The translations under genes were made by a program, and so were the position numbers. This document shows positions 1-64,000 of a DNA stretch of 64,000 nucleotides, piece by piece. A model generated the notes under the pieces. It worked only from the letters and a program-made list of their open reading frames with translations, had not been told where the DNA came from and made no database searches. This DNA is from an uncultured Chloroflexia bacterium. Lineage in GTDB: Bacteria > Chloroflexota > Limnocylindria > Limnocylindrales > CSP1-4. How positions within the stretch are numbered: position 1 is the first letter of the stretch; each line of letters starts with the position of its first letter. The stretch covers positions 203,642 through 267,641 of the forward strand of contig CAWIPU010000002.1 in assembly GCA_963838115.1 (NCBI GenBank), read 5' to 3'.

Positions 1-215
1 TGGCGCGGTCAGCTCTTCGAGGATCTGGTCAGCGGTGACAGGACCACCCTCGTCCGTCAGCTCGAAGCTGCTCATCGAGACCGATCGTCGCCCGTCTCGG
101 GCATGCCAGTAGTCGTTCTCGTCCTCGTGCACGAATACGTGGCGGAATGAAGCCGGAACTCGGATCGACCACGAGGGGAACGGCCGAAACGTCACGGGTC
201 GCTGAGGCTTGATGT
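1..215 (-). CDS. hypothetical protein, partial (C-terminus lies beyond left window edge)
   Basis: ATG at 215-213 opens a frame reading leftwards off the window (MKPDIKPQRPVTF...); moderate GC3 bias; no recognisable motif. Confidence 0.25.
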
Positions 216-424
216 CAGGCTTCATGTGCTGAGCCTATCGAGGACCGATGACCGGGCATGTATCTCGCGCTTATTCGGTGATCTCGGCTCGACCGCCGAA
301 GGGTTGGCCAGCACTGTGGTTCCAGGGTGTCACGTGCGACCCGCCCCGCGGGTGAGTCGGCGGAGCCGGGGACCATCGCAGCCCTCGGCGCGGCCGATCT
401 ATGCACCGCGTGGGTAGAACGACG

Positions 425-580
425 CCTGACACGATCGCTTCACCCGCGTGCTGGGTGATCCAGCAGCGTGGCGGGCCTGGCTCCGTCCGATGACCCACCC
501 GGCGGGTGAGACAGCGGAGCGACGGGCCTGGCTCCGTCCGATGACCCACCCGGCGGGTGATCCAGCAGCGTGAAGGGCCA
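425..580. repeat. intergenic direct-repeat array: 37-bp unit GGGCCTGGCTCCGTCCGATGACCCACCCGGCGGGTGA x2 (14-bp spacer), flanked by two copies of GGTGATCCAGCAGCGTG
   Basis: exact duplicated strings visible at ~473-509/523-559 and ~451-467/557-573; each unit holds the near-palindrome CACCCGGCGGGTG. Confidence 0.6.
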
Positions 581-628
581 GACACCCCCTCATCTAGCTC
601 GGTCACCGGCCGATGATGTCCCTGACCC

Positions 629-907
629 TCACGATGCCGCCATCTTGGCCGACGCGTCGGCAAGGGCGGCCTTGAACGCCTTGATGTGGCTGTCGGTGGC
701 CTCGCCGACGACCTTCTTGATGGCCCGAGTGACGGCCGCCTCGACGGCCGGTGCTGTAGCCGTTGTCTCGCAGGACGTGCGGCAACGGACCACGCCCGCG
801 AACGATGGCCGCCGAATGGGCAGGTGGGCTCGATCGATGTCGGCCATGCCGTCCGATCGCGGGATGTCTTGGCTCACCGGGGTCCTCCGCTCTTCTTTGG
901 CCGGCAT
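629..907 (-). CDS. small hypothetical protein (~92 aa, Ala/Lys-rich C-terminus)
   Basis: strong GC3 bias from MPAKEE onward; AGGTGG 6 nt upstream of the ATG at 907; upstream part of the track ORF has low GC3 and is likely non-coding. Confidence 0.4.
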   Translation of the reverse strand: MPAKEERRTPVSQDIPRSDGMADIDRAHLPIRRPSFAGVVRCRTSCETTATAPAVEAAVTRAIKKVVGEATDSHIKAFKAALADASAKMAAS

Positions 908-1052
908 CACAGCCCACCTATGTGCGGATATCGCCAGTCTGACCATTTCACGCCCTCCAGCGAGCATGCGGCATCACCCGAATTGGGCTATTGGACCCAA
1001 GTGCGACCGGTGAGGACGGCGCTCCGACTCGCTGGCGGCTGGGCTGCCTCGC

Positions 1053-1841
1053 CTAGCTCCGTGCCGGCTCAAGCTGCTGCTCAAGGTCCATGAGCGGCTG
1101 CTGACTCACCTCGATGAACCCACTGCGTGGTCGGTCGAGGTCGACCACGAGGGTGATGACCGCACCCAGCACCACGATCAGGACAAGGGCACCGATGAAG
1201 CCGCGCCGACCGAGTAGTCCGGCATGGAATCCGACCATGCCGAGCGTCAGGGCTGCGCCGAAGAACAGCAACAGGACGACGGTTTGCGGCACTCGCGCGT
1301 AGACGATCGCGTTGAGTCGTATCTCTCCCATGTCGATCACGTCGTTCAGGGCCGAGATGTAGAGGGCCAGCACCTGGGAGTCGGGCGACTCCCGTGCGAG
1401 CGGCTCGACCAAGGTCCAGAGCTCGGACTGGATCTGGTCCGAGCGGGCGAAGTTGGCCACCAGCTCGGCCTCATCGGGGATGTCGATACGCAACGGGGCG
1501 TACTCCCGCAGCAGCTCCAGCGACTGGTCCGACGCGGGCTGGGGCAGGTAGCTGGCGCGTAGGTAGGCGGTACCGATGGCGTTAGCTTCCAGGAGCACGT
1601 CCTGGCGGCGCGCGTCGAAGCGCTCTGAAGCCATGCCCATCGTCACTGCCAACAGGAAGGCCATGAGGGCGAGGACGGAGCCGACCAGCATCGAGCTGGG
1701 GCCTTCCTTCTCCTCTGGCGTGCGCTTCTGCCACCACGAACCGGCGCGGTAGCCGACCTCGTAGGCAGCGAGTGCGACGATCGCGAACAGCAGGAAGACG
1801 CCTAGCACAGGGAATGGATCGAGCAACTGCTGGTTGTCCAT
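1053..1841 (-). CDS. DUF4239-like membrane protein
   Basis: N-terminal TM helix (VLGVFLLFAIVALAAY) and C-terminal TM pair (VVLLLFFGAALTLGMVGF / IGALVLIVVLGAVITLVV) around a soluble core; start MDNQQ; the N-terminal 53 aa of the track ORF is Arg/Pro-rich junk. Confidence 0.55.
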   Translation of the reverse strand: MDNQQLLDPFPVLGVFLLFAIVALAAYEVGYRAGSWWQKRTPEEKEGPSSMLVGSVLALMAFLLAVTMGMASERFDARRQDVLLEANAIGTAYLRASYLPQPASDQSLELLREYAPLRIDIPDEAELVANFARSDQIQSELWTLVEPLARESPDSQVLALYISALNDVIDMGEIRLNAIVYARVPQTVVLLLFFGAALTLGMVGFHAGLLGRRGFIGALVLIVVLGAVITLVVDLDRPRSGFIEVSQQPLMDLEQQLEPARS

Positions 1842-1987
1842 GGTCCTCAGGTCGGGTGCGGGGCAGGGCCGGTGTGGGTTCGGCCTTCTATGCCGCAAGG
1901 GTATCGCCGCCGGACGTCCGATGCGCGACGAGGTGTGCGACGAAATCGGACTCAGCCAGTCGCGATCACCCCGGCTTGGTGATGGAT

Positions 1988-2066
1988 GCCCTTCCGGCAT
2001 GGGGCCGTATCAGCGAGCCCATCTCCAGTGAGCTGATCCGGATCGAGTGCCTGCGCACCCTCGTCC
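1988..2066 (+). pseudogene. short remnant of a PIN-domain (vapC-like) gene
   Basis: ~75 bp, ~90% identical to 11369-11445 (encodes ...EPISSELIRIECLRTLV); truncated by the hexanucleotide repeat. Confidence 0.4.
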
Positions 2067-2067
2067 C

Positions 2068-2094
2068 AGCACGAGCACGAGCACGAGCACGAGC
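2068..2094. repeat. (ACGAGC)n hexanucleotide microsatellite, 4.5 units
   Basis: cagcacgagcacgagcacgagcacgagcatc read directly; translates as STSTSTSTS in the extended vapB frame. Confidence 0.8.
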
Positions 2095-2121
2095 ATCAAG
2101 ATGCTACGGCTTGGTGCTATG

Positions 2122-2385
2122 ATGCCAAGGATGAGGACGACGATCAGGATAGACGACGAGTTGTATCGCCGGGTAAGGCGCGCCGCCGACCAGTCGGATC
2201 GGACCATCGGTCAAGTCATCGAGGATGCCGTCCAGATGGCTCTGCGACCCTCAATGAACGAAGGGCCGATCGCGGATCTGCCGGTCTACGGGGGGAGCGG
2301 TCTCATGCCCGGGGTCGACCTGTCATCCAACCGGTCGATCGCTGAGGCGATGGACGATGGCGTCTCGGCCGATGCGCTGCGTTGA
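2122..2385 (+). CDS. vapB: type II antitoxin, VapB family (ribbon-helix-helix-like)
   Basis: MPRMRTTIRIDDELYRRVRRAA... paralogous to 26130-26396 (MPSMRTTLTLESDVARLIDEAV); overlaps downstream PIN toxin; alternative ATGs at 2101/2119. Confidence 0.6.
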   Translation: MPRMRTTIRIDDELYRRVRRAADQSDRTIGQVIEDAVQMALRPSMNEGPIADLPVYGGSGLMPGVDLSSNRSIAEAMDDGVSADALR

Positions 2386-2809
2386 CGTCAACGTGCTCGT
2401 GTACGCACACCGGCCCGAGAGTCAGGACCACGAGCGCTATCGAGGATGGCTGGAACGCGTCCGACGTGACGACGAGCCACTCGCACTGTCGGGTCTTGTC
2501 CTGTCCGGATTCATGAGGGTCGTGACCAGCCACAAGGTCTTCCGGGAGCCGACACCCTTGGCGACGGCGGTCGAGTTCGTCCAGGCACTACAGTCGTCGC
2601 CGAACACCGTGTCGGTGAGCCCAGGAGACCGACACTGGCGCATCTTCCTCGACCTGTGTGGCGAGATCGATGCTCGAGGCAATGACATCCCGGACGCGTA
2701 CCACGCGGCGATCGCGGTCGAGAACGGCGCCACGTGGTACAGCGCCGATCGGGGGTTCGCCCGGTTTCGGAGTCTTCGCTGGTCCCACCCGCTCGCGGAT
2801 CCCCTGTAG
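2372..2809 (+). CDS. vapC: PIN-domain toxin, VapC family
   Basis: MRCVDVNVLVYA (first acidic residue) ... DAYHAAIAVENGATWYSADRGFARF typical PIN C-terminus; 14-nt overlap with vapB. Confidence 0.7.
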   Translation: MRCVDVNVLVYAHRPESQDHERYRGWLERVRRDDEPLALSGLVLSGFMRVVTSHKVFREPTPLATAVEFVQALQSSPNTVSVSPGDRHWRIFLDLCGEIDARGNDIPDAYHAAIAVENGATWYSADRGFARFRSLRWSHPLADPL

Positions 2810-3060
2810 AGCCGCGGCATCTCGTTCAGGGGCCGAGGACCATCGTTGGTCGCCAGACGCGGCCGGACGAGAGGTTCTCGACGGGCGCCGGGAACTTCGG
2901 TCGCGAGGCCCAGTCGCGCACGAAGTTGGGGGGCAGGACACCGGCGATGGAGGCAGCCGCGCGGGTTCGGCTTCAGGCGCCGCGGAGGACCGTCTGCATG
3001 GCCTTACGCCACGCGCGCATACTTGGCCTGACGCACAGGCCGGCCAACGGAGGAATCAGG

Positions 3061-3930
3061 ATGTCAACACAGCAGCCATCGTTCCGACTCCAGAGTGGAC
3101 ACCGCCGGAGTGCCCTCGTCATCGCCCTCGTGGTCGCCTCCCTGATGATGAGTGCGACGAGCGTGGTGGGGCAGTCTCAGTCGCCGGGGAACGGGGACCC
3201 GGCGGGGGCCGATGCGACCACCGCGATCCCCATCCCACTCACATCGCTCGGTGACGTGACCTCGCTGGAGGCGACCGCCACCTTGAGTGCCACGGGCTCG
3301 ATGAAGGGTGAGGAGATGGCCGGCGACCTGACGGCGCAACTCGTCGCGGATGAGCAGGGCCAATTCCGCATCGACCTCACGGGCGACCTGCTGGGCCCGA
3401 TCGCGACGCAGGTCGGCGGCAAGCTGGTGAAGCTCTTCCGGCCCAAGAGGGTCAGTGTCTACGTCGTCGAGGATGGCAACTACGTGGTCGTCTCGGGGCT
3501 CACCGACCTCTGCATCCGGACGGAGGACACCGCGGCCACCGAGGCCCTCAGCCAGCTCAGCCCGAGGGCGCTGATGACCATCCTGACCGATAGCGACGTG
3601 GCCAACGGGTCCCTCGTGGGGGCCGAGTCGCTGGACGGCGTCGCGGTCGACCACTACGTCATCGATGGGCCGACCTTCCTCGCGGCAGCGCAGGCGAGCA
3701 GCGACCCGACCGTGCAGACTTTCGGCCAAGCACTGCGCGGCGCCAGCGACGCGGACATCTATATCGACACCGAGACGGGCTACCCTGTGCGCTACGAGGG
3801 TGCCTTCAGCGGCGCCTATGAGCCCGTCGGCCTCGATGGCGACTTCAACGTGCGCCTCGACGTGACCAAGATCGGTACGGACAGCACCGTGACCCTGCCG
3901 ACGGCCTGCGCCAAGCCCATCTCGATGTAG
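3061..3930 (+). CDS. secreted hypothetical protein (Sec signal peptide, no lipobox)
   Basis: GGAGGA RBS 6 nt upstream of the ATG at 3061; N-region plus hydrophobic core ALVIALVVASLMMSATSVVG. Confidence 0.6.
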   Translation: MSTQQPSFRLQSGHRRSALVIALVVASLMMSATSVVGQSQSPGNGDPAGADATTAIPIPLTSLGDVTSLEATATLSATGSMKGEEMAGDLTAQLVADEQGQFRIDLTGDLLGPIATQVGGKLVKLFRPKRVSVYVVEDGNYVVVSGLTDLCIRTEDTAATEALSQLSPRALMTILTDSDVANGSLVGAESLDGVAVDHYVIDGPTFLAAAQASSDPTVQTFGQALRGASDADIYIDTETGYPVRYEGAFSGAYEPVGLDGDFNVRLDVTKIGTDSTVTLPTACAKPISM

Positions 3931-4005
3931 CTGGCCGGGCAGGCCCCGGATCCTGGGTACGTTCGCAGTACAGCTTCATCCACGCCCGGAGGCGGACCTC
4001 TGCTT

Positions 4006-4374
4006 GTGCTCTATGACGCCGATTGCGGAATCTGCAGTCGCTCGGCGAGGCTCTTGGATCGGCTGGACTTTGGTCGGCGCCTTCGTCTCATGCCCCTTCA
4101 GGATGCCGACGATATCGCCGACGCCCCGCCCATGGAGGCCCTGCTCGACGCGATCCATGTCCGCGACCGGGACGGACGCTGGAGCGCGGCTGGGGCCGCA
4201 TGCATAAGGATCGCCGAGGAGGTTCCCCTCCTTCGACCGCTGGCTGTCGCCGCTCGGGTGTCGGCGATCAGGATAGGCATCGACCTGATCTACGCGATGG
4301 TCGCCCGCAACCGCCATCGCATCAGCCACCTCCTTGGCGACCAAGCCTGCGCCGTCAGGTCGAGGACTCCGTGA
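4006..4374 (+). CDS. DCC1-like thiol-disulfide oxidoreductase family protein (DUF393)
   Basis: N-terminal LYDADCGICSRSARLLDRLD matches the YDGxCxxC motif of DUF393; GTG start. Confidence 0.6.
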   Translation: MLYDADCGICSRSARLLDRLDFGRRLRLMPLQDADDIADAPPMEALLDAIHVRDRDGRWSAAGAACIRIAEEVPLLRPLAVAARVSAIRIGIDLIYAMVARNRHRISHLLGDQACAVRSRTP

Positions 4375-4798
4375 CACCGACGGACGTCGCAAAGAACGCA
4401 CCGGCCGTGGCGCCGTCCCAAGCGCTATCCGGTTTTCCTCAGCCGTCTGAACGCATCGCAGGCTGCCTGCGTGCTCGGCTGTACGGCTTCTGACGATGCC
4501 CGGAACCGCCGAAGTCACCCTCGACGAGCTCGACGTGGCCTCGACGAGAGCCTTCGCAGGCTCTGGAGGCAGATCGACGAGCAGGGCATCGAGGTGGTGT
4601 AATGCGCAGGCGCAGGCGCACGCGCCGGACTTGCAGCAGACGCAGGAAGCGGGCCCGATCGGGCCGGACACCGATGCTCACGTCTTTGCGCAACGTGGGC
4701 CCGTGCGACACGTCGCGTCTGACGCCCGCACGAGGATGGCCTGCGGTGAGCCCTGATCGTCAGACGTGACCGACCAAGAGCGGAGGAGACGACACCCC

Positions 4799-5209
4799 AT
4801 GTTCAAACCACTCCGAGCGATGCTTGGTGAACCAGAGGGCAGAGTGCTGGTCGCCAGTGCCATCTCAGCGCTCGTCGTGGGCACGATCGCCTACACCATC
4901 CTCGAAGGCTGGTCACCACTCGACTCGCTCTACTTTTCGGTGGTGACGCTGGCCACCGTGGGCTTCGGTGATCTCCATCCCACGACCGACCCCGCCAAGC
5001 TGTTCACCATCGTCTACATCGTTGCTGGCGTCGGCATCCTGGCCGGCTTCGCCTCTGAGCTGACCAAGACCCGGCAGGCGCTTCGTGTGACAGAGCGGCT
5101 CGATACGGTCTCGACCGCTGCCAGGCACATCGAACGCGACGTCGAGGATGTGGTGGGAAACCAGGATCCCCAGCGGCCGCCGAGTGATGGACCACCGATC
5201 GATGTCTAG
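4799..5209 (+). CDS. two-TM potassium channel family protein (Ion_trans_2)
   Basis: selectivity filter TLATVGFGD between two TM helices; GGAGGA RBS ~9 nt upstream of the ATG at 4799. Confidence 0.65.
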   Translation: MFKPLRAMLGEPEGRVLVASAISALVVGTIAYTILEGWSPLDSLYFSVVTLATVGFGDLHPTTDPAKLFTIVYIVAGVGILAGFASELTKTRQALRVTERLDTVSTAARHIERDVEDVVGNQDPQRPPSDGPPIDV

Positions 5210-5658
5210 AAGCCAGGAAACACCACCACGCCCTGCAGGGCCGACGATAATCGACTCGATCTGCGTCGGGGCCATCGCGCAATCCTCGTTGCTGGTGGCC
5301 ACGCTGCTGGTCTATGTCGTCGCTTGTCCGCCATTGGTGGTTCTCCTGTGACCTCGATGCGACTGCGTGTCGCATCCACGCTTTGGACGCGACCATCGAT
5401 GAGCGGCCGATGTTAACGACGCTTGCGAGCATCTGCCGCGGGTCCGGAGCGTCGCAGTCGCGTCGTTGATCCCGAGCGGCGAGCAGGTCGGTGCCGGGTA
5501 TGTGTGGGCGCTTACTCGGAGGAGGCCTGGCGCTGTGCGATGATTACGCTGAGGCAGCGCTGCACGATCATCACTACGGGCACGGCCAAGACGATGAGCG
5601 CCTTCAGCCCGGCGTTCGCCGCGTGGCTGACAGCGGGAACGCGAAGGTCCCGCGGATG

Positions 5659-8031
5659 CTATTGACGCGCCATGACGATCTTGAGGCGATCTTCGGGTTC
5701 GATGAGATGGTCGTGGTTGTCGTCGCCGAGGTCGATCTGGACCCAGTCGATGGTGCCGGTAAACCGGCTCGTCTCGGGTGTTACGTCAGACGCGACTGCC
5801 GTGCCACTCTCGTAGCCCACGTCCGTGGTCTCATCAGCCGAGAAGACCATCGCCTCGGTGAACGCCACCGCACCTGTCCCGACGGCGTCGCCATCGTAGT
5901 AGAGGGTCACCGCGCCACCCTTGCCCAGGCCACCTCCCGCATAGGCGAACTCCATGCGCACCTGGTGGGCGCCGGACGGGATGGGCTTCGATGCGACCAC
6001 TGGGAACTCATGGATGCCCAACACGTTGTAGACGAACTTCGCGGTGCCCTCGTGGGCGTACAGTGCCCAGCCGCCGAACCGGCCGCCCTGGGCGATGATC
6101 GTGCCCTGGGCACCGCCATCAGGCACGACGAGGTTTGCGGTCACCGAGAACGACTTGTTCTTGATGTTCACGACGCTGTTCTCAGACAGCCTGCCCATGC
6201 CGCTGAACAGGAGCTGTGAGTTGCCCCGGATGAGCGTCGGGCGACCAGCGATCTCGGGCGCGAATCGCTCGACTCCCCGGTCATCGAGGGGCAGCACGTT
6301 GTAGCGCGTCGCCTCGATGAGGAACTGCCGCTGAAGCTCGTGGAGCTTGTCCGGCATCTCCTTCGACAGGTCGTGGGCCTGGGACCAGTCCTTGTTGCCG
6401 TCGTACAGCTCCCACACGTCGTCGTCGAAGGCGACCATGGACTGGCCGGTCATCACCCACGGCGTTCGGTGCTTGGTCACAGCGCTCCAGCCGCGTGAAT
6501 AGATGCCGCGATTGCCGAACATCTCGAAGTACTGGAGGTCGTGACGCTCGGGCGCCCCGGCATCGCCGAAGACATACGCCATGCTGGTGCCCTCATACGG
6601 GCTCTGCTGGACGCCGTGCACGAAGGTAGGCTCCGGGATGCCGGCGACCTCGAGCACGGTCGGTGCGACGTCGATGACATGGCAGAACTGGTTCCGGACG
6701 CCGCCCTTTTCGCTGATGAGCTGCGGGTAGCGGACGATGGTGCCGTTGCGGGTACCACCCCAGTGCGACGCCACCTGCTTGGTCCACTGGTAGGGCGTGT
6801 CCATCGCCCACGCCCAACCGACCGCGAAATGGTTGTAGGACGATGGAGAGCCGAACTCATCGACCTTCGACAGCATGAACTCGGTGGTCTCAAGGGCGCC
6901 CATGCCGTTGAAGTTGGCCATCTCGTTGAAGGCGCCCTGGAGCGTCCCTTCGGCGGAGGCGCCGTTGTCACCGACGATCACGTACACGAGGGTATCGTCG
7001 TAGACACCGAGGTCCTTGATGGCGTCGATGACGCGTCCGACGTGGTGGTCGGTGTGCTCCATGAACCCCGCATAGACTTCCATCTCGCGTTCCAGCACCG
7101 GCTTGAGCTTGGGGTCCATATCGTCCCAAGCCGGGATCTCCGCATGGCGCGGCGTCAGCTCCGCATCCGGCCCGATGACGCCCAGCTCCTTCTGGCGAGC
7201 GAAGGTGATCTCTCGCTGCTGGTCCCAGCCATGGGCGAACTTGCCCGCGTACTTGTCTGCCCACTTTTTGGGGACATGGTGGGGAGCGTGCGTGGCCCCA
7301 GGCGCGAAGTACATGAAGAAGGGCTTGTCCGGCATGAGCGCCTTCTGCTGGCGGACCCAGCTGATGGCGTGGTCGGCGAGATCCTCGGTAAGGTGATAGC
7401 CCTGTTCGGGCGTCTTGGGCGGCTCGACCGGGGTCTGCCCCTCATAGAGCGCGGGATTCCACTGGTTGTCCTCGCCTCCGATGAAGCCGTAGAAGTACTC
7501 GAAGCCACCGCCACCGGCCGGCCAACGGTCGAAGGGGCCCATGGGGCTGGTCTCCCACACGGGCACCTCATGGCACTTGCCGAACTGGGCCGTGGAGTAG
7601 CCATTGAGCTTCAACGTCTCGGCCAGTGGAGCCTTGGTGTTGGCGCGCATGGAGTTATAGCCGGGTGCCGAGGTCGCGATCTCCGTGATGCCACCCATGC
7701 CGACCGAGTGGTGGTTGCGGCCGGTGAGCAGAGCCTGGCGAGTCGGCGAGCACAGGGCGGTCGTATGGAACCGCGTGAACCTGATCGACTCGGCGGCGAC
7801 AGCGTCGAAGTTGGGTGTCTGGCAGGGCCCACCGAACGCAGAGGAGGAGCCAAAGCCGGCATCGTCGATGAGGACGACCAAAACGTTGGGTGCCCCCTCC
7901 GGGGGGCGGAGTGGCGTGATAGGCGGGAACTTGGTGTTGGGGTCCTTGGCGTCGTAGAGGACCTCGCCGGCGTACGCGCGATCGGGGATGGGCAGAACGC
8001 TACGCGCGTGCGCATCGGGTCGGCTGGCCAT
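5659..8031 (-). CDS. arylsulfatase (Cys-type sulfatase with C-terminal extension)
   Basis: sulfatase signature LCSPTRQALLTGR (C-x-P-x-R formylglycine motif), VLIDDAGFG metal site; AAGGAG RBS upstream of MASRPD start. Confidence 0.85.
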   Translation of the reverse strand: MASRPDAHARSVLPIPDRAYAGEVLYDAKDPNTKFPPITPLRPPEGAPNVLVVLIDDAGFGSSSAFGGPCQTPNFDAVAAESIRFTRFHTTALCSPTRQALLTGRNHHSVGMGGITEIATSAPGYNSMRANTKAPLAETLKLNGYSTAQFGKCHEVPVWETSPMGPFDRWPAGGGGFEYFYGFIGGEDNQWNPALYEGQTPVEPPKTPEQGYHLTEDLADHAISWVRQQKALMPDKPFFMYFAPGATHAPHHVPKKWADKYAGKFAHGWDQQREITFARQKELGVIGPDAELTPRHAEIPAWDDMDPKLKPVLEREMEVYAGFMEHTDHHVGRVIDAIKDLGVYDDTLVYVIVGDNGASAEGTLQGAFNEMANFNGMGALETTEFMLSKVDEFGSPSSYNHFAVGWAWAMDTPYQWTKQVASHWGGTRNGTIVRYPQLISEKGGVRNQFCHVIDVAPTVLEVAGIPEPTFVHGVQQSPYEGTSMAYVFGDAGAPERHDLQYFEMFGNRGIYSRGWSAVTKHRTPWVMTGQSMVAFDDDVWELYDGNKDWSQAHDLSKEMPDKLHELQRQFLIEATRYNVLPLDDRGVERFAPEIAGRPTLIRGNSQLLFSGMGRLSENSVVNIKNKSFSVTANLVVPDGGAQGTIIAQGGRFGGWALYAHEGTAKFVYNVLGIHEFPVVASKPIPSGAHQVRMEFAYAGGGLGKGGAVTLYYDGDAVGTGAVAFTEAMVFSADETTDVGYESGTAVASDVTPETSRFTGTIDWVQIDLGDDNHDHLIEPEDRLKIVMARQ

Positions 8032-8167
8032 GTCTCGGCACTCCTTTTTGAACGACTGGCGGGCGTGAGACGGAACTCGGGACCCAGGTCGTGCTCCCGT
8101 GTCGATCACCTTGATGGACCGCCAAGCCTCAGGCTAGCAGGATGATGTGCGACCCGTCATCGTCTTC

Positions 8168-8194
8168 GGGTCAGCGATGTCGGGTCAGTGATGG
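8168..8194. promoter_or_regulatory. tandem 12-bp direct repeat (GGGTCAGCGATG / GGGTCAGTGATG) in the divergent arylsulfatase/symporter intergenic region
   Basis: seen directly; candidate regulator binding site. Confidence 0.2.
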
Positions 8195-8288
8195 GCACCG
8201 CCTTCGTCAACCGGCAGCGTTCTCGTTGCCCGAGATCGTGGAGGGCACACTACGATGTTGGTTGGATGCCCGGAAGAGGGAGACTGAG

Positions 8289-9185
8289 ATGCTAAGCGAC
8301 ACATTGACGACGATCACCCAGGTCGGCATGGTCGTGTTCATCGTGGGCAGCATGGCCGCCATGGGGCTGAGCCTGACGGTCAAGAGCATCGTGGAACCGC
8401 TGCGCGACCTGCGTATGGTCGTGCTGCTGCTGACGGCCAACTTCGTCGCCGTGCCCCTCGTGGCCATCGGGGCAGCCAAGATCCTGCCCATGGATGGTTC
8501 CGCGAGTACCGCGGTCATCATCATCGGCTGCTGTGCCGGTGCGCCCTTCCTGCCCAAGCTGACCCTCATGGCCAAGGGCAGCCCGGCCTTCGCCGTTGGC
8601 GGGATGGTGCTGCTGATGGTCGCGACGGTGATCTATGTGCCCATCGTGGTGCCGCTGGTCGTGGAAGGCGCCACAGTCGACCCCTGGGACATCGCCAGCT
8701 CTCTCATCGTGCTCATGCTCATCCCGCTCGGCATCGGGCTCTTCGTCAAGGCCCGCTACGAGGATCTTGCTGACAGCTGGGTGGGGACAGCCGGGCAGAC
8801 CTCGAGCGTGGGCCTGCTCATCGGCATCGTCGCGGCACTGCTCGTGACGTGGCGAGACATCCTCGGTGCCATCGGCAGCTGGATCTTCATCGGCACCGCC
8901 ATCGTCCTCGTCGCCGGGCTCTTCTTCGGCTACCTCGCCAGCTACGGCCGCGCCAAGGGCGACATGAAGGTGACTGCCTTTGCCAGCGCCCTGCGCAACA
9001 TCTCCGCGGCCATCGTCGTGGCCGGCTCGATCGGTGGCGACACCATCGTGCTCACGCTGGTCAGTGGCCTGGGCCTGACTGTCATCCTCATCGTCCTTGC
9101 CGGCGAGATCGGCAAGCGCGCGGAGGCGGCGTCCCCAGCGGATACCGGGAGCGGTGACGCTACACTCACCGCCGCGATCGGCTAG
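8289..9185 (+). CDS. bile acid:sodium symporter (BASS) family transporter
   Basis: ~298 aa, polytopic, Gly/Ala-rich helices typical of the BASS/ACR3 fold; RBS GGGAG upstream of MLSDTL. Confidence 0.65.
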   Translation: MLSDTLTTITQVGMVVFIVGSMAAMGLSLTVKSIVEPLRDLRMVVLLLTANFVAVPLVAIGAAKILPMDGSASTAVIIIGCCAGAPFLPKLTLMAKGSPAFAVGGMVLLMVATVIYVPIVVPLVVEGATVDPWDIASSLIVLMLIPLGIGLFVKARYEDLADSWVGTAGQTSSVGLLIGIVAALLVTWRDILGAIGSWIFIGTAIVLVAGLFFGYLASYGRAKGDMKVTAFASALRNISAAIVVAGSIGGDTIVLTLVSGLGLTVILIVLAGEIGKRAEAASPADTGSGDATLTAAIG

Positions 9186-9302
9186 TCAAGCTACAACAAG
9201 CCACCAGCGCTTTCGAGTTTTCCGAGGCAGGACCGCCGCCCGCAGAGGCGCTTTTGGAGGAGATGCCGCGACTGGGCCGGATGCTCCGCGGGGAATCGTC
9301 TG

Positions 9303-9608
9303 TCAGCAGGCCGATGTACCGTAGCAGTCGTCGGGCGTGTTCCCCGTGACCGACGAGGTCGCGTCGAGGGTCACCGTGGTGGTCCCATCCACGACGAAGA
9401 TGCCACCCCCGTGACTGGCTGCGGTGTTGCCAGTGACGGTCGAGTCGACGAGGTCGAGTCGACCCCATTTCGTGGAGATGCCGCGGCTGTTGCCGGAGAC
9501 CAGGCAGGCCTCGAGCGTGAGCGTACCCCCGCCGTTCTTCCCGATGCCAGCTCCAGAGTTGTCACGGAGACGCGGCCGCGCTTCTTCGCCCCCCACTCTG
9601 CATCGCAT
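9303..9608 (-). pseudogene. C-terminal fragment of a right-handed beta-helix repeat protein
   Basis: GKNGGGTLTLEACLVSGNS...HGGGIFVVDGTTTVTLDATSSVTGNT parallel-beta-helix repeats, but only ~90 aa with no upstream continuation. Confidence 0.3.
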
Positions 9609-9957
9609 GGGACCACGGGCGTATCACCGAGCGCAAGAGGCGGAGGTCACGATGGCGAGCCTCCTCGGTCACCCTCGCGTCCGCTGGGGGCTCAGCCCGG
9701 GGTCCGGTCGGCCGACCGCAGTGGCGTCTCACCAGCTACGGCATCAGGGTCGACCGCGGCGAGCGCTTCGTCGAACGTCTCGATGGCGCGAGCCTCCGGT
9801 GGGTAGGACCCTGGGAGCAGGCTGCGGAACCGGGCTGGATGGACGCGATCACGCCTCGGCTGTCTACCCCTGCGGCGTGCGGATCGGGTCAGATGCGTGA
9901 ACCGGAGGTGCGCGACGACCGGGTGTGGTCGTGCCTGGGTGTGGATAGGCCGACGCC

Positions 9958-10386
9958 CTACGCTCCTTCGGCGGGAGGACCGTCCGGGATCGCGCCGAGC
10001 TGCTGCATCAAGCTGAGCGAGTCCATGACGCCCCAGTGCTCGTGACAGAGCCCGTCGTCGCCCAAGCGCATGATGTCGATGAGCCCGATGTCCACCTGGT
10101 TACCGGTCGCGGGCATGCCCATGAAGGGACTCTCATGGGTACCGGTCAGCCGGACGCGAGCGGTGACCTTGTCGTCAACGCCGAAGACATCCTGGGCATC
10201 CATCCGCAGGTCGGGAAATGCCGCGCGGAGCCCGCTGAACAAGGCTATGACTCCCTCCTTCGTGGGGGCTAGCCCCGGTGCCTCCTCGTGCTCGACGAAG
10301 TCGTCGGCCAGCAATTCGCCGAAGCCGTCGATGTCCCCGGCATTGATGAGGTCGTAGAAGCGACGGATCGTAGCGGTGTGGTCCAT
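9958..10386 (-). CDS. ester cyclase (SnoaL-like polyketide cyclase family)
   Basis: MDHTATIRRFYDLINAGDIDGFGELLADDFVEHE... SnoaL-like signature; AAGGAGG RBS 5 nt upstream. Confidence 0.7.
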   Translation of the reverse strand: MDHTATIRRFYDLINAGDIDGFGELLADDFVEHEEAPGLAPTKEGVIALFSGLRAAFPDLRMDAQDVFGVDDKVTARVRLTGTHESPFMGMPATGNQVDIGLIDIMRLGDDGLCHEHWGVMDSLSLMQQLGAIPDGPPAEGA

Positions 10387-10624
10387 GGGGACCTCCTTGG
10401 GGTTGGGGGCGGCGAGTATAGGCCGGGCACTGTGCGCCGTGACCGACTCCGATCGTGGAGGGCGCAGGCGTGGGCCCAGTCGAGGCAGCGCGCGCATTTC
10501 CGGCTGCCCGTGCACCGTTGGTCGGCCGCGTGGCTAGCCCACGGCGTCCCGCCTGCGAGCCGCGATGAGTCCTGCGGCGTCCCGCGGTCATACTGTCAAG
10601 CCCGTTCCCGCAAGAGGACTCCTG

Positions 10625-11188
10625 ATGCGCAGCGTGACCTATTCGATGAGCGTCTCACTCGACGGCTACATCGTCGGACCGGACGGTGGCTTCGACTGGT
10701 CGGCGCCGAACGAGGAGGTCTTTCGCTTCTGGATCGACGAGATCCGAGGACTCGGCGTCCACCTGATGGGACGACGGCTGTACGAGACGATGCTGTACTG
10801 GGAGACGGCCGACCAGGATGGGTCGCTCGACGACTCGGAGCGTGAGTGGACCGCGCTCTGGAACCCGCTCCCCAAGGTGGTCTTCTCGACCACGCTGTCG
10901 AAGGTGCAGGGCACTGCGCGCCTGGCCTCCGGCGGCCTGGCGGAGGAGATCACGCGGTGCCGAGCCGAACCGGGGGATGGCGACATCGCCATCGGCGGCG
11001 CGACCCTCGCCGCCGAGGCGGCGGCGTCGGATCTGATCGACGAGTACCGGGCCATGGTCTATCCGGTGCTGGTCGGCGGGGGTATCCCGTTCTTTCCCCA
11101 GTGCGAGCGCCGGGTGGATCTCGATCTCGTCGAGACCCGGACCTTCGACTCGAGGTTTTTGTACCTCCGTTACCGCGTGGTGCGCTAG
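10625..11188 (+). CDS. dihydrofolate reductase family protein (RibD C-terminal domain)
   Basis: SMSVSLDGYIVGPDGGFDW ... DIAIGGATLAAEAAASDLIDEYRAMVYPVLVGGGIPFF matches the RibD_C/YwjB family. Confidence 0.7.
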   Translation: MRSVTYSMSVSLDGYIVGPDGGFDWSAPNEEVFRFWIDEIRGLGVHLMGRRLYETMLYWETADQDGSLDDSEREWTALWNPLPKVVFSTTLSKVQGTARLASGGLAEEITRCRAEPGDGDIAIGGATLAAEAAASDLIDEYRAMVYPVLVGGGIPFFPQCERRVDLDLVETRTFDSRFLYLRYRVVR

Positions 11189-11307
11189 CCGGCTCGTCGG
11201 CCGGGAGCGGACGGCCGCGTCATCCGTTGATCGTGCCAACTTGTATCGGACCGTCGGGGGGACTTCAGCAACCATCCTTGGCGCACGCGTCTGGCGCGCC
11301 ATGTTGA

Positions 11308-11565
11308 AGGTGTTGGCTGCCTACAGCCAAGGACCGCCTGTCGCGACACCTTCTCGACGAGGCCGACGCCCTTCGGGCATGGGGGTGGATCGCCGAGCCC
11401 ATCTCCAGTGAGCTGATCCGGATCGAATGCCTGCGCACTCTCGTCCGGGTCTACGACCGCATCGGATCCCGGGCAGCGGAACCCTTTCCTTCGCACGTCA
11501 GGACGCTTGACTCGATCCACCTGGCGAGCGCCGTGGAGGCACTCGGATCCGAAGTCATCACCTGA
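11308..11565 (+). pseudogene. PIN-domain toxin remnant (no start codon; ~85 codons)
   Basis: open frame from the stop at 11305 to TGA 11563 encoding ...AEPISSELIRIECLRTLVRVYDRIGSRAAEPFPSHVRTLDSIHLASAVEALGSEVIT; no ATG; not preceded by an antitoxin. Confidence 0.5.
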
Positions 11566-11621
11566 TCGGTCAGGCACACAAGGCTACGCAGTGGCGGAGC
11601 GCCGAAGAGCTCAGGGCTGGC

Positions 11622-11966
11622 TCAGGTGCCGCGGAGAACCTTCTCCATGGCCTTGCCCCGCGCCAACTCGTCGACGAGCTTGTCCAGGTAGCGGATCTTT
11701 TGCATCAACGGGTCTTCGACGTCCTCGACCCGGACCCCGCACACGACGCCGGTGATCAGCGCCGCGTTCGGGTTGAGCTGCGCATCCGCGAAGAAGTCCT
11801 CGAAGTTGCTCTGCTCCGCGAGATGGCGGCGCAACGCCGACTCGTCAAAGCCCGTGAGCCAATCGATCACCTCATCGAGCTCATCGCGGGTCCGCCCCTT
11901 GCGTTCCAGCTTGGCCACGTAGAGGGGGTATACCGAGGCGACCGGGGTCGAGAAGATCTTGCTCAC
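11622..11966 (-). CDS. DUF2200 family protein
   Basis: VSKIFSTPVASVYPLYVAKLERKGRTRDELDEVIDWLTGFDE...EDPLMQKIRYLDKLVDELARGKAMEKV, family-typical; GTG start. Confidence 0.7.
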   Translation of the reverse strand: MSKIFSTPVASVYPLYVAKLERKGRTRDELDEVIDWLTGFDESALRRHLAEQSNFEDFFADAQLNPNAALITGVVCGVRVEDVEDPLMQKIRYLDKLVDELARGKAMEKVLRGT

Positions 11967-12344
11967 GGTTCGGCAGCGTAGCACCACCGGGCCCGGGTAT
12001 CGACCGCGAAGCTCGAAGTGGATGGATACCGGAAGTTGATCCAAGAACTCACGCGAGATGCCGTGGGGCTGCGTCTCGACGCGGCCACGGTGCGAGATCG
12101 CGAGCGAGGTTCGCGGCTACGGGGCGAGCGCGCCGATCGGGATCACCGAGACGCCGTCCGGTCGCCGGTAGCGGTAGCCCCAGCCAGTGATGACAGCGAG
12201 GGCTGCAGGCGCCGTCGCGATGGTGGCGTGCTTGACGATGCAGGGGCCGAGGTTCGCGAGAGTCTGATGCCCGGACTCGTGGCTGGGCTATAGTCGCCGC
12301 CGGGACGTCAGGACGTGACCCGGTGTGCCGAGGCGGGAGTGACC

Positions 12345-13733
12345 ATGGGCGAAACGGAGACCATAGGGGCGACGCGCCTGGAGTCGCTGCGTGGGCAGGT
12401 CGTCAAGGGCGACGTTGACACCGTCATCGTGGCCTTCACCGATATGCAGGGCCGGCTCCTGGGCAAGCGCGTGAACGGCCAGGCTTTCCTCGACGGCATC
12501 GTGGACCACGGGGCTCATTTCTGCACGTATCTGCTGGGTACGGACATGGAGATGAACACGCCCGACGGGTTCCGACTGACGAGCTGGGAGACCGGCTACG
12601 GCGACTGGGTCGCGGCACCCGTCTGGGAGACCCTCCGCAAGCTGCCCTGGCAGGACCGAACGGCCCTCGTGCTCTGCGACGTCATCGATGAGGTGACGCA
12701 CGAGGAAGTCCCGATCGCGCCCAGGACGATGCTCAAGCGCCAGCTCGCCGCCGCCGCGGAGATGGGCCTCGCGATCAAGGCTGGCGCCGAGTTCGAGTAT
12801 TACCTCCTGACCGACACGTATGAGGCGGCCCACCGCAAGCGCTACATGGACCTCGAGCCATTCGGGCACTACAACGAGGACTATCACCTGCTCCAGGGCA
12901 CCAAGGCGGAACCCGTCCACGGTCGGCTGCGACGGCAGATGCCTGAGGCGGGCATCCCGGTGGAGTTCACCAAGGGTGAGGCGGGGCCAGGTCAGCACGA
13001 GTTGAATATCCGCTACGACCACGCACTCGAGTCAGCCGACCGGGGCGTCATCTTCAAGCATGGCGCCAAGGAGATCGCCTGGCAGGAGGGCTTCGGCCTG
13101 ACCTTCATGGCTAAGCCGGACCAGGCATGGACCGGCTCGTCCGGACATATCCACCTCTCGGCTTGGGGTCTGCAGGACGACGCCCCGCTCTTCTACGAGG
13201 AGGAAGCTGAGCCATATGGCATGTCGGACCGAGCGCGCTGGTTCCTGGGCGGCATGATGGCGATGAGCCGCGAGCTTTCGCCTTTCTTCGCCCCCAACAT
13301 CAATTCGTACAAGCGCTTCGCGGTGGGCAGCTGGGCGCCGGTCAACGTGAACTGGGGGCGAGACAATCGGACGACGGGCTTCCGCGTGGTCGGCAACGGC
13401 CCGTCCCTGCATATCGAGTGCCGCTTCCCGGGCGGTGACATGAATGCCTACCTCGCGTATGCGGCCTTGATCGGGGCAGGTCTGCACGGTATCCGCGAAG
13501 AGATCGAGTTGGCCCCTGAGGTCGCGGGCAACGGCTACACCGGTGACGCCGTGCAGCGAATGCCACGTGCGTTGTATGAGGCCATCCGCGCACTCGAGGA
13601 GAGCGAGGTCGCGCCGGCGATCCTCGGTCAGGACGTCGTCGATCACTACCTCAACGCGGCCAAGGTGGAGCAGGCGGCGTTCGATGCCGTCGTCCACCCC
13701 TGGGAACGGCAACGCTACCTTGAGCGAAGTTGA
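12345..13733 (+). CDS. glutamine synthetase family protein (gamma-glutamyl-amine synthetase-like, GlnA paralogue)
   Basis: GS beta-grasp and catalytic motifs (GAHFCTYLLG..., ELNIRYDHA, NSYKRF, HIECRFPGGDMNAYLA); GGGAG RBS. Confidence 0.85.
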   Translation: MGETETIGATRLESLRGQVVKGDVDTVIVAFTDMQGRLLGKRVNGQAFLDGIVDHGAHFCTYLLGTDMEMNTPDGFRLTSWETGYGDWVAAPVWETLRKLPWQDRTALVLCDVIDEVTHEEVPIAPRTMLKRQLAAAAEMGLAIKAGAEFEYYLLTDTYEAAHRKRYMDLEPFGHYNEDYHLLQGTKAEPVHGRLRRQMPEAGIPVEFTKGEAGPGQHELNIRYDHALESADRGVIFKHGAKEIAWQEGFGLTFMAKPDQAWTGSSGHIHLSAWGLQDDAPLFYEEEAEPYGMSDRARWFLGGMMAMSRELSPFFAPNINSYKRFAVGSWAPVNVNWGRDNRTTGFRVVGNGPSLHIECRFPGGDMNAYLAYAALIGAGLHGIREEIELAPEVAGNGYTGDAVQRMPRALYEAIRALEESEVAPAILGQDVVDHYLNAAKVEQAAFDAVVHPWERQRYLERS

Positions 13734-13771
13734 CGTCCAAGAGAAAAGAAGCAACACCACGGGAGGGACAG

Positions 13772-14539
13772 ATGCGCCTGGCGGACAAGATCTGCCTCAT
13801 CACAGGGGCCGGTGGCGGTATGGGCCGCGTCGCGGCCATGACGTTCGCGCGGGAGGGCGCTCGGATCGTGGCCGTCGACGCCGCCGAGCGTGCCGCTGAT
13901 GAGACGGTCGCCCAGGTCATCGCGCTTGGCGGTGAGGCCGTCGCCGTGACCGCCGATGTCTCGACCGAATCCGACTCGAAGGCCATGATCGACCTCACGA
14001 TCTCGAAGTTCGGCCGACTCGACGTGCTTTACAACAACGCGGGCATCATGCCCGCCGCCGACCACTCCGTCATCGACACGGACGTAGACACCTGGGATCG
14101 CGTCATGGCCGTGAACGTGCGCGGCGTGTTCCTGGGCTGCAAGTACGCCATCCCGGGCATGTTGGAACAGGGCTCGGGGTCCATCATCAACATCGCCAGC
14201 TTCGTCGCGCTCGTCGGGTGCAGTGCCCCCCAGGATGCCTACACGGCGTCGAAAGGCGCCATCATCGCGCTCACGCGCAGCCTAGCCGTGCAGTTCGGGC
14301 CCGCCGGGGTTCGCTGCAACTCCATCAGCCCTGGCCCGGTCGAGACGCCCCTGCTCATGGACTGGCTGGTCAAGGACGAGGCGGCCGCCAGCATCCGGCT
14401 GGCGCGCAATCCCACGGGCCGATTCGGGCAGCCTGAGGATGTCGTGAACGCTGCCCTGTACCTCGCCTCCGACGAGTCGCGCTGGACGAATGGCTCGAAC
14501 CTCGTGGTTGACGGTGGCATCACCGTCAACTACTTCTAG
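13772..14539 (+). CDS. SDR family NAD(P)-dependent oxidoreductase
   Basis: TGAGGGMG Rossmann motif, NNAG, S...YTASKGA catalytic triad region; GGGAGGG RBS. Confidence 0.85.
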   Translation: MRLADKICLITGAGGGMGRVAAMTFAREGARIVAVDAAERAADETVAQVIALGGEAVAVTADVSTESDSKAMIDLTISKFGRLDVLYNNAGIMPAADHSVIDTDVDTWDRVMAVNVRGVFLGCKYAIPGMLEQGSGSIINIASFVALVGCSAPQDAYTASKGAIIALTRSLAVQFGPAGVRCNSISPGPVETPLLMDWLVKDEAAASIRLARNPTGRFGQPEDVVNAALYLASDESRWTNGSNLVVDGGITVNYF

Positions 14540-14558
14540 GTCGACGAGGAGGATGACG

Positions 14559-16007
14559 ATGACGGTGAGCGAGCCACAGATGGTCATCGGCGGCCGCTTG
14601 GTCGAGGCTGCAGACGGACGAAGGTTCGACGTGATGGAGCCGGCGCAGGGCCGGGTCCTGGCCACCGCGCCCCTCGGTGACACGGAGGACATCGAGGGCG
14701 CTATATCGGCTGCCCGAGCGGCCCTGGAGGGAGCTTGGTCGAGCTGGTCCGCGGCGGACCGAGGGCGCGCCCTCCAGCGGCTCGCCGAAGGTGTGGCCGC
14801 CCACGCCGACGAGCTCGCCGAACTCGAGTCGCGCAACGTGGGCAAGCCCATCACCAGTGCCCGCGGCGAGATCATGGGGACGGCACGTGTCTTCGAGTAC
14901 TACGCTGGTGCTGCGACCCGGCTCATGGGCGAGACCATCCCGGTCTCCAAGCCCGGGCTCGACTTCACCCTGCGTGAGCCCGTCGGAGTGGTGGGGCTCA
15001 TCGTGCCCTGGAACTTCCCCATGCTCATCGCATCCTGGAAGCTCGGGCCGGCCCTGGCTGCCGGCAACACCTGCCTGCTGAAACCGGCCTCTTACACGCC
15101 GCTCACGGCATTGCGCCTGGGCGAGCTGGCACTGGAGGCCGGGATCCCCGAAGGCGTCGTGAACGTCGTGACGGGCCCAGGCGACCGGGTCGGCGCCGCC
15201 ATCGCCGCGCACCCGGGCATCGACAAGGTCGCGTTCACGGGTGAGACGGCGACCGGCCAGCAGATCATGCGGCTCGCGGCAGGCAATGTGAAGCGCATCT
15301 CCCTGGAGCTCGGCGGTAAGAGCCCCAACGTCTGTTTCGCCGACGCCGATCTGGAGGCGTTCGCAGCGGCAGCACCGTACAGCGTCTTCGAGAACGCCGG
15401 TCAAGACTGCTGTGCTCGCAGTCGCATCCTGGTGGAGCGCAGCGTGCACGAGCGGGTGGTGGAGCTCCTGGCGAGTGCGACCGCGAGGCTGGTGGTGGGT
15501 GACCCCATCGACGAACGCACCGAGGTAGGATGCCTCATCAGCCCGGTCCAGCGCGAGCGCGTCAACGGCTATGTGGAGCATGCCCAGGACGAGGGCGCCG
15601 TCCTCGTCGCCGGTGGCCACACGCCGGACGACCCGGCACTGGCGGCGGGCGCCTACTACCTGCCCACCATCCTGGATGGCTGCCGGGAGGACATGCGCGT
15701 GGTGCGCGAGGAGGTCTTCGGACCGGTCCTCGCGGTCATCCCATTCGATGATGAGGCCGAGGCGGTTCGGCTCGCCAACTCGACTCCGTACGGGCTTTCA
15801 GGCTCCGTCTGGTCGCGCGACGTGGGCCGTGCACTGAGGATGGCCCGGGCTATCCGCTCCGGAGTCATCTCGGTGAACTCGAATGCCAGCGTCCACACCG
15901 AGGCGCCGTTCGGCGGCTATGGCATGTCAGGCACTGGCCGTGAGCTGGGCATGCACGCCCTGGCGGAATACACCGAGCTAAAGAACGTCTTCGTCGACCT
16001 GGGATAG
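14559..16007 (+). CDS. aldehyde dehydrogenase family protein
   Basis: ALDH motifs VPWNFP, LELGGKSP, catalytic Cys in ENAGQDCCARSRI, EEVFGPVL. Confidence 0.85.
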   Translation: MTVSEPQMVIGGRLVEAADGRRFDVMEPAQGRVLATAPLGDTEDIEGAISAARAALEGAWSSWSAADRGRALQRLAEGVAAHADELAELESRNVGKPITSARGEIMGTARVFEYYAGAATRLMGETIPVSKPGLDFTLREPVGVVGLIVPWNFPMLIASWKLGPALAAGNTCLLKPASYTPLTALRLGELALEAGIPEGVVNVVTGPGDRVGAAIAAHPGIDKVAFTGETATGQQIMRLAAGNVKRISLELGGKSPNVCFADADLEAFAAAAPYSVFENAGQDCCARSRILVERSVHERVVELLASATARLVVGDPIDERTEVGCLISPVQRERVNGYVEHAQDEGAVLVAGGHTPDDPALAAGAYYLPTILDGCREDMRVVREEVFGPVLAVIPFDDEAEAVRLANSTPYGLSGSVWSRDVGRALRMARAIRSGVISVNSNASVHTEAPFGGYGMSGTGRELGMHALAEYTELKNVFVDLG

Positions 16008-16020
16008 CGTCGGTCGATCT

Positions 16021-16064
16021 CCGCGCCCGGCGAAGGGAGCCACCTGGCGCGGGGCGGCGTGGCC
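16021..16064. terminator. GC-rich inverted repeat between convergent ALDH and PHP genes (candidate bidirectional terminator)
   Basis: CCGCGCC ... GGCGCGG arms seen; no T-tract, as is common in high-GC genomes. Confidence 0.25.
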
Positions 16065-16077
16065 GGTCCTGGTCGCC

Positions 16078-16965
16078 TCAATCGGTGAAGACGGGCTGTA
16101 TCCAGGCCGATAGGCCGTCAGAATCGTCGATGCGCGCGCGCACGTAGCCGGCTGGCGCGTCAGTCACTCGGAAGCGCGCCTCAGGGCCATCGATGACGTC
16201 AAGGACCTGCCCGTTGGTACCCACGAAGGTGGTGCGGTAGGCGAGATCCCACTGCCCCGCGATGTCCACTGCCAGCTCGCGTGGCGTCGACGAAAGCTCT
16301 GCGATGTGCACACCGGTCGAGGCGTAGAAGTCGCCGGCCTCGATGGCCGTCAGGAGGTCCGACGTCTCAAGGCGCGCCGCCCGAACCTCCACCCATGCCC
16401 GACCGGGGTTGGAGTAGGGACGACCCCAGACGCGGAAGTGGTGTGCATCATCTACAGCGACGCCATAGAAGCGGTGACCCGAGCTGAGGACGAGGTCCCA
16501 GAGCGCATCGTGGGAAGGGTGCCCCGGGCGCCCCAGGTTGTTCGTCTCAGGTCCTGCGTTGTGGACCTCGAAGAGCCCACATGCCCGGAGCCCTGCCAGA
16601 TCCGAGGGTCGTAGCTGCCAGCGGAAGTTGGGGTGGTTGACGGAGGGCACGCCGCCCACGGCCCGCACCGCGTCGACGTTGGCCTGCAGCGTCTCCGCCG
16701 CCGTGTCCGCGGTGATAGGTGCGACGGCTTGCGCGATGCCCAGCGCGTTTACATGGATGTCGCCCGCAGAGACCTCCTCGCCTGGAACGAGCAACATAGG
16801 TCCGGCCACGGCCGCGTGGTCAGCCGGCAACGTCAGGACATCGTGGTCGCTGAGGACGAGGAAGTCATACCCTGCGTCGCGGTACCAGGCCGCGACCTCG
16901 TCAGGCGGCGAGTCGCCGTCGCTGTTGGTGGTGTGAGTGTGCAGGTTGCCGCGAAACCAACGCAT
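16078..16965 (-). CDS. PHP-domain metallohydrolase (CehA/McbA family)
   Basis: N-terminal GNLHTHTTNSDG His-cluster typical of PHP phosphoesterases; last gene of the ABC importer operon. Confidence 0.6.
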   Translation of the reverse strand: MRWFRGNLHTHTTNSDGDSPPDEVAAWYRDAGYDFLVLSDHDVLTLPADHAAVAGPMLLVPGEEVSAGDIHVNALGIAQAVAPITADTAAETLQANVDAVRAVGGVPSVNHPNFRWQLRPSDLAGLRACGLFEVHNAGPETNNLGRPGHPSHDALWDLVLSSGHRFYGVAVDDAHHFRVWGRPYSNPGRAWVEVRAARLETSDLLTAIEAGDFYASTGVHIAELSSTPRELAVDIAGQWDLAYRTTFVGTNGQVLDVIDGPEARFRVTDAPAGYVRARIDDSDGLSAWIQPVFTD

Positions 16966-17009
16966 TTCGCCATCATGGACCGGGCGACGCGAATGCGCTG
17001 CGCCAGTCG

Positions 17010-18086
17010 TCAGGCAGCGGTCGCGAAGACAGGCAGCTGCAGGAAGGTGACGGCCACGGCAGTGCCAGGACCCAGACCGCTGGCCTCCTGCGCAGAGGTT
17101 TGCGCCACGACGAGGGTCCCATCTTCGGTGGTCACCTGGACCCGACAGAGCGAGCCCAGGAAGCTCACCGTAAGCACCCGCGCCTTCGCGTCCTCGTCGG
17201 ACATGAGCTTGACGGCCTCCGGCCGCACGAGCGCCGTCACCGGCCCACGCTCCGCCGATCCTTCGAGCAATGGCACCGTCGAGCCGAGCACATCCACCAC
17301 TCCGTCATGTGCGATCCCTGGCAGGCGATTCGTCAGGCCCACGAATTCGGCCACGAACGCGGTTCGCGGGCGGTCATAGAGTTCGGCAGGCGGAGCGATC
17401 TGCTCAAGCCGACCTGCGGACATGACGCCGACCCGGTCACCGAGCGCGAGCGCCTCCTCCTGATCATGTGTCACGAACAGCGTCGTCGTGCCGACCATGA
17501 GCTGGATCCTTCGGATCTCCTCCCGCAGCAGGCGCCGCACCTTCGCATCGAGGGCCGATAGCGGCTCGTCGAGGAGCAGGACCTTGGGGCGGATGGCGAG
17601 CGCTCGCGCCAGGGCGACGCGCTGTTGCTGCCCACCCGAGAGCTGGTGCGGATAGTGCGCGGCGTGACGACCGAGTCCGACCAGGTCGAGCAGTTCATCC
17701 ACGCTTCGCTTGCGCTCTGCCGCGCCTGTCCCGCGGAGGCGCAACCCGTAGGCCACATTGTCGTGGGCAGTCATGTTCGGGAACAGGCTGTAGGCCTGGA
17801 AGACGACGCCCATATCCCGGTGGTTGGCAGGCATGTCGGTGATGTCACGACCATCGACGACGACGCGGCCCGAGTCCGGGTCGTCGAGACCGGCGAGCGA
17901 GCGGAGCGCGGTCGTCTTCCCACAGCCCGACGGCCCCAGGAGCGCCACCAACTCGCCCGGTGCGATGTCCAGCGTCAGGCCATCGAGCGCACGGACCCGC
18001 CCGTAATGCCGGTGCAGGTCGACCAGTCGGACGGCCACGCCTGCGCGCCCGGCCTTCGTGTCAGCGAGGGTGGTTGCCGGCGTCAC
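17010..18086 (-). CDS. ABC transporter ATP-binding protein (PotA/FbpC-like, C-terminal TOBE domain)
   Basis: Walker A GPSGCGKTT, signature LSGGQQQRVALARAL, Walker B LLLDEPLSALD. Confidence 0.85.
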   Translation of the reverse strand: MTPATTLADTKAGRAGVAVRLVDLHRHYGRVRALDGLTLDIAPGELVALLGPSGCGKTTALRSLAGLDDPDSGRVVVDGRDITDMPANHRDMGVVFQAYSLFPNMTAHDNVAYGLRLRGTGAAERKRSVDELLDLVGLGRHAAHYPHQLSGGQQQRVALARALAIRPKVLLLDEPLSALDAKVRRLLREEIRRIQLMVGTTTLFVTHDQEEALALGDRVGVMSAGRLEQIAPPAELYDRPRTAFVAEFVGLTNRLPGIAHDGVVDVLGSTVPLLEGSAERGPVTALVRPEAVKLMSDEDAKARVLTVSFLGSLCRVQVTTEDGTLVVAQTSAQEASGLGPGTAVAVTFLQLPVFATAA

Positions 18087-18859
18087 GATAGGTCATCCGT
18101 GGTGATCTCCTTGGCCCCGCGACGACCGGTCGGTGTCAGGCTCGCGATGGCGAGGATAAGGAAGAATGCGAAGACGAGTGCACCGAGCGCGACCGCCACG
18201 GCGACGAACGCGTCTCGCTTGCCCAGCAGGTTGATGACGACCTGGACGGTGTGGTAGTTGAGCAATGAGCTGATGGTGAACTCACCGAGCACGAGCGCGA
18301 CGCTGATGACCGCCGCGGAGAGGATGGCGCCACGGATGTTGGGCACGATGATCTGGGCGATGATGCGCGGCCATCCGGCCCCAAGGCTGCGCGCGGCCTC
18401 CGCGAGCGTGGCGACATCGATGGCACGGAGGCCGGCATCGATGGCGCGATGGACGAACGGCAGCACCAGGATGATGTCGATGAGGACGAGCGCCAGCGGC
18501 GATCCCGTGACGTTCCTGCGGATGATCCCATAGATGGGTGCGATGCCCACCACGAGCACGATGGCGGGGATGGCCAGCGGCAACAGGCAGAGGAACTCGA
18601 TGGGCCGCTTCACTCGCGGGACCTTCAAGTAGGCCCAAGCCATCGTCGGAACGAGCAGCAGGAGCACGCCGGACACGGTCATCGCAGCGATCTGGAGCGA
18701 GACGATGATGGAGTCGATGAGGTTCTGGTCCTGGCCGATCGCCAGCCACGGGTCCAGCGTGCGTCTTCCACCCGGACCTCGGGTCGAGAAGTCGAGCATC
18801 GCCACGAGCGGCAGCAACAGGTAGCCACCAACGAGCACGAAGATGCTCCATCGCGCCAT
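18083..18859 (-). CDS. ABC transporter permease (PotC-like)
   Basis: polytopic; EAA-loop-like AEAARSLGAGWPRII; start could instead be 18904, overlapping the upstream permease. Confidence 0.75.
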   Translation of the reverse strand: MARWSIFVLVGGYLLLPLVAMLDFSTRGPGGRRTLDPWLAIGQDQNLIDSIIVSLQIAAMTVSGVLLLLVPTMAWAYLKVPRVKRPIEFLCLLPLAIPAIVLVVGIAPIYGIIRRNVTGSPLALVLIDIILVLPFVHRAIDAGLRAIDVATLAEAARSLGAGWPRIIAQIIVPNIRGAILSAAVISVALVLGEFTISSLLNYHTVQVVINLLGKRDAFVAVAVALGALVFAFFLILAIASLTPTGRRGAKEITTDDLS

Positions 18860-18891
18860 CGTGCGCCCCTGAGGTCGCCTCCGGGCGCCGG

Positions 18892-19824
18892 TCACTGGAC
18901 CCACCGTGAAGCGCGCCGCTGGACGAGCGCATACAGGATCATGACGATGGCCACCACGACGATCATCCCCAGTGCCAGCGCCTTGCCCACGTTCGCCTGC
19001 CCCAGGACCACTTCACTCGTCAGAGCGCCGCGGATCCGCAACGGCACGATGGGGCTGCCCTGGCTCACCAGCGCCGCCGCGGTCGCGTAGGCGGAGAAAG
19101 CATTCGCGAAGAGCAATAGCAGGGATCCAAGAAAGCTCGGGGCGAGGATCGGCCCACCGACGTGGCGCCAGTATCGCCACTCGGATCCCCCCAGAGTCTT
19201 GGACGCTTCCCACCATTCCCGGCGCAGTCCGTCGAGCGCGGGCAGGAAGATGATGACCATGAGGGGGATCTGGAAGTACGTGTACACGACCGCAAGGCCA
19301 GTCATCCCGTAGATCCATTGGCCTCCCAGGACGTCCAGGCCGACCACCTCACGCATGAACATCGTGGCGATGCCGTTGAAGCCGAAGGTGGCCAGGAAGG
19401 CAAATGCCAGCATGACGCCGCCGAACTGCGCCATGACCGCGCAGGCTGAGATGACGTTGCGTCGAAGCCAGCTGCCAGGTTCGGAGTCGACCAACGCCCA
19501 GGCGAGAAGGCCCCCCAACGTGGCGCCGATGATGGCCGTCTCGGCCGAGAGGGTGATGGAGCGGACGAACGCGTCGCGGAGCGTCTGGCCCCTGAGGACC
19601 GTGATGATGTTCTGCAGCGTCGGTGTACCGTCGTCCGCCTGGAATGCCCCGATGACGACGATCGCCGTCGGGACAAGCATGAAGAGCGTGACGTACGTGA
19701 CGAACGGGACGACCGCAAGATAGTCGCGAATGCGACGCAATCGAAGGGAGCCGGCCCCACGTGGCGTGGGGCCGGCTCCCTCGGCGTCATTCGAGCCGGG
19801 CCTGGCCGCTGCGACCTCGGTCAC
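18892..19824 (-). CDS. ABC transporter permease (PotB-like)
   Basis: polytopic; EAA loop WEASKTLGGSEWRYWRHV. Confidence 0.8.
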   Translation of the reverse strand: MTEVAAARPGSNDAEGAGPTPRGAGSLRLRRIRDYLAVVPFVTYVTLFMLVPTAIVVIGAFQADDGTPTLQNIITVLRGQTLRDAFVRSITLSAETAIIGATLGGLLAWALVDSEPGSWLRRNVISACAVMAQFGGVMLAFAFLATFGFNGIATMFMREVVGLDVLGGQWIYGMTGLAVVYTYFQIPLMVIIFLPALDGLRREWWEASKTLGGSEWRYWRHVGGPILAPSFLGSLLLLFANAFSAYATAAALVSQGSPIVPLRIRGALTSEVVLGQANVGKALALGMIVVVAIVMILYALVQRRASRWVQ

Positions 19825-19840
19825 CGTTCGAACGGCTCCG

Positions 19841-20956
19841 CTACTCGATGGTGATGTCCCAGTTGGCGGTCAGGTACTCCTGGGCCGCAGCGATCTGCTC
19901 CTGGGTCAACTGGACGGGCGTGCCCGAGACGGTCGCGAGCATGTCGAGCGCCTCCTGGTCGACCGTCCCGTCAGCGATGAGCTTGTCCTGCAAGACAGGA
20001 CGTGCGAAACCTCTGAGCCAGATGTTCTGCCCCTCGGGCGAGTAGATGTACTCCTGCCAAAGACGCGCCGCAGCGGGGTGCGGTGCGTCCTTGTTGATGG
20101 CCTGGATGTAGAAGGAGGCCACCGGCGGGGCATCGCTTGGGATGGTGACCTGCCAATCGACCTGGCCTTCCAGCGCACTCGTCTGGGCAGCATTCGTGTA
20201 TTCCCAGTCGATGACACACGGCGTCTGGCCGGATGCGATCGTCGCGGGGCTTGGATCGACAGGCAGAAGGTTGCCCGCATCGTTGAGTTGCTTGAAGAAG
20301 TCGACACCCGGGGCGATGTCGTCAGCAGAGCCGCCGTTCGCGAGGGATGCCATGACCACGCCGTTGAAGCCCGCGCCTGCGGTCGTGGGGTTGCCGTTCA
20401 GCGCGACCGCACCTGCGTACTCAGGCTTCAGGAGGTCGGCCACGGTCGTCGGCAGGGCCACCCGCCCAACGTCGCAGCCGATCGACATGAATCCCGTGTA
20501 GTCGCTGACCCACAGGCCGCTCGCATCCTTTAGGTTGTCGGGGATATCTGCCCATGCGGCAGTCATGTATGGAGCGTAGAGGTCGGTGTTCGCGTACGCG
20601 ATGGTCTGACCCAGGTCCAGGACGTCTGGAGCGGCGTCAGTGCCCGCCAGATTGTTGACGGCGTCGATCTCTTGCTGGCTGTTGGCGTCCGGCTGGTCCG
20701 ACTGCACGGTGATGCCGTACTTGGCCCCGAAGGCATCGATCATCTCGCCGTAGTTCGCCCAGTCGGGCGGTAGTGCGATGACGTTGAGCGTCCCCTCCGC
20801 CTGCGCGGCGGCCACGAGGCCATCCATGCCCCCGAAGTCATCGGCTGAAGTCGCCGTCGCGCTGTCGGTCTGAGCGAAGGCTGGACTGACGGCTGCGACC
20901 ACGAGAACGGATGTCGCGGCCACCATCCCGAGGGCGCGAGTTCTTTTCCACTCCAT
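19841..20956 (-). CDS. ABC transporter substrate-binding protein (PotD/PotF-like family)
   Basis: signal peptide MEWKRTRALGMVAATSVLVVAAVSPAFA; AGGAGGA RBS; first gene of the SBP-permease-permease-ATPase-PHP operon. Confidence 0.8.
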   Translation of the reverse strand: MEWKRTRALGMVAATSVLVVAAVSPAFAQTDSATATSADDFGGMDGLVAAAQAEGTLNVIALPPDWANYGEMIDAFGAKYGITVQSDQPDANSQQEIDAVNNLAGTDAAPDVLDLGQTIAYANTDLYAPYMTAAWADIPDNLKDASGLWVSDYTGFMSIGCDVGRVALPTTVADLLKPEYAGAVALNGNPTTAGAGFNGVVMASLANGGSADDIAPGVDFFKQLNDAGNLLPVDPSPATIASGQTPCVIDWEYTNAAQTSALEGQVDWQVTIPSDAPPVASFYIQAINKDAPHPAAARLWQEYIYSPEGQNIWLRGFARPVLQDKLIADGTVDQEALDMLATVSGTPVQLTQEQIAAAQEYLTANWDITIE

Positions 20957-21446
20957 GTGATTCCTCCTGCGGGGACGAACCAGTCGTCCCGGTCCTGTTC
21001 AGCCGATCCGGGATGCACTTCACCCGGTGAGCTGCGTGAGCGTCGGCACCCGACGCTATGCCCCCCAGACTCCGCTTCCAATGTTAACGCCATATTTCCT
21101 CATCGAAGACGTGGCGTCCACACGATCCGCGACCTGCCGTTGGCTGCTGTCTGGCCGGACGCTCCGGGTCGCAGGCATGAAGGCCAGGGCTTGACGACGC
21201 CGGTCGCCTCGGCGAGTTCGACATGTCCTCGGGGCGGATGATGACAACAGAAGCGGGCCGTGTGGCCCGGCGGCGCCGAGTTCACCGTGCGGCTCCATCG
21301 GCGTTCGGGTGAAGGACCGGCGCGCACCGAATAGCGCCGGCGTGTCCCGGTCTCCGACCTCTGTCGGGGTCGAGTCGAACCACGCAGCCGTTCGGTCGAC
21401 CCGCGTCCTCGTCGTCCCCTCGTGCGGGTGGACCTGACATGCGCTG

Positions 21447-22368
21447 TCATGCGATCGGCTTTCGCCTGTGACTGGGCACAGCCGCTTCCGAGCCGAACAT
21501 CCGGACAGCGACATCGACGGCCGTCGTCATGGGAAGCGACGGGTAGGCGGCGCGCAGGGACGGACCATCGACGCTCATGTCTCGCCCGTCCATCACCAGC
21601 GCAGCCGAGATTTGTGCGCTGAGCACGGGCTTGAATGGGCGAGTCACGACTCGGGCCAGACGCATCGCGACCGGGGGAACGTGCCGGATATGGCCCGGCC
21701 GGCCGATCGCGGAATCCCGCCACCCTGGCGAGCTCATCCAGGGTCAGGTTCTGCGGCCCAGGGACCTCGATGGCGGTGCCGCGCAGGTCCGGCTCCACGA
21801 TCGCCCGCTTGACGAACTCCGCCACATCCACGGCCGACACGAAGTTGATCGGGTTCCGACCCCTCCCGAAAACGCGCGTCGTGCCAGAGGTCGCGAGCGG
21901 AACGCCCAGGAGGCCGAGCCAGGTCTCGAGATAGGCGGTCGGACGGATGATGGTCCAACTGAGCCCGGATGCCCGCAGGGCTTCTTCGGCGGCCCACTTG
22001 TCGCACAGCATCAGCATCGGGTGGTCCGCAGCGGCTTGGTGGATCGAGAGCAGCACGAAGTGGCTCACGCCCGCGGCTCGTGCCGCGTCGATCAGGCGCA
22101 GGTTGCCGTCACGGTCGACCGCGCGTGTCCCGAGTGGATCGCGTCCCCCGAAGCCGCTCATCGCCGAGACGACGGCGTCCACGCCTGCCATCGCGACATC
22201 GAGGGTGCCCGCGTCGCGGACGTCGCCGGTCACGACCTCTACGTCGTCACCGGCGATCCCGTCCGAGACGGGGTGTCGCGCGAGTACGCGCACGCGACGA
22301 CCGCTCCCTACGAGCATGGGGATGAGCAGTCGGCCGAGCGTCCCGGTCCCACCCGCGAGCAGGATCAC
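21447..22368 (-). pseudogene. NmrA-like / NAD(P)H-binding atypical SDR, disrupted by a 1-nt frameshift near 21690-21705
   Basis: frame A (from GTG 22368) encodes VILLAGGTGTLGRLL...LTLDELARVAGFRDRPAG, then the family-typical continuation HIRHVPPVAMRLARVV... continues in frame B (track ORF 21447..21737) after the GC run GGCCGGCCGGGCC; the rest of frame A is Arg-rich junk. Confidence 0.55.
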
Positions 22369-22853
22369 AGCCGCGTCTCGACAGCGTCGGGACCTGGTGC
22401 CCCGGCCGATCCTGTGCTGCCCTCGGGACCGGAGCGAGTGAGGTTCAGTCGCGCGGCCTCGTCGGCATCCGGTCCTGCGATCTCGACCGGTTCGAGGTAG
22501 AAGCGTGCCCACGTGGCCTCGCCATCCTCGACCCCGAAGATGATGACGCCCCGGAGCAGATGGGGCTGGCCGTCGCGTCGCGTGCCGCGCATGTCCCATT
22601 CCGACCACACGGCCGTGTCATCCGCGATCCAGGTCACGTCCGCTCTCAGATCCGGTACGGCCGCGAACATCTGATTCCAATTCCGTCGCACTTGCGCTCG
22701 CCCCGTGAACCCGCGATCAGGGTGCGCTGGCGTCTCGTTGCGATAGTCCATCGCGAAACACGACACCAGGGCGTCGATGTCATGGTCATTCGTCGCCTGG
22801 AGGAGCCGCTCGACCACGGCCCCCGGCCCTGACTGCGTCCGCGGTGCCTCCAC
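22365..22853 (-). CDS. NTF2-like / SnoaL-like domain protein
   Basis: AGGAGG RBS 7 nt upstream of a GTG start; VVERLLQATNDHDIDALVSCFAMDY NTF2-like pattern; 4-nt overlap with the downstream NmrA-like gene. Confidence 0.6.
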   Translation of the reverse strand: MEAPRTQSGPGAVVERLLQATNDHDIDALVSCFAMDYRNETPAHPDRGFTGRAQVRRNWNQMFAAVPDLRADVTWIADDTAVWSEWDMRGTRRDGQPHLLRGVIIFGVEDGEATWARFYLEPVEIAGPDADEAARLNLTRSGPEGSTGSAGAPGPDAVETRL

Positions 22854-22886
22854 GATGCTGCCTCCTATGCTTGTCCCGTATCTGGT

Positions 22887-22898
22887 ACAATTAACTGT
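22887..22898. promoter_or_regulatory. imperfect palindrome ACAATTAACTGT in the AT-richer divergent promoter region (candidate TetR operator)
   Basis: 10/12 self-complementary, sits between the divergent TetR gene and the NTF2-like/NmrA operon. Confidence 0.3.
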
Positions 22899-22913
22899 AA
22901 TGGATACAGCACT

Positions 22914-23585
22914 ATGGACCTGAAAAGCAGGGCCGTCAAGCCGAAGCGCAATTACGATGCCACCGGACGCCGTCGCCAGGCGGCACGCAACCGGGAGGCC
23001 ATCATCGAAGTCGCTCGACGGGTATTCCTGGCGGAGGGCTATGCGGCGGCCACCGTGTCCCGGATCGCGGCGGACGCGGGTGTCTCGGTCGAGACGATCT
23101 ACAAGGCGTTCGGTGGCAAGCCCGGCCTGGTTCGATCCATCTGGGAGCGTGGGCTCGAAGGGGCAGGACCCATCCCCGCGGAACGTCGATCGGACGCCAT
23201 GCGGACGGGGGAGACCGACGTGCGCAGGATCATCGAGAACTGGGGCAGGCTGACGACGGAGGTCGCACCGCTCACCGCACCGATCATGCTCCTCGCGAGG
23301 GATGCGGCCATCTCCGATCCCGAACTCGCCGGGCTCCTGAAGCAGGCCGAGGACGCGCGACTGGCGCGCATGGAGCACAACGCGCGTGACCTCCTCGAGC
23401 GAGGACTGCTGCGACCCGGCATCACGCTGGCACAAGCTCGTGACGTGCTGTGGACCTACAGCTCGGCCGAGCTCTACGAGCTGCTGGTCGTGCGCCGAGG
23501 ATGGCCGATCGAGCGCTACGGCCGCTTCGTCGCGGCTGGGATCATGGCCGCCCTGCTGCCTCCCGCTGTCGGCCCGGTCGCCTGA
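22914..23585 (+). CDS. TetR/AcrR family transcriptional regulator
   Basis: N-terminal HTH REAIIEVARRVFLAEGYAAATVSRIAADAGVSVETIYKAFGGK. Confidence 0.8.
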   Translation: MDLKSRAVKPKRNYDATGRRRQAARNREAIIEVARRVFLAEGYAAATVSRIAADAGVSVETIYKAFGGKPGLVRSIWERGLEGAGPIPAERRSDAMRTGETDVRRIIENWGRLTTEVAPLTAPIMLLARDAAISDPELAGLLKQAEDARLARMEHNARDLLERGLLRPGITLAQARDVLWTYSSAELYELLVVRRGWPIERYGRFVAAGIMAALLPPAVGPVA

Positions 23586-23845
23586 CCGACTCGAGAGTGG
23601 CCCATCGCGCGGCCTCGTCGGATGTCGACACCAACGGATGGATCGTCGACCGTCGGCGCGATGCTCTTGTCCTGGACCCTTCCCGCCGGAGGCGTTAGGC
23701 GCACCGAGGACCGCGGACGACGGCCTGCCAGCGCCGGCCGTCGAGCGAGACGCCGCAGCCGGCGCACGCGACCTGGTGGCGCAGGCCGTCGGGGATGGTG
23801 CGTCTCGCACCAGATGACACCCGAGCACTGGGCGGGCCCTGGCGG

Positions 23846-24437
23846 TCATGGCTTCTTGTCGAAGCCAGAGGGCAGCTGACCCGGGCTTATAACCGTGTCC
23901 AGGTCCGGTGCGCCAGCAGGACTATCGGTAGCCGTGACGCCCTGGGCGGATGCGGACCCTGAGCGATCGATAGAATCGCTCCGAATCCGATGAAAGAGCC
24001 GGCGGCTAACGCCGAGGAACTCGTGGCGGGCCAGGGGATCCAACGCGGCCAGGGGCTCGTCGAGGAGCAGGCTCGGGGCATGCGTCCCCAGAGTGAGGCA
24101 GAGGCCACCTGCGCCGCCTGGCCACCTGACAGTGATCCCGCCTTCTGGTCGAGCGGGATGGCTAGCTGCCCGAGCCGTTCCCGGGCCGACGCACGATCGA
24201 AGCCCGGCGCATGGTGGCCGCGAGGCCGACATGATCGGCCACTGTCAGCCCGCGGTAGAGCGAACTCGACTGCGAAAAGTAGCCGACGCGCGCCAGGGCT
24301 CGGGCGCCATCCTGGGGTCGAGGGACGTCACCGCACCGCCAGTGCAAAGACTCGCCCACATCCTGGCCGTCACGCCGACTTCGAAGCGATGTCGCCCTTC
24401 GATGCTCGTCGCGGTGATCCTGCAGGCGGTCGTTCAC
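23846..24437 (-). pseudogene. ABC transporter ATP-binding protein remnant
   Basis: Q-loop-like RVGYFSQSSSLYRGLTVADHV (track ORF 24162..24437) and Walker B/D-loop LLLDEPLAALDPLARHEFL (23846..24232) lie in different frames; no Walker A; abuts the stop of the DHFR-family gene. Confidence 0.4.
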
Positions 24438-25075
24438 CGCGCCAGCACGACATGCGTGGCGCGCTCGGTCGGCACGTGTTCCGTGGTGTGATATCCAAGA
24501 GAGCGAAGATCGATGCCATCGAACAGCGCTTCGCCCTGACCGAGCACCACGGGCGCCACCGCCAGATGGATCTCGTCGACAAGGCCTGCGCGGATGTACT
24601 GCCGTACGGTCTCGACGCCGCCGCCGATCTTGATGTCCTTCAGCCCCGCTGCCTCCCGGGCACGCTGCAGCGCAACCTCGATGCCATCGGTGATGAAGTG
24701 GAAGGTCGTGCCGCCGTCCATCTCGATCGACGCGCGCGGATGGTGCGTCAGCACGAAGGTCGGCGCGTGGTAGGGCGGGTCGTCACCCCACCATCCTCTC
24801 CAGTGATCGTCCGGCCATTCGCCGCGGATCGGGCCGAACATGTTGCGTCCCAGGATGAAGGCACCGAAGCCGTCCATGGCGCGCCTCGCGAATCCGTCGT
24901 CGGGGCCGGTATCGCCGCCGCTCTCTCCCTGCATCTCGCGGAAGGTGCGCGTGGGAAAGAACCACCCGAACAGTTCTGGGCCCCGCTTGCCCAACGGGTC
25001 CTCCGGACTCTGCTCCGTTCCCGCCGCGTAGCCATCGATCGATACTCCGAAGCCCGCGACCCGGATCCTTGTCAT
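24434..25075 (-). CDS. dihydrofolate reductase family protein (RibD C-terminal domain)
   Basis: MTRIRVAGFGVSIDGYAAG ... KDIKIGGGVETVRQYIRAGLVDEIHLAVAPVVLG family pattern. Confidence 0.75.
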   Translation of the reverse strand: MTRIRVAGFGVSIDGYAAGTEQSPEDPLGKRGPELFGWFFPTRTFREMQGESGGDTGPDDGFARRAMDGFGAFILGRNMFGPIRGEWPDDHWRGWWGDDPPYHAPTFVLTHHPRASIEMDGGTTFHFITDGIEVALQRAREAAGLKDIKIGGGVETVRQYIRAGLVDEIHLAVAPVVLGQGEALFDGIDLRSLGYHTTEHVPTERATHVVLAR

Positions 25076-25111
25076 CCTGTCCTCCCTTCGCGCCTGGCCG
25101 CCTGGTCGGCG

Positions 25112-25912
25112 TCAGCAGCAGTCCGCGCCGCCGCAGCAGCGCTGACCGGTCGCGACGCTGTCGACAGACCGGGCGGCCGGCGCGGCATCGCTGCGCTTGG
25201 TGGCCCGGACGATGGCGCCGTGCATGCCGTCGGCGACGTCATGCGTGGCGGTGACGCTCACATCCTCGAGACCGACATCCCGGAGCCCGCGCTCGAACTC
25301 TTCGAACGACAGGGCGCCGGCGATGCAGCCGACATAGCTGCCCCGCTCCGCGCGCTGCTCCGAAGTGAGGCCGTCGTCGGCGACGATGTCGGTGATGCCC
25401 ACCCGGCCGCCCGGCCGCAGCACCCGGGCGATCTCCCGGAACACCGCCGTCTTATCCGCGGCGAGGTTAACGACGCAGTTGCTGATGACGACGTCGATCG
25501 AGTCGGCCGGCAGCGGGATGGCCTCGATGTGACCCTTGAGCAGCACGATGTTGGTCACGCCTGACTCGGCGATATTGCGCGCCGCGAGCGCCAGCATCTC
25601 ATCGGTCATGTCCAGGCCGAACACGCGTCCGGTGGGTCCCACCCGTTTCGCGGAGAGCAGCACGTCGATGCCGCCGCCGGAGCCGAGGTCGAGCACCTGC
25701 TCCCCCTCGTGGAGGGCAGCGACCGCGATGGGGTTGCCGCAGCCGAGCGACGCGAAGACCGCGGCATCGGGCAGCTCGTCGCGCTCAAGGGCGCTGTACA
25801 GCCCGGCGCCGATACCCTCATCGGGGGCGCAGCAGGTGGCGGGCGCGTTGAGGACGCTGATCGCCGAGACGGCGTAGCGGTCCCGGACGAGCTCGTGGAT
25901 CTGGTCGGTCAT
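25112..25912 (-). CDS. arsM: arsenite S-adenosylmethionine methyltransferase
   Basis: [14 protein letters not shown], Cys pair [12 protein letters not shown] motif [35 protein letters not shown], conserved VGCIAGAL Cys, Cys-rich tail [10 protein letters not shown]. Confidence 0.8.
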
Positions 25913-25940
25913 GGCGATGGACTCCCGGTGGCGAGGACGT

Positions 25941-25978
25941 CTATATCGAATATTGCCAATATAGGTGATGGTCGATAC
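25941..25978. promoter_or_regulatory. AT-richer palindromic segment upstream of arsM (CTATAT-N12-ATATAG; TATCGA...TCGATA)
   Basis: locally low GC in a ~70% GC background, with inverted repeats seen directly; candidate operator/promoter. Confidence 0.25.
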
Positions 25979-26129
25979 CCAACACGATGCTGCGCTCGAC
26001 CGACCCCGACGTGCTCCTGCTCCAGGCTGACGGGGGTCCCTGCTCGACCGCTGGGCCGTCGAGGAGCCTGCGGTCGGTGCGGCTCCGATAGCGCGAAGCA
26101 TCTTGACCTCCATCCGAAAGAGCATCATG

Positions 26130-26396
26130 ATGCCATCCATGCGAACCACCTTGACGCTCGAGAGCGATGTCGCACGCCTCATCGACGAAGCGGTCCACCG
26201 GGAACGGCGCCCCATGAAACAGGTCGTCAACGACGCGCTCCGACGTGCCCTCACCCCGGAGACACAGAGGGAAAGGGTCACACTGTCGCCCCACGAGTCG
26301 GCCATCCGTACGGGCTTCGACCTTGCCAAGCTCAACCAGCTCGCCGATGACCTGGATGACGAAGCCATCCTCGACGCACCTCGACGCACAGAGTGA
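26130..26396 (+). CDS. vapB: type II antitoxin, VapB family
   Basis: MPSMRTTLTLESDVARLIDEAV... paralogue of 2122-2385; ATGA overlap with the downstream PIN gene. Confidence 0.6.
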   Translation: MPSMRTTLTLESDVARLIDEAVHRERRPMKQVVNDALRRALTPETQRERVTLSPHESAIRTGFDLAKLNQLADDLDDEAILDAPRRTE

Positions 26397-26851
26397 TCAT
26401 CCCCGACGTCAACTTGCTGCTCTATGCGACGGTCACCGGGTTCCCGAAGCACGAGCCCGCACGGGCATGGCTGGAAGATGCCCTCAACGGGTCGGACCTG
26501 CTCGGCCTGACCTCACCAGCCGTGTTCGGTTACATCCGGATCGCGACCAGCGGGCGCGTGTTCGAGTCGGCCATGTCGGTCGTCGACGCGACCGATCGCG
26601 TGCGGCTCTGGCTGGCCCAGCCGAATGTCAGGTTCGTCGTGCCCGGTCCGAGTCACCTTGAGATCGCATTCGGACTCCTGGAGGCGATCGGGACCGGGGC
26701 GAACCTGACGACCGATGTCCAGCTCGCGGCACACGCCATCGAGCTGAATGCCGAGCTCTTCTCCAACGACACCGACTTCGGTCGCTTCACCGGCCTGCGC
26801 TGGATCGACCCGCTGAGACACTCTCGGTCGCCAGGCGGCCCGTCGAGCTGA
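26393..26851 (+). CDS. vapC: PIN-domain toxin, VapC family
   Basis: MIIPDVNLLLYA ... NDTDFGRF; paralogous to 2372-2809. Confidence 0.7.
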   Translation: MIIPDVNLLLYATVTGFPKHEPARAWLEDALNGSDLLGLTSPAVFGYIRIATSGRVFESAMSVVDATDRVRLWLAQPNVRFVVPGPSHLEIAFGLLEAIGTGANLTTDVQLAAHAIELNAELFSNDTDFGRFTGLRWIDPLRHSRSPGGPSS

Positions 26852-27024
26852 AGCCGCAGGGTCGAGCAGAGACCCGCCCTTCGCGGGAAGGGTGCTCGGC
26901 ACGTACGAAGCAGATGGTGCCATTCGCCATGAGAGAGTGGTCGGGGCGAGAGGAGTTGGGACGACGATTTCGATGTCGCGGGGTCCCGAGATCGGCGAGG
27001 CCGCCATGGCCCGCACCAAAGAGG

Positions 27025-27222
27025 TCAGGCTCGACCCCGCAGAGCGTCGAAGGGGTTCTCGAGCACGACACCTGCGATCCGACGCCCTGCCTGCAGATCT
27101 TCGCTCAGAAGTCGCACGGCGCCCGCCCGTCGGGCAGCCTCGATGATCAGGGCATCCCAGAACGAGAAGGTTTCGCGGCCGTGCGTGCGCTGCTCGAGCT
27201 GCAACACGCGCAAGGGGTTGAG
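27025..27222 (-). pseudogene. C-terminal half of a PIN-domain toxin (N-terminal half missing)
   Basis: ...ETFSFWDALIIEAARRAGAVRLLSEDLQAGRRIAGVVLENPF typical PIN C-terminus; frame opens only 3 codons upstream of a TTG; no partner antitoxin. Confidence 0.5.
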
Positions 27223-27407
27223 TCAGCGGCGGCGGGGAGCGGGCCGGCGAGGTCGGTCTCGTCCTTGGCCATGTGCGGCCTGTCAGCCGGTGCCCGACCG
27301 ACCGACGAGCGATGGTGGCAGCACGCCGCGACCGGCGCCCCTATCCTGTCTGACACCATCGCCGGATGTCGCGGCTCGCGGTTCGCTGGTGGCACCGGGA
27401 GGGCCTG

Positions 27408-28916
27408 ATGGTCATCGAAGAGGAGCCGGCTCGACGCACGGACTCCCCCGACGTCGGACCGGAGGAGCGCCTGCGCATCGCCAAGCTCGCGGCCGGGATC
27501 GGCATCCACGAGTATCGGCCCGGGACCGGCGAGCTCCTGTGGGACGAGCGCGTGCGCGAGTTGTGGGGCATCGGACCCGACGAGGTGGTCACGTACGAGT
27601 TCTTCATGTCCGGGCTCCACCCCGACGACCGCGCGCCGACACAGGCGGTGGTGGACGCCGCGCTCGATCCAGCCGGCGATGGCGTCTACCGCGCCACCTA
27701 CCGCGTCATCTGCCGGGCCGACGGCGTGACCCGCTGGGTCGCGGCCACCGGGCACGTGACGTTCGAGGACGGCCGCCCTGTCCGCCTCGTCGGCACCGTC
27801 GCTGACATCTCCGAGTCAAAGCGCGTCGAAGCGGATCTGCGCGAGAGCGAGGACCGCTTCCGCTCCATGGCCGATGGGACGCCGGTGATGATCTGGGTGA
27901 CCGATCCGGTCGGGCGGCTCGAGTACGTCAACCGCGCCTATGAGGACTTCTTCGGCATCTCGATGGAGCAGATCCGCTCGGATGGCTGGCAGGCACTCGT
28001 CCATCCCGAGGACCGTGAGGCCTACGTGACGCCCTTCCTCACCGCGCTGCGGGAGCGGACTCCCTATCAAGCGCAGGGCCGGGTCGCGCGGGCCGACGGC
28101 GCGTGGCGCTGGATCGAGTCGTTCGGGGCGCCCCGCTTCGCACCCGACGGCACCTTCCTGGGGATGGCCGGCAGCAGCCCCGATATCAGCGAGCGCAAGG
28201 AGACCGAGGCCCGACTCCGTGATGCGCTGGCCGCTAAGGACCAGTTCGTCGGCTTCATCTCGCATGAGTTGCGGACTCCCATGACCGTCATCCTCGGCAT
28301 GAGCCAGCTCCTCGCCACCGCGGCGGTGCCGGAAGAACGGCGGCGCGAGCTCGCGGCCGACATCTACGCGAGCGCGCAGGAGCAAGATGCGATGATCGAG
28401 TCGCTGCTCGTCCTCGCGCAGCTGGGGCGTTCAGCCGAGCAGATGGAAGGGGAGCCGCTGCTCCTGGCTCGCCTGGTGGCCGACCTGCTCGAGCGCCACC
28501 ATACCGAGGACACTGCGCATGACTATCGGCTCGACCTCCGCAGCCCGGGCGCTATCGTCATGTGCCACCCGCCCTGGATCGAGCGGGTGCTGGCCAACTT
28601 GCTGAGCAACGCCGCCAAGTACTCGCCCAAGGGAGGCTCGATCACCGCCGTCGTCGAGGCCGTCGATGGCGAGGCGCGTGTCTCGGTCCTCGACGAGGGA
28701 CAGGGCATCGCACCCGACGAGGCCGAGCGGCTATTCGAGCCCTTCTACCGGAGTCCGTCGGTGCGGGAGTCGGTGCCGGGGGCCGGTCTCGGGCTCACCG
28801 TCTGCCAGCGCATCGTGGAGTCGATGGCCGGTCGCATGTGGGCGTACCCGGCCCCGAGCGGCGGGGCGGAGTTCGGCTTCGCTCTCCCGAGCGTGGGCGA
28901 GGACCTCACCGACTGA
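27408..28916 (+). CDS. PAS-domain sensor histidine kinase (cytoplasmic, orphan)
   Basis: two PAS-like segments, HisKA FISHELRTPM, HATPase NLLSNAAKY / GAGLGL; GGGAGGG RBS; no adjacent response regulator. Confidence 0.8.
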   Translation: MVIEEEPARRTDSPDVGPEERLRIAKLAAGIGIHEYRPGTGELLWDERVRELWGIGPDEVVTYEFFMSGLHPDDRAPTQAVVDAALDPAGDGVYRATYRVICRADGVTRWVAATGHVTFEDGRPVRLVGTVADISESKRVEADLRESEDRFRSMADGTPVMIWVTDPVGRLEYVNRAYEDFFGISMEQIRSDGWQALVHPEDREAYVTPFLTALRERTPYQAQGRVARADGAWRWIESFGAPRFAPDGTFLGMAGSSPDISERKETEARLRDALAAKDQFVGFISHELRTPMTVILGMSQLLATAAVPEERRRELAADIYASAQEQDAMIESLLVLAQLGRSAEQMEGEPLLLARLVADLLERHHTEDTAHDYRLDLRSPGAIVMCHPPWIERVLANLLSNAAKYSPKGGSITAVVEAVDGEARVSVLDEGQGIAPDEAERLFEPFYRSPSVRESVPGAGLGLTVCQRIVESMAGRMWAYPAPSGGAEFGFALPSVGEDLTD

Positions 28917-29030
28917 GAAGCAGTTAGCGAACGGGCGGGCGGAGGGACGGACGCTCATGCCGTAACGTGGGCGCAAGCTTCCACTTCGGGGTGTAGACCC
29001 GCCCGGCAGGTGTCGACGCGCAGACTTAAG

Positions 29031-29366
29031 GCCATGCGTGTCGTCATCGCCACCTTCCCGGATGGCGCCGGAGCGGAAGCGTTCCGACGTTCGCTACAGG
29101 ACGTCTATCACATCCCCGATCGGGCGGTCTCGGTGTCGACGGTCGCCGCTTGGGGAGAGTCATACCACGGCCATCGGCTCGTGGCAGTCTGGGTGCCACG
29201 GGGCCTCGAGGCCCCTGTCCGGCGCCGTGCGGAGCGACACGGGGCCCGACTGCACGAGCCTGCCGCCACCACGGTCCCGCCCCGCTGGATCACGGGGGAT
29301 CAGGGTGCCGGTGACGTCCATCTCGCTCCACGCCAAGAGATCGATGACCGACCTCGGTACTCGTGA
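29031..29366 (+). CDS. hypothetical protein (~111 aa)
   Basis: good GC3 bias; no recognisable motif; weak RBS. Confidence 0.3.
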   Translation, partial: AMRVVIATFPDGAGAEAFRRSLQDVYHIPDRAVSVSTVAAWGESYHGHRLVAVWVPRGLEAPVRRRAERHGARLHEPAATTVPPRWITGDQGAGDVHLAPRQEIDDRPRYS

Positions 29367-29869
29367 GGGAGCCCGCCAGTTCGGACGCCTACATCAGCGA
29401 GGGTCCGTACATGTCCGCCATGGTGTCCAGCGTCTAGCCGAACGTGGCGGCGAGGCCGGCCAGTGCCGCGACCGGGTTCCCCCGCGCGGAAGGCGCGCTC
29501 CTCACCGGTCGGTGCGACCGCGACCGCGAACAAGTCGTCCGAACGCTCCGACTCGCCAAGTCCCATCGAGGCGCAGCGTAGGCCCTCGATCTGCCAGCCC
29601 TCCGGTAGGCGCTTTTGCGTGGCCCTGCAACCCGGCGCCCGTGCCATCCGACGCCGTGGACGATGTCAACGACCAAGCGAGATCAGACCTCCTCCTCGCC
29701 CGAGGTGGTCTCGACGAAACTGTCGACGCCGAAGCCGATGAGCGCGATGCTGCGGCCGCGAGGCCGGCAGCGACAGCGATGAGGCGCTCGGCGATGTTCC
29801 ACCCGACCGTGAGGTACTCGAGACGCAGACTCCGACGGAGGAGTGCCTGCCGGGACGCGGCGAGTCCCG

Positions 29870-30304
29870 TCATGATGCGGTCGGTCCCGTCGGGCTGCCG
29901 GCGCCAATGACCGACTGCAGCAGTGCGAAGCCCTCAGGCGAGCCGGGCCAGCGCGATCGCAGCTCGTCGGTGCCGAGCCGTCGGCGGACGTAACGGAGCA
30001 CGAGCACCGCGACGACGACATCGTCGAGCGGCCCGAGGATGGGGATGAACTCGGGGATGAGGTCGATGGGGTTGACCAGCCAGACGACGAGGCCCGCGAT
30101 GGCAAGGCGCGGCCCGAGCGGAGCCTGGCCGTCGGCGAGTACGTCCCGGCAGAGCCGGAGGATGTCGGGCACGACGCGGACGAGTTCGCCGAGCCGCACG
30201 TCCCGGGGGCGGAGCACCCATAACAGCGCGATGAACAAGAGCCAGACCGCGACCATCCCGACGAGGACGCCGACGAGCGGGGTGAGGTCCATGACCTCGA
30301 GCAT
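29870..30304 (-). CDS. DUF1232 (YkvA-like) membrane protein
   Basis: family motif NPIDLIPEFIPILGPLDDVVV preceded by a TM helix. Confidence 0.6.
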   Translation of the reverse strand: MLEVMDLTPLVGVLVGMVAVWLLFIALLWVLRPRDVRLGELVRVVPDILRLCRDVLADGQAPLGPRLAIAGLVVWLVNPIDLIPEFIPILGPLDDVVVAVLVLRYVRRRLGTDELRSRWPGSPEGFALLQSVIGAGSPTGPTAS

Positions 30305-30907
30305 GCCACGCTTTCGGCGGTGTTCCTGACCGGCGGGACAGAGGGAGGCCCCGGACAACGCGTCCGGGCCCGATGAGTGGCGAACGGTGACGCTACGCGG
30401 CGTCGTCCACCGTCGCGGTCGCCTCTGCGATGGCGACCTCCGCCACCATCCGCGCCTCGCGCAGGCTCTTTGCATGGGCCCGCCAGTGCTCGGCGCACGT
30501 CGTGCTCAGGCCGTCCTTGCGGCTGGGCTGCTTCGGGAACTCGCCGATCAGCACCTCGTGGGGCTCGGCCGAATTGGAGCGCGAGTCGGTGGCACTCGCC
30601 GTCATGGACCTGTCACCTGACCGACAACAGGTCGTTACGCGTCGCCGGCAGGCTGGATATTGCTGCCAGTGAGGGCGCCGGTGGGTCACCCCAGCCGGTG
30701 CCGGACGAGTCCCGAACCGATCTCAGGCTGGCAGCGACGACACGGGGGACGTGTCGGGTGTCTCGGTCCCGCACGACCCGGGCAGTTGGACAACAGGCAC
30801 CCTCTCGTTCGCTGAGTGCGACCAGGGGCCCGTCCTGTCCATCGGGGTGGCGCGACCGACGAGCGGGGGCGCGTCGGTCGGCGACTCAAGCCCCCAGGAG
30901 GTATCCC

Positions 30908-31429
30908 ATGGGTCAGAAGAGACTGACCATCCTGGCGAGTCTGGCCATGGCCATCGTGGCCATCCCGCTCGCCGTTTCGGCAGCCGCCGCGGGCGGCCTA
31001 CCCACCAACAACGGGTGGTACGACGGGCACCAGATCTACTACCTGGATCAGGGGGTCGAGAAGAAGGCCCACCGCAAGCATGTCGCGGACATCTTCCTCA
31101 TCGGTGGGAACCGGGCATACCAGGCCAACGTCGTCGACTCCGTACCTGGCGTCAAGGGCTACTCGCCGCACTGGGACGTCAACGTCGTGCACACGGTGCT
31201 CGGCGTGACACTCGATGACATCCTGGCCTCTCCCTACGCGTCGAGCAGCTATCCGGAGGCACTCTTCGATAGCGTTCCCGACATCCTCGCTGCGGAGGCC
31301 GCGGGCCTGGTCACCATCGAGGCGCCCGGCGTGCTGGTCCTCTGCCCCATCGTCAACGTGAAGGCTGCCGACGCGCCCGGCCACACGGCGGCGACGGAGG
31401 TCTTCCCGGCCTTCCCTAGCACCTTCTAG
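30908..31429 (+). CDS. secreted hypothetical protein
   Basis: AGGAGG RBS; signal peptide MGQKRLTILASLAMAIVAIPLAVSAAAA; conserved-looking NGWYDGHQIYYLDQG...YQANVVDSVPGVKGYSPHWDV core. Confidence 0.55.
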   Translation: MGQKRLTILASLAMAIVAIPLAVSAAAAGGLPTNNGWYDGHQIYYLDQGVEKKAHRKHVADIFLIGGNRAYQANVVDSVPGVKGYSPHWDVNVVHTVLGVTLDDILASPYASSSYPEALFDSVPDILAAEAAGLVTIEAPGVLVLCPIVNVKAADAPGHTAATEVFPAFPSTF

Positions 31430-31676
31430 CCGACCGTCCGAGTGGGTCGTATGCGAATGCGACCCACTCGGACCACCAGTTGTTCGAGGGAGTCCCGGTG
31501 CCATGTCGGCCCGTTCGCCAGCCTGCCGGCAGGCGTTCGTGGGCCTCCCGTCAGGGGCGCCGCAGGGCATCATCCGCGGTCACGACATCAGCTTGGGCCG
31601 AGGTCGCCCGCTGCTCAGGCCCAGTAGCGCGAGCATCCACGGGACCGTAGCCATCCCGCTCATCGGGAGTGACTTC

Positions 31677-32126
31677 GTGGTCTGGCCGGTCGTCGCCATC
31701 TGGCTCGTGTTCATCGGCTCCGCCTGGCTGTTCGGCCGACACCTGCTCACCACCCGGGCGCAATGCATCGTCACCGCGCTCGTGGCCCTACCAGTACTCT
31801 TCCTCCTGGCCTTCGAGGGCGGCTGGTGGCTCATCCCGGCCGACCTCGCCTGGCTGGCGATCGAGAGCGCGAAGGCCGCGATCGCGGCGAGTGGCAGCAT
31901 CCTCGCCCGACGTGGTGGCCGTCCGGTCGGACACGCGGTTAGGGTGGCCGCGGCGGGAGCTGATGAACGCCCTCCTTCCCTCCCCTGGCGTGGGTCGAGC
32001 GCAGGAGCGACTTCGTTCGAATGCACCACGGATCAGGCGAAGTCCATGAAGGCGATGGTTGTGGCCGGAGACGACCTCGCGGTCGGAACACGGCCAACGG
32101 TATCGGACCGCCCGCCGCTGACTTGA
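31677..32126 (+). CDS. hypothetical membrane protein (2-3 TM)
   Basis: high GC3; GGGAG then GTG start; hydrophobic helices; extent of the C-terminus uncertain. Confidence 0.3.
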   Translation: MVWPVVAIWLVFIGSAWLFGRHLLTTRAQCIVTALVALPVLFLLAFEGGWWLIPADLAWLAIESAKAAIAASGSILARRGGRPVGHAVRVAAAGADERPPSLPWRGSSAGATSFECTTDQAKSMKAMVVAGDDLAVGTRPTVSDRPPLT

Positions 32127-32443
32127 GGCAGCGATCCACCCGGTGGCGGCCCCGGCCGGCGACGATCCCGGCCCGACACGGCTCCACATCCGCGGCTCGA
32201 TCTGTCGCGTACCCGATGGGAGATGGATCCATTGGAAAGGGCACCAATCGTTCGAAACCGACGGGGAATGACCCGCCGGTCAGCTCGCCCACGTAGTAGG
32301 CGCCATGGGGCCCGACGACCACGCATGTGCGCGAGCCGTAGCCTGGCTTGGTACGGGTCGACGCTGAGGCTCGATGCCCATGGCGGATACGGTGGCGTAC
32401 GACTGCTCGGCGTCATCCCGGTCGGGTCCGCCCGGGGGCCTGA

Positions 32444-32578
32444 GCTGAAGGCGGCGCCAACGTGTGGCGCGTGGTGCCCGGTGAGGAGCCGACCGAGTAC
32501 GCCACGGGGTTGACCAACATCATCGATCTGGGCTTCGGTCCCGACGGCACGCTCTGCGTGGCCGAGATCGCCCAATGA
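32444..32578 (+). pseudogene. 45-codon C-terminal remnant of a beta-propeller-type protein
   Basis: stop-to-stop frame without ATG encoding ...NVWRVVPGEEPTEYATGLTNIIDLGFGPDGTLCVAEIAQ. Confidence 0.2.
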
Positions 32579-32633
32579 CGGCCTCATGGCGTTCTACTCC
32601 GGTCAGGGCGACGTCGCACCCGCGCCGTGGCGG

Positions 32634-33056
32634 TCACCGCGGGTAGGTCTTGAAGCGCCGCGCAAGTTCACCCAGGAACTCGTCGGCAGGAGCGGACGGG
32701 TCGAGACCACGAGCCATGACCGCCAGGAGTTCGCGCCGGTGGGCGAGGACGGCGCCACGGAAGCGCACCCCCTCCGGGGTGAGCTGCGCCACCGTGGCCC
32801 GCCTGTCCTGCTCATCCCGTGCCAGGCTCAGCAGTCCGCGGTCCTCGAGGCGGCGGAGCAGGTGGCTCGTCGCCTGGAGGGTGGCGTCCATGCGGCGAGC
32901 CACGTCGCCCACTCGAAGTCCCGAATCGGCTTCTCCCACGATCGCGATGGCCCACCATTGCGTGAACGTGAGGTCGCGGCCCACAGCGGCGCGGTCGAGC
33001 GCCTGCGAGGTCAGTGCGACCCCGCCGAACACGATGCGAGCGAGCGCATCGACCAT
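32634..33056 (-). CDS. MarR family transcriptional regulator
   Basis: winged-helix LTFTQWWAIAIV...LRVGDVARRMDATLQATSHLLRRLEDRGLLSLARDEQDRRATVAQLTPEG. Confidence 0.8.
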   Translation of the reverse strand: MVDALARIVFGGVALTSQALDRAAVGRDLTFTQWWAIAIVGEADSGLRVGDVARRMDATLQATSHLLRRLEDRGLLSLARDEQDRRATVAQLTPEGVRFRGAVLAHRRELLAVMARGLDPSAPADEFLGELARRFKTYPR

Positions 33057-33102
33057 GGTCTCTGATGTCCGTTCCACGGCCTCACCGTAGCAACATGAGC
33101 GA

Positions 33103-33150
33103 TAGCCTACAAGCGATAGTTGTGTGCGCTTGACAAACGCGCGTAGGCTA
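33103..33150. promoter_or_regulatory. inverted repeat TAGCCTAC ... GTAGGCTA with inner TTGT...ACAA palindrome in the MarR/hydrolase divergent region
   Basis: seen directly; typical MarR operator architecture. Confidence 0.3.
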
Positions 33151-33363
33151 GTAACGCGGATCAGCAACGAGCTATCCGGAAGGTGGGGATCGGATCGCCA
33201 CTTTGATCCCTCACGCCTCCCCACCGAATTCGCCGCGCGTGATCGGTGTCGGCACAGCGCCGGATGCTCGTGCTCGAAGCATCGCGACGGACCTCCCACG
33301 GCTCGGCCCTCCGCGATGACGATCGCCAGCCCCAAGACCCACCAGAGGGATCGGAGGAACCAG

Positions 33364-34260
33364 ATGACCCGCAACCTACCGATGTCGGCAAGCCTCGCGT
33401 TCGCACTCGCGTTGGCCGCGCCGCTGGCCGTCACCGCCCAGGAGGAGGTCACGTTCGACTCGGGCGGTGTGCCCATCGCCTACACGGACATGGGCGGCGA
33501 CGGCGAGCCGGTCGTGCTCATCCACAGCTTCCTGAGCTCGGCGGACATGTGGACGAACGCGGGCTTCGAGCCGTCCGAGGAGTTCCGCTACATCGCCCTC
33601 GATCTGCGTGGCCACGGCGACAGCGGCAAGCCCGAGGACCCCGACGCCTACGGCCTCGAGGTGGTCGAGGACGTCATGCGCCTCATGGATCACCTGGGGC
33701 TCGAGGATGCGCATGTCGCTGGCTACTCGATCGGAGCCGAGGTCGCGCTCCGCCTCGCGGCCGAGCATCCCGAGCGCGTGCGCTCGCTCGTGGTGGCCGG
33801 CTCCGGCTGGTCGGACCCCGCCAAGGAGGGCGAGATCTACGCCGGGGTAGCCATGGGGCTCGCCGCCAGTCGCACCGTGCGTGACATGGTCATGGCCGGC
33901 ATGCCCGCGGACATGCCCCAGGAGCAACTCGACTTCCTGTCCGGGTCGATGGAGGCGCACGGCATCGATCTCGACTACGACGGCACGGCCGGCCTCGCGG
34001 GTGTGGCCGGATCCATGGGCGACATCCTGGGCCTGACCGAAGCGGACATGGCCTCGATCGACGTCCCGGTCCTCGGGGTCGTCAGCGAGAACGACGACGA
34101 GCGACCCAACATCGAGCGGATGGAGGGCGTGGTACCGGACTTCGAGCTCGTGCTCGTCCCCGCTGGCCCCACGGGCGACCCGTGGCTCGATCACCTTGGA
34201 GCGGTCCTCGATCCGACCTTCCGCGAGAGCATCGTCGAGTTCCTCGCCGCACAGGCATAG
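33364..34260 (+). CDS. secreted alpha/beta hydrolase
   Basis: GGAGGA RBS; signal peptide; VVLIHSFLSS, nucleophile elbow GYSIGAEVA. Confidence 0.8.
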   Translation: MTRNLPMSASLAFALALAAPLAVTAQEEVTFDSGGVPIAYTDMGGDGEPVVLIHSFLSSADMWTNAGFEPSEEFRYIALDLRGHGDSGKPEDPDAYGLEVVEDVMRLMDHLGLEDAHVAGYSIGAEVALRLAAEHPERVRSLVVAGSGWSDPAKEGEIYAGVAMGLAASRTVRDMVMAGMPADMPQEQLDFLSGSMEAHGIDLDYDGTAGLAGVAGSMGDILGLTEADMASIDVPVLGVVSENDDERPNIERMEGVVPDFELVLVPAGPTGDPWLDHLGAVLDPTFRESIVEFLAAQA

Positions 34261-34269
34261 CGGGCCCCG

Positions 34270-34488
34270 ATGGAGCGCCTCACTCGCTTTCGCCGAGAGG
34301 TCTCGAGCCGCTATCGTGAGGGAGACCTCTTCGACCGAGGGGTCGGCCTGGCCGTCGGTCTCGCGCTCGGCATCCTCCTCGGCGTCGGCATCGGCAACGC
34401 TGGAGCCGGTCTGGTCCTCGGGGTCGCGCTGGGAGCCGGATTGGAAGCCGATGGGCGGAAGCGTCGGGAGCGGGCCCGACGACCGTAG
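34270..34488 (+). CDS. small glycine-zipper membrane protein (72 aa)
   Basis: GVGLAVGLALGILLGVGIGNAGAGLVLGVALGAGL; high GC3; immediately downstream of the hydrolase. Confidence 0.3.
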   Translation: MERLTRFRREVSSRYREGDLFDRGVGLAVGLALGILLGVGIGNAGAGLVLGVALGAGLEADGRKRRERARRP

Positions 34489-34534
34489 GTCGAGCCAGGC
34501 GACGAGGAGCTCGGTACAGCCGGGAGCGACGAGA

Positions 34535-34610
34535 GACCCGTCGCTGCCACCCTTGGGCGCCGTCCACGACCCGCTCGTTCAAGAGCATCGTGGAGTTCCT
34601 GTCTGAGTAG
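34535..34610 (+). pseudogene. remnant of a paralogous alpha/beta hydrolase 3' end
   Basis: ~76 bp alignable to 34185-34260 (GACCCGT.G...CCTTGG...GAGCATCGT(C/G)GAGTTCCT...TAG); encodes ...FKSIVEFLSE* versus FRESIVEFLAAQA*. Confidence 0.35.
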
Positions 34611-34665
34611 CCATAGCGTCAGTGGCGGCCCTGGCGCCCGCTCGGAACAACCCGGCCGCCATGGC

Positions 34666-35157
34666 ATGACCACGCATCATCGACCTAGTGAATGGAGATC
34701 CATCTTGTCAGCAGAATCAAACAAGGCGCTCGTACGCCGGTTCATGCAGTCCTACAACGACCGGGAGATGGACATCTTCGAGGAGCTGGTGGCCGAGGAC
34801 TACATCGACCACGTCTTCGAACAGACGGGACGCGACGCCCTCAAGTCGTTGTTCACGATGGCCTTCGAGGGCTTCCCCGACTGGTACGAGGCCATCGAGG
34901 ACATCATCGCCGAGGACGACCGGGTGTGGCTCCGCGTCAAGGCCACCGGGACACACACGGGCGACTGGGATCTGCTCGGGGTCAAGCTGCCGGCGACGGG
35001 CAAGCGTGTGGAACTCAACATGGTGTTCATCTGGCGCATCGCCGATGGCCGGATCGCCGAGGGCTGGGAGCTCGATGACAACATGCCGTTCCTCCAGGCG
35101 CTCGGCGTGGTGGACTACACCGAGTTCGGCAAGCCGCTCGAAGAGGTCTTCCGGTAG
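34666..35157 (+). CDS. ester cyclase (SnoaL-like)
   Basis: SAESNKALVRRFMQSYNDREMDIFEELVAEDYIDHV...; true start may be the TTG at ~34705 (GGAGA RBS). Confidence 0.7.
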   Translation: MTTHHRPSEWRSILSAESNKALVRRFMQSYNDREMDIFEELVAEDYIDHVFEQTGRDALKSLFTMAFEGFPDWYEAIEDIIAEDDRVWLRVKATGTHTGDWDLLGVKLPATGKRVELNMVFIWRIADGRIAEGWELDDNMPFLQALGVVDYTEFGKPLEEVFR

Positions 35158-35358
35158 GACCGGGCGGGGCTCGGGATGGATGTCACCCTAGCCGAGATGC
35201 GACCCTGGGACTATGTGACTCTTACGTCGGCGACCTTTGCGGCTACTACTTGTGCCTCATGAACCCGCCCTCGGCGCGGTTCCCATGCCCGGCACCGTGG
35301 CCGGATCTCGACCGAACTGATCGACTGCTCGCCACTTGGGCAGCTATGGAGGAACCAG

Positions 35359-36333
35359 ATGAAGGCCATCGTCCAAGATCGCTACGGGACCCCAGCGGAC
35401 GTCCTGGAGCTCCGGGAGGTCGAGATTCCGACCATCGAAGATGACGAGGTGCTCGTCCGCGTCCGCGCCGCCTCGATCCACGTCGGTGACTGGATAATCT
35501 TGCGAGGCGCGCCGTACATCATGCGCCCGATGTTCGGGCTGCGGGCCCCCAAGGTCTCGGTCCCGGGCACGGACATGGCCGGCGTAATCGAGGCGACCGG
35601 TAGCGGGGTGACCAACGTCAAGCCCGGGGATGAGGTCTTCGGCTGGGGCGACGGTGCCTTCGCCGAGTACCTGGCCGCCCCCGCCGTGAACATCCTGCCC
35701 AAGCCCTCCGACTTCACGTTCGAGCAAGCCGCGGCCCTCGGGGTCTCCGCGTTCACGGCCCTCAAGGCCATGCGTGACCGAGGGCAGGTCCGGGCAGGGC
35801 AGAAGGTCCTCATCAACGGTGCGTCGGGTGGCGTCGGCACGTTCGCCGTGCAGATCGCGAAGTCCATGGGTGCGGAGGTCACCGGGGTCTGCAGCTCGAA
35901 GAATGCGGATCCGCTCAGCTCGATCGGCGCCGATCACGTCATCGACTACACGCGTGAGGACTTCACCCAGAGTGACGCGCGGTACGACTTCATCCTCGAC
36001 AACGTGGGGAATCGCTCGCTCTCCGATCTCCGCCGCGTGCTCACGCCTGATGGGAGAGTGCAGCCCAACGGTGGGGGCCATCACCCCGGCCGCTGGTTCG
36101 GATCGCTCGGTAGCGTCGTGAGCAACGGCATCAGATCACGCTTCGATCGCCAACTCCTGGGGCCCTTCCTCTCGACGAACAACGCGGAGGACCTCGCCGT
36201 GCTCCGGGAGCTTGCCGAGGACGGGAAGATCAAGCCGGTCATCGACAAGACGTACCCGCTGGCCGAAGTGGCTCAGGCGATGGGCTACGTCGGCGAGGGC
36301 CACGCCAGCGGAACGGTGGTCCTCACCGTCTAG
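35359..36333 (+). CDS. NAD(P)-dependent alcohol dehydrogenase (MDR/quinone-oxidoreductase superfamily)
   Basis: GGAGGA RBS; MKAIVQDRYG...GASGGVGTFAVQIAK cofactor motif. Confidence 0.85.
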   Translation: MKAIVQDRYGTPADVLELREVEIPTIEDDEVLVRVRAASIHVGDWIILRGAPYIMRPMFGLRAPKVSVPGTDMAGVIEATGSGVTNVKPGDEVFGWGDGAFAEYLAAPAVNILPKPSDFTFEQAAALGVSAFTALKAMRDRGQVRAGQKVLINGASGGVGTFAVQIAKSMGAEVTGVCSSKNADPLSSIGADHVIDYTREDFTQSDARYDFILDNVGNRSLSDLRRVLTPDGRVQPNGGGHHPGRWFGSLGSVVSNGIRSRFDRQLLGPFLSTNNAEDLAVLRELAEDGKIKPVIDKTYPLAEVAQAMGYVGEGHASGTVVLTV

Positions 36334-36563
36334 GGGCCTCGTTACCAGGCGTTCGTCGGCTGCGGCGAGCCGCGCATTCCATCAGCGCCGTCCGAGCGAG
36401 GATGTCGATCATGCTATCGGTGCACTCGGCCGGTTGCTCGAACAACGGTCGGTGCGGGGCCGATGGTGCCTCCGAGATAGGCTGAGTGGCGAGCGTGGGC
36501 CAGAGCGGAGACGCCCTCACGCTCCTGCGAATACGACCGAGGCCCGAGCCTCCCCGCTCGCGG

Positions 36564-37850
36564 TCAAAGAGACGCGTCGAAAAAGCCGATGACTCGGGTC
36601 TGCCACTCGTCGGGGTGGAGCGCGAGCGACTGGATGTGGGGCGTCTCCGGGAGTTCCCACAGCTCGAGCGAGGGCCTGGATCCTGTCAGCAGACGTGCGG
36701 CGGCAACCTCATCCTGTCCCCTGCCGACGATGACCAGCAAGGGCACGTCGGTCGCCTGTGCCACCGCCTCGCGCAGGGACATCGGTGGAGCGACGTCGGT
36801 CATCAGCGTCGCCACGGCCCACATGATCTCGCCGTCGACGCGCTGGATGATGCCGGTGGCATCACCGGGGAGATAGGCGAGATCCGCAGGAACTCTCGAA
36901 CTCACGCCTTCGGCCACCACGGCGGCCAATCCAGCCGTCGAGGCCGCTGCCGTGATGGCCACCTCGCCACCCATCGACAAGCCGAGCGCGCCGATGCGCT
37001 CGGGATCGACGGCATCCTGGTCGCGCAGCCAGGCGACCGCTGCCGCGACGTCGGCGACGCCATGCCAGCCCCAGGCATTGCCGATGCCACCACTGCCACC
37101 ACTGCCACCGCTGCCACGGGAGTCCAGGGCAAGCACTCCGTACCCGTGCTCGATGAGCACGCTCGCATGCTCGACCGTCGATCCCTTGTCGCCGCCCGAC
37201 CCGGGCAGGACGATGACGACCGCGCCGTTGCGCGAAGGTGTGTACCACGCCGAAAGGGAGACCGAGCCGTCGGCATCGAACCGGACGGCACGTGCGTCGG
37301 TCGGTCGTTCCGCGCTGAGCGGTGTGCTCGGCGGATGCGTGCCGTAGACAGCCCCCGCCAAGGGGATGAGGACGAACTGCAGGATGAGGAACGCGATGGG
37401 TATGGCCGCGAGCCGCCACCATCCAGGGGTCGCGCGGACCAGCAACCACGCGCCGGACCCGAGGAGGACAAGTCCTGCCGCCAGGGTGGCTGTCATCACC
37501 ACGCCGACGAGGGACGGCCCGCTCGTGACCAACCACACCGGCCCGATCGCGCCACCTGCGCTGACGCCGACGATGCCCGCGATGAGGGCAGCCAGCCCGC
37601 GCTGAGCGATGCTGTCGCGCGAGATGAAGAGGCCCAACACGACCGCTACGACCACCGCGACCGCGACGCCGGCGAGCCGCGCCGGTGTAGATACATCGGA
37701 GATCGATGCCATCACGACGAGGCCCAGGCCGACCACCGCGACCCCCATCGTGAGCACGATGTGCCTTCGCCAGACGTTGTCCGCGAGGCGATCGCCCAAC
37801 CTCCTCGCCCTTGACAAGGGCAGCGGCGACCCCCTATCTGCTGATGCCAT
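36564..37850 (-). CDS. alpha/beta hydrolase (dienelactone-hydrolase-like) with N-terminal multi-TM domain
   Basis: ~5 N-terminal TM helices, then VIVLPGSGGD...LGLSMGGEVA nucleophile elbow; internal GSGGSGGSGG repeat. Confidence 0.7.
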   Translation of the reverse strand: MASADRGSPLPLSRARRLGDRLADNVWRRHIVLTMGVAVVGLGLVVMASISDVSTPARLAGVAVAVVVAVVLGLFISRDSIAQRGLAALIAGIVGVSAGGAIGPVWLVTSGPSLVGVVMTATLAAGLVLLGSGAWLLVRATPGWWRLAAIPIAFLILQFVLIPLAGAVYGTHPPSTPLSAERPTDARAVRFDADGSVSLSAWYTPSRNGAVVIVLPGSGGDKGSTVEHASVLIEHGYGVLALDSRGSGGSGGSGGIGNAWGWHGVADVAAAVAWLRDQDAVDPERIGALGLSMGGEVAITAAASTAGLAAVVAEGVSSRVPADLAYLPGDATGIIQRVDGEIMWAVATLMTDVAPPMSLREAVAQATDVPLLVIVGRGQDEVAAARLLTGSRPSLELWELPETPHIQSLALHPDEWQTRVIGFFDASL

Positions 37851-37940
37851 GCGTGACCTCCATCACGACCGTGGTGACGCCGGCGTGACCTGGGCGGAGC
37901 TGCACGAAGTCATGCGCCCATCGCGAACGGTTTGGCCATT

Positions 37941-38097
37941 ATTTGCCACTCGCCTCTGAGCGATCCATGTCGACGGGGTACGCCAAGCCGCCGGCCGTCG
38001 CCGTGAGTGGCTCGGGCTGCGGGAACAGGAAGACGAGGTGCCCGAAGCCGTGGGCGAACAGGAGCAGCGCGAGCAGCCAAGGACCAAGCCCGGCCAC
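37941..38097 (-). CDS. candidate small hydrophobic peptide (52 codons, GTG start) with HGFGH motif
   Basis: 84% GC3; VAGLGPWLLALLLFAHGFGHLVFLFPQPEP...; below the ORF-track length cut-off. Confidence 0.2.
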
Positions 38098-38680
38098 GGG
38101 TCAGCAGCAACCAGGTAGCGCCTGCCACGACGGCGAGGGCAAGAGATCAAGCGATGCGCCTCATGGCTCCCACCATCGGGCCTGTTCGTCCACGCGGGAA
38201 GGGCCAGAGCTACCCCGGTCGCTGGGACATGGGTCAGGATGGCGCCGACGCCGAGCTCGGGCGTCCATGCAACAGCCAGCGTGCAGTCACGTTGGACACC
38301 GGTGCGGGTGATGGGAGGGACGCGCCGCGACTGCACCAGCCGCATGGCCTCATCCGCTTCAGCCTCGGGCGGTGGCTTCGCCGTGCTCATGGCATCGGGC
38401 TACGGGTTCGACGCCTCGAGCGTCAACTACGGCGCCTACCCGACGAGGCGCTGGCCGTCTTCGAGGCGCACCTGAAGGCGCCGACGTCTGGGCTCCGATG
38501 ATCGGAGCCCGAGCCGCACTCACGTCTCGGAACCGCGCGAGCCTCCGCGCCCCGCCAAGTGTGGCCTTCGCGAGTATGGGCCTTCGCAGATAGCTGCGAC
38601 CTAGCGGCGCCTGACCCCGAGGCGCGGACATGGATGTCCGGGACCAGGGCCGGCATCGAGAGCCGCGCCCGGTGCGACCG

Positions 38681-38802
38681 AGCGAACTCGCGGCCGACCA
38701 TGCGGTGCCGCTCGTCCTCGGTGGCGAGCCGCTCCCGGCGCACCTGGCGTCCTCTGTGCGAGCTGCAACTCGCGCAAGGGCCTGAGCCAGCGGCGGAGGT
38801 GA
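38681..38802 (+). pseudogene. HNH-endonuclease motif remnant (frameshifted)
   Basis: frame a: ADHAVPLVLGGEP...; +1 frame: ...VLCASCNSRKGLSQRRR*; together they resemble DHxxPxxxGG-x8-LCxxCNxxKG. Confidence 0.25.
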
Positions 38803-38872
38803 GGGCAGGGATGCCCCGTACGTCCGCCAACCCGGCGACAGGGGGCGTGAGCTTGGCCTCTTCGCCCCGGTC

Positions 38873-39952
38873 TCAGCAGACGACGATACGTCTCTCAACG
38901 GACGCATCTGGCCGCCAGGGCCGGTCGACGATGGCGCGCAGCCGATAGTCGACCCGGAGGCCGTCGGTCTCGCAGGTCGGTGGCGCGTCGGCCGGGATCG
39001 TGAGCGACACTCGCGCACCCCCTCGGAGCGCCTCGACCGGCAGCTCGACCGACGAGCAGACGACCTGCAGGTCCCGGGTCGCGTCGATGTCCGCGACGAG
39101 CTCCACCCGGGCGCTCCGTCCCGAGACCGCTCCCGGCCAGGTGATCGTCACTTCCATCGTGGTACCGGCGTCGAGGGGCGGCAGCGGGCGGACAGCGAGC
39201 GTCGCGCCGGCGTCATCCCATGAGTCGTGCATCGCGCCCGCGCCGACGTCGATGACCCCGGCCGCCAGCAGGTCCCGGTGCTGGTGGACGACCACGAGCG
39301 CCGCGACGCGCTCATCGCGGCCCATCTCGATGTCCCATCGGGCTTCGACCGCCCAGGCGACGAGCGCGGTCCCGGCATGGGCCGAGGGCGGCCCGAGCCT
39401 GGGCGCCGGGACCTGGAAGGGCAGATCGAGCGCCTGGCCGGCACTGAGCGTCGCGGGCACGAACGGCTCCGTGAACTCGAGCGCGTCGACGACCCGGCCA
39501 TGGATCTCGACCCACTCCCGTCGGCTGGTGACCTGGCCCTTGCTGTCGCGTTGCTCCTGGCTCCGCTCCTCCTCCGAGAGCCGGACCCCGACGAGCCGGA
39601 TCCCCGCCCGGCGTCCCTGGATGGCTTCCCGCGCGACGACCCGGACCCGCCCCCGAATCGCCTCCCCAACCCTGGTCGGCGACTCGATCTCGACCACCCC
39701 GTCGAGGCCGTCCGTGGTGGCGCGTACGAGCTCGGCTGGGTCCACCAACGGCAGCGGATGGCTCCGCCCGGGCGCAGCGAGACGGGGGCCGTCGAGCGCG
39801 TCGAACGGTGCAGGCGCGTCGCCGCCGTGACCCATGAGACCGAGGAACCCGCCCTCACCGTACGACCGGACATCGTCGATCGACGCGAGGAAGCTGGCAT
39901 GTGTATGGCGGTCGTCCACTGGGCGCGGCTCCGGAATGCGAGTCGCCCGCAT
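38873..39952 (-). CDS. Spo0M-like / arrestin-fold domain protein
   Basis: two beta-sandwich-like lobes (IRGRVRVVAREAIQGRRAGIRLVGV...; TMEVTITWPGAVSGRSARVELVADID...VSLTIPADAPPT); the N-terminal 230 aa of the track ORF are rejected. Confidence 0.45.
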   Translation of the reverse strand: MRATRIPEPRPVDDRHTHASFLASIDDVRSYGEGGFLGLMGHGGDAPAPFDALDGPRLAAPGRSHPLPLVDPAELVRATTDGLDGVVEIESPTRVGEAIRGRVRVVAREAIQGRRAGIRLVGVRLSEEERSQEQRDSKGQVTSRREWVEIHGRVVDALEFTEPFVPATLSAGQALDLPFQVPAPRLGPPSAHAGTALVAWAVEARWDIEMGRDERVAALVVVHQHRDLLAAGVIDVGAGAMHDSWDDAGATLAVRPLPPLDAGTTMEVTITWPGAVSGRSARVELVADIDATRDLQVVCSSVELPVEALRGGARVSLTIPADAPPTCETDGLRVDYRLRAIVDRPWRPDASVERRIVVC

Positions 39953-40005
39953 TGTGCACCCAACCGTGGGCCTCGACAGGGTGGCCGCCGGTCGCTGGAC
40001 GAGCG

Positions 40006-40503
40006 TCAGGCGTGGGCCGAAGCGCCCTCTTCCGCTCGCTGCTTCACCCCCTGCAGCAGGCCCGTTTCCATGTAGGCATGGAGCGGCTCGTACACGAGCA
40101 TCTTGAAGAGCCACTCCCGACGCCGCCAGACCGCCCGGTCGCGGACCAGGAAGCGGGTCGAGCTGTCGCCGATGGGCTGCAGGACGAAGGCGTAGGTCCC
40201 CACCGGCATGCTCCTGCTCTGCGCCACGATGGAGCGTCCAGGGTCGACCGCCAGCGCCGGCCAGCCCAGCGGCTTGCCGCCCATGTCGCGGTTCGTGCGC
40301 ATCAAGTCGCCCGCCTCGAGGAGTTGCCACTCGGGATGGATCTCGTGGACGTCCGGGATGGCCGAGCGGAGCAGACGCTCGACCCAGTTGTGGGTGTAGA
40401 AGCCGGCACGGTCCTAGCCCATCTGGACGAGCCAGGGCCAGACGGCGCTCGCCGGCGCCTGGATGGTCACGGCGCGCGTGGTCACGGTGGTCGCGTAGGG
40501 CAT
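40006..40503 (-). pseudogene. SRPBCC (polyketide cyclase/dehydrase-like) family gene interrupted by an in-frame TAG at 40414-40416
   Basis: track ORFs 40414..40602 and 40006..40305 are the same frame: ...AVWPWLVQMG[TAG]DRAGFYTHNWVERLL...; the flanking sequence is a family-conserved block. Confidence 0.55.
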
Positions 40504-40660
40504 CAGCTCGTCGCCTGGCAGCGCGGCCCGTAGCGGTGACTCCTTCAACGGGGGACGGGCCTGCCCTCCTCCGTGTGGCCTCGTCGAACTCGCGCAGGGC
40601 ATCGGCGCAAACCACGATCATCGAGCGCCACCGAGCGGACATCGCGGCGCTCCGTCGCAG

Positions 40661-41584
40661 CTACCGGGTCAACGGCGAGGGGCCGGGATCAGGAGCCGAG
40701 TCCGCACTGAAGACATCGAGGGCCACGGCGGCGAAATCCCGCACCGTCGGCCTGCTGTCGCCGGTTCTCCATGCCACCGCGTGTTCGAGCACGCCGAGCT
40801 CAGCGATGGGGCGCCACACCAGACCTGGCCCGCCCATCTCGGCGAGAGCGCGCGAGCCGGTGTGGATGCCCAACTTCGCGCGTAGTGCCTCGACCAGCCC
40901 GTCGAGGGCATGGAACTGCGCGACGATCCGGGGCGGCCTCCCCGAGCGGAGGGCCGTGGCCATCCAGAAGTCCCGCCAGGCGCTGTCAGCAGTGGCGAAG
41001 TCGAAGGTAGGTTCGGCTAGGATCTGCTCGAGGCTGGGCTCATCGACCATCGCCAAGGGGTGGTCAGCAGCCATCACGACACCCAGCGGTTCGGCGAACA
41101 GGGGACGGGTCTCGAGCCCGATACGGTCAAAGGGTCCGTAGACGAAGGCCACATCTGCCTGTCCTGACCGAAGGCCACCCGATGGATCGGTCGCATCACC
41201 GAACCGGATCATCACCCTGGTCTCGGGAAAGCGCTGGCTGTACTCGGTCAGGACATGGGCGAACGAGCCATGCTCGATCGCGACGACGAAGCCGACGGTC
41301 AATGAACGCGTGGCGACCAGTCCGGCGGTGCGCGCCGCGTCGACCGCAGCCTCCGCGTCCGCGAGCAAGGCACGAGCCTGCTGATACAGCGCGGACCCGG
41401 CCTCGGTGAGTGTGACCCGCCTGGTATCGCGATCGAACAGGCGTGTGCCGATGCGCTCCTCCAGCTGTCGGATCTGCGCACTCAGGCCCTGCTGGGCGAT
41501 GGAGAGCCGCGCTGCCGCGCGGGTGAAGTTGAGTTCCTCGGCGACCGCCACGAACGCCCGCAGGTGACGAAGCTCGATGTCCAT
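40661..41584 (-). CDS. LysR family transcriptional regulator
   Basis: MDIELRHLRAFVAVAEELNFTRAAARLSIAQQGLSAQIRQLEERIG HTH, with LysR substrate-binding domain. Confidence 0.85.
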   Translation of the reverse strand: MDIELRHLRAFVAVAEELNFTRAAARLSIAQQGLSAQIRQLEERIGTRLFDRDTRRVTLTEAGSALYQQARALLADAEAAVDAARTAGLVATRSLTVGFVVAIEHGSFAHVLTEYSQRFPETRVMIRFGDATDPSGGLRSGQADVAFVYGPFDRIGLETRPLFAEPLGVVMAADHPLAMVDEPSLEQILAEPTFDFATADSAWRDFWMATALRSGRPPRIVAQFHALDGLVEALRAKLGIHTGSRALAEMGGPGLVWRPIAELGVLEHAVAWRTGDSRPTVRDFAAVALDVFSADSAPDPGPSPLTR

Positions 41585-41616
41585 GCACCGACAGGATAGC
41601 GAGCCACCAGCGCCGC

Positions 41617-42252
41617 TTGTCGGTCCTACATCGAACCGGTGTTTCACATGCCGGGTCAGGTCGTGCACGCTTCCGCCATGAAGACCTGGCAGTCGTCTTT
41701 CCCCGGACCGTGGCCGATGTCACGGCGGTCGTCGAGATCGCCCGAACGACCGGGGCCAAGGTCGTGACGCAGGGCACCGGGCACGGAGCCTCGGCATATG
41801 GCTCGATGAGCGACACCATCCTCATCCGCACCACCCAGCTCCAGGAGCTAGCCATCGGGGACGGAAGCGCCCGCGTTGGTGCCGGCACCCTGTGGGGTGA
41901 TGTCGCCGGCGCCGACTCGAAGGAGCGGCTCATCTCGGTGGAGGTCAGGCATCTCGGGGGAGCCTTGGCCAGGAAGCCCAAGGGGGCTGGCGCCCTGTCC
42001 CGGATCGGTGCTCCGTACCTGCTCAGTGCGGTGGGTGCAGCCCACGACAGCGAGCAGGCCGCGCGGTCATATGACCAGCTTGGTCTCACCATCGATGCGA
42101 TGCGACCCTGGGCTGCGGGCGAATACCTCAACTTCGTCGAGCGATCGACGCGCTCGGTGTTCGACGACGCCACGACCAGACGTCTCGCTGCGGTCAAGAG
42201 CGCGGTCGACCCGACGAATGTGTTCCGTCTTCGCGAGGGCGTGCAGGAGTGA
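41617..42252 (+). CDS. FAD-binding oxidoreductase, internally truncated (possible pseudogene)
   Basis: N-terminal PCMH FAD-binding segment (VTQGTGHGAS...) joined directly to the C-terminal BBE-like tail (EYLNFVE...AVKSAVDPTNVFRLREGV); ~230 aa missing relative to the full-length paralogue at 44897-46321. Confidence 0.5.
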   Translation: MSVLHRTGVSHAGSGRARFRHEDLAVVFPRTVADVTAVVEIARTTGAKVVTQGTGHGASAYGSMSDTILIRTTQLQELAIGDGSARVGAGTLWGDVAGADSKERLISVEVRHLGGALARKPKGAGALSRIGAPYLLSAVGAAHDSEQAARSYDQLGLTIDAMRPWAAGEYLNFVERSTRSVFDDATTRRLAAVKSAVDPTNVFRLREGVQE

Positions 42253-42401
42253 GCCCCAGCCGCCTGTACGGCACGCCCAGGGACCCCTCTGACGGCCCAT
42301 CTCACCGCCTATCGCATCCCGTGCGCGCGGTCCCTACCCGGCACACATTTTTCACTGACGTGACGTGCGACGTCGCGCGTCCACAGGAGGAAACCAGACT
42401 C

Positions 42402-43835
42402 ATGAAACCGATCAGTCTTCCGCACATGCGAACCTCCCCCCACCGCATGGCGGCCATCTCCCTATCCACCATCGGCTTGCTCATGCTGGCCACGGCCGCG
42501 AGCGGAGCCAGCCCGGGGCCAGGCTCCGGTGACGTGGCTGCCTCACCCTGCTGGGGAGATACGCCAAGCGTGGTCGGCAGCATCGAGCACCCGACCGGGG
42601 TCATACAGAACCCGACCTCCAAGCGCCATGCCAACGATATGGGCTTCGTCCGACCGAGTGGCATGCACGACTCGCTCTACGAGCCCCTTACACCGTTTGA
42701 CTGTTCACGACACGTCGGCAGCCTGCTGGGGCAGACCACCGCAGCGGACCCCACGGTCGAGCCGGAGATGACGGCGCCTGCCAGCAGCAAGGTCTCCCCG
42801 TCCGCCCTCGCAGAGCCCTGGTCGATGACCGCGCTCGAGGGCGCCGAGGCCATCGCGGCCGGGAACGGAGTGTTCGTGGCCGTCGGCCAGACGAGGTATC
42901 CGCCGCAGGCAGCCGCATGGTGGTCCGTAGATGGCCGAACGTGGGAGCTTGCGCGACTGACCGGGGCCTCCGTCGGCTCCGGACTCACGCAGGTATCTGC
43001 GACCGACGACGGGTTTGTGGCCCTCGGGGCGGAGTCGGGGCTCTACGGCGCAGAGCGTGAACGCGTCGAGGCCTGGTACTCAGCTGATGGCCAGACCTGG
43101 GAACGGGCGACCGTCAAGAAGCCGGCCAAGTCCGGGTTCCAGGCCGTCGCCTCGGGACTCGCCGACGGGCCTGCCGGATCGCTCGCGCTGGGCACGTTCA
43201 TAGGCCAGGACCTCGGCGGTCAGCGGCTCTGGCGCGCAGGCGAAGACGGCACCTGGCGGCCGGCCACGCTACCCAAGGTCAGCAACCCGGTGTGGGACGC
43301 GGTCGTGTCGTATCCGAAGGGCTACCTGCTGCTCGGCCAGTCCGGGCCCGGCAACGCCTCGAACTGGAAGTCGGTCGACGGGCTGACCTGGAAGCGAGTG
43401 AAGGACACACCTCGACTGTTCGATGTGGCCGTCGGAGAGGGAGGCACCATCACCGGGGTCGGCTACAAGGACATCTACCGATCGACAAAGGGGCTGCGTT
43501 CCTGGGAGAAGACCCTCACTCGCCCGGCGTCCTGGCGAGTCGGGGGCTCGAACGCGTTCTCCTGGGTCGAATGGGACGGCTCCGAGTTCGTCGTACCAGG
43601 CAACGACTTCAGCGGTTGCGGCCCCGGCACCGACGAGTGCCATACCAACCCGTTGCTCGTCTCGGTCGACGGCAAGGCCTGGACGGAGGCGGCTGGCCCG
43701 GACGGCCTGCCAGGTGCGGACCAGGCCACTTGGATCACTGATGTCGCCTCACTGGGTGGCACCACCGTGATCCTCGGCCAGCACGAGGGCGAGACGGTCG
43801 TCTGGGTCGTCGAGGAAGCGCCTACGGACGACTGA
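42402..43835 (+). CDS. secreted BNR/Asp-box repeat protein (sialidase-like beta-propeller)
   Basis: AGGAGGA RBS; signal peptide; repeated S-x-D-G-x-T-W boxes (SVDGRTWE, SADGQTWE, SVDGLTWK, SVDGKAWT). Confidence 0.65.
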   Translation: MKPISLPHMRTSPHRMAAISLSTIGLLMLATAASGASPGPGSGDVAASPCWGDTPSVVGSIEHPTGVIQNPTSKRHANDMGFVRPSGMHDSLYEPLTPFDCSRHVGSLLGQTTAADPTVEPEMTAPASSKVSPSALAEPWSMTALEGAEAIAAGNGVFVAVGQTRYPPQAAAWWSVDGRTWELARLTGASVGSGLTQVSATDDGFVALGAESGLYGAERERVEAWYSADGQTWERATVKKPAKSGFQAVASGLADGPAGSLALGTFIGQDLGGQRLWRAGEDGTWRPATLPKVSNPVWDAVVSYPKGYLLLGQSGPGNASNWKSVDGLTWKRVKDTPRLFDVAVGEGGTITGVGYKDIYRSTKGLRSWEKTLTRPASWRVGGSNAFSWVEWDGSEFVVPGNDFSGCGPGTDECHTNPLLVSVDGKAWTEAAGPDGLPGADQATWITDVASLGGTTVILGQHEGETVVWVVEEAPTDD

Positions 43836-43863
43836 GCAACTATCCGAAGGAGACAAGACAACC

Positions 43864-44451
43864 ATGTCCCGCTTCCCCCGCGAGGCAGCGGTCGCGTTGA
43901 CCGCATCCCTGCTCATCCCCGCCGGCGGTCTGGCCGCCAGCGACGCCTCGGCCGAGTACATGGCGGCCGATCCCTCGATCACCGATCCGAGTCCCACGCC
44001 CTGGGAGCGCCTCGAGATCGGCCCTGACGGGCAGAGCCTGCGCGTGTACTTCTCGACCGGGGCCGCCGGATGCAACGGACTCGCCCGCGTCGAGATCGAC
44101 CGTTCGGCCGATGTCCCGGTCGTGACGGTCTGGACCGGCCTGCACCCCGACGCCGCGGTGCGCATCTGCGAGGCCGGGGAATACGACTACTACACCGAGG
44201 TCGCCCTCGATGCTCCCGTCGTGCTCGATGGCAGCACTACCTCTCACACATCCTCGAAAGGGTACCCAGGACGCGATGAGCTGGTCGGTGGACCGGGACG
44301 TGATCGTCTCTTCGGCGGGAACCACGACGATGTCATCAAGGCCAAGGGGGGCGATGCAGACTTCATCGACTGCGGTGACGGAGATGACACGGCCTTCGTC
44401 GATCCCGTCGACACGGTCACCGGGTCCGAGAAGGTCATCGTTCAGGACTGA
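43864..44451 (+). CDS. secreted calcium-binding protein with hemolysin-type (GGxGxD) repeats
   Basis: AAGGAG RBS; signal peptide; GGPGRDRLFGGNHDDVIKAKGGDADFIDCGDGDDTAFVD. Confidence 0.55.
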   Translation: MSRFPREAAVALTASLLIPAGGLAASDASAEYMAADPSITDPSPTPWERLEIGPDGQSLRVYFSTGAAGCNGLARVEIDRSADVPVVTVWTGLHPDAAVRICEAGEYDYYTEVALDAPVVLDGSTTSHTSSKGYPGRDELVGGPGRDRLFGGNHDDVIKAKGGDADFIDCGDGDDTAFVDPVDTVTGSEKVIVQD

Positions 44452-44896
44452 CCCGGCGAGAAGCGGCCCACCGATGAGACCCCGGCAATCGTCGGGGTCT
44501 CATCCTGCACTCCCGGCGCGGGCTCGGCATCACTTGCTCGTCCGGCACCGTCCCTCATGGTCCAGCCACCGCGCGAACGCGACGCCCCGGCCATGACGTT
44601 GACGGTTCTCATCGTGTCGACGCGACCCTGTACGGTCGGTCGTCTCGGCACCTCCAGGTCGGCACCCAGGAGACTGGCGAGGCCGAAGACCGCGCTCGAT
44701 GTGCGACCGTCCGAGGCGGCTCCCTCGACGATCGCCCCCAGGTACGGCGACTGGTGGGTGTCGCTTGGTCATGTGCCCACACCTTGTGGCGCGCCACCTT
44801 GGCCCACCTTCGCTTCCGGCCTCGATCCGTGCTCGAGAACGTCACCTCTGCGGTGAGGCCCTGGCCTGCTGCCTACCGACAAGGCCGACTTGTCGC

Positions 44897-46321
44897 TCAG
44901 GCGGGCCGGATGTTCCGGTTGATCCGGAAGAGGTTCTCCGGGTCGTACTTCCTCTTCACGTCCCGCAGCCGCCGGTAGTTCTCGCCGTAGGCCGCACGGA
45001 GCCGCTCGTCGTCGTCTTCGTCGAGCTGGAAGTTGACGTAGTTGCCGCCGGTGGAGTAGGAGCGGATCGCCCCCCAGGAGTCCCGCACCCATGCGATGTG
45101 TGGCTGCGCCGGTGCGTCAGGTGGCCACGTCCCCGAGAACCCGGCGATGTAGCGGGCGTCCCTGTTCCCCACGGCGCCGTCGTCGGGCGCCCGCTCGTTG
45201 AGGGCGCCGCCCAGGTGGAAGATGACCGATTGGCTCATGGGGGTGGTGAGCCCCAGGGCTCCCTCGCGAAAGGCCTGCAGGAACCCATCCGGGAGCCCCG
45301 GGAGAAACTCGGTCTTCCAGTAGCGATGGGGCCCCTTCGGCTCATTTGCGTTGAGCATCGTCTGGAGGGCTGTGTAGGGCATCTGGCCGATCGTGTCCAC
45401 CACGGGGTCGGGTAGCTGTCGGATGGGTGCGAGGGCCCGTTCGGGATCAGCGCCTGTGTAGCAGGCGACAACGGCCACGATCGGTTTGCCCTGCCAGGCC
45501 TGCGGCACGAAGGGAGCGGGCGGGGCAAGCCTGACCACGGCAGCGAGGGTCAGGTCCCGCGATGCGGCGGTGGTGACGTCCCTGTACGCCCGGAGGATCT
45601 CGTCCGCCCGGTCGGCGCTCCACGCGATCAGGCCCGCGGTAATCATGGGGCCAACGTCGTGAAGTCGGTAGGTGAACCTGGTCACCACCCCGAAGTTACC
45701 GCCCCCGCCACGGAGCGCCCAGAACAGGTCCGGGTTCATGTCGCGACTCGCGGTCCGCACCTCTCCATCGGCGGTCACGATCTCGACCTCTTCGAGATTG
45801 TCGACCGTCCAGCCGAAGCGCCGCGTCAGATACCCCCACCCGCCACCGAGCGTGAGACCCGCGAGGCCTGTCTCGGATACGAAGCCGAGGACGGTGGCCA
45901 GCCCGTGCTGCTGGGTGGCGGCATCGATGTCACCAAGGACACAGCCGGGCTGGGCGTGGACGAGCCGGCGCTCGCGGTCGACCGAGACCGAGCGCATGAG
46001 ACCCATGTCGATCGTCAGCCCATTTGGGGCGATCGAAGTGCCGGCGATGTTGTGCCCGCCGCCCCTCACGCTGAGAAGCAGGTTGCGCGCGCGGGCGAAG
46101 CTGATCGTCGCAGTCAGGTCCTCGGCCGCCCCTGGCTGAACCACCATCGCCGGGCGGCGGGCGACCATGCCGTTCCAGGTGACGGTGGCCTCGGCGAACG
46201 CATCGTCGCCCGGAAAGAGGATCCTCCCCTTCAGGGTCGACTCGAGGGTGGCGACGTCGTCCTTGGGAACCATCGCCGGCGTGTGGTCGAGTCGGGTGAT
46301 CTCGACGCCTGTCGCTGTCAT
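44897..46321 (-). CDS. FAD-binding oxidoreductase (BBE/FAD-linked oxidase family)
   Basis: RGGGHNIAG, GLTLGGGWGYLTRRFG, C-terminal YVNFQLDEDD...KRKYDPENLFRINRNI. Confidence 0.85.
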   Translation of the reverse strand: MTATGVEITRLDHTPAMVPKDDVATLESTLKGRILFPGDDAFAEATVTWNGMVARRPAMVVQPGAAEDLTATISFARARNLLLSVRGGGHNIAGTSIAPNGLTIDMGLMRSVSVDRERRLVHAQPGCVLGDIDAATQQHGLATVLGFVSETGLAGLTLGGGWGYLTRRFGWTVDNLEEVEIVTADGEVRTASRDMNPDLFWALRGGGGNFGVVTRFTYRLHDVGPMITAGLIAWSADRADEILRAYRDVTTAASRDLTLAAVVRLAPPAPFVPQAWQGKPIVAVVACYTGADPERALAPIRQLPDPVVDTIGQMPYTALQTMLNANEPKGPHRYWKTEFLPGLPDGFLQAFREGALGLTTPMSQSVIFHLGGALNERAPDDGAVGNRDARYIAGFSGTWPPDAPAQPHIAWVRDSWGAIRSYSTGGNYVNFQLDEDDDERLRAAYGENYRRLRDVKRKYDPENLFRINRNIRPA

Positions 46322-46370
46322 CGTTGCCTCCTCATCGCCAAGTGCGGAAGTGAGGGTGTCGCCGAAAGCG

Positions 46371-46416
46371 ATATACTCCAGTTGAGAGTATATTCATACT
46401 CGCCATTGGAGTATGT
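46371..46416. promoter_or_regulatory. two adjacent palindromes (ATATACTC-N7-GAGTATAT; CATACTC-N7-GAGTATG) upstream of the PadR gene
   Basis: perfect inverted repeats in the AT-richer divergent region between the FAD oxidoreductase and PadR. Confidence 0.35.
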
Positions 46417-46419
46417 CAA

Positions 46420-47109
46420 GTGGCTAGGGTGGATAAGCAGCTGACGACGACCTCATATGCCGTGCTCGCCCAGGTGGCGGTACGGCCGTGGTCCACGTAT
46501 GAGCTGGCCCAGCAGCGCGTTCGGTACTTCAGGTACGTCTGGCCCCGCGCCGAGAGTGCCATCTACCGTGAGGCCAAGCGGCTCTCAGCGATGGGTCTGA
46601 TCGGCGGGGAGAGGGAGTACACCGGCAAGCGAGCGCGAACGGTGTACTCGATCACCGACAAGGGAAGGCAGGCACTCAGGGAGTGGCTGGGCAGCCCGGT
46701 AGCACCGTTCTCGATGGACTTCGAGGCGATCCTGCGGCTGTTCGTGCTTCCGCTGGGGACCAAAGGACAGATCATCGACACGCTGCATCAGGTGCGGGCT
46801 GACGCTGAGGCGATGCTCCGGTTCGGCGGAGAGGTCAAGCAGGAATTCCTCGACGGCATCAACGTCACCCAGGACCAGGTCTACATCCGGGCGCTGGCGG
46901 TCGACTTCTTCATCAGCCTGCTCAACACGGTCCTCGACTGGACTGAGCGGACCCTCGAAGAGATCCAGACATGGGACGATCTGGCGCCCTCGGCCGAAAA
47001 GAACAGCCGCGGCCTCGAGACCGTGTGCAGACTTCCAGTGGACACCCCGGGCGAGTCCCTCCACGCCATCTCCACTCCGCCACTGAGCCAGACCCGGTCG
47101 CGCTCATGA
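46420..47109 (+). CDS. PadR family transcriptional regulator
   Basis: YAVLAQVAVRPWSTYELAQQ...RESAIYREAKRLSAMGLI winged helix; GTG start. Confidence 0.75.
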   Translation: MARVDKQLTTTSYAVLAQVAVRPWSTYELAQQRVRYFRYVWPRAESAIYREAKRLSAMGLIGGEREYTGKRARTVYSITDKGRQALREWLGSPVAPFSMDFEAILRLFVLPLGTKGQIIDTLHQVRADAEAMLRFGGEVKQEFLDGINVTQDQVYIRALAVDFFISLLNTVLDWTERTLEEIQTWDDLAPSAEKNSRGLETVCRLPVDTPGESLHAISTPPLSQTRSRS

Positions 47110-47466
47110 GACGCGCTTCGAGGCGACATCCGCGCCGCCTCGGTGGTGGCCCGCGGTGCTCGAGCTGGGCACCAGCGAGACGACGGTCCGCCAGCATCTG
47201 TCGGGGTCGCATCGGCGGACGGGGTGTCTGATTTGTGGCTGTCGCGGCTGCAGACGATCCGGTGCGACGGTCGCAGGAGAGCCACCGAAGAGGAGGATCC
47301 ATGCGTATCACGCCAGAGGAGTCGTCACGATGGGCGACGCACATGTCGCCTGGCTCCGGGGCCCTGACGGCGAGTTCCTCGCGGTCTGGGACACCAGGAC
47401 CTTGAGCTGGCCGCGGCTTCTGCTCGCCGCCTCAGGCCCTCGCCGGAGCACTGGACGCTCGATGCC

Positions 47467-48855
47467 ATGGCCATGCGATCGCTGATGACCGACTACCTCG
47501 TCGTCGGTGCGGGGGCGATGGGCATGGCCTTCACGGACGCCCTGATCGACCACGCGGATGTGCACGTGACACTGGTCGATCGCCGGCACGCGGCCGGCGG
47601 GCACTGGCAGGATGCCTATCCCTTCGTACAGCTCCATCAAGCGTCGGTGTTCTACGGCGTCGCGTCGACGGTGCTCGGCGATGGCGCCCCGCAGCGGAGC
47701 GGCCCTGAGGCAGGACTGCAGGAGCGCGCCCGTCTGTCGGAAATCCTCGCCTACTATGACGGCATCCTGCACCGCCGCTTCCTTGCGAGCGGGAAAGTGA
47801 CCTTCCTTGGCGGGAGCGAGTATCAGGCACACGGCTCATCCCACCTCGTGACATCACGGGTGACGGGCGAGACCGTGGACGTCGGCGTGCAGCGCCGCGT
47901 CGTCGACGCCACGTACCTGTCGCCGACGATCCCCTCCAGTACGCAACCGCCATTCGGCGTCGCCGACGACGTCCCGGTGATCCCCATCAACGAGCTCGCG
48001 GGGTTGGCCGCCGCACCGGAACACTTCGTGATCGTCGGTTCCGGCAAGACCGCGACCGACGGGATCGTCTGGCTGCTGGCCAACGGCGTCCAGCCCGAGC
48101 GCATCATGTGGGTACGCCCGCGTGAGCCCTGGATGCTCGACCGGGCCGTCGTTCAGCCCCACCCAGTGGTAGCCCTCGGGCTCGCGACAGACATGATGGC
48201 GGCCGCCGCGGATGCCGAGTCGCTCGAGGATCTGTTCCTGCGCCTCGAGGCTGCCGGTGTCATGCTCCGGCTCGACACCGACGTGGCTCCAACCATGGCC
48301 AAGACGCCTACCCTTGGGACCTGGGAGCTCGAATTGCTCCGAACCGTCGAGAACGTCGTTCGACTGGGCCACATCAAGCACGTGGCGAGCCATGAGATCG
48401 TCCTCGACGAGGGATCGGTCCCGTTGCCACCGGGCTCGATCATCGTGCACTGCGCTGCGTCGGGATTGCAGTACCCGCCACTCGTCCCCATCTGGAGTAC
48501 GGACAAGATCCGACTGCAGATGATCCGGGCCGGGTTCCCGTGCTTCTGCGCGGCCCTGGCCGGCTATGTGGAGGCGACCCGCGATGACGACCGCGAGCGC
48601 AATCGGCTCTGCCCACCCAACAATCTTCCCAACACGCTATCCGACTGGGCGGGCATGCAGGTGCGCGGCACCATCGCAGCACGCACCTACGGCGGCGAGC
48701 CGGACATCGCCACCTGGGCCAACGCGTGCACCCTCAACCCGGCGCGCATCGATGCATCGCAAGGGGGAGATCCGGCGGTAGAGGCTGCGGTGGCAGGCCT
48801 GGCCGACGCCACCAAAGGCGGCCTCGCTCGCATGGCCGAACTCGCAGGAGGATGA
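47467..48855 (+). CDS. FAD/NAD(P)-binding oxidoreductase (flavin monooxygenase-like)
   Basis: N-terminal dinucleotide fold DYLVVGAGAMGMAF and second HFVIVGSGKTATDG. Confidence 0.7.
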   Translation: MAMRSLMTDYLVVGAGAMGMAFTDALIDHADVHVTLVDRRHAAGGHWQDAYPFVQLHQASVFYGVASTVLGDGAPQRSGPEAGLQERARLSEILAYYDGILHRRFLASGKVTFLGGSEYQAHGSSHLVTSRVTGETVDVGVQRRVVDATYLSPTIPSSTQPPFGVADDVPVIPINELAGLAAAPEHFVIVGSGKTATDGIVWLLANGVQPERIMWVRPREPWMLDRAVVQPHPVVALGLATDMMAAAADAESLEDLFLRLEAAGVMLRLDTDVAPTMAKTPTLGTWELELLRTVENVVRLGHIKHVASHEIVLDEGSVPLPPGSIIVHCAASGLQYPPLVPIWSTDKIRLQMIRAGFPCFCAALAGYVEATRDDDRERNRLCPPNNLPNTLSDWAGMQVRGTIAARTYGGEPDIATWANACTLNPARIDASQGGDPAVEAAVAGLADATKGGLARMAELAGG

Positions 48856-48900
48856 TTCGGACCCGGCGCACCCTAGCGTGCTCTGCTCGAGCCGCTGCTG

Positions 48901-49010
48901 CGAGGCCTGAGCCGACGTCCGGCGTCGACCCGGGCGCTGACCCAGGGTGCCAGCAGTGCGTCGACATGGGCGCACGTATCGAGGCGCCCGCCGTTTGACC
49001 GTTTCGGGCC
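48901..49010. repeat. partial/diverged copy of the structured intergenic repeat (see 50655-50780)
   Basis: shares CTGAGCC...GACCCGGGCGCTGACCC(A/G)GGGT and ...GGGCGC... with the two full copies; starts a few nt after the upstream gene's stop. Confidence 0.4.
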
Positions 49011-49018
49011 TGGGGTGT

Positions 49019-49537
49019 CTAGCGAGGACGCGACCGATCCCACGTCGCGACCGCCCAGAACGCAGCGACGGCACCGAGCAGCCCGAAGAGCCAGCGGACC
49101 ACGTGCCAAACGAGCCAGGCATCGAGCTCGCTGACCAGTTCTGGGGAAGTGAGGTCGCCGGACCAGATCCGGAAGTTCGCCGGAAGATGGTAGAGCGCGG
49201 TCACCAGACTGGAGAGCACGAGCCCTGCCAGCGCCAGCGCCCAGAGTCGACGCGACACGCGATCGCCTCGTGCGAGCCAGAGCGAGCCGATGACCCCGAC
49301 CAGGGCTGGTCCGAGCATCAGCATCACCGAAGGCAGCAGGAGGATGAAGTTGTCCGTGAACCACTCGGCGTATGCCTGTGGCTCGAGGCCGCGCCAGTAG
49401 ATGCCGAGCGACAGGCCGATGGTGAGGAGGACGCCGACGTACGCGGACGCACCGACGACGGCGAGCAGGCCAAGCGCGAAGCGGGTGCGTGGTCGTTCTG
49501 GCTCGATGGCAGGGCCCACAGGGTTGGCGGTGGTCAT
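49019..49537 (-). CDS. DUF1772 family membrane protein
   Basis: four TM helices; GGAGTA RBS; divergent from the ECF sigma gene. Confidence 0.6.
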   Translation of the reverse strand: MTTANPVGPAIEPERPRTRFALGLLAVVGASAYVGVLLTIGLSLGIYWRGLEPQAYAEWFTDNFILLLPSVMLMLGPALVGVIGSLWLARGDRVSRRLWALALAGLVLSSLVTALYHLPANFRIWSGDLTSPELVSELDAWLVWHVVRWLFGLLGAVAAFWAVATWDRSRPR

Positions 49538-49634
49538 GGTGTACTCCGAGTAGGGTTCATGGTCATCGATGTAGACGATCGATCGAGTCAGAACCGTTCG
49601 CGCCGCGTTGGAAGACCCGCAACGAGGAAACCGA

Positions 49635-50657
49635 ATGGCTGCGGCGGAGCCCATGCAAACGAATGACCTGGCGACCCAGTTCGAGGAGCATCGCGCAGGG
49701 TTGCTCGCGCACTGCTACCGGATGCTGGGTTCGTTCCACGACGCCGAGGATGCGACCCAGGAGGCGCTGCTTCGGGCCTGGCGCAAGCAGGATGGGTTCC
49801 GCGGCGATGCCTCGCTCAAGACCTGGCTCTATCGCATCGCGACCCGTGTTTGCCTAGATCTGGTACGTAGCCGGACGCGGAGGCTGATGCCGACTTCGAT
49901 GGCCAGGCCCGCGATCCCGACGCAACCTCCGAAGGCCCCGGTCACGGAGATCAGCTGGCTCGAGCCCCTCCCGACAGAGGCACTGAGGACGGACCTGGAC
50001 CCGGCTGCCGCCTACTCGCAGACCGAGAGCGTGAAACTCGCCTTCATCGCTGCGCTCCAATCGCTGACACCTGGCCAGCGCGCGGTGCTGATCCTGCGGG
50101 ACGTGCTCGCCTGGAGCACGGCCGAGACCGCGGAAACGCTCGGACTGTCCGAGCCCGCCGCCAGCTCTGCGCTGCATCGCGCGCGGCAGCGGCTCCGGGA
50201 GACCTATCACCCCGCAGGCGTCGACGCGTTCCCGGGATCCGACCCGGAGGATCCCGGCGTCCGCAGGATGCTCGCGGCCTACGTGGACGCCTGGCGGCGC
50301 AGCGATATCGATGGCCTGGTGGAGACGCTGCGAACGGATGTCCGCATCGCGATGCCACCGTCCCCGTCCTGGTATCACGGTCGGGACGACGTGCTCGAGT
50401 TCCTCAGGACGTGGATCTGGTCGCGAGGCGAGTTCCAGCTGCGAGCGGCGTCGTACAACGCCCAGCCTGCCTTCCAGACCTGGCTCGCAGGGCCCGGGCC
50501 TGAGACCCTCTTCGCTATCCAGGTCCTGGTCGTCGGTCGCGATGGCATTTCGGCTATCGACTTCTTCAGTCCGGAGTCGGCAGCCGCGAACACGCATGCC
50601 ATCGGCGCCCAGCCCATGTCGGAACCCCGTGTGCGCGGCGAGGCGAACAGGAACTGA
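49635..50657 (+). CDS. RNA polymerase ECF sigma factor (SigJ-like, C-terminal SnoaL-like extension)
   Basis: region 2 AEDATQEALLRAW / DGFRGDASLKTWLYRIATRVCLD, region 4 QRAVLILRDVLAWSTAETAETLGLSEPAASSALHRAR, ~120 aa C-terminal extension. Confidence 0.8.
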   Translation: MAAAEPMQTNDLATQFEEHRAGLLAHCYRMLGSFHDAEDATQEALLRAWRKQDGFRGDASLKTWLYRIATRVCLDLVRSRTRRLMPTSMARPAIPTQPPKAPVTEISWLEPLPTEALRTDLDPAAAYSQTESVKLAFIAALQSLTPGQRAVLILRDVLAWSTAETAETLGLSEPAASSALHRARQRLRETYHPAGVDAFPGSDPEDPGVRRMLAAYVDAWRRSDIDGLVETLRTDVRIAMPPSPSWYHGRDDVLEFLRTWIWSRGEFQLRAASYNAQPAFQTWLAGPGPETLFAIQVLVVGRDGISAIDFFSPESAAANTHAIGAQPMSEPRVRGEANRN

Positions 50658-50780
50658 GCCAGCGACTGCGTTGACCCGGGCGCTGACCCGGGGTACCCAA
50701 AGGGCACTGACTTGGGCGCCCGGGGACCCCGTAGGCACTCACACGCGCGGCCGAGTTCGCCATTTTGGTCACGCAGGGAA
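50655..50780. repeat. ~120 bp GC-rich structured repeat, copy B (begins at the sigma-factor stop codon)
   Basis: ~95% identical to 54843-54975 over ~105 bp; nested inverted repeats CCCGGGCGC...GCGCCCGGG and palindrome GGGGTACCC. Confidence 0.7.
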
Positions 50781-51016
50781 GGCCGGGCGGATGGCCCTCA
50801 GCCGATCGCTTGCGCTGTCGCGTCCCCGAGGGGCGCTTCGCGGCCTTTATGTCCCCTCGCGCTCGAGTAGGTGCTGCTCCTGCTCGAAGTCACAGTCATA
50901 CCAGAGGCCATCCTGGACGGAGGCGGCAGCGGGCGCTGCCAACGCCGGTCATCTCCGGCGATCACGGACGACCCTGAGCTACTTCCACCAACGGTTTCGG
51001 GCGCTTCGATGTCCGG

Positions 51017-51776
51017 CTAGGTCACGAGCACAGGCTCCAGCGTGGCGACCAGTGCCGGGACGGCGGCGGACGACGACCCCTCCCGGACGCGGCCGTCTCG
51101 CATGCGCACGATACGGTCGCAGGCATCGCCCACTTCCGGGTCGTGCGTGACCAACACGAAGGTCTGCCCTCGCTGGGTATTGAGCCGGCGCAGGATGGCG
51201 AGCACCTCGACTGATCGTTCCGTATCGAGATTGCCGGTCGGCTCATCGGCGAGGACCAGACCCGGTTTGTTGACCAAGGCCCGGGCGATGGCGACGCGCT
51301 GCTGCTCGCCACCCGAGAGCTCGGATGGCCGGTGGCCGGCTCGGTCGGCCAGGCCTACGAGCTCGAGTGCCCGCGAGCGAGTCCTGGCGCGCCGCGCTCA
51401 CCGTCGGTGCCCGGCGTAGTCGCACGCCGAGCATGCACGTTCTCGCAGCGACGTGAGCGTCGGCACGAGGTTGAAGTCCTGGAAGACGAAGCCCATCTCG
51501 CGTGCCCGGATCCGGGTCCGCTCGCGACTCACCAAGTGCGACCATGTCCCGGCCGCCGAACATCAGCTGGGGCCGTGGGCCATCGTCCAGATCGGGCGCG
51601 TGCAGCAGCCCGAGGATGTGCATGAGCGTGGACTTGCCGGAGCCGGATGGCCCGATGATGGCGACCATCTCGCCCGCAGTCGATGGCGACATCCACGCCG
51701 CGCAGCGCCGCGACAAGGTTGTGCTCGGCCCAGCCGATAGGTCTTGCGCAGGTTCGTGACCTTCGAGGAGTGGCAT
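51017..51776 (-). pseudogene. DevA/MacB-like ABC transporter ATP-binding gene with >=3 frameshifts
   Basis: MPLLE / VTNLRKTYRLG (frame 1), [25 protein letters not shown] (frame 2), [53 protein letters not shown]...VTHDPEV (frame 3). Confidence 0.55.
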
Positions 51777-51801
51777 CGTCGGTCCTCTCGATGCGTCGCG
51801 G

Positions 51802-53000
51802 TCATTCGTAGCGAAGCGCCGTGACGGGATCGAGCCGCGCGGCGTGGAGTGCGGGCACGAAGCCGGCGAGGGCGCCCAGGATGGTCGCCGAAGGCGACGG
51901 CGGTGATGGCGGTGCATGAGCGTCAGCTCGAAGAGCACCGTGCCCGACGACGTCCGGCCTCGTTGCGCGAGCACGCACGACCAGCGACGCCCGAGGGCCA
52001 GGCCGATCGACGCCGCCGATGAAGCCGATGAGGGCCGACTCGGTCACGAGCTCGCGCACGATGCGGGAGCGACTGCCGCCGATGGCTCGCTTAATGCCTA
52101 TCTCGCGCGTGCGCTCGGCGATCGACATGGCCATCGTGTTGATGACCGACAGGCCGCCGACGACGAGGCTGATGAGCGCGATACCGACGAGGATGGCGTT
52201 GAGGATGCGAGGTGGCCGAGCCGATCTGCTGGTCGAAGTCCGTGCCGGTCATCGTCGTCACGTTCGGGATCTGCGCTCTCGATGCGCTCGGCGACGCCTC
52301 CGACGTCGACGCCGGGCTCGAGGTAGACGACCATCGACGTGGCCAGGTCGGCTGCCGTGATGGATGGACTGGAACATGGGCGGGAGCGTGTGGACGAACA
52401 GCCGCTGGGCGGCCGCGAAGCGGGACCATCGCTGCCTGGTCGGGTGCGGTCAGGGTTGGCTCGAGGACGCCGACGACCGTAGAAGCGAATCGCCCTTGTA
52501 GCGTGATGGTGTCGCCGACGGGCTTGTCGAACTTGCGCGCGATGTCCGAGCCGAGGACGGTGACGTTGCTGCGCCTCGTCGGCTGCGGTCAGGCCGCGGC
52601 CAGAGGCGTAGCGGAGGGGGAAGGTGTCGAGGCCCTCGGTCCGAGCCGGCGACGGGGCCGGTGATGATCGGCGGCACGCCCATGGTGACCGATGCCGGCC
52701 TGGTCGTCCATGAGCATCATCACCGCGGGCGCGACGGCCGCGACACCGGCGATCTGCCGGACGCAGATCGGCGGTCGCGAGCGACATCGGGCGCGGACGA
52801 GAAGCCGCCCATGCGATCCCGACGCAGGCCCGGAACCTGGGAATCGACCGATGTCCGCGCCCGAGACGCTGGCGCGGGGCTCGCATCCCTTGCGCTCGTG
52901 CCGCATACTTACGGTCGCCATGGCAAAGGCCGCGCAGAAAAGGGCTTGCCCCGGTCGCCGGGGATCGCAGGGGTCCTCCCGGCACGCTTGGCCCTGCCTC
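51802..53000 (-). pseudogene. FtsX/DevC/MacB-like ABC permease, degraded (upstream end approximate)
   Basis: C-terminus MSIAERTREIGIKRAIGGSRSRIVRELVTESALIGFIGG...ILGALAGFVPALHAARLDPVTALRYE with a garbled middle; periplasmic-domain pieces (ITAADLATSMVVYLEPGVDVGGVAERI; ...KGDSLLRSSASS) in other frames. Confidence 0.4.
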
Positions 53001-54845
53001 GTGTTGGTGCTCTCCGTCCTGTTGGCGACCCCTGCCTCCGCGGCTTCGCCCTCGAGTGCGGCCCCCGATGCGACACAAGCCTCGGCTCCACTGATCGACT
53101 TGCCAAGCCCGGACGCTGCCTCGCTCTCGGACACGGTCACCATGCCGGCCGGCGCACGCATCGCCTACGTCGTCGGTGCGGAAGGCGATGAAGCGCGCAT
53201 CCACGTGGTCGCCGCCGACGGATCGGGCGACTCGACAATGGCCGAGGGGACGACACCCCGCTGGTCGCCACTGACGTTCGCCGGCGGAGACGTACTCGCG
53301 TTCGGCTGCATGCCACCGTCCGAGGACGGCCCGCCCAGCTCGATCTGCCTCGATGAACTCGGGTCATGGTGGCACACGACACTCATCGAGGGCGCTTCGC
53401 AACCACGCTGGTCGCCCACAGGCGATGCCATCGCCTTCAGCCGTGCTGGCGGTGGTGCCTGGGTGGCCGACCTCTCCGACTTCCACCCTCGTACCAGCGA
53501 GGAGAACGTCGGGCCCACGACGCAGCTGCCGGGCGGCCGCCCCGAGTGGTCCCCCACCGGCGACCGGCTGCTGGTCGTCGACCGCAGCGAGGTCCCGTCG
53601 CTCTCTACCCTCCGACCCGATGGCACGGACCGGCGGAAGGTGGGCGAAGGAGAGCTCGGGGCGTGGTCGCCGGATGGCCGCCTGGTCGCTGTCGCATCCT
53701 GGGATGGTACGCGCACGACGATCACGGCCACGTCGGTCCTCACGGGCGCTGCGGATGTCCTCGCCACCATCGCGAGCCCGATCGTGGCGATGCGATGGCT
53801 CCCGCGGGATGGGCTGGCCGTGGTCGCCGACCGGTCCGGGTCCGGGACGGGCGACCTCTACGTCATCGAGCTCGACGATGGCTCGGTCCGATCGCTGACC
53901 GCAGGGCTCGCCGTCATTCCCGGCCTGAGCCCTTCGCCCGATGGTGCCTGGCTCGCCTTCGCCGCAGAGGATGAGCAGGGACAGGATGTCTACGTCGCCT
54001 CGCGTGATGGTGGATGGCGGCGCGTGACGACCTCCGGCGATGCCTCGATGCCGGCCTGGGGGACGTTCCGGCCGTCGTTCGAACGAGGTGCCTTCATCCA
54101 ATCCGCGGTCGACCGCCTTCGCGTGCGCTCTCGACCGTGGGTCGGCGAGGACTCCGCCCGATATGAGCCGCTTCTGTCGCAGCGATACGTGCTCAAGGTG
54201 CTCGAAGGACCGGTCGCCGGGTCGGGCTACTGGTGGTACCGCGTCCGGCTGGCAGACTGGGAGGACCTGCAGTTGCGTGATGGCCGGCGCGAGCGGATCC
54301 GCTCGGGGTGGATCGCGGTGGCAGACCGCGACGGGACTGCCTGGGTCGGCCGAGTCGATGTCGATCCCGGTCCGCCCCGCACGCCGATCCGACGAGGCTG
54401 GCCGGCGGTGCGACGAGGCGAGGTCCGTCTGGACGCCAGCCCACCGTCCATCGGAGCAGAACGCACACTCGCGATCGAGGCCACCGTGAGCGGACTTCAG
54501 CCCGGGACTGCCCTCACGCTGGTGGCGGAGGGAGAGTCTCGGATCATCTGGCAGTGCGGTCCCGCGGCGGGCGCGAGTGACGCGACCACGAGGACGGTGA
54601 CCGCCGGATCAGCGCTGGGCTGGTCGGACGTCTCGGTCGGCGCAGACGGGACCGGCACGACGGTCCTGCAGCTCTTGCCTTCGCCGGCCGCCGCGGGCCT
54701 CTGTCCGCCAGGTTCGACAGACAGGATCCCGGTGGCCGCGGACGTCCGCTGGGAGAACCTGCGCGTGCGCGACCCGCTGCACCGGCTGGTCCTATTGCCT
54801 GAGCCGGTCTCGGGCGAGCCGGGTAGAGCGGGTCTGGACGGCTGA
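52920..54845 (+). CDS. secreted TolB-like / WD40-like beta-propeller (PD40) repeat protein
   Basis: signal peptide; PD40-type repeats (PRWSPTGDAIAFS, PEWSPTGDRLLVV, GAWSPDGRLVAV, LSPSPDGAWLAFA); start chosen at MAKAAQKRA. Confidence 0.65.
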   Translation: MAKAAQKRACPGRRGSQGSSRHAWPCLVLVLSVLLATPASAASPSSAAPDATQASAPLIDLPSPDAASLSDTVTMPAGARIAYVVGAEGDEARIHVVAADGSGDSTMAEGTTPRWSPLTFAGGDVLAFGCMPPSEDGPPSSICLDELGSWWHTTLIEGASQPRWSPTGDAIAFSRAGGGAWVADLSDFHPRTSEENVGPTTQLPGGRPEWSPTGDRLLVVDRSEVPSLSTLRPDGTDRRKVGEGELGAWSPDGRLVAVASWDGTRTTITATSVLTGAADVLATIASPIVAMRWLPRDGLAVVADRSGSGTGDLYVIELDDGSVRSLTAGLAVIPGLSPSPDGAWLAFAAEDEQGQDVYVASRDGGWRRVTTSGDASMPAWGTFRPSFERGAFIQSAVDRLRVRSRPWVGEDSARYEPLLSQRYVLKVLEGPVAGSGYWWYRVRLADWEDLQLRDGRRERIRSGWIAVADRDGTAWVGRVDVDPGPPRTPIRRGWPAVRRGEVRLDASPPSIGAERTLAIEATVSGLQPGTALTLVAEGESRIIWQCGPAAGASDATTRTVTAGSALGWSDVSVGADGTGTTVLQLLPSPAAAGLCPPGSTDRIPVAADVRWENLRVRDPLHRLVLLPEPVSGEPGRAGLDG

Positions 54846-54975
54846 GTCAGCGGCGGCGGTGAGGCGGGCGCTGACCCGGGGTACCCCAAGGGCGTTGACG
54901 TGGGCGCCCGGGGACCCCGTAGCGTGTTGCACGCGCGGCCGAGTTTCGCCATTCTGGTCGTGTTGATGCGGAAAC
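54843..54975. repeat. ~120 bp GC-rich structured repeat, copy C (begins at the TolB-like gene stop codon)
   Basis: see copy B; shared start CTGAG(C/T)CAGCG overlaps the stop codon. Confidence 0.7.
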
Positions 54976-54990
54976 CCGGTCGCCCGATGG

Positions 54991-55299
54991 ATGATGGTCG
55001 TGGTGGATGACCTCGAAGCCCTGGCCCGGATGGGCACGGCGCAGCTACCGGCGGTGCTGGTCATCCCGCGCCGCCACTGCCGCGCATGGGGCATCGAGCT
55101 GGAGGGCCGGCCCGTCCCGGGTCGCCCCGTCCCGGGTCGCCCTCTGGTCTGGTGCGAGGCCCACCGCACCGCTGTCGGCGGCCGGCCCGCCGGACGGGTG
55201 TGTCCGGGCTGCGGCGTCCCGCTCGATGGCCGACGCCGTCAGACCGTCGTGTGCAGCGAGCGATGCCGATCGCGCATGAGGCGCAGTCGGATCCGGTAG
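54991..55299 (+). CDS. small zinc-ribbon protein (C-x2-C...C-x3-C) with a GRPVP tandem repeat
   Basis: high GC3; CPGCGVPLDGRRRQTVVCSERCRSRMRR; internal 15-nt tandem repeat encoding GRPVPGRPVPGRP. Confidence 0.4.
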   Translation: MMVVVDDLEALARMGTAQLPAVLVIPRRHCRAWGIELEGRPVPGRPVPGRPLVWCEAHRTAVGGRPAGRVCPGCGVPLDGRRRQTVVCSERCRSRMRRSRIR

Positions 55300-55644
55300 T
55301 GGTCGGGAGCCCCGCGTTCCGGAAATGACGTCTGGACGGTAGGCCCGCCCGTCCCAGCAGGGGGGCCTACCCTGGGGAGAGATGCTGCACGTCCGACCTG
55401 CAGGGGTCAGCCGGGTCGCTACGGACCGCGCTACGGAACCGGCCGTTCCGTGTCCGGATGCCCGACGACGTGGTCGTGCCGAGCCGCCGGCCACCACTCC
55501 GGCGCATCCCGAGGTCGAGCGTAGTACGAGCGGATGGTCGCTCCGTACCGTCGTACGGGGGCCCACCTGACATGGGTCCTGCCATGCTCACGGTACCGAG
55601 CGATCAGATCATCCTCATCGACCCACCGGAAGGAACGCCCCTCC

Positions 55645-56511
55645 ATGCCTGATCGTCGCTCGTCGCTTCGCACTCGATCCCTCGCCGCCTCCATGACGGT
55701 GGTCGTGGCCCTCGCCGGTCTGGCCGTCGCATCCCCGGGGGTCGCGGCAGCAGCCACACCCAAGTGCCTGGGCAAGACGGCCACCGTCGTCGGCACCAAG
55801 AAGTCCGAGGTCATCCGCGGGACCAAGCGCGCCGACGTCATCGTGGCCAAGGGCGGGAACGACACCATCATCGCCGGCGGCGGCAACGACCTCATCTGCG
55901 CCGGTAGCGGAGCCGACGTCGTGCGCGCCGGGGGCGGCCGGGACACGGTGGTCGCCGGGACCGGCGCTGACGTGCTCGTCGGTGCCGCCGGGCCCGACGT
56001 CTTGCGCGGCAACGCCGGGAACGACGTCATCAAGGGCGGCCCCGGTGACGACGCCATCGACGGCGGCCTGGGCTTCGATACCTGCGATCAGGGCCTTGGT
56101 AGCGGCACTATGGTCAACTGCGAGAAGCTCGAGGCGCCGGTCGACCCGCCCGATCCCCCTGCGCCCGTCGCGCGGGCCGATCTGTCGGTGGCCGTAGTGG
56201 GGCCCAAGAAGGCCAGGTCCGGCCCGCTGACCTTCACGGTCCGGGTCAGGAACCTGGGGCCTGATGCGAGCGGCTACGTGCTGGACCTGGCCTACAGCAG
56301 CCGGCGCGCGACATGCACGGCGCCCGACTGGACGGGCAAGCAGACGGAGAGCTCCCTGGGTGCCGGGACGAGCCGCGCGGACGACTACGTCGTCACCTGT
56401 ACGAAGCGACGGAACGGCGCTTCGGTCACGGTGAAGGCCACCGTCGCCGCGAGCATCGCCGATCCGAATACCGCGAACGACGCGGCCTCGGCACGCACTG
56501 GACTGCGCTGA
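55645..56511 (+). CDS. secreted calcium-binding (hemolysin-type repeat) protein with DUF11-like C-terminal domain
   Basis: signal peptide; tandem GGNDTIIAGGGNDLICAGSGADVVRAGGGRDTVVAGTGADVL repeats; C-terminal LSVAVVGPKKARSGPLTFTVRVRNLGPDAS. Confidence 0.65.
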   Translation: MPDRRSSLRTRSLAASMTVVVALAGLAVASPGVAAAATPKCLGKTATVVGTKKSEVIRGTKRADVIVAKGGNDTIIAGGGNDLICAGSGADVVRAGGGRDTVVAGTGADVLVGAAGPDVLRGNAGNDVIKGGPGDDAIDGGLGFDTCDQGLGSGTMVNCEKLEAPVDPPDPPAPVARADLSVAVVGPKKARSGPLTFTVRVRNLGPDASGYVLDLAYSSRRATCTAPDWTGKQTESSLGAGTSRADDYVVTCTKRRNGASVTVKATVAASIADPNTANDAASARTGLR

Positions 56512-57045
56512 GTCCGCGGACCTGAGCCCATATCGGCCCACGGGCGCGAGAGGGCGCCCGTGTGTGGCCGGCTGCACGAGGCCGAGCCGAGCGGCCCGCT
56601 GATCGTAAGGCGGTCGCCCGGCAGGCCACCGACCATCGTGTCGACGCTGAGCAACACCGCGGCGAGTGCGGCGTCGATGCGCCGCTCGCGCTGGGAGCAG
56701 TCGGGTTCGGCGCCCATCACCTCGAGCTCGTCGACCGAGACCTGGTCACCCGTGGGTGAACGGCAGCAGGCGCTCGTGGCAGGCCGTGACGGGCGTGATG
56801 TGGCCCTCGCTGCGGAACTGCACCGTGGGAGCCTCGAGGCGCTCGCTAGTCGTGAAGCCGGGCACGCTCACGACCGTCCAGGGGCGGCAACCTCCGCCCG
56901 TGCGTGCTACGGGTCGAGTCGCCAGAGCTCCCGGCGCTGGAGCGCGCGGAGTGACGTCGTGCTGCGCCCTGGAGGGTGGGCCCTCAGGGAGCCGATGAGA
57001 TGCTCGTGACCGTTTCCCACGTGGCGATCGATTGGCCCTCGGCGA

Positions 57046-57426
57046 TCAGGGAACGACGGCGATAGCCTCGATCGAGAAGAGCAGGTCTCTCGGCAGCCCG
57101 ACGATCGGCGTCGAGCGTGCTGGTGGATCCTTCGGGAAGTACTCGGCATAGAGCCGACCAGCGGTCATGACATCCCCGACGTGTGTGACGAATGTCGTCG
57201 TCTTGACCACATGCTCGAGCCCGCTGCCCGCGATCTCGAGAACTGCCTTCAGGTTCGCGAAGGCCTGGCGCACTTCTGCCTCGAAGCCGCCCTCGGCCGC
57301 TTCGCCTGTCGCAGGGTCGATACCTGGCTGGCCGGCCACGAACAGGAAATCACCGGCCCGGACGACCTGCGAGTACGCTCCTATGGCCTTCGGCAGGGCC
57401 GGATCCGTGATCGGTGCATGGTCCAT
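57046..57426 (-). CDS. RidA family protein (YjgF/TdcF/L-PSP)
   Basis: AIGAYSQVVRAGDFLFVAGQ...VKTTTFVTHVGDVMTAGRLYAEYF...PARSTPIVGLPRDLLFSIEAIAV. Confidence 0.8.
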   Translation of the reverse strand: MDHAPITDPALPKAIGAYSQVVRAGDFLFVAGQPGIDPATGEAAEGGFEAEVRQAFANLKAVLEIAGSGLEHVVKTTTFVTHVGDVMTAGRLYAEYFPKDPPARSTPIVGLPRDLLFSIEAIAVVP

Positions 57427-58245
57427 GGGTCACATCCTTCCTGTGCTGTGGCTCGCTCTGGCTGCTGCGCAGGCAGTCTGCGCGGTCGGAGGGCAGGCGT
57501 CGAGACGGATCCGAGCGAATGGACGGCCCGACCCGGGCGAGGACGACCAAGGAGACGCGAAACTCGAAGGGCCGGGGCGACCGATGCCGGAGGGGAGCAC
57601 GGCACCGGCCGCCCGGGTGGGGAGAAGCGAACGTCAGGCGGCGGCCGCGATCTCGGACTCGTCGGGCATGCCAACGACCTCGTCAGCCTCGTCATAGTCA
57701 TCCGGGCCGGCCGGGTCCATGCCCATGACTTCGGCCTGGGTCTCCAGCGCCTGGCCCGCGGTTTCCGCGGCGTAATCCATCTTACGGCGGCCGCAGAGCC
57801 TCTCGGCCGAGCTGGCCACGATCTCCGTGGCGGCTGATGGCCAACCAGCGGCCCACGCGGCGGCAGCTCGAGGTCCTGCGGGCATAGATCGGGCCGGCTC
57901 CGTCGCGGCTGCGGCGCATGAGCTCGGCACCCACCTTGGCCGGTGATGGCCAGAGAGGTCGGGAGCTATGGCAAGCTAGGCATCCACTAGTAGTCCTCGA
58001 AGGTCTGAGCGAAGGGAGAGCCACGGGTGCCAGGTGCGACGACAGCGGCGCCAGCCGACGTGGATTGGACGGTCACCGTCACCGAACCGCTTCCCGATTG
58101 CCCGAGTGTCGAGGCGTGCTGGGAGAAGCTCGCGACCCAGACGACCTGGGGCGAATGGAGGTCTCCGAGCAAGCTGCGGGGCGCTGACGTCATCACCACG
58201 ATCGTCCCCCCAGCGACGGAACCCCTCAAGGGGGCTGCGGCCGGG

Positions 58246-58662
58246 TCAGGCCGTCGCGGCCAGTCGATCCCATGCCCAGATCACCAGAACGAGGTTGATC
58301 ACCATCGCAGCCACGTAGAGGGGATGGAAGAAGAGTACGACGGCGATGAGACCGAGCGCTCCACCCAACAGCGCGAACAAGGCCCACACATCCTGGACAA
58401 CGGGGACGTCGAGGTAGCCCAAGCCGGCTGCGATGATGAGAACCCCGGAGGCGACCCACAGGAGACCGCCCAGGACCGTCCAAGCGGTTCCCAGATCGAG
58501 TGCGTCCAAGAGCCAGGAGCGCCCGAACGGCCCAGGCCACCAATCGAACCAGGACGGAAGCCGCATGCTGGGGCTGTCGGGTGAGGTGACGCCGCCGACT
58601 CCGATCATGGTCGTGATGATCCCGTGGACGATGATGAAGCCTCCGACGACGAGATGGAGCAT
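58246..58662 (-). CDS. hypothetical membrane protein (4 TM)
   Basis: AAGGAGGA RBS 6 nt upstream of MLHLVVGGFIIVHG; four hydrophobic helices. Confidence 0.55.
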   Translation of the reverse strand: MLHLVVGGFIIVHGIITTMIGVGGVTSPDSPSMRLPSWFDWWPGPFGRSWLLDALDLGTAWTVLGGLLWVASGVLIIAAGLGYLDVPVVQDVWALFALLGGALGLIAVVLFFHPLYVAAMVINLVLVIWAWDRLAATA

Positions 58663-58727
58663 CTCTTCCTCCTTGTTTCGCCTCACCTGGTGGACTCGGC
58701 GCAGGCCCAGGTTGCTGGCTCGGCCTC

Positions 58728-59513
58728 CTATGCGGGTCGATCGGGCCGCAGTTCGGATGGGAGTGCTCGGTCCTCGACCCAAGCTCGCACCATGGCGACG
58801 TGGATATCGGGCGCCACACCCAACCACCCGTGTCCGGCCGACGGCATCATCAGACTCGCGGCATTGGGCATGAGCTCAGCCAGCTGCCGGTTGGACCGCC
58901 GGACATGTGCCAGCTCCTTCTCCCCGGCCACCAGCAGGGTCGGGACCGCCACATGAGCCAGTGCGTCGCCGATCCGCACCTCCTGCGCATCGGAGAAGGC
59001 GCGACGGAACGAACGTGTATCGGCCTGACCGAGCTGCTCGACCAGATCAGCCGTGTCGGTCGGATCCGTGATGCCCAGGCCCCGCGCCACGAGCTTGCCG
59101 ACGAAGGGGCGCCGGATGAACGGGGAGACCAGACTCACCCCGAGCTTCATGAACGGTGCGAGCGGTGAACCTACAGCTGCACACCCGTCGACGACGCAGT
59201 GGTCAAGGAGAGCGGACCGCTGCTCCAACAGCTCGAGGGCGATGGAACCGCCGAGGGAAAGTCCCACGACGTGGGCTCGGCCTGCGGGCAGGCGCTCGAT
59301 GATCCGACCGACCAGGTCGGCCGTCTCGGCCCGACCCGACCAGCGCATCGCGGAACTACGTCCATGTCCGGGTAGATCGGGCGCCAGGCAGTGGTACGTC
59401 GGCAATGCATCCATGTGGCGCTGCCACATGGCACCGGTGTTTCCGACCCCATGGAGGAAGACGATGCTGACCGCATCGGGTGGTCCGGATTCACGAAGCC
59501 AGAGGCCCTCCAT
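58728..59513 (-). CDS. alpha/beta hydrolase
   Basis: IVFLHGVGNTGAMW, nucleophile elbow GLSLGGSIA, C-terminal SAGHGWL. Confidence 0.75.
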   Translation of the reverse strand: MEGLWLRESGPPDAVSIVFLHGVGNTGAMWQRHMDALPTYHCLAPDLPGHGRSSAMRWSGRAETADLVGRIIERLPAGRAHVVGLSLGGSIALELLEQRSALLDHCVVDGCAAVGSPLAPFMKLGVSLVSPFIRRPFVGKLVARGLGITDPTDTADLVEQLGQADTRSFRRAFSDAQEVRIGDALAHVAVPTLLVAGEKELAHVRRSNRQLAELMPNAASLMMPSAGHGWLGVAPDIHVAMVRAWVEDRALPSELRPDRPA

Positions 59514-59780
59514 GCCGGCAGTGATACGTCGGCGCGCCCCGTGCGCATCGTGCCGTCCGGCACGTCGCGAGAGGCCGTCCGTACTTTGGTCCCCTATCGG
59601 ACTCGGCATGTTGGCGACGCGCCGGCCGATGCCGGGAGATCGGCTCGCTGTCACCCGGGGACATCAGGCGGCGACACGCCGAGGCGGAGACGAGATGTGA
59701 CCAGTCGCCCTCCATCTCCGGCTGAAGGGCTGTTCCCTACGGGATAGGTGACGGACCACCATCGTGACGAAGGAGACGCC

Positions 59781-60314
59781 ATGCGCAAGATCATCGTGTT
59801 CACTGCGGCCGTGGGGATAGCCCTCGCCGCCGGACTCGTCGCGTGGAGGCGCGATCCACGCATCGGGTCGGCATTCGTCAACCGCGCGGTCAACCCCAGG
59901 CTCCTGGAGCGTGGCCTCGCCGGTGGCGAACACTCCGAGATCGGTCCGCTCGAGCACATCGGGCGCCGCTCGGGTATCGTCCGTCTCACCCCCGTGCACC
60001 CCGAGCCCACTGCCACCGGCTTCCGCTTCGTCGTACCGCTCGGGTCGCAGTCCGAGTGGGCCAAGAACGTGCTCGCCGCCGGACACTGTCGGATCGGGCT
60101 GCATGAACAGGTCTATGAACTCGCGGCGCCCAGGTTCGTCTCGCCTGCCGAGCTGGAGGACCTGCCGAGGCCACTGCGGGCGTGTATGTCGGCCCTCGGG
60201 TTCCGCTATCTCGTGCTCGAGACCGTCGCGGTCGCGCCGGGCAGGCTCGAAGCGAGGCCGGAGTCCCCTGAGCCAGACGAGGCCGAGCCAATGACTGTCC
60301 TGGTCGGCGCCTGA
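59781..60314 (+). CDS. nitroreductase-family deazaflavin-dependent oxidoreductase (DUF385-like)
   Basis: AAGGAGA RBS; N-terminal TM; GRRSGIVRLTPV...FRFVVPLGSQSEWAKNVLAAGHCRI resembles DUF385. Confidence 0.6.
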   Translation: MRKIIVFTAAVGIALAAGLVAWRRDPRIGSAFVNRAVNPRLLERGLAGGEHSEIGPLEHIGRRSGIVRLTPVHPEPTATGFRFVVPLGSQSEWAKNVLAAGHCRIGLHEQVYELAAPRFVSPAELEDLPRPLRACMSALGFRYLVLETVAVAPGRLEARPESPEPDEAEPMTVLVGA

Positions 60315-60447
60315 TCCTTCCCCCGCGCGGGGGAGCCCCGGAAGTCCGCGGGGGCCCGTCGGGGAGGCGGCGCGAGGACTTCGCGGCGTCGGCCTCCGGT
60401 GCGCCCGACATCCTCGACGGCGCCTTCCGACAGCAGTAGCGGAGCGT

Positions 60448-61227
60448 TCAGTCCGGCTCGGCCAGGCCCTCGGCGCGCAGACGGTCGAGGACGGCCAGCT
60501 CCTGCGCGAAGCGTTTGCCTCGCTTGGCGGCCACGAGCACCGTGTCGTCCCGCCCATGCTCGAGGAAGCGTTCGATCGCGACGCCCATCCCGGTGCCCGA
60601 TACGACCGAGCCCAGTAGTCCCTGCCAGTCCCGATCGAGGATGGCTCGACGGGTGATGACGACCTGGGTCGCGAGGTCACGCCGGATGAGCCGGGCGGGG
60701 ATGTCGGAGCGGACGAAGCTGACCGAGGTGAAGCGTGCGTCCGAGATGTCGAGGGCCCAGTCCACGTCGGCGTAGAAGCGCTCGTTGGCCACGAGTAACG
60801 CACCCCGCTCGGAGGCGGGCTGGATCAGCCCAGCCGCAAGGAACTCGAGGCCGCCGGTGACGTTGCCGCGGATGGTCACGTGCCGGAGGGCACAGCCCGT
60901 GATCATCTGCGGTCCCCAGCTGCCGCGATGGAACCAGATCGTGTCGATCGTGCAGTCCTCGGCGATGATGGCCCCGATGTCGGAGGCCGAGACGTGACAG
61001 CGGACGAGCGAGACGCGTCGCACGGTCGGGCGCTCCAACGCGGTCCGCTGGAGCGGCTGTTGACAGGTCTCGAACCGGCAACGTCGGAGCTGCACATCCT
61101 CGAGCGGATCGGGCAGCCGGTACGGATGGACCGAGAACACCCGGTCCTCGATGAGCGACGTCACGGCGCCGATGGTAGCCCGGTCGTGGCCGCGGCCCGA
61201 TGCGCGATCGCTCTTGATCGACAGCAT
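60448..61227 (-). CDS. hypothetical protein (repetitive Cys/His-containing beta-strand-like segments)
   Basis: balanced composition versus junk alternatives; recurring V..C..H..I/T patterns; start uncertain. Confidence 0.35.
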   Translation of the reverse strand: MLSIKSDRASGRGHDRATIGAVTSLIEDRVFSVHPYRLPDPLEDVQLRRCRFETCQQPLQRTALERPTVRRVSLVRCHVSASDIGAIIAEDCTIDTIWFHRGSWGPQMITGCALRHVTIRGNVTGGLEFLAAGLIQPASERGALLVANERFYADVDWALDISDARFTSVSFVRSDIPARLIRRDLATQVVITRRAILDRDWQGLLGSVVSGTGMGVAIERFLEHGRDDTVLVAAKRGKRFAQELAVLDRLRAEGLAEPD

Positions 61228-61425
61228 GTGTTCGGAAGCGTTCGGAATACCGGGTGACGGGCGCCACAGTCTTTCTGTTCGGCTTCCCGTACAGGCGTGC
61301 GGTGTCGCGCTTGACCGCGGCGACGCGATGGTCGGCAAACCCTGAATGCCCAGCCATCGACGGGGAACCACCCATCCCAAGGTGCCCTCGGGATCCACGG
61401 CGAGCGACGGCCCCGGGACCGGGTC

Positions 61426-62769
61426 TCAGGGCGTGACCGTGACGGTCCCCATCATGGAGGGATGGATGGCGCAGAAGTAGTCGTACGTGCCGGGCTCCCC
61501 GAACGTCTGGGAGAAGGTCTGGCCGCCGTCCAAGGTCCCCGAGTCGAAGGCACCGTCGCGCGCGGTCACGGTGTGGGCGAACGGGTCCCCATTGGTCCAA
61601 TCCACGGTCGTACCGACCGGGACCTCGATGTCTGCCGGCGCGAAGGCCACATCCACCACGGACACTTCGGTGACCCCGGCCACATCGAGCGTGGTTGGGT
61701 CGCCGGCCGCATCTCCGACGTCGTCCGCCGCCACCGGGTCTCGGACCACCACCGTCCCAGACATGGAGGGATGGATTGCGCAGAAGTAGTCGTAGCTGCC
61801 GGGCTCAGAGAAGGTCTGGCTGAACGAGTCCCCGCCCATCAACACGCCGGAGTTGAAGCCCTCGTCGCGGGCGGTCACGGTGTGCGGGATGCTGTCGTCG
61901 TTGGACCACGTCACCGTCGCGCCGGCTTCGACCTCGATGCTGCCAGGTTCGAAGGTGAGATCGACGATCGAGACCGCGGCTGGCGCCGCCACCGTCGGCA
62001 CGGCACTGAGAGCGGACTCCTCTGGGGCCGGCGTCTCGCCCGGCAAGGCGGACTCGATCGGCGCTGGGGACCCGGCAACGGCCGGGGACTCCACAGGGCC
62101 CGGCGACTCGACCACGGCACCCTCGGATGGAGCCGGAGCGTCTCCCACGACGGTGATGGTGCCTTCCATCTCCGGATGGATGGCACAGAAGTAGGGATAG
62201 GTCCCGGGCGCATCGAAGGAGTACTCGAAGGCGGATTCCGCGGGTAGGACCCCGCTGTTGAAGGCACCATCGGTCGAGGTCACCGTGTGGTCGTCGTCAC
62301 CGTCGATGTTCTCCCACGTCACGGTGGCGCCGACGGCGACCTCGAGGGCCGGAGGCTGATATGACTCGTCGATGAGCGTGACGGTGGCTGCCATGGGAGG
62401 CGGACCCCCGTTCGGCTGCTCGTCGATGACGAGCACGGTGCCGAAGTAGGCGGGGTCCTCGTCGTTGCGCTCATCGAGGTAGGGATACTCGCCCGCGACC
62501 ACGAAGGTGGTGCTGAAACGCTCGCCGGGCTGGAGGTTGCCCGAGTCGAACCCGACGGGGCCCTGGCGGGAGCGCATACGATGCCGCTCGCGGTCCTCGT
62601 TCCGCCAGGTGACGACCGTGCCGGTCGAGACCTCCAGCCGCTGCGGCTCGAGCGTGTTGGAGATGATGACCTCCTCGCGGTCCTGACCCAGTGCGATGGT
62701 CGCGGCCGCGAGACTGGCGAGCACGGCCAGGACCATGGCGCCAAGGAGACGTCGATAGGGCGTATGCAT
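61426..62769 (-). CDS. secreted multi-domain cupredoxin (four plastocyanin/pseudoazurin-like type-1 copper domains)
   Basis: signal peptide; four repeats, each with HTVT ... YFCAIHP(S/E)M(x)GT (His, Cys, His, Met ligands); Pro/Ala/Ser/Glu-rich linker between domains 2 and 3. Confidence 0.75.
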   Translation of the reverse strand: MHTPYRRLLGAMVLAVLASLAAATIALGQDREEVIISNTLEPQRLEVSTGTVVTWRNEDRERHRMRSRQGPVGFDSGNLQPGERFSTTFVVAGEYPYLDERNDEDPAYFGTVLVIDEQPNGGPPPMAATVTLIDESYQPPALEVAVGATVTWENIDGDDDHTVTSTDGAFNSGVLPAESAFEYSFDAPGTYPYFCAIHPEMEGTITVVGDAPAPSEGAVVESPGPVESPAVAGSPAPIESALPGETPAPEESALSAVPTVAAPAAVSIVDLTFEPGSIEVEAGATVTWSNDDSIPHTVTARDEGFNSGVLMGGDSFSQTFSEPGSYDYFCAIHPSMSGTVVVRDPVAADDVGDAAGDPTTLDVAGVTEVSVVDVAFAPADIEVPVGTTVDWTNGDPFAHTVTARDGAFDSGTLDGGQTFSQTFGEPGTYDYFCAIHPSMMGTVTVTP

Positions 62770-62873
62770 CGGCGGATTAGACCACAACCCCGGCCTGCAT
62801 CTTCGCGCGACCGCCTGGACGCGGGATGGATGCCTCGTGGATCGGGTCCGCGCCCGGAGGGAACCGGATGCCA

Positions 62874-63524
62874 TCAGAGGTCGCTCTTGGCCTGCGGTGA
62901 GCCTTCTCGGGCGACGAGCAGGGCGGCCTCGACGCGACTGCGGACCTGCAGCTTGCCCAGGATGTTGGTCATGTAGTGCTTGATGGTCTTCTCGGCGAGG
63001 CCCAGCCGCTCACCGACCTCCTGGTTGCTGAGCCCTTCGGCCACGAACTCGAGGACCTCTCGCTCGCGGTCGGTCAGCGCGTCGTACGGCGAGCTGTGCG
63101 GCGTGCGCAGCTCGCGCAGCATGCCCCACGCGAGGGCGGGGGCCACATAGACCTCTCCGGCGTGGACCGAGCGGATGACCGCGGCCAGCTCGGAGGCCCC
63201 GGCACCCTTGAGCACGTATCCGGAGGCGCCGGCCTTCATCGCCTCGAGCAGGTCGTCCTCGTCCTCTGACACCGTGAGCATGACGATGCGCGTCGCCGGG
63301 CAGGCTGCCGCGATCCAGCGGGCGGCGTCGTGCCCGCCACCCGGCATCGCGATGTCGAGCAGCATCACATCGGGAAGCTCCCGGCGCGCGAGTTCCAGTG
63401 CCGTGGCCGCGTCACCAGCGTCGCCCACGATGTCGATACCCTCCTCGCCCTGCAGCGACATCACGACGCCAGCACGGAACATCGGATGGTCGTCGGCGAC
63501 CGCCACCCGGATGGACTCACCCAC
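62874..63524 (-). CDS. response regulator, NarL/FixJ family (REC + LuxR-type HTH)
   Basis: IRVAVADDHPMFR...MLLDIAMPGG, C-terminal LTDREREVLEFVAEGLSNQEVGERLGLAEKTIKHYMTNILGKL; GTG start overlapping the kinase gene end. Confidence 0.8.
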   Translation of the reverse strand: MGESIRVAVADDHPMFRAGVVMSLQGEEGIDIVGDAGDAATALELARRELPDVMLLDIAMPGGGHDAARWIAAACPATRIVMLTVSEDEDDLLEAMKAGASGYVLKGAGASELAAVIRSVHAGEVYVAPALAWGMLRELRTPHSSPYDALTDREREVLEFVAEGLSNQEVGERLGLAEKTIKHYMTNILGKLQVRSRVEAALLVAREGSPQAKSDL

Positions 63525-64000
63525 GAGCTGACGCTCCGTACCGCAGTGGCCACCACACCCGTAGCTCGGTGCCGCCTCCGCGTGAGGCGTGGACCTCGAA
63601 CCAGCCGCCCAGCACTTCCGCTTGCTCACGGATGCCCGCGAGGCCGAGGCCCTCGGTGTCAGCCAATGTCACCGGGTCGAACCCGGCACCATCATCCTGT
63701 ACGACCAGCGACAGGCCTGGGGTCCGGCCATCACCTCGGGTGCCGCGGAGCTCGACCTCGATGCGCTCGCTGTGGCCATGTCGTGTCGCGTTCGAGAGCG
63801 CCTCCTGCAGCGCCCGAAAGAGCGCGATCTTGACGGGCAGGGGCACGTCCGCGGGCGCGGCTTCGGCCGTGAGCTGGACCAGCGTGCCGCTACGGCGCTG
63901 GTGGTCCTGCACGGCACGGGACGCGACCGCCTCGGCGTCCATCGGTGCGAGTTCGGGCAGGCGCAGACCGGCCGCGACGCTGCGCATATCGCTCATCGCC
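63517..64000 (-). CDS. sensor histidine kinase (NarX/DesK-like HisKA_3 type), partial; N-terminus beyond right window edge
   Basis: HATPase_c motifs QEALSNATRHG, DDGAGF, GLGLAGIREQAEVLGG; runs off the window. Confidence 0.75.
   Translation of the reverse strand, partial: AMSDMRSVAAGLRLPELAPMDAEAVASRAVQDHQRRSGTLVQLTAEAAPADVPLPVKIALFRALQEALSNATRHGHSERIEVELRGTRGDGRTPGLSLVVQDDGAGFDPVTLADTEGLGLAGIREQAEVLGGWFEVHASRGGGTELRVWWPLRYGASARG

Follow-up and report, generated by a model that had tools for sequence, protein, structure and literature searches.

The 64-kb stretch of DNA that was analysed (hereafter the window) carries an ordinary, intact vapBC operon, vapBC-1, set within a decaying toxin-antitoxin neighbourhood. 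This operon is best viewed, with good though not full confidence, as a conventional autoregulated vapBC cassette expressed from a leaderless promoter, and the perfect hexanucleotide repeat (SSR) that adjoins it as a lineage-private slippage amplification that arose at a deletion and is probably neutral. The evidence comes from the anatomy of two paralogous vapBC modules, from the conservation of the sequence that precedes vapB, from a syntenic relative that retains genes lost from the window, and from the position and rarity of the repeat.

An intact vapBC operon and its paralogue

The antitoxin gene vapB-1 (2131–2385, + strand) encodes an RHH protein of 84 aa with the N-terminus MRTT, as delimited by its PF01402 match and by the starts of its homologues. 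The similarity of VapB-1 to PF01402 (RHH) is significant (E 1.2e-5), RHH_1 covering residues 6–42 of an 88-aa query that begins at 2119, and its C-terminus is related to the toxin-binding VapB43 peptide of PDB 7VWO (E 1.8e-3). The toxin gene vapC-1 (2372–2809, + strand), which overlaps vapB-1 by 14 nt (2372–2385), encodes a PIN ribonuclease toxin of 145 aa that matches TIGR00028 (E 1.2e-41, 142 bits for a cut-off of 73.6) and PF01850 (E 1e-12). Residues 1–141 of this protein align end to end with VapC43 from Mycobacterium tuberculosis (PDB 7VWO, E 2e-51), and the acidic PIN residues are kept in this alignment, i.e. the Asp at position 5 (VDVN) and the DA and SADRGF motifs. The relatives of VapC-1, which are also 145 aa long, come from Chloroflexia and Limnocylindrales MAGs, so that the host is probably an uncultured Chloroflexota bacterium; the best relatives are 90–94% identical at the amino-acid level. 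An exact-protein look-up returned no record identical to VapC-1 (submitted with two candidate starts), to VapB-1 or to the bestrophin-like neighbour.

These data indicate that vapBC-1 is an intact, conventional type II toxin-antitoxin operon of the VapBC43 type. As in VapBC43 of M. tuberculosis, a small antitoxin gene lies upstream of the toxin gene and overlaps it; the likeness, one of sequence, further includes the full-length match of VapC-1 and the C-terminal peptide match of VapB-1. The difference is that a private hexamer SSR adjoins the operator only here and in no relative examined.

A second module, vapBC-2, encodes another RHH antitoxin with an MRTT start (vapB-2, 26139–26396, + strand), which was assigned from PF01402, from its similarity to VapB-1 and from the family-wide MRTT start; its match to PF01402 (E 5e-3) is under the curated cut-off. 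The PIN toxin encoded by vapC-2 (26393–26851, + strand) is related to TIGR00028 (E 2.9e-36) and to VapC43 of M. tuberculosis (E 1e-18), and the two genes overlap by the tetranucleotide GTGA. VapC-1 and VapC-2 share 35% identity (E 1e-20) and VapB-1 and VapB-2 share 32% identity (E 5e-9), similarities that point to paralogous modules. Two complete homologous VapBC pairs had been claimed in an earlier note on this DNA, and both are indeed found, at 2131–2809 and 26139–26851.

The start of vapB and a conserved, probable promoter/operator block

The start of vapB was placed in 36 related loci fetched by VapC similarity, and the 75 nt located upstream of each start were compared. MRT(T/L) is the start in all of the homologues in which it could be placed (36 of 36). 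In most low-GC homologues, a purine-rich Shine-Dalgarno match of the GGAG type is found just 5' of the vapB ATG. High-GC relatives, namely Chloroflexia MAGs, a Euzebyaceae MAG, Mycolicibacterium and a Bryobacterales genome, carry no Shine-Dalgarno sequence; they have in common a layout in which GAGCAyCAAGATGC is followed by 7 nt, by TGATGCTATGATGC, by 4–5 nt and then by the ATG of MRTT. The 10 closest relatives are conserved from precisely the G of GAGCA through to the ATG, with no more than background similarity further upstream.

In the window, the predicted promoter/operator block of vapBC-1, as delimited by conservation among these 10 close relatives, spans 2091–2126 (+ strand). It includes a distal palindrome, GAGCATCAAGATGCT (2091–2105, + strand), whose core GCATCAAGATGC occupies 2093–2104, and a proximal element, GGTGCTATGATGCC (2113–2126, + strand), that holds the extended -10-like sequence TGCTATGAT (2115–2123). 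The TGnTATGAT sequence inside the proximal motif ends 7–8 nt 5' of the vapB ATG, the position that would be expected of an extended -10 promoter giving a leaderless transcript. Of the 37 M. tuberculosis toxin-antitoxin pairs whose primary start site has been mapped, 32 are leaderless; the -10 motif of this species reads TANNNT, and its promoters with a TGN extended -10 rank among the strongest (PMC3898074). The assignment of both promoter and operator to this block is thus proposed from conservation and from analogy with such systems. A promoter/operator layout so close to the ATG would imply that the vapBC-1 mRNA is leaderless and that its synthesis is repressed by the RHH antitoxin that it encodes.

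The palindrome GCATC-WW-GATGC is present in only two copies in the 64-kb window (2093–2104 and 26122–26133), for 0.01 expected, and each copy is located just 5' of a vapB gene. The second copy, GCATCATGATGC (26122–26133, + strand), precedes vapB-2 and belongs to the common operator/-10 motif that gives rise to apparent MMPS codons. Both motifs would be operators that overlap the promoter and to which VapB would bind.

This organization bears on the MP(R/S)MRTT N-terminus that the two antitoxins had been said to share. The MRTT start is common to the whole family, but the apparent ATG ATG CCn codons that precede it (MMPR/MMPS) sit within the TGnTATGAT/operator motif. Since 7 of the 10 close relatives have this ATGATG in a frame other than that of MRTT, these codons are almost certainly untranslated; the common MMP(R/S) stretch is most likely non-coding operator DNA, and the starts of the two genes are most likely the MRTT codons at 2131 and 26139. 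In the case of vapB-2, an in-frame ATG at 26127 may be used instead of that at 26139.

A scan of positions 1800–3100 for the sigma-70 consensus found no promoter on the + strand at vapBC-1. Its one match (0.2 expected), TTGGCA-16-TAGCAT, lies on the - strand from 2128 to 2101; it was attributed to chance, as it is composed of the reverse complement of the operator. Were this match, the only consensus promoter in the interval, to drive a divergent transcript towards the bestrophin-like gene (1053–1844, - strand), the SSR would belong to the 5' leader of this transcript. However, both hexamers are simply the vapB operator region read on the opposite strand and are not kept promoter-like in relatives, and a leader of about 250 nt that crosses a pseudogene would be required, so that such a role of the SSR appears highly improbable.

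The possibility that the SSR is coding deserves even less credit. The repeat was noticed to read through into vapB as an STSTSTSTS extension, and an ORF at 2047–2385, open and in frame with vapB, does exist: translation of vapB-1 from the GTG at 2047 would add an (ST)n extension to the antitoxin. Alternatively, the tract could be part of a live upstream ORF (1772–2122, + strand) or of a live antisense ORF encoding (LV)n (2010–2207, - strand). Against these proposals, the homologues start at MRT(T/L), several of them with a clear Shine-Dalgarno sequence, the sequences of the relatives are unrelated upstream of -40, and ORF 1772–2122 is the frame of a dead PIN gene that continues into the repeat. 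Translation of the extension is supported by none of the homologues, and the STSTSTS stretch is most likely untranslated.

PIN-gene remnants and the history of the locus

The relatives of vapBC-1 are found in unrelated genomic contexts, and their DNA homology to the window is limited to a segment extending from 2090/2091 to about 2795; hence the vapBC genes behave as a cassette that includes their 40-bp control region. Synteny with the window is seen in one relative, L044. On this 706-kb contig, whose VapC is 88% identical to VapC-1, a gene encoding a Phd/YefM antitoxin (PF02604, E 1.4e-9) is followed by an overlapping gene encoding a 136-aa PIN protein, then by vapB, vapC and a DUF2200 gene in convergent orientation, and lastly by the downstream gene that the window also has. 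Four segments of L044 were aligned with the window by blastn: 2298–2390 with 1975–2066 (the PIN remnant called stub 1), 2736–3468 with 2091–2824 (the vapBC cassette), 3479–3515 with 2978–3014 (a short remnant of DUF2200) and 4157–5099 with 3006–3938 (the downstream gene).

Stub 1 (1975–2066, + strand) is an internal fragment of a Phd-partnered PIN pseudogene, recognized by its similarities to the L044 PIN gene (86% nucleotide identity with 2298–2390) and to stub 2; a weak similarity at the protein level extends from about 1940. Positions 1985–2066 of stub 1 are related to positions 11365–11446 of stub 2 (82 bp, 89% identity, E 2.5e-25), in agreement with the block of about 75 bp at about 90% identity that had been reported for these two remnants. 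Stub 2 itself (11308–11565, + strand) was rightly described as a PIN remnant devoid of antitoxin, but it is more than a stub: three-frame translation and alignment with L044 reveal a decayed pseudogene that is recognizable from start to stop. It has undergone a frameshift after about 15 codons, the replacement of the first catalytic Asp by Ala and two internal deletions, one of about 81 bp that is also found in stub 1 and another that removed the C-terminal acidic motif. It shows a weak match to PF01850 and 85–86% nucleotide identity with the L044 PIN gene. A weak tblastn match of stub 2 at 19276–19395 was dismissed as spurious, since it is antisense within an ABC-permease gene.

Relative to the stubs of the window, the PIN ORF of L044 has a frameshifted central part. 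Read in the frame of the stubs, the L044 segment encodes a protein that matches PF01850 (E 1.7e-8), which confirms that stubs 1 and 2 derive from PIN genes. Compared to L044, the two stubs have an identical deletion junction, CTCG|TCC, and L044 retains the CACCCTCG direct repeats between which their deletion of about 81 bp lies. As the two stubs carry this same deletion, the PIN gene was dead before the segment that contains it was duplicated.

Stub 3 (27037–27177, - strand) comes from an unrelated PIN gene, of which it represents the C-terminal 47 codons. Convergent with vapC-2, it is located about 185 bp from the vapC-2 stop, the ORF that encloses it (27025–27213) ending 173 bp from this stop. 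It has no continuation upstream in any frame. Searches of Pfam and NCBIfam using stubs 1 and 3 directly gave no match, and the identity of these two stubs was therefore taken from their relatives. Those of stub 3 (P0121–P0125) are short proteins, 77–84% identical, and in three of them PF01850 is matched over its C-terminal part (positions 53–113).

No antitoxin ORF was found beside stubs 1, 2 and 3, and a tblastn search of the window using the L044 Phd protein detected no Phd/YefM remnant at E < 0.01. The three PIN remnants without antitoxin that had been noticed earlier are all pseudogene remnants. The proposal that they mark toxin-antitoxin turnover is also supported: as L044 keeps the order Phd-PIN, vapBC, DUF2200, with Phd/YefM and PIN directly upstream of the orthologous vapBC, stub 1 can be identified as what remains of a PIN gene that had a Phd partner.

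Compared to L044, the locus of vapBC-1 (locus 1) has lost the Phd gene, the 5' end of the PIN gene and most of DUF2200. This last gene, which is intact next to vapC in L044, is represented only by a 44-bp remnant of its 3' end (2973–3016, - strand; 84% identity with 11622–11663, E 2.7e-7; 86% with L044). Locus 1 also lacks about 250 bp that extend, in L044, from the inside of the PIN gene to the edge of the operator, i.e. the 3' part of the PIN gene and the spacer. An intact DUF2200 gene convergent with stub 2 is found elsewhere in the window (11622–12044, - strand; PF09966, E 1.6e-50), with 87.7% nucleotide identity to that of L044 and a real start that is probably near 11966. Locus 2 (11308–12044) is thus a second, diverged copy of PIN-DUF2200 that does not include vapBC. 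Parallel decay is seen in another relative, L041, where a C-terminal fragment of vapC continues directly into a fragment of DUF2200.

Combined with the data on the cassette, the following scenario can be proposed. A compact cassette of about 735 bp, made of vapBC and its promoter/operator of about 40 bp, would move as one unit and here sits in the remains of an older Phd/YefM-PIN-vapBC-DUF2200 locus, which is nearly complete in L044. A deletion of about 250 bp would have brought the PIN remnant to the edge of the operator, and slippage, at the time of this deletion or afterwards, would have amplified four-fold the outermost hexamer of the operator, GAGCAC. Inspection of the alignments by eye revealed no convincing terminal repeats at the ends of the cassette.

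The PIN gene of L044 contains GCATCAAG, a sequence identical to the operator core, 13 nt beyond the breakpoint of stub 1. That the deletion was mediated by GCATCAAG microhomology is a speculation, with which the intervening bases fit poorly.

Anatomy and rarity of the hexamer repeat

The hexamer repeat that had been noticed beside vapB is real and perfect: according to TRF, it spans 2068–2095 with a period of 6, 4.7 copies and 100% match. It is the sole perfect repeat of the window with a unit of 5–9 nt and at least 3 copies. In 300 dinucleotide-Markov simulations, the longest perfect run of period 6 reached 20 bp, versus the 28 bp observed, and the repeat is therefore beyond what chance would produce. 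The 28 bp are perfect and include no decayed unit, which suggests a recent origin, or else ongoing slippage or selection.

In the register of the cassette, the tract reads cAGCAC(GAGCAC)3 and is followed by GAGCAT-CAAGATGCT. GAGCAC is also the hexamer that 7 of the 10 relatives carry as the left arm of the distal palindrome, and the SSR consists of four additional copies, in tandem, of this first hexamer to be conserved in the operator. It extends from -63 to -36 relative to A2131, the predicted leaderless start, which places it 5' of the entire conserved block and outside the predicted transcript. The homology to the PIN genes (stub 1) stops at 2066, one base before the SSR, and the homology to the cassette starts at 2090/2091; the SSR sits exactly on the junction of the deletion of about 250 bp defined by comparison with L044.

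No other vapBC locus examined shares the repeat. Among the 47 related loci that were fetched, not one harbours even two tandem GAGCAC units near vapB. A scan of metagenome contigs for GAGCACGAGCAYCAAGATGC (at least 2 units plus the operator) gave 18 matches, among which there is no vapBC cassette; all 18 are unrelated sequences that match by chance, with a vapB operator downstream in none of them (0 of 18).

Possible roles of the repeat

Being located outside the predicted transcript and outside the coding sequence, the SSR is most likely a neutral, or at most mildly modulatory, scar and not a phase-variation switch. The alternatives concern its proximity to the operator. RHH antitoxins bind repeated sites within their own promoters, and the extra GAGCAC units, which are contiguous, in register and identical to the left-arm hexamer found in most of the close relatives, might be functional half-sites for VapB-1 or VapBC-1. 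By extending or titrating the binding of the repressor, these half-sites would reset the level or the cooperativity of autoregulation as a fixed variant, not as a switch. Such a function seems unlikely, because neighbouring units, at a spacing of 6 bp, face different sides of the helix, because they lack a corresponding right arm and because no such array occurs in any relative examined; the coincidence of the tract with the deletion junction fits a mutational by-product. It would be quite a bit more surprising still if (GAGCAC)n were a mutable array of operator arms, in which slippage would change the number of half-sites and thereby generate heritable cell-to-cell differences in autoregulation, for instance in the threshold of toxin activation.

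The earlier note had gone further and regarded the repeat as a classic contingency-locus layout, in which frequent slippage in the hexamer tract would reversibly alter the expression of vapBC-1. In favour of this view, a perfect SSR directly adjoins a predicted promoter/operator. Known SSR switches, however, use longer tracts than the 4.7 units present here. The unit of 6 nt is a multiple of 3, so that a change in length gives no frameshift, and the tract is outside the real ORF and outside the predicted transcript. SSRs located upstream of core promoters can modulate expression by respacing repressor operators, as does that of nadA in Neisseria meningitidis, but nadA is a precedent only for tracts that have operators on either side (PMC2791445). 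The vapBC-1 tract lies neither between promoter hexamers nor between conserved operators and, as conservation starts at its 3' end, there is no conserved element upstream for it to respace. Furthermore, it is absent from the 47 related loci and from the cassettes sought in metagenomes, and a survey of Haemophilus influenzae did not link hexanucleotide SSRs to phase variation (PMC2651432). The contingency-locus interpretation is therefore not supported, and reversible switching by this tract can be considered improbable; the reading as a probably neutral scar left by slippage at the deletion junction is preferred.

Comparison with known systems

RHH-autoregulated VapBC operons include FitAB of Neisseria gonorrhoeae and the vapBC operons of enteric bacteria. 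As in these operons, palindromic or repeated motifs overlap the predicted promoter of vapBC-1 just 5' of the antitoxin gene, and the operator-like motifs are conserved across relatives and common to both paralogous modules. In contrast to FitAB and the enteric operons, the start of vapBC-1 looks leaderless and of the mycobacterial type (PMC3898074) rather than Shine-Dalgarno-led.

With regard to the repeat, hmw1A and hmw2A of H. influenzae reportedly undergo phase variation through promoter-distal SSRs made of 7-bp repeats. The vapBC-1 tract resembles the (TAAA)n tract of N. meningitidis nadA in being a tandem repeat located upstream of a core promoter and near operators (PMC2791445). The tracts of nadA and of hmw1A/hmw2A are nevertheless located between functional operators or promoter elements, are longer and are demonstrably polymorphic, whereas the vapBC-1 SSR comprises 4.7 units, has nothing conserved on its 5' side and sits on a deletion scar.

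The stubs resemble other decayed type II modules, with loss of the antitoxin, frameshifts, internal deletions between short direct repeats and loss of catalytic residues. The sole noteworthy point by comparison with these other modules is that two of the remnants derive from one duplicated segment that was already dead.

Significance

As it stands, the locus matters little in itself: the type II systems already catalogued are very numerous, and it contributes two more modules of the VapBC43 type along with three dead PIN genes. It does provide a clean example of toxin-antitoxin decay, in which a dead gene was duplicated, deletions occurred between short direct repeats and an SSR would be born at a junction. 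It also calls for caution in the annotation of gene starts, as conserved 'N-terminal' codons (here MMPR/MMPS) can be promoter/operator DNA. For this VapB family, a precise candidate operator is provided by the promoter/operator of about 40 bp, of leaderless type, that travels with vapBC across high-GC phyla. Only if it were shown to vary in length and to affect repression would the tract represent a new way to diversify the expression of toxin-antitoxin systems; a mutable operator array, if true, would amount to a contingency-type promoter on a toxin-antitoxin module of an environmental Chloroflexota bacterium.

Candidate operator and promoter signals upstream of vapB

The two paralogous vapBC operons of the window have a palindrome in common, GCATC-WW-GATGC, which lies directly upstream of vapB-1 (2093–2104) and directly upstream of vapB-2 (26122–26133). 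These are the only two matches in the whole 64 kb, where 0.01 would be expected. This palindrome is a candidate operator, common to both vapB genes, for this VapB family.

The minus strand of the vapB-1 region carries a sigma-70-like match (TTGGCA-16-TAGCAT, 2128–2101) that arises from the reverse complement of the operator region. A transcript starting from it would cross the perfect hexanucleotide repeat toward the divergent bestrophin-like gene (1053–1844). No conservation of its two hexamers was found among relatives.

Decay and possible gain or loss of vapBC loci

The segment between the PIN stop codon and the DUF2200 gene of locus 2, the second and diverged PIN–DUF2200 segment (11566–11621), was compared with the corresponding segment of the syntenic relative L044 (2667–3473). 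In its arrangement, locus 2 appears to match L044 except that the vapBC cassette and its promoter are cleanly missing. It could be an empty insertion site or, alternatively, the product of a precise loss of the cassette.

Compared with the reading frame of the PIN stubs of the window, the PIN ORF called in L044 (2256–2666, 136 aa) appears to carry a pair of compensating frameshifts. When the middle segment is read in the stub frame, the E-value of the match to PF01850 improves from 0.04 to 1.7e-8. The frameshifts may result either from a long-read assembly error or from real decay.

In L041, a MAG of Candidatus Limnocylindrales, a C-terminal fragment of vapC is followed directly by a 3' fragment of the DUF2200 gene (4001–4284). 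The former shares 90% nucleotide identity with window positions 2693–2824 and the latter 92.5% with 11621–11767, and a large ORF of 503 aa adjoins them. This is an independent decay, in another genome, of the locus seen in the window.

The region 26852–27408 of the window is a second small toxin-antitoxin graveyard. PIN stub 3 is convergent with vapC-2 there, and the ORF that contains the stub (27025–27213) ends 173 bp from the vapC-2 stop codon. The two are flanked on one side by a SAM-dependent methyltransferase gene (25112–25924, minus strand) and on the other by the gene for a PAS histidine kinase, which begins at about 27366/27408.

Tandem repeats were also detected by TRF elsewhere in the window. 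One, at 453–579 (51-bp unit, 2.5 copies, 84% matches), lies near the window start in a stretch that is apparently non-coding. The 27-bp arrays at 55833–56068 overlap an ORF (55534–56511) whose product has a DUF11 domain as well as RTX calcium-binding nonapeptide repeats (PF00353, E = 3e-31).

The vapBC control region across phyla

The promoter/operator layout of vapBC-1 is also found about 40 nt upstream of vapB in related loci from Mycolicibacterium (L011) and Bryobacterales (L033). This layout, with a motif-to-ATG gap of 4–5 nt and without a Shine-Dalgarno sequence, is common to high-GC phyla. Loci L008–L032 were compared for contrast: the upstream regions of proteobacterial homologues of the same VapB are AT-rich, and most have a GGAG-type Shine-Dalgarno match. 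The vapBC control region seems to move together with its genes.

Follow-up and report, generated by a model that had tools for sequence, protein, structure and literature searches.

A tandem cupredoxin with a Cys-less head module and three predicted type-1 copper sites, one of a large family, as yet uncharacterised, in Chloroflexota and Acidimicrobiia of soil

Blue-copper carriers are, in their textbook form, single-domain proteins. The amicyanin/plastocyanin type (PF00127; PDB 1aac) consists of one domain with a dedicated partner, which for amicyanin is methylamine dehydrogenase, encoded in the mau cluster. The auracyanins of Chloroflexus and the halocyanins of haloarchaea are membrane-tethered type-1 copper proteins, with an N-terminal anchor and a Pro/Ala/Ser-rich tether, that carry electrons between respiratory complexes; auracyanins are azurin-like proteins of about 140 residues with a single copper site. 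To our knowledge, auracyanin and halocyanin carriers have one copper site, or at most two, and no Cys-less head module. There is also CopI, an extracytoplasmic cupredoxin of copper tolerance (represented by the NCBIfam model NF051440), whose gene lies near copper-homeostasis and two-component genes. In three-domain NirK (PDB 6hbe, 2dv6) and in Nmar_1354, a multicopper oxidase of Nitrosopumilus maritimus, a cupredoxin is tethered to a catalytic reductase or oxidase. The pendant type-1 domain of Nmar_1354 sits on a flexible linker and has been seen crystallographically in its metalated state, with His2Cys ligands and an axial Met (PMC11761707).

The window analysed here is a stretch of 64,000 nucleotides from an uncultured Chloroflexia bacterium. 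Close to its end lies a gene that the original prediction described as encoding a secreted protein of four tandem type-1 copper modules, directly downstream of a NarL-type two-component pair. The identification as an exported multi-module blue-copper protein adjoining such a pair was right. In the reading favoured here, to which a probability of about 0.5 is given, the protein is an exported or membrane-tethered multi-site blue-copper electron carrier with its own transcription unit, and the two-component pair is a separate module. The features of the region are as follows.

61426..62769, minus strand: multi-cupredoxin gene, 447 codons plus stop (from the open reading frame, Pfam and orthologue starts)
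62683..62769, minus strand: basic N-terminus and 20-residue hydrophobic helix, residues 1-29 (from hydropathy, model and conservation)
62416..62682, minus strand: module 1 (D1), residues 30-118, Cys-less and cupredoxin-like, with H63 kept and D99 in place of the Cys ligand
62140..62394, minus strand: module 2, residues 126-210, predicted type-1 site H161/C195/H198/M201
61984..62139, minus strand: linker of 52 residues, rich in Pro, Ala, Glu and Ser, predicted to be disordered, with lengths that vary among orthologues
61738..61983, minus strand: module 3, residues 263-344, predicted type-1 site H296/C330/H333/M336
61429..61680, minus strand: module 4, residues 364-447, predicted type-1 site H399/C433/H436/M439
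62776..62785, minus strand: GTGGTCTAAT, promoter-like element of the cupredoxin gene, ending 6 nt before the ATG and conserved in Chloroflexota orthologues
62874..63524, minus strand: NarL/FixJ-type response regulator of 216 amino acids, with Response_reg and GerE domains (Pfam)
63517..64000, minus strand: 3′ end (HATPase_c) of a HisKA_3 sensor kinase gene that runs off the window (Pfam)

The open reading frame listing gives an intact minus-strand frame at 61426-62874, i.e., 482 amino acids beginning at the stop codon of the regulator gene (a TGATG overlap). This reading is an over-extension: it would bury the signal helix, and the additional 35 residues at the N-terminus are not conserved as protein among orthologues. 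Because of the latter, and because most orthologues begin at the position equivalent to M-x4-RRLL, the true start is placed at the internal ATG at 62769, and the predicted length of 447 amino acids stands. The N-terminal hydrophobic helix ends in a conserved A-L-G-Q-D and serves either as a signal peptide of the Sec type or, if uncleaved, as a membrane anchor; the protein is thus presumably exported or membrane-tethered. Export via the Tat pathway is unsupported, as the second Arg is not conserved (orthologues have RQ, RS, RH or RC).

The original prediction proposed a domain search and a structure prediction, and both bear out four cupredoxin modules. In Pfam, Cupredoxin_1 matches four stretches (E-value 7.5e-41; 138.8 bits against a cut-off of 27) and Copper-bind matches three (1.7e-34; 118.6 bits against a cut-off of 21.2). 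AlphaFold2 predicts four beta-sandwich modules with pLDDT of about 88-95, an N-terminal helix comprising residues 4-28, and disordered linkers at residues 213-262 and 348-363. Every Foldseek match to the model is a cupredoxin-domain protein, the TM-scores of about 0.2 obtained with the whole model representing single-domain matches only. The protein is very acidic, with most of its Arg residues in module 1. It contains only three Cys residues (195, 330 and 433), each of them a ligand of one of modules 2-4, and eight His residues, six of which are ligands of modules 2-4 and the others H2 and H63. Its 447 amino acids include no His/Met-rich tracts, and no His is available for a type-2 or type-3 copper centre.

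The ligand set of modules 2-4 is of the amicyanin type, H...C-x2-H-x2-M; it aligns residue for residue with His53/Cys92/His95/Met98 of amicyanin, as well as with the copper site in the structure of the pendant Nmar_1354 domain. Module 2 has an invariant acidic DGDDD run ahead of its His ligand, and module 4 is 62% identical to module 3. Copper binding by these three modules is predicted from the ligand residues. The ligand loop of module 1, LDERNDEDPAYFG, is devoid of Cys and Met and lacks the second His; of the four ligands, the module retains just the first His, H63. As module 1 lacks these ligands and there are only three Cys residues in the protein, three type-1 sites per chain are predicted, not four. 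Thus, of the four tandem type-1 copper modules originally proposed, the four cupredoxin modules remain and only three copper sites; a complete His/Cys/His/Met set in each module is not found.

The twelve ligand residues of modules 2-4 are all invariant across 30 orthologues, and C-x2-H-x2-M is retained in nearly every non-first module of 229 complete homologues; this conservation indicates strong purifying selection on the copper sites. It also bears on the suggestion that the gene came to lie beside the two-component pair by chance or inherited synteny and encodes a non-redox surface or structural protein with vestigial copper sites. The layout of “beads on a string”, with acidic Pro/Ala-rich linkers, does resemble that of cell-surface proteins, and the gene contexts are very varied, but ligands kept so strictly make this suggestion scarcely credible.

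Module 1 is the most conserved module of the protein. Its signature is N57, R62-H63-R64-x-R66, F74-D75 and Y97-x-D99, and the RHRxR and YxD parts are retained in 95 relatives with less than 50% identity. A Cys-less module of this type opens 210 of the 229 complete homologues and never occurs later in the chain. Judged by this distribution, the Cys-less first module is the rule of the family and a conserved, specialised module; a decaying pseudo-module is rejected, as D1 is both the most conserved module and obligatory at the N-terminus.

The profile scores and the beta-sandwich fold place the protein in the blue-copper family (PF00127/PF13473), the ligand set being incomplete in one module, and membership therefore resting on modules 2-4 only. 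Like the amicyanin/plastocyanin type, to which each module matches with E-values of 1e-12 to 1e-13, these modules have the beta-sandwich, the four ligands and the short C-x2-H-x2-M loop of amicyanin; unlike it, three such modules here follow a Cys-less one. The amicyanin model TIGR02657 gives 147 bits when three stretches are summed and passes its cut-off of 110.2 only because the three modules add up, and single modules score about 46-51 bits against solved amicyanins. Neither the window nor L002, a contig that matches it at 99.1% identity and reaches 8.8 kb further, contains mau-type genes; an amicyanin equivalog would have one domain above the cut-off and a mau context, and neither is found. 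The closest solved sequence relative is the pendant type-1 domain of Nmar_1354 (PDB 9cck; 8e-20, about 45% identity to module 3). In contrast to Nmar_1354 and NirK, there is no catalytic domain, and the tethers link the modules to D1 and to one another; with only eight His residues, the extra His and HxH motifs of multicopper oxidases and copper nitrite reductases are lacking. The favoured functional analogy is with the auracyanins and halocyanins, as membrane-tethered blue-copper carriers. The halocyanin domain model TIGR03102 gives 106.8 bits summed over the three modules, and there is no auracyanin among the 42 PDB sequences matched at E<=1e-3.

A protein of this kind could instead buffer or detoxify copper in the manner of CopI, which provides a precedent, and be induced by copper stress rather than carry electrons. 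In this strain, a CopB-like P1B ATPase with a His-rich N-terminus, a CPH motif and 566 bits against TIGR01511 is encoded 1.7-4 kb past the kinase gene, adjoined by a CueR-like MerR regulator. However, neither gene adjoins the module in L004, in L005 or in any of the other relatives, and with the CopI model the protein reaches 22 bits, far short of the cut-off of 280. With no His/Met-rich segment, and no Cys, His or Met in excess of those at the three type-1 sites, its capacity would be three Cu per 418 residues. The closest solved relatives are electron-transfer domains. A role in copper handling is very unlikely, and electron transfer is the most likely function. The second half of the idea of an electron-transfer module responsive to redox or copper has fared less well: nothing marks copper, nitrogen oxides or redox state as the signal of the kinase.

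The family is large and uncharacterised. Among 8000 candidates scored there were 969 hits, and module 1 is matched by 2777 clusters at 50% identity (E<=1e-3). The rarity that had been suggested for tandem tetra-cupredoxins is thus seen only among characterised proteins. In the 210 complete homologues that open with the Cys-less module, it is followed by 1 to about 9 copper modules, the dominant architecture being n modules with n-1 copper sites: two modules with one site in 17 proteins, three with two in 50, four with three in 55, five with four in 40, six with five in 33 and seven with six in 6. The number of copper modules is 2 or 3 even among near-identical strains; L004, with 93% nucleotide identity, encodes three modules, modules 3 and 4 having collapsed into one. 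The family is common in soil metagenomes, in Chloroflexota (Limnocylindrales-like) and Acidimicrobiia, and its genomic contexts are very varied and mostly away from the two-component pair. No description of it came to light in the literature searched, which covered Limnocylindria, PF03640 and cupredoxins with tandem or multiple domains.

In all Chloroflexota orthologues examined, whatever the neighbouring genes, the start codon is preceded by TGGT(C/G)TAAT and a spacer of 6-8 nt, with no Shine-Dalgarno sequence between the element and the ATG; six loci without a two-component neighbour are included. The element may be an extended -10 box that gives rise to a leaderless transcript, and the cupredoxin gene is probably its own transcription unit. 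The promoter assignment is a cautious one, because the -11 A of the sigma-70 consensus is missing from the hexamer T(C/G)TAAT and a simple promoter scan found no canonical sigma-70 promoters or intrinsic terminators in 60300-64000. An ECF-sigma promoter (GGAAC...TCTGA) was considered and rejected, since the spacing does not fit in the intergenic region or in the cupredoxin promoter. A riboswitch or other RNA element in the 105-nt gap was also dismissed, as no Rfam family reaches its gathering score anywhere in the window, including this gap.

Directly upstream of the cupredoxin gene, on the same strand, are the genes for the response regulator and the kinase, the start of the former overlapping the stop of the latter by 8 nt. 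The pair is of the NarL/FixJ type, as predicted; the HisKA_3 domain lies beyond the window edge and was confirmed on L002, where an extracytoplasmic domain of about 150 residues lies between the two transmembrane segments of the full kinase. In its regulator and kinase domains and in the two transmembrane segments around an outer sensor it resembles NarX/NarL and other HisKA_3 and GerE systems, but the sensor domain is of no known family, and, by its scores (158.7 bits against 250 for NarL, 15.3 against 578 for NarX), it is no NarX/NarL orthologue. With or without the cupredoxin gene, the constant partners of the kinase and regulator genes are those of a divergent operon encoding unk135 and a Lipoprotein_15 protein. 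The former is a secreted, Ig-like protein of 135 amino acids, encoded divergently from the kinase and modelled with modest confidence as a generic Ig-like sandwich. The kinase outer domain, unk135 and Lipoprotein_15 have no sequence relatives in the PDB, and Pfam and NCBIfam give only PF03640 and a sub-threshold SCO0930-like match. Each of 11 two-component modules has a single copy of the palindrome CGGACC-WW-GGTCCG, always located between the kinase gene and unk135. This inverted repeat with a 2-bp spacer, like the 7-2-7 sites of NarL, is a candidate operator of the regulator. None is present upstream of cupredoxin genes, and its remaining matches are about as many as chance alone would give.

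The cupredoxin gene lies beside the two-component pair in about half of the Chloroflexota loci examined, usually in convergent orientation. There are 10 such loci, with three gene orders. It is co-directional with the regulator gene only in three near-identical strains (the window/L002, L004 and L005), convergent with it in six loci (L006, L007, L008, L012, L014 and L032), and in L045 it sits between unk135 and the kinase gene. A single kinase-regulator-cupredoxin operon, with a conserved co-directional order and no internal promoter, is not what these loci show. Given that the arrangement is mostly convergent in relatives, that the gene has its own element and that no palindrome is present upstream, the gene is probably outside the kinase/regulator operon, contrary to what the original pairing implied, and would be independent of the regulator. 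The pairing is restricted to this lineage.

It is possible, if rather unlikely, that the cupredoxin gene, with its protein function unchanged, belongs to the regulon of the adjacent pair, with the kinase as sensor of an envelope, redox or metal signal and the regulator as joint activator of the cupredoxin, unk135 and Lipoprotein_15 genes. The recurrence of the adjacency in three arrangements with otherwise non-syntenic flanks hints at a functional tie for which the favoured reading does not account. In addition, the operator half-site TTGGTCCGAT and the cupredoxin element GTGGTCTAAT agree at 7 of 10 bases, and in L005 the operator and the element have the 11-mer GGTCTGATGCG in common. Against this, the element reads TGGTGTAAT in L085 and L032, which abolishes the GGTC similarity; it also occurs where no two-component pair is nearby, and motif counts in the window are no higher than chance, all of which weakens its reading as an operator half-site. 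The palindrome, too, is absent upstream of every cupredoxin gene, the two-component module is common without a cupredoxin gene, and half of the Chloroflexota cupredoxin loci are without the pair. The cupredoxin gene is thus a frequent neighbour of the two-component module but probably not a direct target.

The same adjacency, recurring in several gene orders, could also mean that the cupredoxin chain is an accessory sensor, signalling extracytoplasmic redox state or copper to the kinase, with D1 docking on the outer domain of 150 residues. That domain belongs to no recognisable ligand-binding family, and D1, itself conserved and non-redox, bears a basic patch. The D1 family is, however, widespread where no such kinase is nearby, including in Acidimicrobiia, and the constant partner of the kinase is unk135, not the cupredoxin, which renders a sensory role highly improbable.

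In the favoured reading, that of an electron carrier, the N-terminal helix would carry the protein out of the cytoplasm or anchor it to the membrane, and D1, having no redox centre, would act as a docking or anchoring unit. The three amicyanin-type copper modules would hang from D1 on flexible, acidic, Pro/Ala-rich linkers, each able to carry one electron, and their number could be adjusted, from 1 to about 9 across the family. The gene would be transcribed alone, driven by the conserved TGGTSTAAT element, and the adjacent NarL-type pair would be a different module, in which the kinase and regulator genes are divergent from unk135 and Lipoprotein_15. Partner oxidoreductases beyond the window edge, which had been suggested as something to look for, are absent from the further 8.8 kb of L002, from the window itself and from seven other annotated contexts; no genes for donor or acceptor enzymes lie nearby in any context examined.

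A more specific and quite doubtful proposal is that of a “copper wire”, in which D1 would dock on a membrane respiratory complex or a component of the wall, and a variable string of one to about nine copper modules, on flexible acidic tethers, would pass electrons on, or store them, through the thick envelope that soil Chloroflexota and Acidimicrobiia have. If true, the family would be to copper what the multihaem cytochrome conduits of other bacteria are to haem, with a reach or capacity tuned by gain and loss of modules.

For this window alone the finding is a modest one, concerning a generically annotated gene. A side result is a widespread and well-defined regulatory unit of HisKA_3/NarL, unk135 and Lipoprotein_15 with an invariant palindromic site. 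The Cys-less head, the n-1 copper sites and the copy-number polymorphism suggest concrete constructs for expression and testing. More broadly, a large unstudied family resides in abundant, uncultured soil bacteria. Should its chains prove to pass electrons along, multi-centre copper electron transfer would have a natural scaffold in them, and respiration in Limnocylindrales-like Chloroflexota and Acidimicrobiia an element that has been overlooked.

The longest open reading frame of the cupredoxin gene begins with an ATG that overlaps the stop codon of the regulator gene by one base, in the following arrangement:

62874 to 61426, minus strand: longest cupredoxin ORF, 482 codons
62874-63524: regulator gene (Response_reg and GerE domains)
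63517 to the window edge: kinase gene, HATPase_c end

The true start is almost certainly the ATG at 62769, giving a product of 447 aa, because the equivalent M-x4-RRLL position is the start in most orthologues, the 35 codons upstream show no protein-level conservation (only the translated string WSNPPM recurs, as the underlying DNA element is conserved), and the export helix must be N-terminal. Residues 7-30, hydrophobic by hydropathy and helical in the AlphaFold2 model, end in A-L-G-Q-D, which is kept among orthologues, and would act as a signal peptide of the Sec type or else stay on as an uncleaved anchor. Because the twin Arg varies among orthologues, nothing points to Tat export. The contig L002, which matches window 52824-64000 at 99.1% identity and extends 8.8 kb beyond it, carries frameshifts that split the cupredoxin gene into 321 and 137 aa (L002 10001-11345) and garble the kinase C-terminus (L002 8900-9111); the copy in the window being intact, errors of long-read assembly are the probable cause. 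An ORF immediately downstream of the cupredoxin gene, at 60448-61398 (minus strand) and kept among the compared loci in L002 only, has a sub-threshold pentapeptide-repeat match (24.9 bits, cut-off 38).

Domain search and structure prediction both bear out the four tandem modules of the original prediction: Pfam gives four matches to Cupredoxin_1 and three to Copper-bind, and AlphaFold2, with 30 orthologues in the input, gives four β-sandwich modules (pLDDT about 88-95) with disordered linkers at 213-262 and 348-363 and a short junction between modules 1 and 2. The complete copper-ligand set ascribed to every module is, however, confined to modules 2, 3 and 4, in which alignment of the four modules reveals H...C-x2-H-x2-M:

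Module 2: H161/C195/H198/M201
Module 3: H296/C330/H333/M336
Module 4: H399/C433/H436/M439

These ligands align exactly with those of amicyanin, and also with those of the pendant type-1 domain of Nitrosopumilus Nmar_1354 (PDB 9cck), which is the closest solved relative (about 45% identity) and is metalated in the crystal by His2Cys plus axial Met (PMC11761707). Module 1 retains the first His (H63) alone, its loop being LDERNDEDPAYFG, with Asp99 at the Cys position. The whole protein contains three Cys and eight His, too few for a fourth type-1 site or for any type-2 or type-3 centre, and so it is not a multicopper oxidase. The pI of the mature protein is about 4, which is very acidic, and module 1 holds most of the Arg residues.

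The Cys-less head is a rule of the family. Domains were classified in 229 complete homologues, obtained by a word-indexed search and an exhaustive search with module 1. A Cys-less domain of the module 1 type opens the chain in 210 of them (92%) and never occurs later in the chain, and the dominant architectures have n modules and n-1 copper sites; one homologue has 10 modules with 8 sites.

Dominant architectures among the complete homologues
2 modules, 1 copper site: 17 proteins
3 modules, 2 copper sites: 50 proteins
4 modules, 3 copper sites: 55 proteins
5 modules, 4 copper sites: 40 proteins
6 modules, 5 copper sites: 33 proteins
7 modules, 6 copper sites: 6 proteins

Module 1 is also the best-conserved part across the 30 orthologues, and in 95 relatives with less than 50% identity it keeps N57, R62-H63-R64-x-R66, F74-D75, Y97-x-D99 and G110. 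Its N-terminal position and strong conservation show it to be a specialised module under selection, and it may serve as a docking or anchoring unit. The number of modules differs even between close strains: in the related contig L004, with 93% DNA identity to the window here, the gene is intact but has three modules, 3 and 4 having collapsed into one. In the window these two modules are 62% identical to one another, which suggests unequal recombination between them as the source of the change in copy number. The polymorphic site lies at about 61510-61751 in the window and at 10951-11146 in L004, and one homologous protein (P0017, 344 aa, 90% identical) has the same three-module layout as L004.

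The protein is likely to be a blue-copper electron carrier, as had been proposed, given its type-1 ligands and its relatives. Electron transfer is favoured over copper buffering because the type-1 sites are canonical, the closest relatives are electron-transfer domains, all twelve ligands of modules 2-4 are strictly conserved, and there are no metal-binding residues beyond the type-1 sites. Buffering is further disfavoured by the score against the CopI model (22 bits, cut-off 280) and by the genes for a copper ATPase and a MerR regulator not being conserved neighbours of the cupredoxin gene. With its membrane helix, docking-type head and flexible acidic tethers, the favoured electron carrier is reminiscent of membrane-tethered auracyanins and halocyanins. 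By sequence it is not a member of the auracyanin family; no characterised precedent was found for such a multiplicity of copper sites.

The two-component pair predicted to adjoin the cupredoxin gene is there: the regulator and the end of the kinase lie in the window, and HisKA_3 is seen on L002, where the full kinase has two transmembrane segments and an outer domain of about 150 residues of no recognisable family. Beyond the kinase, L002 has a divergent pair of genes, encoding a 135-aa secreted protein (unk135) and a Lipoprotein_15 protein. The former matched no Pfam family, has 3909 homologues, every one annotated 'hypothetical', and gives an Ig-like model of modest confidence; the latter has two CxxxC motifs. 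This kinase/regulator and unk135/Lipoprotein_15 module lies at L002 6322-7750, with orthologous regions in L004-L008, L012, L014, L032, L088 and L089. Genes for GDT1/UPF0016 (a cation-transporter family) and DsbB recur beside the cupredoxin or Lipoprotein_15 gene in several relatives:

L001 11635-12207
L004 5659-6231
L088 9384-10751
L089 9464-10066

L002 also carries, at 3472-6100 (1.7-4 kb past the right edge of the window), a CopB-like P1B ATPase gene (566 bits against TIGR01511; His-rich N-terminus, CPH motif) and a divergent CueR-like MerR gene; these adjoin the module in this strain only, L004 and L005 having no conserved copy there. The 8.8-kb extension past the window edge, where partner oxidoreductases were to be looked for, contains no oxidoreductase.

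When the ORFs of 14 Chloroflexota loci, whose flanks are not syntenic, were clustered, only five genes recurred: cupredoxin (14), regulator (10), kinase (9), unk135 (9) and Lipoprotein_15 (8). The cupredoxin and regulator genes are co-directional in very close relatives (window/L002, L004, L005), and convergent, tail to tail, in L006, L007, L008, L012, L014 and L032; in L045 a different, two-domain cupredoxin gene lies between unk135 and the kinase gene. There (8900-12343) unk135, cupredoxin, kinase and regulator are all co-directional, and the cupredoxin, whose first domain belongs to another subtype (HGFEM...C..GH...GM), appears frameshifted in that assembly. No two-component pair lies beside the cupredoxin gene in L001/L003, L009, L010, L019, L085, L087 or L170; the same is true of L083 and L084, two loci from Acidimicrobiia. 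From the other side, two long contigs found via unk135 have regulator, kinase, unk135 and Lipoprotein_15 without a cupredoxin, and among 80 metagenome loci found in this way a HisKA_3/NarL pair is nearby in about 27 and any cupredoxin within reach in 2, about 5.5 kb off. Sampling from both sides therefore identifies the constant unit as the two-component pair together with unk135 and usually also Lipoprotein_15; the cupredoxin is a recurrent neighbour of this unit, limited to one lineage.

Phylogenetic footprinting of the kinase-unk135 intergenic region revealed an invariant palindrome, CGGACC-WW-GGTCCG, present as one copy in each of 11 modules, always in this region, and extended in L008 to a perfect 9-2-9 repeat. 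NarL binding sites have a 7-2-7 arrangement, and by analogy the palindrome is likely to be the operator of the regulator. Other matches with up to one mismatch in 439 kb numbered six, about six being expected by chance from base composition. A conserved TACCAT box also lies 6-8 nt before the kinase ATG; in L002 (7736-7752) it stands 7 nt before the second ATG, with no Shine-Dalgarno, and the kinase transcript may be leaderless, starting three codons later than annotated.

The cupredoxin gene has an element of its own, (A/G)TGGT(C/G)TAAT (window 62776-62785), which ends 6-8 nt before the ATG with no Shine-Dalgarno between; all the Chloroflexota orthologues examined have it, regardless of which genes lie nearby, and only in L005 and L012 is it weakened, whereas one Acidimicrobiia version lacks it and has a Shine-Dalgarno sequence instead. 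Leaderless mRNAs with a -10 box in such a layout are established for Actinobacteria and Deinococcus, and the element sits where that box would. It is a putative promoter only, because the hexamer does not have the A that the consensus has at -11 and a simple sigma-70 promoter scan found nothing there. A one-mismatch copy of the element at window 4594-4603 (plus strand), GTGGTGTAAT, identical to the L085/L032 variant, is probably due to chance, since it is not followed by a start codon at the required spacing.

Control of the cupredoxin gene by the neighbouring regulator would fit the recurrence of their adjacency in three gene orders, but the palindrome is not just upstream of any cupredoxin gene (the nearest match, in L019, lies about 400 nt before the gene, and no match precedes the gene in the window), and the gene has an element of its own. 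Taken with the survey of pairing, this leads us to argue that the cupredoxin gene has a transcript to itself and that the regulator does not target it directly. Its membership of the operon is rather disfavoured, the gene order also not being conserved, and so is a copper- or redox-responsive circuit.

Elsewhere in the window the genes are those of an ordinary heterotroph, and there are no RNA genes. A cluster at 12315-20956 resembles a polyamine/gamma-glutamyl catabolism locus: its genes encode an ABC ATPase bearing a TOBE domain, a solute-binding protein, an aldehyde dehydrogenase and a glutamine-synthetase-like protein.

The nearest genomes are those of uncultured Chloroflexota MAGs from Danish soils, and the genes neighbouring the closest relatives carry the NCBI label Limnocylindrales. 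Versions with five to seven modules occur in Acidimicrobiia, and single or double modules of ammonia-oxidising archaea also match. Module 1 alone retrieves 2777 clusters at E<=1e-3 (clustering at 50% identity), of which 425 reach E<=1e-10 and 99 reach E<=1e-30. Homologues are annotated in their sources as 'plastocyanin' or 'cupredoxin domain-containing protein', and a literature search found no paper on a multi-cupredoxin architecture with a Cys-less head. The multi-cupredoxin family, though common in metagenomes, is uncharacterised, and the most useful result is its family-level architecture.
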